Shown piece by piece: positions 1 to 39,722 of a stretch of 39,722 nt of DNA (position 1 is the stretch's first letter; every line of letters begins with the position of its first letter). This stretch comes from Pseudomonadota bacterium (GTDB lineage: Bacteria; Pseudomonadota; Alphaproteobacteria; Paracaedibacterales; UBA11393): NCBI GenBank assembly GCA_018061565.1, contig JAGOTX010000001.1:1-39722 (forward strand). The letters are read 5' to 3'. The notes under the pieces were generated by a model. The model was given only the letters and a program-made list of their open reading frames with translations. It made no database searches and was not told the origin of the DNA. Position numbers and translations under genes: made by a program.

Positions 1-93
1 TTCGATGTCTAACGGTAGCTGAAAATGCTTCATTTTGTGATGTATTTCTGTAGATTTTATTTTTTCTTAACAGAGTATAACCATTATTCACGT

Positions 94-1572
94 TCATTTC
101 CATACTCCAGGAAGTAGAAAAGAGCCGGTTTTTGTTGCAGATGTTCCTAAAAGGGATGACCCAGAAACGAGTCCAACAGCAAGCGTTCCACCCCCATTAC
201 CACCATTGCCCGATCCACTACCACCATTTCCACCAGAAAGACCAAAAGCAACAGATGGTGTTTTTCCTGGAAGAACATAAGGTGTATAACTACCACCATC
301 ACCACCATCAAGGGCACCAATGCCCCCAAATCCTCCACCGCCACCGCCTGTGCCATCATCTGGTATTCCTCCATTTGCACCAAAACCGCCACCTGTCCCT
401 GATAATTCTAAAGAAAGTCCGTTTTGACCAAAATCTCCACCTTTAATATCCGTAGAATTATTCAAAATATTACCAATTCCATCAACATTTGAAGGTATTA
501 AAAAACCACCACTTCCCGTACCACCATTTCCTGTTCCAGTAATATTATTACCTCCAGTTGACGCTCCTCCTCCTCCGAGCCCTCCAGAACAATCATTAAC
601 AATCGCATTTGATGTATCACCACCACCACCACCGCCAAAACCACCATTACCAGCATAGTTATTTACTCCATCTAGACCACCACCACCACCACCATGGCCA
701 CCATTACCACCGTTACTAGGTATCTTACTTAATCCACCTACTTGTAAACCAAAAGTTGCACCACCACCACCTTTAGTATTGATTCCAGCAACACCACCAT
801 GACCACCGTTACCGCCAATCAAATCAATTGTTTTGTTCACTCCAATTGTCATGGAAGTATTGCCTAAAAAAACCGTATCACTTTGTGCAATCAATGCATC
901 TTGGTTAATATTATTTATAATTTGTAAGCTATGAGGGTTAACAGAATTTAATTTTTCTGATTCAACACTAGAGCTTCCAACATAGGATAAGCCTTTAAAT
1001 ACAGACTGATTACCATCTTTTATAGAAGGTTCTGTATATCCAGGATTAGCAGCATCACTTCCTGGCGTATAAACATTACCCGCATTTAAAAGGGCATTAA
1101 CAACCGTTAAAGTAACACTTTCTGCAGCATTACCAGTTGTATACTCATTCGCAAAAACAGAACTTAGTTCACTTCCACTAACAATAGGGGTATAAGGAAT
1201 GTATGTTGTTTTCCAATTACTACCATAAATTCTTGGACCGATATTAATACCTGCGCCTGTTGATATATATATTCCCTCTGTCGTTGCGGATGCTTTGCCA
1301 TTTGAGTTATATTGTAAACCATAAAGGTAATTACCAATGTCTGCTTCGTAGTTTCCTGTTAATTCACCAAGGTATGGATTATTTATTTGATCATCTTCAA
1401 TATTTAAATAATCATTAGTTTGAATTGATGGATTTTTTCCATTCCAATTTCCACTTATTGGAGGACTAGGCTTTGTTATTACAGTTGGCAAAACAGTTGA
1501 ACATAATTCTTCCGTAAAAAATGCAAGTAATAAAACTGTTACAATTTGTTTTTTTGCAATTCTTTTTTTCAT
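94..1572 (-). CDS. Secreted glycine-rich repeat protein, function unknown (signal peptide, ~240-aa non-repetitive domain, ~250-aa Gly/Asn-rich C-terminal half)
   Basis: 492-aa ORF. The N-terminus MKKRIAKKQIVTVLLLAFF is Sec-signal-like. The C-terminal half is made of runs such as GGNGGHGG (twice), GNGGFGGGGGG and GGNGGSGSGNGGNGGG. It does not follow the RTX GGxGxD nonapeptide. Confidence 0.6.
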   Translation of the reverse strand: MKKRIAKKQIVTVLLLAFFTEELCSTVLPTVITKPSPPISGNWNGKNPSIQTNDYLNIEDDQINNPYLGELTGNYEADIGNYLYGLQYNSNGKASATTEGIYISTGAGINIGPRIYGSNWKTTYIPYTPIVSGSELSSVFANEYTTGNAAESVTLTVVNALLNAGNVYTPGSDAANPGYTEPSIKDGNQSVFKGLSYVGSSSVESEKLNSVNPHSLQIINNINQDALIAQSDTVFLGNTSMTIGVNKTIDLIGGNGGHGGVAGINTKGGGGATFGLQVGGLSKIPSNGGNGGHGGGGGGLDGVNNYAGNGGFGGGGGGDTSNAIVNDCSGGLGGGGASTGGNNITGTGNGGTGSGGFLIPSNVDGIGNILNNSTDIKGGDFGQNGLSLELSGTGGGFGANGGIPDDGTGGGGGGFGGIGALDGGDGGSYTPYVLPGKTPSVAFGLSGGNGGSGSGNGGNGGGTLAVGLVSGSSLLGTSATKTGSFLLPGVWK

Positions 1573-2256
1573 TTTTTAGAACTCCATAATTCATATATCG
1601 TAATCTTTAAAAGAAAAAGATCTACTCTCTATCTATTAATCCTTTCATTAAGCTTGCAACATATTTTTTTGAAAAACAATATAGGGCACCTTATAAAAAC
1701 TTATCTGAAGAATTTACTTATTTTCATTCCAAAACAATGAAAAATGATTTTTAGACACATTATTTTTAGGGACATATTTTATGGACGGTCATATCTGACA
1801 AGTTTACCTCCATGATGGTTTATTAATTATATAATAAGTTCATAATTTGTTAATCGTCCTCCTTCATTTTCTCATTTTTGAAGAATTTATTTAATCATTA
1901 ACAAATAGTTTCACATAGTTTGATTCGCTTTTTGCTTGTCGTAAGTCAAATAAAAATGTACTTCTTAGATCCTCCACTTTCAATAACAGGATTTCCTGAA
2001 TCCTAAAAAAATAAAAGTCCCCTACCCTATTCCAGGTTTAAAATTTATTTTTCTTTTCTAAAAAAATCAACAACATATGAGTTAATTTTAAAAACAGAAA
2101 AAGTCCCCTTCCCTTTCTTGCAAAAATACAATGTAATTAATCCTTTTTTTGCAGTCTAAACAATGATGTTCCTACAATCCCTATATTTGATTTTTATAAT
2201 TAACAAGATCTATATTTAACACGGAATTTGTTATATGCTCATCCAAAATATTCTTA

Positions 2257-2790
2257 CAACACACTTGCAATACACAAACAACACACGAAAAACACACAAG
2301 AGCAGAGAAAAATTGTAACACACATGTAATATATTCACAGCACAAAAATATTACAAACATCATAACAGAGTTATAGAAACTAAAAACGAAACATCACAGT
2401 AACACATTTGCAATACTCAAACAACACAAAAGTGCTACACAACAACAAAAGTTGTAATATATATGTAATACACTTATAGCACAAAAACATTACAACCATC
2501 ATAAAAAAATCAAATACTACACATAACTAAAAATGAACCATTTTTATAATAAGCCTGTAATACAAGCACAACACATACGTATTGCACAAAAAACACGGAA
2601 GATTTGTAATGCACATGTAACACTTCTATAACACAAAGATGTTACAATTATCATAAAAAAGTCAAATACGATAAGCAACTAAAAATGAAACACTTTTACA
2701 ACACATCTGTAACACAAACTCAACACATGCGTATTGTACAAAAACACGGAAGATTTGTAATGCATATGCTACACTTCTATAACACAAGAC
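2257..2790. repeat. Tandem array of ~148-bp units (about 3.6 copies), each holding several TGTAAY/TGCTAC heptad sites; putative partition centromere and/or iteron array
   Basis: Units start near 2257, 2402, 2555 and 2701, and the last two are roughly 90 percent identical by eye. The conserved core is TTGTAAYRYAYATGTAAYA: two direct TGTAAY sites 11 bp apart, plus an inverted copy (ATTACAA/GTTACAA) about 25 bp downstream. The array lies directly upstream of parA. Confidence 0.75.
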
Positions 2791-2799
2791 AAAAACAAA

Positions 2800-3012
2800 C
2801 ACTATAAGACTATTGAACCATTTATAAAAATCCATTATACACAGCTTCCAAAAATTCGTTACATATTTTTATAACTCCATAAAAAAGGAACACATAAGAA
2901 AGAACAAAGGATAGCTCTATTGAAATACAGATGTGCTACAAAACAAACAGAAATCTAGCACAAATGTATTACATACATATTTTAAAAATATTATTTATAT
3001 GCTACATTAAAC
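2800..3012 (+). promoter_or_regulatory. parA promoter/operator region with further copies of the heptad motif
   Basis: CGTTACATA, ATGTGCTACAAAA, AAATGTATTACATACA and TATATGCTACATTA continue up to the parA RBS (AGAAAGAGAGG, about 8 nt before the ATG at 3031). No unambiguous -35/-10 pair was identified. Confidence 0.4.
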
Positions 3013-3030
3013 TAGAAAGAGAGGTTTTTT

Positions 3031-3804
3031 ATGAAAAATGCAAAAAAAATTGTCGTTATTAATCAAAAAGGGGGGGTCGGAAAATCTACTGTTTCGGTTA
3101 ACCTTTCATATGGTCTAGCAAAGAAAAATATCAATACACTTCTTGTCGATTTGGATCCTCAAGCGCACAGTAGTTGCATATACAAGAAAGAAATTTTAAA
3201 AGAACAGACGGTCTCTAATCTTTTTCTAGACAGATCATTCGACATTAAAAACATCATTTTTCCAGCCGAAGTAAACGGCAAACATGAAGAACGTTTATCT
3301 ATCGCACCTTCTAGCATTCATTTAGCCCTTGTTGCAGAACAAATTATTGGATCAACGTACAGAGAACTCATACTTCATAAACACTTTGAAAAAGTGGTAG
3401 ATAATTATGACTACATAATTATTGATTGCCCACCTACACTTGGAGTTATAACTGTTAACGCTATTTACACAGCAGATTTAATTATCATTCCAACAAATTA
3501 TGGAAGATATTCTCTGGATGGTATTGCAGACCTTTTTAACTCTATAAAAGAAATAAAGGAAGGTCACAGCTATGGATTTAAAATACTAAGAAATCTGTAT
3601 GAAAAAAGAAGTAGCCAAACGAACAACTATATAGAAGGGCAACTCAAATCCTTATCTGATAGGATGTTCAAAACAATAATCAAGAAAAGTGAATCAATCA
3701 ACCAATCACAAATTAATGGAACACCAGTCCAAGCTTTCAACCAAAACAGCAGTGGAGCAAAAGATTTTTCACAATTAGTAGAGGAGTTTTTAATAAATGT
3801 CTAA
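3031..3804 (+). CDS. parA: ParA-family partition ATPase (small, type Ib-like, no N-terminal HTH)
   Basis: 257 aa. It has the deviant Walker A KGGVGKST near the N-terminus, the DLDPQ motif, and the IIIDCPP Walker B-like motif. Confidence 0.9.
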   Translation: MKNAKKIVVINQKGGVGKSTVSVNLSYGLAKKNINTLLVDLDPQAHSSCIYKKEILKEQTVSNLFLDRSFDIKNIIFPAEVNGKHEERLSIAPSSIHLALVAEQIIGSTYRELILHKHFEKVVDNYDYIIIDCPPTLGVITVNAIYTADLIIIPTNYGRYSLDGIADLFNSIKEIKEGHSYGFKILRNLYEKRSSQTNNYIEGQLKSLSDRMFKTIIKKSESINQSQINGTPVQAFNQNSSGAKDFSQLVEEFLINV

Positions 3805-4093
3805 GCTAAACCCAGACACAAGCAACAAATTTTCTACTGTTGAAACACCCGTTTTAAAACAAACTACAACAAAGATACCAGATAAAATAATATCTAAAAA
3901 AATATCACGAACAAGCTCGTTCTCACTCAGAAAAAAAGATAAAGAAAGACTATTTGATATTCTTGAAAAAGTTAATAACATGACAGAAAAAAAAGTAACT
4001 TCTACAGATGTACTAAGAGGGCTTTTAATATCAGGAATAAACATGAGCAACGAAGATTTATTATCCTGTGTGCAAAAAAGCTTTATGGAATAA
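3797..4093 (+). CDS. Putative ParG-like centromere-binding protein (disordered N-terminal tail plus C-terminal ribbon-helix-helix)
   Basis: 98 aa. Its start overlaps the parA stop by 8 nt. The C-terminal part SFSLRKKDKERLFDILEKVNN...TSTDVLRGLLISG fits a strand-helix-helix pattern. Position and size fit type Ib ParB/ParG partners. Confidence 0.5.
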   Translation: MSKLNPDTSNKFSTVETPVLKQTTTKIPDKIISKKISRTSSFSLRKKDKERLFDILEKVNNMTEKKVTSTDVLRGLLISGINMSNEDLLSCVQKSFME

Positions 4094-4168
4094 AACATAT
4101 TCCAACCTTTTAAAAAAAATATTATTTTTTCTGTTTACATAGCATATAAAAAATAATATATTGTAACT

Positions 4169-4375
4169 ATGGAGAAAAAAATGCATAGCAAAACTCACAA
4201 ACAAGTAACATCAGATGGAAAAGTTAAAGCTTCAGTAAACATAGATCCAGAAGTTTTAAATGCCATAGATTTAGATAGAAAAAAGAATGGTCTCACAAGA
4301 TCTGGTTGGATAACCGTGGCTTGCTTGCATTTTCTAAAAAGAAGCGAAGGAGAACAAAAAGTGGAATCAAAATAA
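4169..4375 (+). CDS. Ribbon-helix-helix (CopG/Arc/MetJ-like) DNA-binding protein, possible rep/copy-number repressor
   Basis: 68 aa. VKASVNIDPEVLNAIDLDRKKNGLTRSGWITVACLHFLKR matches the RHH strand-helix-helix pattern. An RBS-like ATGGAG lies just upstream. The gene sits immediately upstream of the rep-like gene. Confidence 0.6.
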   Translation: MEKKMHSKTHKQVTSDGKVKASVNIDPEVLNAIDLDRKKNGLTRSGWITVACLHFLKRSEGEQKVESK

Positions 4376-4379
4376 AAAA

Positions 4380-4401
4380 GGGTTACATAAAAATGTAACC
4401 C
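4380..4401. promoter_or_regulatory. Perfect palindrome GGGTTACAT-AAAA-ATGTAACCC (9-bp arms); operator candidate or U-tract-less terminator
   Basis: It lies 5 nt after the RHH gene stop. It contains the same GTTACA/TGTAAC core as the upstream heptad array. No T-run follows it on the + strand. Confidence 0.45.
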
Positions 4402-4508
4402 TCATCAATCTAAACTTCGTGAATAAACACAAAGACATGATCTAATCTACAATTACATTTTGTCTTATATTTTTATTTTTGTCAACATTTATTAGAAAAA
4501 TGTAAAAT

Positions 4509-5624
4509 ATGCGAACATATAAACTTATTGAGAATAATATAGTTCTCATCAATCAACCAAAACTCATAAAAGAGTTTGGGCGCTCTACGGCCCAATTCAT
4601 CTGCCATCTTCATTATTGGTTGGAAAAAGGTCAGGGAATTTTAAAAAATGATATCCGCTGGATTTATAACACCGCCAAAGAGTGGGGAGAACAAATCTGT
4701 TTAAGCAGTCGCCAAGTTGAGAGAATCATTTCAAAACTTCACAATCTTAATATTATAAAAGTTCAACATTTTGGAAAAACCAACAGAGTTAATTATATAA
4801 CTCTTAATTATGAAGGTTTAAACGCTCTTGTTAACGCATCTTATTTGGACAAAATGTCGGAGTCAGACCGACAAAATGTCGGAATGCATAATAAGAAAAC
4901 AAAGATTACAAACAAAGAAATTAATAAATCTGAGGAAAGGGGAGGGGCACTTCAAATTCTTCAAACAACGAATAATAAAAATTCTTCAAAACAAGTCGAA
5001 CAAGTCAAAAAAAATGATTTTAAAATTGAAAAAATTGATAGTAATTCTTCTGAACAACCCCAAAAAAATAATCTTCAAAATTCTAATAAACCTTTTAAAG
5101 CGAACACAGCCAAGGAAATGGTTGATCTATGGAATGATTATTTTCCAAAGTCAAAAACAGATCTTACGAAGGATTTAAGTAAAAATTTGGTGGCAGCTTT
5201 TAAACTTAAATTCAATTCTGATATGAATTTGTGGAAGCATTACTTAAAACGTATTGAATCAAGTTCCTATTTGACGGGAGAATCTTTCCAACTATCACTG
5301 TACTGGGCTTTAAAGTTTTTGACAATTGATAGGATAGGGAAGGGGGACTTTGGTGTAAAAGAGGTTGTTATTCCTCAAAAAACTGAAGATTTAAAAGCAA
5401 AAGTAGAAGCTCATATAAATTCTCTCAACGAATCCGATCGTTTAAAAGATGTTCGCTTTAAAATAGCAAAAGTAATAGGTGAGCAATCATATCTTTCTTG
5501 GTTTACACAAGTATCTTTCTTTGAAGATGATAAAGGTTTTCATCTTAAAGCCAATAAACCTTTTGTGTTAGATTATGTTCAAAACGTTTATGGATATTTG
5601 TTTAAAAATTCCCTTTCATCATAA
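4509..5624 (+). CDS. Putative plasmid replication initiator (N-terminal winged-helix-like region, low-complexity linker, C-terminal DnaA domain-I-like segment)
   Basis: 371 aa. LSSRQVERIISKLHNLNIIKV is HTH-like. The C-terminus SYLSWFTQVSFFEDDKGFHLKANKPFVLDYVQNVYGYLF resembles the DnaA N-terminal domain pattern (W..l....l.l..PN.F....i...Y). It follows the par and RHH genes. Confidence 0.5.
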   Translation: MRTYKLIENNIVLINQPKLIKEFGRSTAQFICHLHYWLEKGQGILKNDIRWIYNTAKEWGEQICLSSRQVERIISKLHNLNIIKVQHFGKTNRVNYITLNYEGLNALVNASYLDKMSESDRQNVGMHNKKTKITNKEINKSEERGGALQILQTTNNKNSSKQVEQVKKNDFKIEKIDSNSSEQPQKNNLQNSNKPFKANTAKEMVDLWNDYFPKSKTDLTKDLSKNLVAAFKLKFNSDMNLWKHYLKRIESSSYLTGESFQLSLYWALKFLTIDRIGKGDFGVKEVVIPQKTEDLKAKVEAHINSLNESDRLKDVRFKIAKVIGEQSYLSWFTQVSFFEDDKGFHLKANKPFVLDYVQNVYGYLFKNSLSS

Positions 5625-7855
5625 ATATCGTATGATAAATCTTCTAAAGATTCATTTGTAAAAGTTTTTTTAAATGTTTTTGTTAAATCTTTTGATAGAG
5701 CATTTTGTTTTGTTTTTTGCGTTGTATAAATGAGTCTAATAAGATTTCTTTTTCTTAAAATAGATTTATCCTGTACTTTAAGATGTTGTAAAATAGATAA
5801 ACCTTTCATATAACTTTTTTGGGCCATATCATATGATTTCTTTAATAAATTACAATCTCCATGAATCATATTAGAATAAGCTTGATCAATTGTTTTTTGA
5901 TCACTTCCATAAAATTCTTTATAGACACTAAGTGCTTTTTCTATAGATTGAAGACTACATTTATAGTCTAAGAGTTTAAGACTTGATTCAGCTTTATAAG
6001 TAAGAGCCTCTCCTAGTGTGTCGGATGGATTTCCTCCAAAATATTCCATACATTTTTCAACTGAAAGAGAGGATAATTCCAATCCTTTTTTATAATCTTT
6101 TATACGAATGTAAGCGAGAGCATTAAAATTATAGGTGTAAAATTTAATAGCAGTATCTGGGACATCTTTAAAATAGATAATTGCTTTTTCTGCAAAATAA
6201 ATAGCCTTTTTATAATCTTCTAAATCACAATATATCCATGTTGCAAAATAATAGGTAGGAATAATATTTTCAGAGCGAGAAAAATATTCAATATCTCTTA
6301 AAGATAAATTTATGTATTTTTTAGCTTCTTCAGCATTTAAAGAAAGGAGATAGTTTTGAGCTATCGAGTTTTGAAGACGAACACGCTCAAACTTTTCAGA
6401 GTTATCAAGAACACTTAATAGATGTATCATCTTTTTTAAAACATCTTTCGTTCTTTTTTCATTTGGTTGTCTAATTGATAAAACATCACCTGCTGAGGAG
6501 AAAAATCGACATTTTATACCTATATTTGTGATATTTTGTATGTTTTTAAATATTTTATCGATATATTTTAATGCACCTAAATGATCTCTTTTTATATAAA
6601 GGAGATAATCCAGCAGATAAATACAAATTGCCGTCGATTCTTTTATACTCTGGTTTAATAGTCCACAAAGCTTAGTGCATTTAAAGGCTGTTTCAATAAT
6701 AAATGGATTATTTTTTGAAAAAACGATCATATTATCTTTGTTTTCTTGAATGGTTTTTTGAATATCTGATGTGATATTTTTTAAAGCTTCATAGATTTTA
6801 TGGCTTGGTAATTCAATAAGTAAAGCATCTTGTAATAACTCATGGATAAAAAATTCACTCTTATCTACATCAAGATAAATAAAATGGTTGTTTATTAAAA
6901 ATGAAAGGATATCTTCAGTTTCTTCTTTTTGTAAATTCATGAGAGATGCAATTTTAAAGATATAAGATTTGTTTATTTGTTGATTTTTTAAAAGGCAAAA
7001 TATAGAAAGGATTTGAACAGAGGATGGTTTTTTCATAATCATTTTATTTAATGATATTCTAAGGGTTGAACGAACAGATACCTGCTGGTTTTTGTGATAA
7101 AAATCTTCTTCCCTTTGCCAAATTTGTTTTAAATTTTTTTTGTAGCGTTTCATATATTCTTTTATGTCAACAGCAGAATTCTGTTGTAAGAAATAGGCAG
7201 ATTGATTTATTAAAAGGGGATAATAATCAAGTGTTTTTGCTAGATCGTTAAGAACTTCTTCTCTCTCGTTTTGTAATATGCTTTTTAGAAAAGATACCGC
7301 CTCATTTTTTTCAAAAAAACTTACTGTAATTTGAGATTGTTTATGTGGATTTTCTCTTGTTGTAATGAGAAATTTTATGTTTTTTCTTTTTCTTGTGACA
7401 TTAAAGTTCTCATTTTTATTTTCATCTGAATCAATAATTAAAAGAGCTGTCATTTTTTCTTTTTTTAATATTTTATCAAGGTTGTTTATTGAGGAATCAG
7501 TATTGTTTGATTCTATAGTATTTATTTTTTTTATTTTACATATTTTTTTTTGAATATCTTCTATTTGTTGGTGTATGTCTTTTTGTGCATCAATTAACCA
7601 CACTATGTTGTAGGTTTTTTTGTTTTTTTGTCCATATTGTATTGCTATTTGGCTTTTTCCCATTCCACCAAATCCAGTCAGATAAACATATCCAAAACGA
7701 TCTATTTTTTCTTTGATGTTATTATTAAATCTTTTTCTTTCAATTTGATCATCATTATATCCATCACAGTTGGACAATTCAGAGCATATTAATATGTTAA
7801 CGAGAAAAAAGTAGAATATTAGAATCATCGAAAGTTTCTTCCTGAGTATTTTCAT
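5588..7855 (-). CDS. STAND NTPase: N-terminal membrane anchor/signal-like segment, NB-ARC domain, C-terminal TPR repeats
   Basis: 755 aa. NB-ARC landmarks: P-loop GFGGMGKSQIA, Walker B LLIIDSD, FLITTRE (RNBS-B-like) and LDYYPLLINQSAYFL (GLPL-like). The C-terminal ~350 aa contain repeated A..Y/F...A TPR-like 34-mers (e.g. YKKAIYFAEKAIIYF, YKKGLELSSLSVEKC, YDMAQKSYMKGLSIL). The N-terminus is hydrophobic: LSMILIFYFFLVNILICS. Confidence 0.75.
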   Translation of the reverse strand: MKILRKKLSMILIFYFFLVNILICSELSNCDGYNDDQIERKRFNNNIKEKIDRFGYVYLTGFGGMGKSQIAIQYGQKNKKTYNIVWLIDAQKDIHQQIEDIQKKICKIKKINTIESNNTDSSINNLDKILKKEKMTALLIIDSDENKNENFNVTRKRKNIKFLITTRENPHKQSQITVSFFEKNEAVSFLKSILQNEREEVLNDLAKTLDYYPLLINQSAYFLQQNSAVDIKEYMKRYKKNLKQIWQREEDFYHKNQQVSVRSTLRISLNKMIMKKPSSVQILSIFCLLKNQQINKSYIFKIASLMNLQKEETEDILSFLINNHFIYLDVDKSEFFIHELLQDALLIELPSHKIYEALKNITSDIQKTIQENKDNMIVFSKNNPFIIETAFKCTKLCGLLNQSIKESTAICIYLLDYLLYIKRDHLGALKYIDKIFKNIQNITNIGIKCRFFSSAGDVLSIRQPNEKRTKDVLKKMIHLLSVLDNSEKFERVRLQNSIAQNYLLSLNAEEAKKYINLSLRDIEYFSRSENIIPTYYFATWIYCDLEDYKKAIYFAEKAIIYFKDVPDTAIKFYTYNFNALAYIRIKDYKKGLELSSLSVEKCMEYFGGNPSDTLGEALTYKAESSLKLLDYKCSLQSIEKALSVYKEFYGSDQKTIDQAYSNMIHGDCNLLKKSYDMAQKSYMKGLSILQHLKVQDKSILRKRNLIRLIYTTQKTKQNALSKDLTKTFKKTFTNESLEDLSYDIYDEREFLNKYP

Positions 7856-8966
7856 GAGGGATAGCTATTGTTAAAGTGTTACCATTTTTTTCATTAAACC
7901 CAATCTTTATATAGATGTTCATTTCATTTGACAGCTTTTCAATATTAATTTTTTCATTAATATCGTTTTTTATTTCAATAGGATAATTATCGTAAAAAGT
8001 GATTTCATCAAAAGCAATGTTATTGCTTACAATTTTTTTAAATCTTATTGTTATATTTGTTTTTGGTGGTTTTTTTGCAATGATGCTTTCTGTCACACAA
8101 AGCAGTAACTGATACCATTTTATGATGCTGCCATTTATAGTGTATTTTTCGTTGAAATCTAAACATATTAATGAAATTGATTTTTCTTCTGTTATATTTT
8201 TAAGTGATAATGTTATGTTTTGAATAATTATGTTGAGTTTTTCTTTGTTTTTATCCGTAGACATAATCATGGACTGTGTAATCTTTGTTGATTGATAAAG
8301 TGTTTCAATTTGATAAATCAGTTTTTTTTCTGACTCTATTTTTTTATGAAGATCTTTGTTTTTTCTATTATTTTCCGTTATTATTGAATAAAGTAAAAAT
8401 AAAAACAAAACAATAAAATATAAAAAAATCTTATAATAAAATTCGTCTGTTTTTAAAAATATACTATTCTTTATGGTTTCAATATCAATTATTCCCTCTT
8501 TAATAAGTATTTTAATGTCTTTTTCATAATAGGAGTGTATAAAAAAATCACTAAAAAGAACTGTCATTGAAATTTTAACAAATTGATTTTTGATATTTTT
8601 ATCAATATATGAAATATCAATAATTGGTTCATTATATATTTCTTTTCTATAGTATGGTTCTGATAGAAGAATAGAACGCATTTGATTTTTTAAAGTATCT
8701 AAAATTTCATATTTGATATTGTTAAAGTTAATAATATTATTTGAAGATAGGTATAAGTTTTTATTTTCCAATAAAGAACAAACTTCCTCACCTTTTTCTA
8801 AAATGAGTTGAAACACTTTAATATAATCATTTTTTCTTGAGGATATAGAATTCTCTATATCAACTGCAATATTTCTAATTTTAATAAAATTGTATGTTTT
8901 GTGAGATGAAAAGAGAAGGAATATTAAAAGAAACAATATAACATGTGTCCTTTTGATCCTTTTCAT
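7797..8966 (-). CDS. Two-TM sensor-like membrane protein with a possible degenerate GHKL/HATPase-like C-terminal domain
   Basis: 389 aa. TM1 is HVILFLLIFLLFS, followed by a ~160-aa extracytoplasmic region, TM2 FLYFIVLFLFLLYSII and a coiled-coil segment. C-terminal pieces loosely resemble kinase N/G boxes (WYQLLLCVTESIIAKKPPKTNITIRF; ITFYDNYPIEIKND; GNTLTIAIPHE). I see no canonical H-box. Confidence 0.35.
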   Translation of the reverse strand: MKRIKRTHVILFLLIFLLFSSHKTYNFIKIRNIAVDIENSISSRKNDYIKVFQLILEKGEEVCSLLENKNLYLSSNNIINFNNIKYEILDTLKNQMRSILLSEPYYRKEIYNEPIIDISYIDKNIKNQFVKISMTVLFSDFFIHSYYEKDIKILIKEGIIDIETIKNSIFLKTDEFYYKIFLYFIVLFLFLLYSIITENNRKNKDLHKKIESEKKLIYQIETLYQSTKITQSMIMSTDKNKEKLNIIIQNITLSLKNITEEKSISLICLDFNEKYTINGSIIKWYQLLLCVTESIIAKKPPKTNITIRFKKIVSNNIAFDEITFYDNYPIEIKNDINEKINIEKLSNEMNIYIKIGFNEKNGNTLTIAIPHENTQEETFDDSNILLFSR

Positions 8967-17627: not shown

Positions 17628-18606
17628 GGTCTTTTTTTTAAGTTTAATCTTTTTTAAAACTGTTTTTGCAGAACAAAAGTGTGAAGGAAAGTTTGTAAAT
17701 CCATTAACGGATATTTGTTGGGGGTGTATTTTCCCCATCACAATTGGGGGCCTTAAAGTATCGCCAAGTGGAGAAGATACAGAAAATCCCAAAAAGATTA
17801 TTTGCACATGTTCAAGACCGCCTTATATTGGTATTCCAATTTCATTTTGGGAACCTGCACGCCTTGTTGATGTGACAAGAACACCTTATTGCATGGTCAG
17901 TCTTGGGGGTTTTAAAATCATGCAAAGTGGTGTTAAAGGGAGTGGATCTGTTGAAGGGGGACACAGTCTAAATGAAGGTCATTCCAGAATGCGCCAAAGC
18001 TTCTATCAAGTTCATTGGTATATGTACCCTATTACTTATCTTTTGGAAATCTTGGTTGATTTTTTATGTATTGAAAGCGGCTCGATTGATGTTGCTTATA
18101 TTACAGAATTGGATCCTCTTTGGAATGATGATGAAACAGCCTTTATCTTAAATCCTGAGGCTGTTCTTTTTAATAACCCCATCGCCCAAGCAGCCTGTGT
18201 TGCAGATTGTGCGAAGGCAACGTTTGATTTTCCCTTTGATTCGATGTTTTGGTGTGCCGGATGTCAGGGTACGATGTACCCCTTTACAGGAACTGTGAAT
18301 TACCATGTAGGAGGTGTACAAGCCAGTCTTCTTATGGTTAATCGTATGATAGGAAAACTTCACCGTGAGTTTCTTCTCGACATTACATCTGGTGAAGAGG
18401 CGCTGTGTGATAAATATAAATCCATCAAAATTAAAAAATCCCAGTACAAAACACAGATGGTTTATCCCATTCCAACAGCCACGAACAAGTCTTGTTATCC
18501 TTTGGGCAGGACAGAAACAATTTGGGGGGCTGGTAAAGAATTTCCCTATAGTGGAGAAGATTTTGGGTATCTTATATGGAGGAAGAGAAATTGTTGTATG
18601 CTTTAA
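17617..18606 (+). CDS. traU: F-type conjugal transfer protein TraU
   Basis: 329 aa (F TraU is about 330 aa), Cys-rich, with DICWGCIFPI and other conserved Cys pairs and a signal peptide. Confidence 0.85.
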   Translation: MSFKVFFLSLIFFKTVFAEQKCEGKFVNPLTDICWGCIFPITIGGLKVSPSGEDTENPKKIICTCSRPPYIGIPISFWEPARLVDVTRTPYCMVSLGGFKIMQSGVKGSGSVEGGHSLNEGHSRMRQSFYQVHWYMYPITYLLEILVDFLCIESGSIDVAYITELDPLWNDDETAFILNPEAVLFNNPIAQAACVADCAKATFDFPFDSMFWCAGCQGTMYPFTGTVNYHVGGVQASLLMVNRMIGKLHREFLLDITSGEEALCDKYKSIKIKKSQYKTQMVYPIPTATNKSCYPLGRTETIWGAGKEFPYSGEDFGYLIWRKRNCCML

Positions 18607-19184
18607 AAACGTCTTGTTTTTTTTTTTTTTTAAGTATGGTTTTAAATGCAAAGCCTGATCTTGAAAAAGCGTATAAAGATGGTTTAGCCTTTGCGAACAG
18701 TAAAGTGGAAGAAAATAAATCCATCTTTAAGCCGCGTGTGGGTGTTTGCCAAAAAGCAGCAAAAGAAGAGGATATTTTAAAATGTTTAAAAGGCGGCAAG
18801 GGACACGAATTTAAACTGCCAGAAAATAAAAAAGAAGAAGACGTTAAAACAACAATAGGCGATAAAATTTATGTATTTGTGTCCTTTTCGATGCCAAAAG
18901 CAAGTCTCATCAATCTTTTAAAGGAAGCGCCAAAGCACAATGCAACGCTTGTGTTAAGAGGGCTTAAAAACAATTCCTTTAAAGAAACAGCAAAAGTTAT
19001 ACAAGACTTTTATGATCAAGAAAAAGGGGAGGGCGTTGGTTTTGAAATTAATCCCGAACTCTTTGAAAAACACAAAATCGCTTCTGTTCCGGTGTTTTTA
19101 AATCTAACAAACAACAACAAATTATCAGGCAATGTAACCCTTGATTTTGCAGTCAAAAAAATCAAAGAAGAAGGGTTTTCATGA
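18576..19184 (+). CDS. trbC: F-type conjugal transfer protein TrbC
   Basis: 202 aa. The position between traU and traN and the size match F TrbC. The signal peptide LKTSCFFFFLSMVLNA is partly encoded by a T15 homopolymer. Confidence 0.65.
   Translation: MEEEKLLYALKTSCFFFFLSMVLNAKPDLEKAYKDGLAFANSKVEENKSIFKPRVGVCQKAAKEEDILKCLKGGKGHEFKLPENKKEEDVKTTIGDKIYVFVSFSMPKASLINLLKEAPKHNATLVLRGLKNNSFKETAKVIQDFYDQEKGEGVGFEINPELFEKHKIASVPVFLNLTNNNKLSGNVTLDFAVKKIKEEGFS
18617..18631 (+). repeat. T15 homopolymer inside the 5' end of trbC
   Basis: Counted directly: tgt ttt ttt ttt ttt tta gives 15 consecutive T, encoding CFFFFL of the TrbC signal peptide. Confidence 0.95.
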
Positions 19185-20812
19185 TGCTTTTTGTTCTTCT
19201 TTTTTTGAGTGTTTTTTTAAAAGCCGGCGATATGGGGAAAGCCCATCAAGAAGGAATGACGCTTGCTCATTCTCAAAAAGGGGATGCAACAAATAAAGTA
19301 AAATCAATCAATAAATTTGATGTTCCAGGATATCAAACAGACAATCCACCTGAAATGAATCTTGATCAAAATAGTTTAAAAGATGAAGCATCAATTCGAA
19401 AAAATGGGGATGACGCCGCCAATTATATCCAGAAAAACTCAAACGATCCAAACAGAAAAAAATATGATCTTGAAACGGAAGATTTTGTCCTCAATGCAGA
19501 AAATGCCACAAAAGATCCTTTAAAAACAATGAATGAAATCGTGATGGAAGAGCAAGGATCGGATGTGTCATCTGATGAAACTTTCGACTGTGAAGAAAGT
19601 GGGGAACCTTATCATGTAAGCTGTTCAAAGTGGTTAGAGGTTGATCTAGAAGTTATTCCAGAAATTAAGGAAGAGAGAAGGTGGTGTTCTGGGCATGTTA
19701 AGAAAGTTCAAATTGGTACGGAATATAGAGGAAGTAATCGCGGTGGTGGCATGTATCCAGTTTTTAGAAGCACAAAAACATATTGTAATCCCGGTTGTCA
19801 ATCAGAAACAGTTATCAAACAAGAAAAAAAAGTTAATGTCATACGCAAGGAATGGAAAACCGATTGTGATCAATTAGAAGCACTATCTGAAAAAGGATTT
19901 TGCGTTTATGGTACCAAAGAAAAAGGTGCTCCAGAAACAAGAACGATTCAAGGGGAACCGGTTACAGAATCCTCTTGGTCTGAACGCTTTACGTATATTT
20001 GTAAAAAAGACGTTAATTCAGAAAAATCCTGTGATGTTTTAAAGGCAAAACGGTGCCAACAAGTTGATTCACAGTGCCTTGAATTTGCAAACGGTGTTTG
20101 TGTTCTTTGGAAATATACATACAAGTGTTCTCCAACAACCAAAAAAATAACAACTTATCGCACAAATAGCCAAAGTTCTCCGTTTTGTTTTACGGGAAAT
20201 TGTGCTGATAGAACGTATCCTGTGAACTCTGATATTATGGATGCGTTTTCACACCTTGCGATTTTAAAGCAGGTTCAAGAAGATAACAAAAACAATCTTG
20301 GCATTTTTAAAGGTCACGGTTGCCATTGTTCTAAACTTTGTCTTGATTTTAAAGATTGTTGTGGTGGCAATGATGGCTGGGGCGTTGATATTGGTCTATC
20401 CAATTGTGGACAAGCTGAAAAGGAACTCCTGGAACGCCGAAAAAAAGGCCTTTGTATTGAACTTGGGGAATATTGTGCAGAAACAATAGATTTAGGGTTT
20501 ACTGAGGTTTGCCTTCGTAAAAAAAGAGGGTTTTGTTGTTTTGGAAGTAAACTTTCTAAAACAATTCAACAACAAGGAAGGGCTCAATTGGGGCTAAACT
20601 TTGGATCTGCAGAGCATCCTGATTGTCGGGCTTTAACATCTGATGAATTAAGTCGATTGGACTTTTCTAAGATGGATTTAACCCCCCTTTATGATGACAT
20701 TAGCCAAAAGATGAAAGTCCCCGATCAGGGGCATATGGCAAAAGGGATTGAGCTTGATCGTATTCGCGACAATATGAAAATGTTAACCAACAACAAAACA
20801 AGGACACCGTGA
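19181..20812 (+). CDS. traN: F-type mating-pair stabilisation protein TraN
   Basis: 543 aa with a signal peptide and very Cys-rich, with C-terminal CCG/CC clusters (DFKDCCGGNDGWG, GFCCFGSKL) typical of TraN. There is an ATGA overlap with trbC. Confidence 0.85.
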   Translation: MMLFVLLFLSVFLKAGDMGKAHQEGMTLAHSQKGDATNKVKSINKFDVPGYQTDNPPEMNLDQNSLKDEASIRKNGDDAANYIQKNSNDPNRKKYDLETEDFVLNAENATKDPLKTMNEIVMEEQGSDVSSDETFDCEESGEPYHVSCSKWLEVDLEVIPEIKEERRWCSGHVKKVQIGTEYRGSNRGGGMYPVFRSTKTYCNPGCQSETVIKQEKKVNVIRKEWKTDCDQLEALSEKGFCVYGTKEKGAPETRTIQGEPVTESSWSERFTYICKKDVNSEKSCDVLKAKRCQQVDSQCLEFANGVCVLWKYTYKCSPTTKKITTYRTNSQSSPFCFTGNCADRTYPVNSDIMDAFSHLAILKQVQEDNKNNLGIFKGHGCHCSKLCLDFKDCCGGNDGWGVDIGLSNCGQAEKELLERRKKGLCIELGEYCAETIDLGFTEVCLRKKRGFCCFGSKLSKTIQQQGRAQLGLNFGSAEHPDCRALTSDELSRLDFSKMDLTPLYDDISQKMKVPDQGHMAKGIELDRIRDNMKMLTNNKTRTP

Positions 20813-21570
20813 TGAAACTTTTAATCATAACACTCTTTCTTTTAAATCACTGTTTTGGAGATGGATTTTTTAATACCCATTCTAAGGGGTGGCATTGGTA
20901 TGAAAAGATAATTGAAGAAGAGGATGAACTTAAAAAAGATGTAAAAAAGGAAGATCAAAAACAAAAACCAATGACACCAAGCGAAACCGTTAAAGCCTAT
21001 TCAAAAGAACTTGAAAACCGTCTTCATAAAGCATGGATAAATCCAACAGGTGAAAATATTAAATCATATATGGAAATGCAAAAAGATATGGTTGATCGAT
21101 CTGAAACATTTTCTAAAAATTGGATGCAGACCATTTTTACGAATCCTCTATTAGATGAAACACTTAAAAACCCCGTGAATCAAAAAGCACGTCACCTTCA
21201 ACTCGATCTTCAAAAGCAAAAAACAAAGGAGACAATCAAGGGTCTTTCAAAAGAATATGGGCTTTTTTTCTTCTTCTCAAGTAAATGTGCGTATTGCCAT
21301 GAGTTTGCACCGATCGTTAAAAACTTTTCTGAAATCCACGAATGGGAAGTGTTAGCAATTTCACTTGATGGGGGTCAAAGTGATGTCTTTAAAAACAGTG
21401 TTCCAGATAATGGGCTCTTTGAACAGTGGAATGTGCAAGTGCTCCCAGCCCTTTTTGCTGTGAACCCCACCACAGGTCACGTTATTCCTGTTGCTTACGG
21501 CCTTACCTCCATTGATGAAATGGAAAACAGAATTATGCAACTCGTTGAAAATAAGGAAGAACCAAAATAA
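20809..21570 (+). CDS. traF: TraF-like thioredoxin-fold conjugal transfer protein retaining a CxxC motif
   Basis: 253 aa with a signal peptide. GLFFFFSSKCAYCHEFAPIVKNF...AISLDG is the TraF/TrbB thioredoxin-like core. The CAYC motif is present, whereas F-plasmid TraF itself lacks CxxC. Confidence 0.8.
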   Translation: MMKLLIITLFLLNHCFGDGFFNTHSKGWHWYEKIIEEEDELKKDVKKEDQKQKPMTPSETVKAYSKELENRLHKAWINPTGENIKSYMEMQKDMVDRSETFSKNWMQTIFTNPLLDETLKNPVNQKARHLQLDLQKQKTKETIKGLSKEYGLFFFFSSKCAYCHEFAPIVKNFSEIHEWEVLAISLDGGQSDVFKNSVPDNGLFEQWNVQVLPALFAVNPTTGHVIPVAYGLTSIDEMENRIMQLVENKEEPK

Positions 21571-21584
21571 TGAAAAAGTATTTT

Positions 21585-21878
21585 TTAAAAATTATAAACA
21601 TCTTTTCTGTGCCCAATATGGATCGTAACAATAACCCATTTGTTATCATCGATTGTTGCAATCAATCGATAGTCTCCAATGCGCATGGAATGCAAATAGC
21701 TTGCATTTCCAGAAAGTCTTTTGAAAAAAAGCGTTGGATTAATTTTTCCACTCATGATCTGTTCAATTTTTTTCTTAATACGAAGCTGAACAGGTTTATC
21801 AAGTTTTTTAAAATTGTCTTTGGCTTCATCGGAAAATGCAAAATTCCATGTAATGGGATCAGCAGATTTAAAGGCCAT
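21585..21878 (-). CDS. RelE/ParE-family type II toxin
   Basis: 97 aa. The C-terminal MRIGDYRLIATIDDNKWVIVTIHIGHRKDVY is the canonical RelE/ParE signature. Its start overlaps the antitoxin stop by 11 nt. Confidence 0.85.
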   Translation of the reverse strand: MAFKSADPITWNFAFSDEAKDNFKKLDKPVQLRIKKKIEQIMSGKINPTLFFKRLSGNASYLHSMRIGDYRLIATIDDNKWVIVTIHIGHRKDVYNF

Positions 21879-22086
21879 TTTCAGCCATTACATCAGCAAA
21901 GGTATGTATCTTTTTGGAAGAATCAAGAAAGTTCTGATAAGCCTTTAAAGCACGCTCCTTTTCATCTTCATCCTCTAAAAGTTTTTCTAAGGCTTTTTTT
22001 ACGTAATAGCTTTTTGATCGTTCGTTACGGATGGCAAGTTGTTCAAGTCTTTCTTCAATGTTTTTTGGAAGTCTTACAGCGAGCAT
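21868..22086 (-). CDS. RHH (CopG/RelB/ParD-like) antitoxin
   Basis: 72 aa. MLAVRLPKNIEERLEQLAIRNERSKSYYVKKALEKLL is a ribbon-helix-helix. It lies upstream of and overlaps the toxin gene. Confidence 0.8.
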   Translation of the reverse strand: MLAVRLPKNIEERLEQLAIRNERSKSYYVKKALEKLLEDEDEKERALKAYQNFLDSSKKIHTFADVMAENGL

Positions 22087-23510
22087 GGTGTTACCTTTTA
22101 AAGAGAGGATTATGTATTACATTATATAACACTGTTGTACAAAAAATCAAGATCTTATTCATTATCTGTTTGATCTCAAAAAGTGCTTATGCCGATATAT
22201 CAAGTGATTTGATGACCTTTTTTAAAAAATCTGGGATGGCAAGTAACGCCACGATGCCCAGTGCTTATAAAGATCAGTCTGCAGGATATTATACAGGGGG
22301 ATCTCTCAGTGTTCGAACAGGGGTTCGAAATGCACAAATTGCCTCTGTTCAAATGCCTGGGTTTAGAGGAGGATGCGGTGGTATTGATCTTTGGGGTGGT
22401 GGATTTTCACATATCAGTGCTGAAGATCTTGTAAGGGTTCTTAAAAACATCGGATCGAGCGCTGCAAGTTATGCCTTTATGCTCGCTATTCAAAGTGTAT
22501 CACCCCAAATCTATAACATTATGAATGAACTCAATGCTTTGGCCACACAAATTAACCAAACCAACATTAATTCCTGTGAGGCGGCGGCAACCCTTTTAGG
22601 GGGTGTTTGGCCAAAGACAGATCAAAGTAGTAAACATCTTTGTCAAGCGATGGGAAACCAAATGGGGAAATTTTCTGATTGGGCGAATGCGCGTCAAGGG
22701 TGTGGTGCAAAAGGCAATAGAGAAGATGTTTTAAGTCATGCGCATGCGGATCCCAAATATAAAGATATGCTGATCGGCGAATTTAATCTTGCTTGGAAAG
22801 CAATTCAAAAGAATGAATTTTTAAGGTCTGATTCACAACTTGCACAGCTTTTTTTAACCCTTGTGGGTTCCATTATTTCAAGAAAAAATGGTGAAAACCT
22901 TGAAATTTCAAGTTTGCCGTCCCATGCGGATCGAGATGATCTTTTAAATGGTTTATTAGAAGGGGGAGATACCGATATTTACATTTGTAATGATGATCGA
23001 TGTTTATACCCTTCAAAACAAAAGGTAACGATTAACCAAAGTTCATCGCTTATTCGAAGAACACATGAGATTTTAGAAAGCCTGATTAATAAAATCTATG
23101 ATGAAGGAGCTTTAACTGAAGAAGAAAAAGCTTTTTTAAATTCAACAAGGTTACCTGTCTATAAAATGCTGAACGTTATGACAGCGTATAGACGAGGGGA
23201 ATGCCCTTTGGATATTCACCATTATGCAGAACTGATCGCTTTGGATATTTTATATAAATATATTTTAGAGGTCATTGATATCGTTCATGATAGTGTTTCA
23301 GATTTAAAGTCGGCGCAGGTTGATGAAGCCCATATGGATCGGTTTTTAAAGCAACTCCAACATGCAAGAGAGCGCATTTTACAAAAACGACAAGCAGCCT
23401 ATCAACAGATGGATTCAACCCTTTCATTTATAGAAGCAACCCAAACAATCGAAAAACAACTCTATATGATGATCGGTCAATCCGTTGATGAAGGAAGCTT
23501 TGTGGAATAA
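22065..23510 (+). CDS. traH: F-type conjugal transfer protein TraH (start codon uncertain)
   Basis: The signal peptide KILFIICLISKSAYA followed by DISSDLMTFFKKSGMASNATMPSAYKDQSAGYYTGGSL aligns with my recollection of the F TraH N-terminus (ASADVNSDMNQFFNKLGFASNTT...AAGYASGGSL). There is no in-frame ATG or GTG between 21573 and the signal peptide. TTG at 22065 is the nearest canonical-class start, and ATT at 22116 follows an AGAGAGGA RBS. The ORF-track start at 21570 runs antisense through the TA cassette. Confidence 0.8.
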   Translation: MEVLQRAWCYLLKRGLCITLYNTVVQKIKILFIICLISKSAYADISSDLMTFFKKSGMASNATMPSAYKDQSAGYYTGGSLSVRTGVRNAQIASVQMPGFRGGCGGIDLWGGGFSHISAEDLVRVLKNIGSSAASYAFMLAIQSVSPQIYNIMNELNALATQINQTNINSCEAAATLLGGVWPKTDQSSKHLCQAMGNQMGKFSDWANARQGCGAKGNREDVLSHAHADPKYKDMLIGEFNLAWKAIQKNEFLRSDSQLAQLFLTLVGSIISRKNGENLEISSLPSHADRDDLLNGLLEGGDTDIYICNDDRCLYPSKQKVTINQSSSLIRRTHEILESLINKIYDEGALTEEEKAFLNSTRLPVYKMLNVMTAYRRGECPLDIHHYAELIALDILYKYILEVIDIVHDSVSDLKSAQVDEAHMDRFLKQLQHARERILQKRQAAYQQMDSTLSFIEATQTIEKQLYMMIGQSVDEGSFVE

Positions 23511-23522
23511 GGAGAGATAAAA

Positions 23523-26279
23523 ATGGCATATGAAATTTATACCTGCGGGAATGGTGAAATATTAAAGGGTGTTTTTGATGCGATAGCGATGTGTTTAAAT
23601 GGGCATTCAGGAACCCTTTATGAACCTTTAAAGCGTATTGGTCTTATTATGGGGGCTTTTTGGGCAGCCATTTATGCTCTTTTTGGGGATCAGGTAAAAG
23701 TTTTAACGCATTGGATTATGCCCATGGTTGCCATTTCAAACCTTTTGTTTGTTCCAACAACAGAAGTTTGGATTCATGATCCGGTTACCCACTACCATCA
23801 AAAGGTTGATCATGTCCCTTATGGCCTTGCAGCCTTTGCAGGCAATATCAGTAAAATTGGACATCTTATAACAGAACAAGTTGAAAAGGTTTTTTCACTT
23901 CCCGATGATCTAAGATATCAAAAATCAGGAACACTTTTTGCATCCAATATTATGATGCAGGCTAAAAAGTTTCGCATTGTTAATGATGATATTGCCCAAA
24001 ATATGCGAAGTTTTGTTGGCCAATGCGTTGTTTATGATGTGATGCTGGGGCGTAAATACACGATGCAAGACCTTAAAAACACAGATGATATTTGGGGATT
24101 GATATCACAAAGAGCATCGCCCAATCGGTCTTTTGTTTGGCGCGACCCAACCTCAAGGCGATCAGAGATTATAACTTGTCAAATAGGTGTTCAGAAATTT
24201 AATGCTGTTTTGGGCCAAGAGATTGATCGAACAGCAACTGTGTATGGTAAGCGTCTTTTTGGTAAAGGTAGTGTTGTGGACGCTAAAGTTGAACTTTTAA
24301 AGTATTTGCCTATTGCCTACAGTGCTCTTGGTAACATCTCAAAATCGGCAACCGATATTTTAAAGCAGCAAATGATGATTACAAGTATTATTGATGGGAT
24401 TGAAAGTGGATCCCAAGCCGTTGGAAATGCGCCTAATTTTGCCGCAAAACGGGCTTACCTTCAACAGAGATCAACCTATGAGACATTAGGCGCTATGGCA
24501 GCAGATACATTGCCGACCATGAAAGCTGTTTTAGAAGCAATTGCTTATGCATTTTTTCTATTTGTGATACCACTTGCCTTTTTACCATTTGGATATAGTT
24601 TTTTGTTTCGCTGGATGCAGATTCTGATTTGGCTTCAAATGTGGGCGCCCCTTTATGCGGTTTTAAATTTCATTATGACTATGGCTGCAAAAATTAAAAC
24701 GGTAGGCGCCTTATCCGTTTCAAATGAAGCAGGAATTACCATTGCAAGTTCTTTAGGCGTTTATAATATGAACGCCGATATATCCGCAATGGCAGGGTAT
24801 TTAGCGATGAGTATTCCGTTTTTAAGTATAGCGCTTGTTAAAGGTGTAGGATCTTTTGTTCATATGGCGTCCCACCTTGGAAATGTGAGTCAAAGTGCGG
24901 CAGGTCATGCAGCATCAGAAGTGACATCAGGCAACTTTAGTTACGGAAATATAACAGAAGGGACAAGCCAAATTTCTAATTCATCCCAGTTTCAAAACAG
25001 TCGTGCCGCCAGTTACAGAGCAGGATCATTTCAATATCAAGATGGGCGGTCCGATATTACAACGATGGGAGATGGATCCCAAATTGCCAATATTGGTACA
25101 TCGAATTTACCCATCAGTGTGAATGCTGCAGAAAGTATGAGTACGCAACAATCAGAGATGGCGGCTAAGTCATATCAAAAGGGTTTAAACTTATCGGAAA
25201 GTTCAGGGCAAAGTTTGGCAAGTAGTGCACGGTCTATGGTGAGCCTCAGTAATAGCTTATCTCAAATGGAACAAAGTGGGGATTCGGCAATCCAAAACAT
25301 TTCAACAGAAGAGAGTAGATCCATTCATAAAGGAGCGCAGTTGATTCAGGATTTTGCTAAGCAAAATAATATTGATGATGTTAAATCAGCTGAACTTTTA
25401 GGATCGCTTGGTTTAAAAACACCCAATAATATACCATTTGTTGATGGGTCTTTGCGTGCTCAAGGGAGTATTAGTTCAAAAGATCAAGAACTTTTTCAAA
25501 AAGCACAAAAATTTGCTGAAGATCATAATTTTCAAGAAGCAATGCGTGAATCTTCTCAAGCATCCAAGAATTTATCGCATAATTTATCGGATGAAAATGC
25601 AAAGCGTTTGGCAGAGGATGTTTCTGGCAGTTACGAAAAAGGCATGCAACAAAGATCTGAGGCTTCAAAAAACTTTAGTGAATCAGAAAATTACCAACAG
25701 CAAGCTATGTTTACAAAAGCTAATTCTGCCAATATTAACAGAAATGCCAATCAAGAGTTCTTTGATTGGTTATCGAATCAACCAGCCGATAATGCGCCAG
25801 GTAAAATGGGTAAACAAGCAGCTGCTTATACAATTGCCCATGAACCAGAGTTAACGATGGAATATGCACGGCACTTTTCAAATGAAAAAGGATTTACACA
25901 AAACACTTCTGGCTTTGAAGGTCAACAACAATCTTTAAGATCAGGTTATGATCAAGAAAACAGACAAAACGTTTATGCAGTTACAAAAGATGCGATGAAT
26001 GAGGTTCGGTCAAAGGGTACGGTTGAATTCGAAAAAGAGAGATATATATCGTCTCACCCAACACGTCAACACGTTGAGTCCGTCCAACAAAATACAAAGT
26101 CCAACATGAATGAATCCATCAGCCAACTTCAAGAAAAAGGAAATGCGACAAAGGATATTGTTATTCAAAATCAACAAAAAGGTGTTGTCAGACGCCTTGG
26201 AGAAAAAGGAGTTAAGGAAGTTAAAAACACAGCCAAGGATGTTAAAGATTTTTTTAGTGGGGAGTCACAACAAGGATGA
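23523..26279 (+). CDS. traG: F-type conjugal transfer protein TraG (mating-pair stabilisation/entry-exclusion partner)
   Basis: 918 aa. The polytopic N-terminal half has several TM segments (e.g. AYAFFLFVIPLAFLPFGYSFLF). The C-terminal half is Ser/Gln/Asn-rich and hydrophilic. Size and position are as for F TraG. Confidence 0.85.
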   Translation: MAYEIYTCGNGEILKGVFDAIAMCLNGHSGTLYEPLKRIGLIMGAFWAAIYALFGDQVKVLTHWIMPMVAISNLLFVPTTEVWIHDPVTHYHQKVDHVPYGLAAFAGNISKIGHLITEQVEKVFSLPDDLRYQKSGTLFASNIMMQAKKFRIVNDDIAQNMRSFVGQCVVYDVMLGRKYTMQDLKNTDDIWGLISQRASPNRSFVWRDPTSRRSEIITCQIGVQKFNAVLGQEIDRTATVYGKRLFGKGSVVDAKVELLKYLPIAYSALGNISKSATDILKQQMMITSIIDGIESGSQAVGNAPNFAAKRAYLQQRSTYETLGAMAADTLPTMKAVLEAIAYAFFLFVIPLAFLPFGYSFLFRWMQILIWLQMWAPLYAVLNFIMTMAAKIKTVGALSVSNEAGITIASSLGVYNMNADISAMAGYLAMSIPFLSIALVKGVGSFVHMASHLGNVSQSAAGHAASEVTSGNFSYGNITEGTSQISNSSQFQNSRAASYRAGSFQYQDGRSDITTMGDGSQIANIGTSNLPISVNAAESMSTQQSEMAAKSYQKGLNLSESSGQSLASSARSMVSLSNSLSQMEQSGDSAIQNISTEESRSIHKGAQLIQDFAKQNNIDDVKSAELLGSLGLKTPNNIPFVDGSLRAQGSISSKDQELFQKAQKFAEDHNFQEAMRESSQASKNLSHNLSDENAKRLAEDVSGSYEKGMQQRSEASKNFSESENYQQQAMFTKANSANINRNANQEFFDWLSNQPADNAPGKMGKQAAAYTIAHEPELTMEYARHFSNEKGFTQNTSGFEGQQQSLRSGYDQENRQNVYAVTKDAMNEVRSKGTVEFEKERYISSHPTRQHVESVQQNTKSNMNESISQLQEKGNATKDIVIQNQQKGVVRRLGEKGVKEVKNTAKDVKDFFSGESQQG

Positions 26280-26284
26280 AAAAG

Positions 26285-26788
26285 TTAGTAGCGATTATTT
26301 GCGCTTGTAGAACTAAGAGCACTCAAATAAGCAGGGGTACTAACAATACTGCTGTTCCAATAATTATCGTTACGCAATCTTCTAGAGTATTCTGTCAATG
26401 GATCGCTGGTATCATAAGATTCATAAGATCTTTTTCTTGTTTTCAGCCAGTCAACAGCAATTGCTCCAATGAAAAAAGAGATTGTATTGACCCAAGAAAT
26501 ATGTCCTTCTGCCAACACGTATGTTGCAAAGAAAAAACCAACAAACGTCAACAGATGACGCCAAATGAAGGAAGCAAACTTTTTAAGGTGTTCTTTTTGA
26601 ATTACGTCAACTTTAATCCATTTTGTTTTGGCAAAATCAAAGGCCGCAAAAGCGAGCAACAAAACAGAAGAATTGAAGAGGGAGAGGGTTTGATAGGTCA
26701 AAAGAACAGAGGCGCAAATACAAAGCATCAGGATAACAAGCATATGACGCCACATAAAATAACCGATTTTTTGAAACGCTGTAATCAT
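26285..26788 (-). CDS. Four-TM membrane protein with an internal two-fold repeat, function unknown (candidate exclusion/immunity protein by position only)
   Basis: 167 aa. Repeated modules are FMWRHMLVILMLCICASVLL...AFAAFDFAKTKWIKV and FIWRHLLTFVGFFFATYVL...GAIAVDWLKTRKRS. A GGAG RBS lies 9 nt upstream. It is convergent with traG with a 5-nt gap. Confidence 0.55.
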   Translation of the reverse strand: MITAFQKIGYFMWRHMLVILMLCICASVLLTYQTLSLFNSSVLLLAFAAFDFAKTKWIKVDVIQKEHLKKFASFIWRHLLTFVGFFFATYVLAEGHISWVNTISFFIGAIAVDWLKTRKRSYESYDTSDPLTEYSRRLRNDNYWNSSIVSTPAYLSALSSTSANNRY

Positions 26789-26896
26789 GATAAATGCTCC
26801 AATTCTTCATACCTTCATTATAGCATAAAAAAGGTTAATTGTTTATGACTTTAAACGATATAATAGCAAAAAATACATCTTCAAAGGCTTTCATTC

Positions 26897-27934
26897 ATGA
26901 CTGACATTTTAAACACAAAAGACTACATTACCTTTTTAAACGATATCAAAAAAGATATTCAAACATCCCGTGTTCGGGCTGCTTTATCTGTAAACAGAGA
27001 GCTGATCCTTCTTTATTGGCGGATTGGTACTGAAATATTAAAACGTAAAAAAGAACAAGGTTGGGGATCTGACGTTGTAAAACAACTATCTTTAGACTTA
27101 AAACACACTTTTCCTGAGATGAAAGGTTTTAGTGAAAGAAACCTTGTTTATATGCAAACATTTGCGGCAAGTTATCCTGATTTTGAATTTACGCAGCAGC
27201 TTGCTGCGCAAATACCATGGTTTCACAATTGTGTAATTTTAGATACTGTAAAAGATCAAAAAACGCGTATTTGGTATATTGAAAAAACGATTGAAAACGG
27301 TTGGTCCAGAAATGTCTTATCGATGCAAATTGAATCTTCAGCTCATCTAAGGTTGGGGAATGCACAAACAAACTTTGAGATGACTCTTCCAAAGCCAACA
27401 TCAGATTTAGCAAGGGATCTTATCAAGTCATCTTATAACTTTGAATTTTTAGGAATAGCTTCTGACGTTCATGAAAAGGTGATTGAAAAGGGACTGATCG
27501 ATAATATTCGAAATTTTCTTCTTGAGATGGGAACAGGGTTTAGCTTTATAGGAAGCCAATACAGAATAGAACTTGCAGGTGAAGACTTTGTAATTGATAT
27601 GTTGATGTATCACATTAAACTTAAATGCTACGTTGTAATTGAACTTAAGGCAGGGAAATTTAAACCTGAATATGTTGGAAAATTAGGATTCTATACAACA
27701 GCGATTGATCATGAAGTAAAAGACGATTCTGATAACCCAACAATAGGTATTCTTCTTTGCCAATCCTCCAATCAGATGATGGTTGAATATTGTTTAAAAG
27801 ATACAAGAAAACCCATTGGTGTTTCAGAATATACAACAGGGTTACCAGAAAACTACCAAAAATTATTACCAACACAAGAACAGTTTCAACATTTATTAGA
27901 AACACTTGAACCAGAAGAGGAAATAGATACATGA
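26897..27934 (+). CDS. DUF1016/YhcG-family PD-(D/E)xK nuclease-like protein
   Basis: 345 aa. NRELILLYWRIGTEIL, GWGSDVVKQLSLDL, FPEMKGFSERNLVYMQTF and WYIEKTIENGWSRNVL match the YhcG N-terminal domain. The C-terminal DMLMYHIKLKCYVVIELKAGKF fits a D...E.K nuclease core. Confidence 0.8.
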   Translation: MTDILNTKDYITFLNDIKKDIQTSRVRAALSVNRELILLYWRIGTEILKRKKEQGWGSDVVKQLSLDLKHTFPEMKGFSERNLVYMQTFAASYPDFEFTQQLAAQIPWFHNCVILDTVKDQKTRIWYIEKTIENGWSRNVLSMQIESSAHLRLGNAQTNFEMTLPKPTSDLARDLIKSSYNFEFLGIASDVHEKVIEKGLIDNIRNFLLEMGTGFSFIGSQYRIELAGEDFVIDMLMYHIKLKCYVVIELKAGKFKPEYVGKLGFYTTAIDHEVKDDSDNPTIGILLCQSSNQMMVEYCLKDTRKPIGVSEYTTGLPENYQKLLPTQEQFQHLLETLEPEEEIDT

Positions 27935-29799
27935 AATTATTTTCAGACGCATTCACCCAAGGTGGTCAAACACAACTTCATCAATTTAGGATGATTAAAC
28001 AAGTTGTTGACGCAACATTTAAAGTGAGTTTTTGGGTATTTTTGGTCTTGTTTGTTTTATTGATTTTAAAGACGCATATTTGGCAGGATTTTTGGATGCT
28101 TTTAGCTTATGGAAAGGCTTATCTTCGTGTTGAGTTTATGTCTTTTTTACCAAACGGATTTTTTGATACCAGTTATATTTATTATGACGATGGAACGGGT
28201 GATTGGTTCAGTGACCAAAACCTTCTTAATCACACAAAAATTACAAATTTTGTTTGGGTTTGCCTTTTTTCATTTTTAAAGAAGTTTTTTCAAAGTTTAA
28301 TGATAACCTTTGTTGCAATGATCGGTGTTTGTTATTTTTGGTATTCAAGGGGAAAACAAAAACAATCACTTAAAATTTTAAGTGGGTTTGAGTTGGTTGA
28401 TCCAAAGAGACTCTCTAAACTCGTTAAAAAACAAGGGGCCAGTGTTTATAAAATTGGAGAGGTTCCACTGCCTAAAGATGCTGAATTTCAACACATGATG
28501 GTAACGGGAACAACGGGTAGCGGTAAGTCCAACATGATTCACCACCTTTTAAACCAAATAAGGGAACAAGGAGATCAAGCGATTATTGTTGATACAACAG
28601 GGGGGATGGTCTCTCGTTTTTATGATGGATCAAGAGATTTGATTTTAAACCCTTTAGACGAAAGATCACAAAAGTGGAATATGTGGAAGGAATGTACAGA
28701 AAAATCTGATTTTGATGAACTGGCTGAAACGCTTTTAGAATCCAATACACCAGATCAGTTTTGGGTTGAAGCAGGACGGCAACTTTTTGCAGAAACAGCG
28801 TATTTGTTTTCTAAAGAAAACAATGGGTCTTTAAAGGCGCTTTTAAAAACGTTATTGCAAGATCCGTTGAAAAACATTCAATCCATTCTTCAAAAAACAA
28901 ACGTTGCAAGTCTTATGGATCCTTCAATTGAAAAGACAGCGCTTTCTGTTCGCGTCACTATGATGACGCATCTTCGGTCTTTTTTAAACATTGAAGATGG
29001 GGGGACCTTTTCGATTAATCAATGGATGCAAAGTCCTGAATTTCACCAGTTTTTGTTTCTGTCGTGTAAACCCGATCAACGTGAACTTTTAAAACCGCTT
29101 ATTACAGCATGGGTTGGGGTTGCCATTAAAGCGCTTATGAAACAGAGTGAAGATAATGGACGCCGTGTTTGGTTCATCATTGACGAGCTAGCATCTTTAC
29201 AGAAAATACCATCCCTGATGACAGCGCTTACTGAAATTAGAAAGTATGGAGGATGTATTGTTTTAGGTATTCAAAACTTACCTCTGATTGAAAATACGTA
29301 TGATCGAACAATGGTTAAAGCGCTTTCTGACTTAACAGGTACAAAGGTTGTTTTTAGATCACTTGATCCAGATGTCACACGCACAGTAAGTTCCTTTTTA
29401 GGGGAACAGGAAGTGATGGAAGCATCTGAAAGCGTTTCTTATGGCGCACACCAAATGCGAGACGGGGTGAATTTAGGGGCTCAAAAAACAACCAGAAAAG
29501 TTGTACCTCCTACAGAGATCATGAAACTTCAAGACCTTAATTGCTTTATAAAGCTTAAAGGTGATCTACCTGTTGCAAAATATGCATTTACGTACCTTAA
29601 GATGGAACAAAAAGCCCCATCCTTTATTCCAAAATCAAAAAATAGAGAGGATGATTTTGTATTCTCTATTCCTGTTACGAAAGAGGATCTTTTAAAAGAT
29701 ATGGATGATGCTACTGTTGTTGAAATGAAATCAAAACAACAGGAAGAAAAAGTGAGCATGGAAGAGATAGTTAAGGAATTGAAAGAATCTAATGTTTAA
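27931..29799 (+). CDS. traD: F-type coupling protein TraD (T4CP, VirD4/FtsK-like ATPase)
   Basis: 622 aa with N-terminal TM segments, Walker A GTTGSGKS and Walker B VWFIIDELASL. There is an ATGA overlap with the preceding gene. Confidence 0.9.
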   Translation: MKLFSDAFTQGGQTQLHQFRMIKQVVDATFKVSFWVFLVLFVLLILKTHIWQDFWMLLAYGKAYLRVEFMSFLPNGFFDTSYIYYDDGTGDWFSDQNLLNHTKITNFVWVCLFSFLKKFFQSLMITFVAMIGVCYFWYSRGKQKQSLKILSGFELVDPKRLSKLVKKQGASVYKIGEVPLPKDAEFQHMMVTGTTGSGKSNMIHHLLNQIREQGDQAIIVDTTGGMVSRFYDGSRDLILNPLDERSQKWNMWKECTEKSDFDELAETLLESNTPDQFWVEAGRQLFAETAYLFSKENNGSLKALLKTLLQDPLKNIQSILQKTNVASLMDPSIEKTALSVRVTMMTHLRSFLNIEDGGTFSINQWMQSPEFHQFLFLSCKPDQRELLKPLITAWVGVAIKALMKQSEDNGRRVWFIIDELASLQKIPSLMTALTEIRKYGGCIVLGIQNLPLIENTYDRTMVKALSDLTGTKVVFRSLDPDVTRTVSSFLGEQEVMEASESVSYGAHQMRDGVNLGAQKTTRKVVPPTEIMKLQDLNCFIKLKGDLPVAKYAFTYLKMEQKAPSFIPKSKNREDDFVFSIPVTKEDLLKDMDDATVVEMKSKQQEEKVSMEEIVKELKESNV

Positions 29800-30296
29800 T
29801 ATGTAGAAACACCTTTTTGAAGGAATTGTTTTATCGACATTCTTTCTTGTAGGCTAGGAATGCTTTGTGGGAAAGGGTTAAATTGAAAAAAAGTTTCATA
29901 AGAACCAAGATAAAACATAACTTCATCATTAAAATAAGCTTCTCCAGAGTCTGAAAATTTTATATGATTCATGTCTTTTCCAAATGCTCTATCAAATATA
30001 AACTCTCTCATCTTTAAGAAATCTTGCCTTTCGTGAATATATCCATTATTTATATTAGAATTATTTCTAATATTTCCTATGATAAACACTTGATCTTGTT
30101 TTAATCCCTTATACACTTTTGCAAAGTACATATTAATCTCCCTATCACCAACTTGAAAGGTTGCAGGTGTTGCGAATTGCATCGTTTGATAAGTATCAAA
30201 ATCAATAAATCGTTCAACATTATCTGAAAAACTTTCTGTAGCGTTTACACTTATGGAAAATCCGATAAAAAACATCAACAAATATTTCGTAAACAT
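29796..30296 (-). CDS. Hypothetical secreted protein
   Basis: 166 aa. The N-terminus MFTKYLLMFFIGFSISVNA is signal-like. I see no recognisable motifs. It is the last gene of the minus-strand traA_Ti transcription unit. Confidence 0.4.
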   Translation of the reverse strand: MFTKYLLMFFIGFSISVNATESFSDNVERFIDFDTYQTMQFATPATFQVGDREINMYFAKVYKGLKQDQVFIIGNIRNNSNINNGYIHERQDFLKMREFIFDRAFGKDMNHIKFSDSGEAYFNDEVMFYLGSYETFFQFNPFPQSIPSLQERMSIKQFLQKGVSTY

Positions 30297-30307
30297 ATTT
30301 TACTCTC

Positions 30308-31390
30308 CTAAAATTGAAGTAAATATTGAGTAAAAGTAGAAGGGTTAATTCCCTTTAGGCTCATACTACTATTTATGCCAAGCTCTTTGCAAGATGTTTG
30401 TATTTTTGTTTGCAATCTATTTTTGGCCTCTTCAAAAAGAGATTTAAAATCTTGATTAAGCGTTAATCCTTTTTTTTCTGTATAGTAGGGATTCATTTTT
30501 TCTAAAGATGATAGACTTCCAACAGCAAAGTGATCCTCCATTCTATCCTCTAGCCTATCTCCTCTTGTGTTATTTGTGACAGGTATCTTATCCATGAAGG
30601 TAAAATGTGGGTTATCTCTATTAACTCTATTTGTTAATATCATCAATTTTGGAGATTTATAAGTGGCTTGATCTACGGCTCTATGTTGAACGGCATATCC
30701 TCCCCCATTTCTATTAGCTATTGCAAACAGTTTATCAGATAAAAATAAACTGTATTGTTTCTCTGATATGGCAACTCTTTCTATTACCAAGATTTTATCT
30801 TTTAAGAATGAAATGATGATTTCAGAAATATTGCCTGATGAATATTTTAATTTTCCATCTTCAGCTAGAGTAGCGGTTATGTTATTGTTCCCACTGTCTT
30901 TAATTTGTTTATCATTAAAATAAGATAGCATTAATTGCAATGTCGAAAATTTAAAACAGGATAAATCTAATCTTCCTTCTTTATTTTTTTGAACATTTAT
31001 CGAAGATTCTTCATTAAACATGATGGTCATAAAACATATTCTAGATAAAATATCTATAGCTTTTGTTTTGATTTGATCATTTTTTTTTAAATCTTCTAAT
31101 AACAAAATATTAACAAATGCTGTAAAAAGGCAGTCGTTAGTCCCAAGATTGTCAGCTTCAAATGGCATGTAATCAACACAATCAGGATCCTGAATCATAC
31201 CTGATATATCATTTTTTAAATGGTCAAACAAATGAAAAATAAAAGGTTCAGCCGTAGGAGTGTATAAAGGTTGTTCAGCTTTTTTATAAACTATTGCTGC
31301 TACTGTAGGAATGGATGCACCACATAGTGAAGAAATGGAAAAAAATAGAAATAAAATACAAAGACTTTTTGATGTTTTAATTATTGACAT
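30308..31390 (-). CDS. Hypothetical protein with signal-like N-terminus; possible OTU-like cysteine protease (weak motif evidence)
   Basis: 360 aa. LGTNDCLFTAFVNILL resembles the OTU Cys loop (DGNCLFRA). KLMILTNRVNRDNPHFTFM resembles the OTU His loop (hydrophobic strand followed by HY/HF). No other support is available. Confidence 0.3.
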   Translation of the reverse strand: MSIIKTSKSLCILFLFFSISSLCGASIPTVAAIVYKKAEQPLYTPTAEPFIFHLFDHLKNDISGMIQDPDCVDYMPFEADNLGTNDCLFTAFVNILLLEDLKKNDQIKTKAIDILSRICFMTIMFNEESSINVQKNKEGRLDLSCFKFSTLQLMLSYFNDKQIKDSGNNNITATLAEDGKLKYSSGNISEIIISFLKDKILVIERVAISEKQYSLFLSDKLFAIANRNGGGYAVQHRAVDQATYKSPKLMILTNRVNRDNPHFTFMDKIPVTNNTRGDRLEDRMEDHFAVGSLSSLEKMNPYYTEKKGLTLNQDFKSLFEEAKNRLQTKIQTSCKELGINSSMSLKGINPSTFTQYLLQF

Positions 31391-31454
31391 TCTTAATATA
31401 GGATAAGAGATACTGAGTTCAGTTTATCATAGAGCTTATTGGAGTCAATTAATA

Positions 31455-34400
31455 TCATCGTTCAAACCCCCGTTCTAATTCTTTTTGCCGTTCAAAGGTT
31501 TTAGATTGTTCGATTTGTTTTTGAAGTTTGACTGTTTCTTCTACTGCTTTAAAGATTGATTTTTCAGTATTAAGATTTGAATTTTCCATTCTTGAAATAA
31601 GTGTATTTTTAAGCAGTACCTCTTTATGCCGATCATCCATTTTTGATATTTTTGGGTGATTTTCTATATAGTGATGAATATTTTTGATTTCCTCTAAGAG
31701 TTGTGTTTTTGTTGTATCATTCATTTGAGTATTTGTTAAAAGTTTAATTTGAACAAACATCTCAACATAGGCTTGATGAATATTTTGAGGTACTTCTGGA
31801 TTTTTTTGCTGAAGTGCATGAACAGCTTTAGTGTTTTCTTGGTTTTGTTGTCCCATCATTTTGTGAGCATCTTGTATAAGAATAGATTTGTCATGGCTCA
31901 TGTAATAACTGGGATTGCCCATAAATTTTTGTGTTGCATAAAAGGCTATATCATTAAGGGATTTTAACGTATCAAGAGGGGAATCTTCTTTGATGTTATA
32001 ATAATTTTTAGCGGTGTCATAAAAAGTTGACTGAATAACAGCTTCTTCTCTTAAGTGAGGAGGCTCTTCTTTTTGAACAAGTGCAAAACTCGTTCTTAAA
32101 TTTTGATACATATGATTTGTCATCTCTTTTTGGTGCAAAGAGAAGCTGGACTTAAATCCATAGAGATCGAACTTATAGAGTTCAAATTTTTGATGCGTAT
32201 CATTGATTTCTTTATCTGTAATTTCTCTGAGTGGAGAAAGGGTTATTGTTAATTCTTTTTGAACAACGTTACCTTTATCCTTTACAAGTTCTTTCTGATC
32301 TATTTTGATAGCGTTACTCATCAACTCTTCATGGGTAAAGCCTTGCGGGAGTTTATCAGCAAGGTCCCATTTGTGGGGAAGCGTTGAGGGGAGATCAACA
32401 ATAGCAAGGGATTTGATATCTTTTTCATTGAGGATAGCTGCTATTTTGGTAGCTGCTAGACTTCCTGCTTTATCGTGATCGGGCCAAATCGTAACATCTC
32501 GATCTTTTAAAGGGGACCAATCGGATTTTTGAACAGATCCACAGCCACCACTCCAGGTGATTACAGCGTGATCTTTAAAGATAAGACGTGCTGCTTCACA
32601 GGTTTTTTCACCCTCAACAATAAGGACAGGGGCATTTTGTTTTTGTTTGAGTATGTCAAGACCATAAAGGGGTCGATCATCGCCAAAGCCTTTGAATTGC
32701 CACTGTTTTTGACCTTTATTATTTTGGCAATAGGTAAGGGTTGGCGTTATTTTGTTTCCATCCTTATCTTCTAACCTTACAACATATCCAAGCGTCTTTC
32801 CTTCTGCATCTTTATATTCAAACGTTGCAACCTCATGACGACCTTTCAGCATATAACTGAGCTGTTTTTCACGTTTTAAATCAGGGTAGGGGATATTGAT
32901 TGGGAAAGTTGGAACCCACTGCTTTTCTTCTAAGTGGATCGGTTGTGTTTTTTCTTTTGATTCATAAACAGGTTTTTTGAATTCCTTACTGCCAAGGCCT
33001 AAATAATCGACTCCCCATTTAAAGGCTTCTTTTTTATCTAAATTCATTTGATCTGCAATAAATTTGACAACATTTCCACTTTCACCTGTTTCAAAGTTGG
33101 CATAAAGCCCCTGCTTTTGGCCGGCAACATGAATAGCGATGGATCCCTTTTTACCATAACGCCATTCTCTTGATGTTTGACTTGTTGGCTTTCCTAAAAA
33201 GTGGGTTGCAATATCTTTAATGTTATTGTTGAGGTCGATCACAATTTCATGAGATGTGCGTGTAAATTCGGGAATTGTTTTTGTATAAGATTTTGTCACC
33301 TCATGATGGTGTTCTTTAACATTTTGAGTATTGTCAACCGTTGACGAATTTTGTTTTTCCACATGCTTTATCAATGTCTTTTTAGAGATTAAATATTCTT
33401 TAGCCTTCTCCTTAATAAAAGGGGCATGGAGGCGGTAGTTTTCTAAAATATCTTTCGCCAAACTATTTCGTTCACCTTGCATTGTTTTAAAGGCATCAAA
33501 TTGACTTTTATGTAGATTCAAATCTTTGCCTTTTAATTCCTTCCAAAGAATCCGTGTTGCAAGTGCTGTCTCGCCATAAAGTTCAACCTGAAGCTTGGCC
33601 TTCTCTTCTAAGATTGATAGAGGGCGTTGTTTAAGTCCTGTTGTAATCTCGAGCATTTCCTTTGTAAAACCCCCTTGATTGATAAAGGTTTTGTGACTCT
33701 CAAAATCCTTTAAGATCTCCCGTCCTAACGTTATTTGTTCTAATCGAATTGCTTGATAGGCTTTGATATCAAAGTCATCTTTACTTGCTTTCATGTGCGC
33801 CAAATCAAGGCCGCAAAGCTTATAATCTTGAACCCGCTCCCACGCTTTTTCATAAGGTTTTTGGATTGTATAATCCTTTACCAAATCTTTATCCTGATAA
33901 CGAGAAAGAGCAATCTTTAAATGATTAAACGATTTAAATTGATTGGGTGAATAATATAAATGTGATTCCTCCCTGTGACGCGTCATCGCCACATAAAGTG
34001 CTTTGGCATCATGGCGTTTATGAGCTTTAACAAGTGTGATATCCACTGTTTGACCTTGTGATTTATGGGTCGTGATGGCATATCCATAATCAATGGATTG
34101 ATAGTCATTCACATTAAAATGGGCAAATGTTTGATCTTTTAATTGAACCTTTACATTTCCTTTATGATCCGCTTTTAAAAGTGTTCCGACAGATCCATTT
34201 TTAATAAAGGCACCCTCCACTTTTAGACCATACTTATTGGTGATTTTAACATCTTCTTTATCGTTCTCTAAAAAGACGATTTTTTCACCCTTAACATATG
34301 TCTTATTTTTAAAGGTTAAAATGGTTTCTTTCTCTATAAGGCTTTCTTGTTTTAAAAGGGATCTGATTTCATTATTTAAAAGCCCTGTTTCTGCATTGGT

Positions 34401-36218
34401 ATAGGCAAGGACTGCAACATCTTTACCAAGCTTTATATGATGGATATAATCCCTTGCCATATTGGTTGCTATGTTCTTTTGATCGACTTCATGGACATAA
34501 CCATTTCTGTGATAAGCTGTTAACCCTTCTTGTATATCCAACCTTGAAAATGCGAGCGATGCTTGCTTCATCCAATCAACTTTTTGACGTCTGATTTGTG
34601 AAAGTTCAAACAGATTCTCTTTCCTACTTTCCTTAATGGCCCTAAAGAAGTCTCCAGCATTAACAGCACTAAACTGATTATTATCACCCACAGCAATGAT
34701 TTTGGAGCCAGCTTCTTTGGCATGAGTCAGTAAACTTTCCCACTGTTTGATCCCAATCATCCCAGCTTCATCAACGATAATAACAGTTTTATTGTTCAAA
34801 CGATTATTCCCAAACAACACAAGGTTTTTATACCAACTAAACTGTTTTAAAACCCCCTCTTCTACCACAGAATCAAAGGATAATAACTTATTATCAGCCT
34901 CTTTTAAGACATCGAGTTTATAAAGAAGAGAATGTAATGTTGATGACCCAATCTCTGCTTCATTGCCCAAATTTTCAGATGCAACAGCCGATAAAGAACA
35001 ACCGATAACATTAAAGCCAGCCTTTTGATAACAGTCAGATACAGCTTTAAGTGTTGTTGTTTTACCAGCCCCAGCACGTCCTACCAAAACCGATAAAGCA
35101 TCGTCTTTTAAAAGGCCAAAGACAGCATGTTTTTGTTCATCAGATAAGTAGCTATACTGTTTTGCAAGAGTCTTTGCAATATCTGAACCATATATTTTTT
35201 GTTTAAAGGATGCTTGATTAAAATCCTTTAAAAGCGATAACGCTTGTTCTTCACTTTTTGCATAATTGACGGATGAATACCGTCGTAGCCCATCAATATG
35301 CTCACCAACATAAATCGATTCTTTTAAACAATTTTCAAAAACATAAGAGGTTAAATTAACATCATCGCCAACACGTTTTTGAATGGCATAAAGAAGATCC
35401 TTTTGTGAAAACGTTGCTTGTTTACTTGTTATCTCATCTAAAATAACGGTTGGTGTGATTTCTATTTTTTGCTTATTGTCTAAATAAACTTGTTCATTTT
35501 GAGAGATGATGCGGGATGATTTTCCCTCAACAACCAATTTATCAGCATACCAACCATGATGTTTTGTTGGTTTTAAATTCAAACCCAAATCCAAAAAACT
35601 TTTTTCAGAAATGCGTTCATCAAATCCATCTCGTTCCAAATAAAAGTTGGTTTTATCAGCCCATAAACTGCGTGTTATCTTCAATTCTTTTTTGAGACAA
35701 ATTTCACGATCTTTAAGCCAAGAAAACGCACCTTTTTCATCAATAGATCTTCTCGATATTAAAAAATGCGCATGCGGGTTACCTGCATTTTCATGAATGG
35801 CATAGGTACAAAAAAGTCCACGGGATACAAATCGTTCTTTTAAAAAATCTTCTATCAATTCTTTTGAGGAATCAAGTGATAGCTCTTTTGGTAAAGCTGC
35901 AATGAGTGTCATCGCTGTTTGTGCAGAATTCATATACTTTTCACGAGCGAGTTCCCCATTTGGAAAACGTTTTAGAGCATATTCATCTTCAAACGATTCT
36001 GCTTTATCCCAAATAGAAAGACTCGCTAAATGAGAGGGAGCATGTTCTGGAAGGAGAGTGGCAAAACAGGCAACATCATGTGATCTATTTTGATAATTAA
36101 CATCGATTCCTCTTCTTGATTCATGGAGTTTTTCACCTGTGATATAAGCAGTATTTTGAACAGCACTTCTGCCGGAACTTCTTGAAATAAATCCTGATGA
36201 AAGATGATATATTGCCAT
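31455..36218 (-). CDS. traA_Ti: Multidomain relaxase TraA_Ti-like: MOBQ (MobA/MobL) relaxase, RecD/TraA-type helicase, Toprim primase-like domain, plus a ~300-aa C-terminal extension
   Basis: 1587 aa. The N-terminus MAIYHLSSGFISRSSGRSAV with catalytic Tyr and the HAHFLISRR histidine motif define a MOBQ relaxase. Helicase Walker A is VGRAGAGKTT and Walker B is IIVDEAGM. Toprim motifs LIVEGEKTCEAA and WPDHDKAG lie near aa 1200-1260, preceded by a primase-like region (REWRYGKKGSIAIHV...GESGNVVKF). Confidence 0.85.
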   Translation of the reverse strand: MAIYHLSSGFISRSSGRSAVQNTAYITGEKLHESRRGIDVNYQNRSHDVACFATLLPEHAPSHLASLSIWDKAESFEDEYALKRFPNGELAREKYMNSAQTAMTLIAALPKELSLDSSKELIEDFLKERFVSRGLFCTYAIHENAGNPHAHFLISRRSIDEKGAFSWLKDREICLKKELKITRSLWADKTNFYLERDGFDERISEKSFLDLGLNLKPTKHHGWYADKLVVEGKSSRIISQNEQVYLDNKQKIEITPTVILDEITSKQATFSQKDLLYAIQKRVGDDVNLTSYVFENCLKESIYVGEHIDGLRRYSSVNYAKSEEQALSLLKDFNQASFKQKIYGSDIAKTLAKQYSYLSDEQKHAVFGLLKDDALSVLVGRAGAGKTTTLKAVSDCYQKAGFNVIGCSLSAVASENLGNEAEIGSSTLHSLLYKLDVLKEADNKLLSFDSVVEEGVLKQFSWYKNLVLFGNNRLNNKTVIIVDEAGMIGIKQWESLLTHAKEAGSKIIAVGDNNQFSAVNAGDFFRAIKESRKENLFELSQIRRQKVDWMKQASLAFSRLDIQEGLTAYHRNGYVHEVDQKNIATNMARDYIHHIKLGKDVAVLAYTNAETGLLNNEIRSLLKQESLIEKETILTFKNKTYVKGEKIVFLENDKEDVKITNKYGLKVEGAFIKNGSVGTLLKADHKGNVKVQLKDQTFAHFNVNDYQSIDYGYAITTHKSQGQTVDITLVKAHKRHDAKALYVAMTRHREESHLYYSPNQFKSFNHLKIALSRYQDKDLVKDYTIQKPYEKAWERVQDYKLCGLDLAHMKASKDDFDIKAYQAIRLEQITLGREILKDFESHKTFINQGGFTKEMLEITTGLKQRPLSILEEKAKLQVELYGETALATRILWKELKGKDLNLHKSQFDAFKTMQGERNSLAKDILENYRLHAPFIKEKAKEYLISKKTLIKHVEKQNSSTVDNTQNVKEHHHEVTKSYTKTIPEFTRTSHEIVIDLNNNIKDIATHFLGKPTSQTSREWRYGKKGSIAIHVAGQKQGLYANFETGESGNVVKFIADQMNLDKKEAFKWGVDYLGLGSKEFKKPVYESKEKTQPIHLEEKQWVPTFPINIPYPDLKREKQLSYMLKGRHEVATFEYKDAEGKTLGYVVRLEDKDGNKITPTLTYCQNNKGQKQWQFKGFGDDRPLYGLDILKQKQNAPVLIVEGEKTCEAARLIFKDHAVITWSGGCGSVQKSDWSPLKDRDVTIWPDHDKAGSLAATKIAAILNEKDIKSLAIVDLPSTLPHKWDLADKLPQGFTHEELMSNAIKIDQKELVKDKGNVVQKELTITLSPLREITDKEINDTHQKFELYKFDLYGFKSSFSLHQKEMTNHMYQNLRTSFALVQKEEPPHLREEAVIQSTFYDTAKNYYNIKEDSPLDTLKSLNDIAFYATQKFMGNPSYYMSHDKSILIQDAHKMMGQQNQENTKAVHALQQKNPEVPQNIHQAYVEMFVQIKLLTNTQMNDTTKTQLLEEIKNIHHYIENHPKISKMDDRHKEVLLKNTLISRMENSNLNTEKSIFKAVEETVKLQKQIEQSKTFERQKELERGFER

Positions 36219-36243
36219 AATTTAGATATTACCTTGTTTTTTT

Positions 36244-36283
36244 AATAAGCGCAAGTGCGCATAAGTGCGCACTTGAGCTTATT
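36244..36283. promoter_or_regulatory. Putative oriT: GC-rich imperfect palindrome with a tandem AAGTGCGCA nic-core-like motif
   Basis: AATAAGC-GC-AAGTGCGCA-TAAG-TGCGCACTT-GA-GCTTATT sits in the divergent intergenic region between traA_Ti and the accessory genes. TAAGTGCGC matches my recollection of the RSF1010/R1162 nic region GTAAGTGCGCCCT. Confidence 0.6.
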
Positions 36284-36380
36284 TGCCAAGTGACATCGGA
36301 ATCTATTTATTATATTGACACTCATATTATTTTTTAGATATATCTATACTAACAAGACTTTTTTATGTGAATTTTAAATT

Positions 36381-36767
36381 ATGAGCAAGCAAAGGCTAAC
36401 GCCAATTGAGAAGATTAATAAACTCAATGAAAAAATAGAAAAGCTTAAAGTTCAACAGCAAAATGTTCAAAAAACCTTTGAGACAAAAATCACAAACATC
36501 TTAAAAAAAGAAAAAGCATTTAATCATGATTTTAATATTCTTTATGGTGGCATATTAGATCTTTGTCAAAAACTCAATAACCCAAAAAATAATGAATCTG
36601 ATATCCAAAAGTTTCAAAAGCTTGGAGAATTGGCTTTAGATAAAAATAAGAAAAAAGAAAAAAAACAAAAAAATGAAAAAATAGATAATACAAAAAATAA
36701 CAATGATGAAAATTTGAATACGCAAGAAACAAGAAAAACACTTAAACCAAAATATGATCTTTCTTAA
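36381..36767 (+). CDS. Lys/Asn-rich coiled-coil protein, possible relaxosome accessory factor (TraC_Ti position)
   Basis: 128 aa, divergent from traA_Ti across the oriT and immediately upstream of the TraD_Ti-like gene. It has a basic low-complexity tail. The assignment is positional only. Confidence 0.3.
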   Translation: MSKQRLTPIEKINKLNEKIEKLKVQQQNVQKTFETKITNILKKEKAFNHDFNILYGGILDLCQKLNNPKNNESDIQKFQKLGELALDKNKKKEKKQKNEKIDNTKNNNDENLNTQETRKTLKPKYDLS

Positions 36768-36772
36768 AATAA

Positions 36773-37186
36773 ATGGATCAAGCTTATCCTAAAAATTCTA
36801 AAATTACAGATCTTCAAAAAAAGATTAATGATCTTGAACTTAAAAAGAATTCTATAAAGTCTCAACAATTAAACTTTTCTAAAAGTGAGCGCAAAAAAAG
36901 AACAAGAACCCTTATTCAAGCAGGTGCCATTTTAAACATGATGGGCTTTTTTGATATCTGTGATATAGCGGAAGGTGATGATTTAGAACTTGATATAGAA
37001 TCAAAAGATAAGGCTGCTGTTTTAATTGGTATGCTTGAAACATTAAAAAACACACTGCCCCATTCTTTAGATAATCAAGATTTACAAAAATTTAAAAATA
37101 TTGGCATTCGCGTTTTAAAAATGAGGGGAAGACGTTATTTTTTTTTATTGTTATTTAATGTAAAATATGTAATATATCTGATATAA
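36773..37186 (+). CDS. traD_Ti: Ti-type conjugal transfer protein TraD-like (relaxosome accessory)
   Basis: 137 aa. SERKKRTRTLIQAGAILNMMGF...AAVLIGMLETL resembles the Ti TraD signature (RKxDTRxKIxLGGLxxKAGL...ALLLGALL). The hydrophobic C-terminal tail may be read-through. Confidence 0.5.
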   Translation: MDQAYPKNSKITDLQKKINDLELKKNSIKSQQLNFSKSERKKRTRTLIQAGAILNMMGFFDICDIAEGDDLELDIESKDKAAVLIGMLETLKNTLPHSLDNQDLQKFKNIGIRVLKMRGRRYFFLLLFNVKYVIYLI

Positions 37187-37205
37187 ATTTAAATCTTTAT
37201 AAAAA

Positions 37206-38603
37206 ATGTTTTTCAAACTCTTCTTATTTTTATGCTTAACACAACACTCATATTCGACCAACAATACTGATCTACCATCACATAACCATACAAGGTCTGG
37301 AGATATCGATGACTCCTTCTTAGAGGGTATAGCCTCTTTGTTTATTACAGAAGAAGAAAAACAAAAATATTTATTTTTACCAAACCTAAATTCAAAAGAA
37401 AGCTATGTCATTTCGATGTGTCCAATGAATAGCTCTGGTGATGGGTACCATATTTTAGCATATGCTATACTTGCAAAATCACATGAGAAAGAAATTCCAC
37501 CTATTCAGCTAACTTACGATAGTGATGATGATGAGCAAACATCCGAAAGTAAAATGAACAATTATACTGCAGTTTGCAGAACGATAACTTTGGCAAAAGT
37601 TATATCTTGTACAAATCTTTTTCTTGACCCTTTGTATCTTAATCCAGGTGTTAATGCAGAAACAGGAGAACCATACAAAAGAAAAACTTATCAACAAAAT
37701 GTTAGACAACACAATTTAACTCATACACTTAAACATCAGTATACACATTTCATTGATCAAAAATTGTTAACAACCCTTATAGCACAGTATTTTTTACAAT
37801 ATGGAAGAACAGATACTATAAACAAACTTAAAAAGGGTTTTTCAGTTTTTAATGACGGTAATCAACATCTTAAAACAGTCGTCAAAACAGTAAATACTGA
37901 ATATCAAAAAATTATAACAACAATTGGTACAAAACCTCTTGTTATTATTCATGCAAGGTATGCATCAACAGCGAATGATGTGCAAAATATAGAAGATGAT
38001 GCTTTAAACTTAAAAAACTATCTTGTTCAAAATGGTTATTTTGTTTGGTTTATTATGGCAGATGGTCGCTCTAAAGGAACCTCATTTAAACAGTTAAAAA
38101 ATGAAAATAGAACAGATCCTTTTCCTCATTATTTAGAAGGTGATCATACAGATTATGGAAAATTCTATCATTTGCGATTACTTTTAAAATTAACCGAGTT
38201 TCAAAATGTGAAAATTATTGGAAACACCAGTGGAACTTTAGATCTTGCAGCTTTTTTAGGGCATAATGTTTATAATCTCCACATATGGAATAAATCTATG
38301 AACTATCAGTGTGCACGAATTATCATTCAATCAACTTTTTTAACTCTAGATTTAATAACAGCAGATTTTTTAAGTCAATTAGAACCAACAGATGAAGATT
38401 GGAAGCTTTCAAGTTGGCTAATGGGTCAAAAACAAAAAATAAAAACAGATACAGATACAGTTCAAAGTGCTTTCACTGCTCCAACACAAGCTGGGTATAG
38501 AGATCTTTTCTGTATACAAACATTAAACGAAGAAAAATTAGTTCAAATAGAATACTTCGAAAAAATAAAATCATTCTTATTAGAATTACATAAGGATGAT
38601 TGA
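37206..38603 (+). CDS. Hypothetical protein with signal-like N-terminus; C-terminal half resembles a GT-B/GT9 (heptosyltransferase-like) glycosyltransferase
   Basis: 465 aa. LVIIHARYAST...LKNYLVQNGYFVWFIMADG and NVKIIGNTSGTLDLAAFLGHNVYNLHIW resemble the GT9 C-terminal motif (xIGNDSGxMHLAAALGxPxxxLF). The N-terminal 230 aa are unassigned. Confidence 0.35.
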   Translation: MFFKLFLFLCLTQHSYSTNNTDLPSHNHTRSGDIDDSFLEGIASLFITEEEKQKYLFLPNLNSKESYVISMCPMNSSGDGYHILAYAILAKSHEKEIPPIQLTYDSDDDEQTSESKMNNYTAVCRTITLAKVISCTNLFLDPLYLNPGVNAETGEPYKRKTYQQNVRQHNLTHTLKHQYTHFIDQKLLTTLIAQYFLQYGRTDTINKLKKGFSVFNDGNQHLKTVVKTVNTEYQKIITTIGTKPLVIIHARYASTANDVQNIEDDALNLKNYLVQNGYFVWFIMADGRSKGTSFKQLKNENRTDPFPHYLEGDHTDYGKFYHLRLLLKLTEFQNVKIIGNTSGTLDLAAFLGHNVYNLHIWNKSMNYQCARIIIQSTFLTLDLITADFLSQLEPTDEDWKLSSWLMGQKQKIKTDTDTVQSAFTAPTQAGYRDLFCIQTLNEEKLVQIEYFEKIKSFLLELHKDD

Positions 38604-38616
38604 TATGGATTAATAA

Positions 38617-38765
38617 GGCACCGTCAATTTAATTTTTGAGACATAATATAAGACTAATTTTTAATAATTTTCATGCATAAAAATATTAAAATATGAAATT
38701 AATTATTATAATATAAGGCGTTCATTAAAATTAAATTTTGAGCAAAAAGTTAATTTGACGGTGCC
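38617..38765. repeat. Imperfect ~24-bp inverted repeats flanking a ~100-bp AT-rich spacer (MITE/palindromic-element-like or long hairpin)
   Basis: The left arm GGCACCGTCAATTTAATTTTTGAG (38617-38640) pairs with the right arm AGCAAAAAGTTAATTTGACGGTGCC (38741-38765). The 11-bp core GGCACCGTCAA/TTGACGGTGCC is perfect. The element lies between convergent genes. Confidence 0.6.
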
Positions 38766-38867
38766 GATTCACTTGAATATTTTTTACAAATCATGAGATT
38801 TTAAATAAGAGTTTTTACTCTTTTATTCTAACATAAATCATATCTTTATATAAATACTCTCAAAATT

Positions 38868-39539
38868 TCAAAAATTTATAACAGCTCCTCCTTGATAGGG
38901 ATTTATCTCTATTCCCAACTTTCCTGTCATTAACTCATTATCAAAAAAATAATTAGGTTTATGATAAAACCATACAGAGCTTGGTACATTCAATATTTTT
39001 GGTGCATTTATATAAAAAGGCATTTCTTCCAAAAGGTAGTTAACAGATAAAAAAGGATCTCCATTACCAATACTTATACCTGGAATTCTAAAATTACTTA
39101 TAACTTCTTTTGAAAGATTTAAACATTTTTCCTTAAATATTTTGTTTTTTTCATAATGTTCCTTAATTTTATAAAGAGTATCTAAAAAAACATTCGAATT
39201 TTCATAATAATGCCACAATAACAACATATTTTTAGCAGTGGTATTATCAAGTCCATTTCGTTCTAACACTCTTATAACTCTATTAAAAAGGCAATTTATT
39301 TCTTTTCTCACTCTTTTTTCTATTCTTTCTGCGTCATAATTAAAAGCTTTTAAATTCCAAATTGAAGGTTTATCAAATATTATAAAATTACATCTGTTAA
39401 AGTTTCCAGATCCATAATGCCAAAGTTTTTCAATATTATCTTCTTTAAAATAAGAATTCCAAGGACTGAGAAGCAATAGTGCATGATCTCCCTTCTCTAT
39501 CAACTTTTTTGAATTATTACAACAAGGTAAAATGTTCAT
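38868..39539 (-). CDS. tRNA-dependent cyclodipeptide synthase (CDPS, AlbC-like, NYH subfamily)
   Basis: 223 aa. GDHALLLLSPWNSYFKEDN compares with AlbC HALIGISAGNSYFSQKN (catalytic Ser and Asn). VNYLLEEMPFY compares with NYVLAEAPLF (Tyr/Glu). VPSSVWFYH compares with VPSSVLCYH (Tyr-His). A GAGGG RBS lies about 9 nt upstream. Confidence 0.75.
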   Translation of the reverse strand: MNILPCCNNSKKLIEKGDHALLLLSPWNSYFKEDNIEKLWHYGSGNFNRCNFIIFDKPSIWNLKAFNYDAERIEKRVRKEINCLFNRVIRVLERNGLDNTTAKNMLLLWHYYENSNVFLDTLYKIKEHYEKNKIFKEKCLNLSKEVISNFRIPGISIGNGDPFLSVNYLLEEMPFYINAPKILNVPSSVWFYHKPNYFFDNELMTGKLGIEINPYQGGAVINF

Positions 39540-39722
39540 ATATCAAGCCCTCTATTACATATATAAAGTAAATAGTTTCACAAAGGGAAACCCCAAATAG
39601 GCCATGTGTGGGTAAGTAGCCCTTTTTCGGACAACTCAAATCCTTATAGAGTAAGGATTTTAAAAAAACATCCTCTGAAATAATTTTTTTGATATTTCTT
39701 TTTAAGTATTTATTGATGCATT

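Follow-up and report, generated by a model that had tools for sequence, protein, structure and literature searches.

The window, i.e. the whole stretch of DNA analysed, comprises 39,722 bp with a G+C content of 33.5% and represents an entire contig of a metagenome-assembled genome. Near its right-hand end lies the gene for a predicted cyclodipeptide synthase (CDPS). Members of this enzyme family make a small cyclic dipeptide out of two charged tRNAs. The gene product has previously been annotated in GenBank as a tRNA-dependent CDPS and is not a new gene call. The following features were located on the contig:

94–1572, minus strand: orf492, 492 amino acids, with a signal peptide and glycine-rich repeats (from the translation)
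2180–5624, plus strand: plasmid maintenance module with a repeat-rich region, ParA, small open reading frames and a Rep-like protein (profile matches, repeats)
2475–2787, within the maintenance module: 152-bp repeat
3031–3804, within the maintenance module: ParA
4509–5624, within the maintenance module: Rep-like protein with a DnaA_N-like C-terminus
10042–29799, plus strand: F-type type IV secretion and conjugation operon (Pfam matches, all over cutoff)
31455–36218, minus strand: relaxase of the Ti TraA type, MobA/MobL and SF1 helicase with a DUF6371/Toprim-like C-terminus (profile matches)
37206–38603, plus strand: orf465, convergent neighbour of the CDPS gene, 465 amino acids, divergent GT-B-fold protein (AF2 model and Foldseek)
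38617–38765, between the convergent genes: inverted repeat with 42-nt arms, 74% complementary (fold −35.4 kcal/mol, z = −3.95)
38868–39539, minus strand: CDPS coding sequence, 223 amino acids, NYH subfamily, GenBank protein MBP9752219.1 (open reading frame, profile matches, AF2 model)
39540–39722, minus strand: 183-nt upstream region reaching the contig end, with a 9-bp hairpin and a G+C-richer patch (folding, scans)
39548–39553, minus strand: Shine-Dalgarno-like AGAGGG, 8 nt upstream of the ATG (read off the sequence)

The CDPS reading frame starts with ATG. Its product matches the Pfam profile PF16715 far beyond chance (130.1 bits, cutoff 27, E = 1.3e-37), and the alignment covers residues 2–221 of 223 and profile positions 2–218 of 220. 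The profile TIGR04539 is matched with 136.4 bits (cutoff 45, E = 9.9e-40). Both curated cutoffs are exceeded, and the profile search advised in the original prediction bears out its assignment of the 223-residue frame to the CDPSs. A search against PDB sequences retrieved BtCDPS, Shae-CDPS, YvmC, AlbC and Rv2275 with E-values from 1e-18 to 1e-11. The NCBIfam equivalog for cyclodityrosine synthases of the Rv2275 type (NF052540) was not reached (66.4 bits, cutoff 300). Judged from its sequence, the product is an intact member of the CDPS family, very distant from all characterised CDPSs (≤32% identity). Within the coding sequence, the following elements were assigned, all on the minus strand:

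39447–39473: segment LLSPWNSYF, residues 23–31 (aligned to AlbC without gaps at the Ser motif)
39465–39467: catalytic Ser25, nucleophile in the xxSPxN loop, corresponding to S37 of AlbC (AlbC alignment)
39456–39458: Asn28, corresponding to N40 of AlbC (AlbC alignment)
39252–39344: long helix with eight Lys/Arg, residues 66–96, helix 70–94 in the AF2 model (model and sequence)
39018–39041: segment NYLLEEMP, residues 167–174, with catalytic Tyr168 (Y178 of AlbC) and Glu172 (E182) (alignments)
39012–39017: Phe175-Tyr176, positions 6 and 7 of the P1 pocket, directly after NYLLEEMP (alignments)
38961–38984: segment PSSVWFYH, residues 186–193, with Trp190 (L200 of AlbC), catalytic Tyr192 (Y202) and His193 (H203) (alignments)

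The three segments had been quoted as landmarks in the original prediction and are all present. The catalytic set Ser25/Tyr168/Glu172/Tyr192, which aligns to S37/Y178/E182/Y202 of AlbC, and the NYH signature Asn28/Tyr192/His193 are kept in the pairwise alignment to AlbC as well as in an alignment of 155 sequences. Among the relatives, the Ser column (S37) is conserved in 145 of 149 sequences and the Asn column (N40) in 141 of 149. The proposed NYH membership agrees with the equivalents of N40/Y202/H203 and with a structural ranking in which NYH enzymes precede XYP enzymes.

The AF2 model of the CDPS reached a pLDDT of 96.4 and a pTM of 0.92. The first 48 Foldseek matches in the PDB are CDPS structures, and an engineered aminoacyl-tRNA synthetase (3qe4) comes next; the best matches are all NYH CDPSs, ahead of the XYP ones. 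A Rossmann-type fold is shared with BtCDPS (7azu/6ztu), YvmC-Blic (3oqh), Shae-CDPS (6ez3), AlbC (3oqv/4q24) and Rv2275 (2x9q) at TM-scores of 0.75–0.89. BtCDPS (0.87 for 7azu), YvmC, Shae-CDPS, AlbC 4q24 and Rv2275 chain A account for scores of 0.81–0.89, AlbC 3oqv and Rv2275 chain B for 0.75–0.77. The solved NYH CDPSs have the catalytic Ser/Tyr/Glu/Tyr, the Asn...Tyr-His signature and a length class of about 220–250 amino acids in common with the window protein, but the identity in the structural alignments is only 21–25%. The predicted fold is that of a Rossmann-fold monomer related to the catalytic domains of class-Ic aminoacyl-tRNA synthetases. Eight Lys/Arg were counted in residues 66–96, FNYDAERIEKRVRKEINCLFNRVIRVLERNG. 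By analogy, this helix is a probable binding surface for the tRNA acceptor arm; for residues 70–94 its role presumably corresponds to that of helix α4 in AlbC.

The closest relative of the CDPS is P0002 (JGI 3300007488, contig Ga0100485_10028), 57% identical over the full length. The identity then drops to 32% for the next relative in a set of 1.84 billion representatives. In P0002, all catalytic residues and seven of eight P1 residues are identical, the eighth being a Leu/Ile change. As this set is kept at an overall identity of 57%, the pattern would fit selection on the active site. P0002 is uncharacterised, has the P1 motif LIIFWFYW and, like the window CDPS, lacks tailoring neighbours. 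Its host is a deep-branching alphaproteobacterium and its gene is chromosomal, in contrast to the plasmid-like contig of the window. It is located between tgt/uvrA and a bufferin-type cluster (BufA1/MbnB/HvfC/DoxX) plus dnaKJ on a contig with 40% G+C, and its flanks are unrelated to the window. Nucleotide similarity between both loci is confined to the coding sequence and stops at the gene ends, and no shared neighbour genes were found, which points to a single-gene unit. Two conserved peptide patterns, used to look for close relatives in the GTDB representatives, matched 257 times; none of these matches was confirmed, and no named organism was found to have a close relative. The nearest outgroup CDPSs are nearly all metagenome proteins; Pleionea mediterranea is the one named organism.

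The P1 pocket of the CDPS is lined by Leu21, Leu23, Ile53, Phe55, Trp109, Phe175, Tyr176 and Trp190 (LLIFWFYW), while the P2 motif is LEVNKNY. The mapping of alignment columns to pocket positions was validated with P0038, for which the published pair LGLPWFLF/IRVTRSP was reproduced exactly. By comparison, BtCDPS and YvmC have LGLAFFFL as P1, AlbC has LGVVLLFL, and the nearest relatives follow xGxPWxxF. Relative to AlbC, the clade of the window CDPS and P0002 carries the substitutions Gly35 to Leu/Ile, Val67 to Phe and Leu200 to Trp. Position 2 (Leu23, G35 of AlbC) is Gly in 130 of 149 relatives, and the position equivalent to Val67 is Pro or Ala in 131 of 149; position 8 is Trp190 (L200 of AlbC). 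By sequence, P1 appears unusually crowded.

For the specificity prediction from P1 and P2 that had been proposed earlier, LLIFWFYW and LEVNKNY were compared with Table 2 of PMC5816076 (cLL, cYY, cWW, cCC, cFX, cPX, cW1X and cW2X groups) and fitted none of its rows; all NYH rows there show Gly at P1 position 2. The P2 motif is listed without a product prediction because P2 motifs are not predictive according to the literature. P1 suggests, weakly, a small substrate. At position 2, cLE synthases have Ala, cAE synthases Leu and cGE synthases Phe, a size rule that comes from XYP and not from NYH enzymes, in a specificity code called degenerate (PMC5816076). In this 2018 classification, the groups with a small first substrate (cAE, cAA, cGE, cGG) are all XYP. 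The XYP synthases of cAE and cGE, e.g. the cGE-forming CDPS 87 of Legionella lansingensis, resemble the window CDPS in their bulky Leu or Phe at position 2. They carry X40/Y202/P203, whereas the window CDPS is clearly NYH by sequence and structural ranking; given this difference, the rule is carried over by analogy only. From the Leu in place of the usual Gly at position 2, it may be proposed tentatively, at clearly less than even odds, that the first aminoacyl substrate is small (Ala or Gly).

The same bulky residues raise the alternative of a CDPS fold that is catalytically silent or serves another function. Leu23, Phe55, Trp109 and Trp190 may block the aminoacyl pocket, and aminoacyl-tRNA would then be bound without formation of a diketopiperazine, or another acceptor would be used. 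The motif L[L/I]IFWFYW, with Gly35 replaced, is unique among the 150 nearest representatives. In the study by Gondry et al. (2018; PMC5816076), no product was obtained in E. coli for several of the 32 putative CDPSs tested. However, the Ser, Tyr168, Glu172, Tyr192, Asn28 and His193 are kept in both clade members at 57% identity, and a characterised enzyme whose P1 position 2 holds a still bulkier Phe is active, producing cGE. A residue other than Gly, Trp included, occupies this position in 20 of the 151 nearest sequences, both clade members counted. A silent enzyme is considered quite improbable, and an active CDPS is the preferred reading.

No recognisable diketopiperazine-tailoring gene flanks the CDPS gene, as had been noted from the sequence at the outset for the downstream side. 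Downstream, the described convergent reading frame (end at 38603) and palindromic element were both recovered. The convergent gene, orf465, is the last of an operon of orf128, a TraD(Ti)-like gene and orf465. Its product had no match in Pfam and NCBIfam, and its family profile yielded only noise against PDB sequences. The AF2 model (pLDDT 86) led Foldseek to GT9 heptosyltransferases, UDP-GlcNAc 2-epimerases and FUT8 (E about 1e-4, TM 0.3–0.4). Homologues form 38 clusters in alphaproteobacterial MAGs, some of them fused to OTU or Ulp1 domains. The protein is GT-B-like and of effector type, and it was not judged part of the CDPS pathway. Its position at an operon end, the convergent orientation, the effector-type fusions and its absence from the P0002 locus led to its rejection as a tailoring enzyme. 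The glycine-rich, secreted-type orf492, equally without a match in Pfam and NCBIfam, was rejected as well; in a circular contig, it would be the gene preceding the CDPS on the same strand, 276 bp upstream across the junction.

Modification of the CDPS product by a nearby cargo gene, e.g. by orf465 (glycosylation) or by a GNAT acetyltransferase (8963–9448), in an unrecognised cluster is very unlikely. The glycosyltransferase-like GT-B fold of orf465 at 264 bp from the CDPS stop and the presence of the GNAT gene on the same contig speak for such a cluster. Against it, orf465 ends the TraD(Ti)-like operon convergently to the CDPS gene, the 38 clusters of its family contrast with the two sequences of the CDPS clade, and its fusions to OTU/Ulp1 domains are typical of host-directed effectors. 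No homologue of orf465 or of the GNAT gene was found within 10 kb of P0002. On the linear contig, about 30 kb separate the GNAT acetyltransferase gene from the CDPS gene, and together with an HTH gene that it overlaps, the former makes up a toxin-antitoxin-like pair. Since no tailoring enzyme is linked to the CDPS gene, the pathway probably ends with the unmodified cyclodipeptide.

The inverted repeat between the convergent genes has its arms at 38617–38658 and 38724–38765 and corresponds to the palindromic element described originally. Its outer 16 nt, GGCACCGTCAA(A/T)TTAA, are near-perfect. A canonical intrinsic terminator was not called here by the terminator scan; the repeat is a probable shared transcription stop or insulator, a function deduced from its placement and fold. 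A repeated mobile element of the Rickettsia palindromic type was considered and is unsupported, the palindrome being present as a single copy in the window. On the upstream side, the 183 bp before the sequence end were found as described, but the window is the whole 39,722-bp public contig and nothing is deposited beyond 39722, where tailoring genes had been expected to be sought. In these 183 nt, a scan of the CDPS strand revealed no sigma-70 consensus promoter. The leader hairpin is situated at 39638–39660, and the leader fold is not significant (z-score −1.8). Rfam gave no match for leader or palindrome, either with gathering scores or with E ≤ 1, and known RNA families, riboswitches and T-boxes among them, were discarded. 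No conservation of the leader was found upstream of P0002.

Pfam matches in the secretion operon comprise TraL, TraE, TraK, TrbI (TraB), TraV, TraC, TraU, TrbC, TraN, TraF, TraH, TraG_N and the coupling protein TrwB/TraD. The best plasmid matches of TraU belong to Mycetohabitans and Burkholderia (about 55%), so the secretion system is no help in placing the host. The relaxase is about 30% identical to annotated Ti-type TraA relaxases and is adjoined by the TraD(Ti)-like gene. The element had been described as F-type and conjugative. This holds for the secretion system, together with plasmid maintenance genes, but not for the relaxase, which is a Ti-type TraA (MobA/MobL) and not an F-type TraI (MOBF). 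The nearest counterparts of the Rep-like protein are on plasmids from endosymbionts of amoebae and protists; with a protein of a 15-kb plasmid of Ca. Paracaedibacter acanthamoebae, it shares 37% identity across 94% of its length. A megablast search of positions 36000–39722 against plasmids gave no match. The contig is interpreted as a conjugative plasmid-like replicon (putative plasmid) with a lone CDPS gene as cargo. Further cargo of effector-like appearance consists of a TPR protein, the GT-B-like orf465, whose relatives include fusions to deubiquitinase-type domains, and the secreted, glycine-rich orf492.

An integrated conjugative element or a chromosomal assembly fragment, with the CDPS gene as cargo of a chromosomal island, is an unlikely alternative. 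Neither terminal direct or inverted repeats nor an overlap were found at the contig ends, and the closest CDPS relative, P0002, is chromosomal. Integrative elements of the Rickettsiales type combine F-type secretion genes with Ti-type TraA and TraD, the pairing seen here. ParA, the homologue of the Ca. Paracaedibacter plasmid protein and the upstream repeat region argue against integration, as does the contig's lack of detectable integrase, tRNA and housekeeping genes. For the putative plasmid, the host is probably an AT-rich alphaproteobacterium in endosymbiosis with a protist or amoeba, an assignment based on the 37% Rep match and the taxonomy of the homologues of one cargo gene. The G+C content and the Rep-like protein agree with the earlier description of an AT-rich, probably host-associated bacterium.

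Overall, sequence and model comparisons suggest, with a probability of roughly 85%, that the gene encodes an active single-gene NYH CDPS carried as cargo of a conjugative plasmid in an AT-rich alphaproteobacterium that probably lives as an endosymbiont in a protist or amoeba. Its mechanism can be outlined from the established ping-pong chemistry of the family. The first aminoacyl-tRNA would dock on the basic helix of residues 70–94, with its side chain entering P1. Transfer of the aminoacyl group to Ser25 would yield an acyl-enzyme. A second aminoacyl-tRNA, with its side chain in P2, would lead to the dipeptidyl-enzyme, assisted by Tyr168 and Glu172. Intramolecular cyclisation, assisted by Tyr192, would release the 2,5-diketopiperazine. 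A further possibility, somewhat doubtful, is that the two-member clade represents a new NYH specificity group with a P1 pocket selecting a very small first aminoacyl, Gly or Ala (Leu/Ile at position 2, Phe at 4, Trp at 5 and 8), and that the unmodified product is a horizontally transferable small molecule with which a protist endosymbiont acts on host or competitors. The effector-like cargo alongside the CDPS gene hints at a product involved in host interaction; a role in signalling or antagonism is conjecture. As a compact, distant single-gene CDPS with an unmatched P1 motif, the enzyme is informative for widening the specificity code, and it provides a test case for moving the rule that a bulky P1 position 2 means a small substrate from XYP to NYH enzymes. 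It also adds a diketopiperazine gene to the cargo of a putative conjugative plasmid with effector-like genes.

As a category, the locus breaks no new ground: the enzyme family, its chemistry and its occurrence on plasmids and in intracellular bacteria are established. Plasmid-borne and endosymbiont CDPSs are already known, and the trait is less novel than the original prediction implied. CDPS genes have been found by genome mining in Ca. Megaira, Rickettsiales symbionts of protists, with a proposed contribution to defensive symbiosis (PMC10132079); the word plasmid does not occur in the main text of that report. Like the host proposed for the window, these symbionts are AT-rich intracellular Alphaproteobacteria living in microbial eukaryotes. 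In PLSDB, 42 plasmids carry CDPS genes, 11 of them typed as conjugative. The encoded proteins are only 25–29% identical to the window protein. Carriers include, among intracellular or host-associated bacteria, Legionella pneumophila LPE509 (NC_020522, conjugative) and Legionella lytica pLlyPCM2298_1, and further Staphylococcus, Bacillus and Streptomyces; the L. lytica gene has been published as a plasmid-borne biosynthetic cluster (PMC11828895). The hosts of these plasmids are Gammaproteobacteria, Firmicutes and Actinobacteria, unlike the alphaproteobacterium of the window. Common to all is a CDPS gene as accessory cargo of mobile replicons. The plasmid backbones differ from the window contig, that of LPE509 being MOBP/MPF_T, and the LPE509 CDPS locus is likewise devoid of classical tailoring genes.

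The gene at 38868..39539 on the reverse strand, recovered as originally predicted, starts with ATG and encodes 223 amino acids. A Shine-Dalgarno-like AGAGGG lies 8 nt before the start codon. The protein, MBP9752219.1 in GenBank, is named there 'tRNA-dependent cyclodipeptide synthase'. In the HMM search proposed with the prediction, it matches the cyclodipeptide synthase (CDPS) family PF16715 end to end with 130.1 bits (cutoff 27, E = 1.3e-37). NCBIfam TIGR04539, 'tRNA-dependent cyclodipeptide synthase', is matched with 136.4 bits (cutoff 45), while the score against the cyclodityrosine synthase equivalog is far below threshold (66 bits vs 300). A sequence search in the PDB found all solved NYH-type CDPSs.

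PDB sequence matches of the window CDPS
BtCDPS, E 1.3e-18
Shae-CDPS, E 2.8e-17
YvmC, E 7.7e-15
AlbC, E 5.7e-14
Rv2275, E 1.4e-11

The three segments recognized by eye are present, LLSPWNSYF at residues 23-31, NYLLEEMP at 167-174 and PSSVWFYH at 186-193. In the HMMER alignment, the active-site loop shows no gaps against AlbC. The catalytic residues S37, Y178, E182 and Y202 of AlbC correspond to Ser25, Tyr168, Glu172 and Tyr192, and the predicted NYH signature (AlbC N40/Y202/H203) is found as Asn28, Tyr192 and His193. Aligning the 151 nearest representatives and four PDB sequences with MAFFT gave an identical mapping, the catalytic-residue columns being 92-97% conserved. An AlphaFold2 model, built from an input alignment of 81 sequences, reached a mean pLDDT of 96.4 and a pTM of 0.92. 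Its top Foldseek matches in the PDB are CDPS structures only, with TM values of 0.75-0.89 for NYH enzymes and 0.58-0.71 for XYP enzymes (BcmA-type 9j61, Fdum, Rgry, Nbra, Parcubacteria). Profile scores, PDB matches, residue mapping and the AlphaFold2 and Foldseek results agree; within the limits of sequence and predicted structure, membership in the CDPS family and its NYH subfamily is established.

The ping-pong mechanism of CDPSs is established (summarized in PMC5816076). The first aminoacyl-tRNA would dock with its side chain in the first pocket (P1) and the aminoacyl group would be transferred to Ser25. A second aminoacyl-tRNA, its side chain in the second pocket (P2), would yield the dipeptidyl-enzyme. 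Intramolecular cyclization of the dipeptidyl group would follow, with Tyr192 presumably assisting. The mapped residues, the predicted fold and a basic helix with 8 K/R in residues 66-96 are present; activity, substrate order and product are inferred.

The protein is isolated in sequence space. A word-indexed search of 5.8 billion clusters returned only the protein itself and one uncharacterized relative with 57% identity. When 1.84 billion representatives were scanned exhaustively with HMMER, 360 CDPS-like proteins were found. Only the window protein's own cluster fell below E = 1e-30, and the next best match was 32% identical (E = 4.5e-29). The nearest outgroups are almost all metagenome proteins.

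P1 comprises the AlbC positions 33-35-65-67-119-185-186-200, and P2 the positions 152-155-156-159-204-206-207 (PMC5816076). For the specificity check suggested with the prediction, the pockets of the window protein were read as L-L-I-F-W-F-Y-W and L-E-V-N-K-N-Y; no row of the specificity table in PMC5816076 matches them. Position 119 was Leu108 by pairwise and Trp109 by multiple alignment; the multiple alignment was used. As a control of the column mapping, sequence P0038 gave LGLPWFLF / IRVTRSP, an exact row of Table 2 in PMC5816076. The 57% relative has P1 LIIFWFYW and P2 FNVKKNY, and the usual P1 of the nearest relatives is xG[FY]PWLFF. In the two-member clade, Leu or Ile stands at position 35 in place of the Gly of 130/149 relatives, and Phe at position 67 in place of the Pro or Ala of 131/149; position 200 is Trp. 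Judged by residue type, all three changes (35, 67, 200) add bulk to P1. Gly is absent at P1 position 2 in 20 of the 151 nearest sequences, including the two of the clade and two with Trp; a non-Gly residue there is rare in sequence space, not unique.

Every NYH row of the published table carries Gly at P1 position 2. In XYP enzymes, this position governs how large the first substrate is: cLE synthases have Ala there and take Leu, cAE synthases have Leu and take Ala, and cGE synthases have Phe and take Gly; the specificity code is described as degenerate (PMC5816076). By analogy with the XYP rule, the first aminoacyl of the window enzyme, an NYH member, might be small, Ala or Gly. That the NYH subfamily has here a new small-substrate specificity group, borne as a host-interaction trait that can be transferred, is rather unlikely, at roughly three chances in ten. 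The isolated sequence and the unmatched, crowded P1 make the enzyme a good candidate for specificity studies.

The contig that encodes the 57% relative is chromosomal, 81 kb long and from a deep-branching alphaproteobacterium, whose HslU shares at most 66% identity with any named genome. Named alphaproteobacterial taxa account for 71/80 of the best HslU matches; of the other nine titles, three read only Proteobacteria or Pseudomonadota bacterium and six have no printed organism. The relative lies between tgt/uvrA on one side and a bufferin-type cluster with dnaKJ on the other. This RiPP cluster (BufA1/DUF2282, MbnB/DUF692, HvfC, DoxX; 11238-13536 (+) of locus L001) begins 545 bp downstream on the same strand and is probably unrelated to the CDPS relative. 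Nucleotide similarity between the two CDPS loci (66% over 631 nt) ends at the coding-sequence boundaries, and no homologue of the window cargo genes occurs within 10 kb of the relative. The single CDPS gene is the mobile and functional unit.

Upstream, the contig ends after 183 nt, as predicted; the sequence past 39722 proposed for inspection is not deposited, the window being the whole deposited contig of 39,722 bp. Rfam gave no match in this leader even at E <= 1, and a promoter scan of the coding strand no consensus sigma-70 site; the leader has no significant fold and no conservation with the upstream DNA of the 57% relative. The neighbouring features, among which orf492 would count in a circular contig, are:

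37206-38603 (+), orf465, 465 aa, no Pfam or NCBIfam match
38617-38765, inverted repeat in the gap where orf465 and the CDPS gene converge, outer 16 nt of the arms near-perfect, GGCACCGTCAA(A/T)TTAA
94-1572 (-), orf492, 492 aa, N-terminal signal peptide, C-terminal half of glycine-rich GGxGG-type repeats, no family match

The convergent gene and the palindromic element (38617-38658 / 38724-38765) of the original prediction were both found. The repeat occurs once in the window and folds with -35.4 kcal/mol (z = -3.95). It is not a canonical intrinsic terminator and may be a stop or an insulator that separates the two convergent genes. Orf465 is the final gene of an operon with orf128 and a TraD(Ti)-like gene, divergent from the relaxase gene. 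Its homologues form 38 clusters from alphaproteobacterial MAGs, with one match in a eukaryote database. Fusions to OTU, Ulp1-type (C48) protease or HTH domains occur in a few homologues, and the motif GNTSGTLDLAAFLG is almost invariant. The AF2 model (pLDDT 86) shows a weak GT-B likeness in Foldseek (E about 1e-4, TM 0.3-0.4), with matches to GT9 heptosyltransferases, UDP-GlcNAc 2-epimerases and FUT8. Orf465 looks like a host-directed glycosyltransferase-type effector, and its family possibly represents unrecognized effectors of this kind. A role in diketopiperazine tailoring was rejected, orf465 looking effector-type and having no homologue within 10 kb of the 57% relative. In a circular contig, orf492 (39% G+C, GC3 only 15%) would precede the CDPS on its strand. 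The lack of a visible tailoring gene, as stated in the prediction, holds.

The replicon had been described as an F-type conjugative element. This applies to the mating apparatus, a full set of TraL, E, K, B, V, C, U, TrbC, N, F, H and G with a TraD-type coupling protein, but not to the DNA-processing module, which is Ti-type:

31455-36218 (-), relaxase, 1587 aa, MobA/MobL, SF1 helicase and DUF6371/Toprim (primase-like) C-terminus, about 30% identity to Ti-type TraA
36773-37186, TraD(Ti)-like gene, divergent from the relaxase

The conjugation system is mixed Ti-type and F-type. A YhcG/DUF1016 PD-(D/E)XK nuclease gene (26897-27934 (+)) sits in the F-type operon between the TraG and TraD-type coupling genes. 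For maintenance, the contig carries genes for ParA and for a Rep-like protein whose C-terminus is DnaA_N-like, as well as small ORFs; a repeat-rich region lies upstream of them. The Rep-like protein shares 37% identity over 94% of its length with a protein on a 15-kb plasmid of Ca. Paracaedibacter acanthamoebae; weaker matches lie on Ca. Bandiella and Ca. Paracaedimonas plasmids. These matches and the 33.5% G+C of the contig support the proposed AT-rich, probably host-associated bacterium. The repeats occupy an ORF-poor stretch (2180-2900) directly upstream of parA, with a 152-bp unit (2475-2787, 2.1 repeats, 82% matches) and an 11-bp ACAACACACAA array (2256-2299), and probably serve as a partition site or as replication iterons. 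The contig showed no integrase, no tRNA gene and no housekeeping gene, nor a terminal overlap that would prove circularity. The CDPS gene (26% G+C, GC3 17% vs 27-31% in tra genes) is among the most AT-rich of the contig, like other cargo genes, which fits a long stay in an AT-rich lineage.

In PLSDB, 42 plasmids carry a CDPS gene; 11 are conjugative, and two are from Legionella. The conjugative L. pneumophila LPE509 plasmid (NC_020522) resembles the window in a CDPS locus without tailoring genes. In this plasmid locus (L083, 5953-8725), the CDPS gene adjoins a copper-efflux cluster and has its end within a 682-aa 'response regulator' gene that overlaps it downstream. A plasmid-borne CDPS cluster has been published for L. 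lytica (PMC11828895), and protist symbionts of the Rickettsiales are also on record with CDPSs (PMC10132079). Plasmid-borne and symbiont CDPSs are already known; what stands out here is the isolated sequence and the crowded P1 without a published match. The overall reading of a stand-alone CDPS carried by a conjugative element is supported.

Among the other cargo, an Xre-type HTH gene (9432-9917) and a GNAT acetyltransferase gene (8963-9448), both (-), overlap by 17 nt, like a GNAT toxin-antitoxin pair. GNAT toxins of such pairs acetylate aminoacyl-tRNAs, the substrate class used by CDPSs. Downstream of this pair (5588-8966 (-)), two genes with 22-26% G+C encode a 389-aa protein without family match and then a 755-aa TPR protein, which has a sub-threshold match (102 bits vs 300) to the TPR protein of the FxSxx-COOH system, in its N-terminal part.
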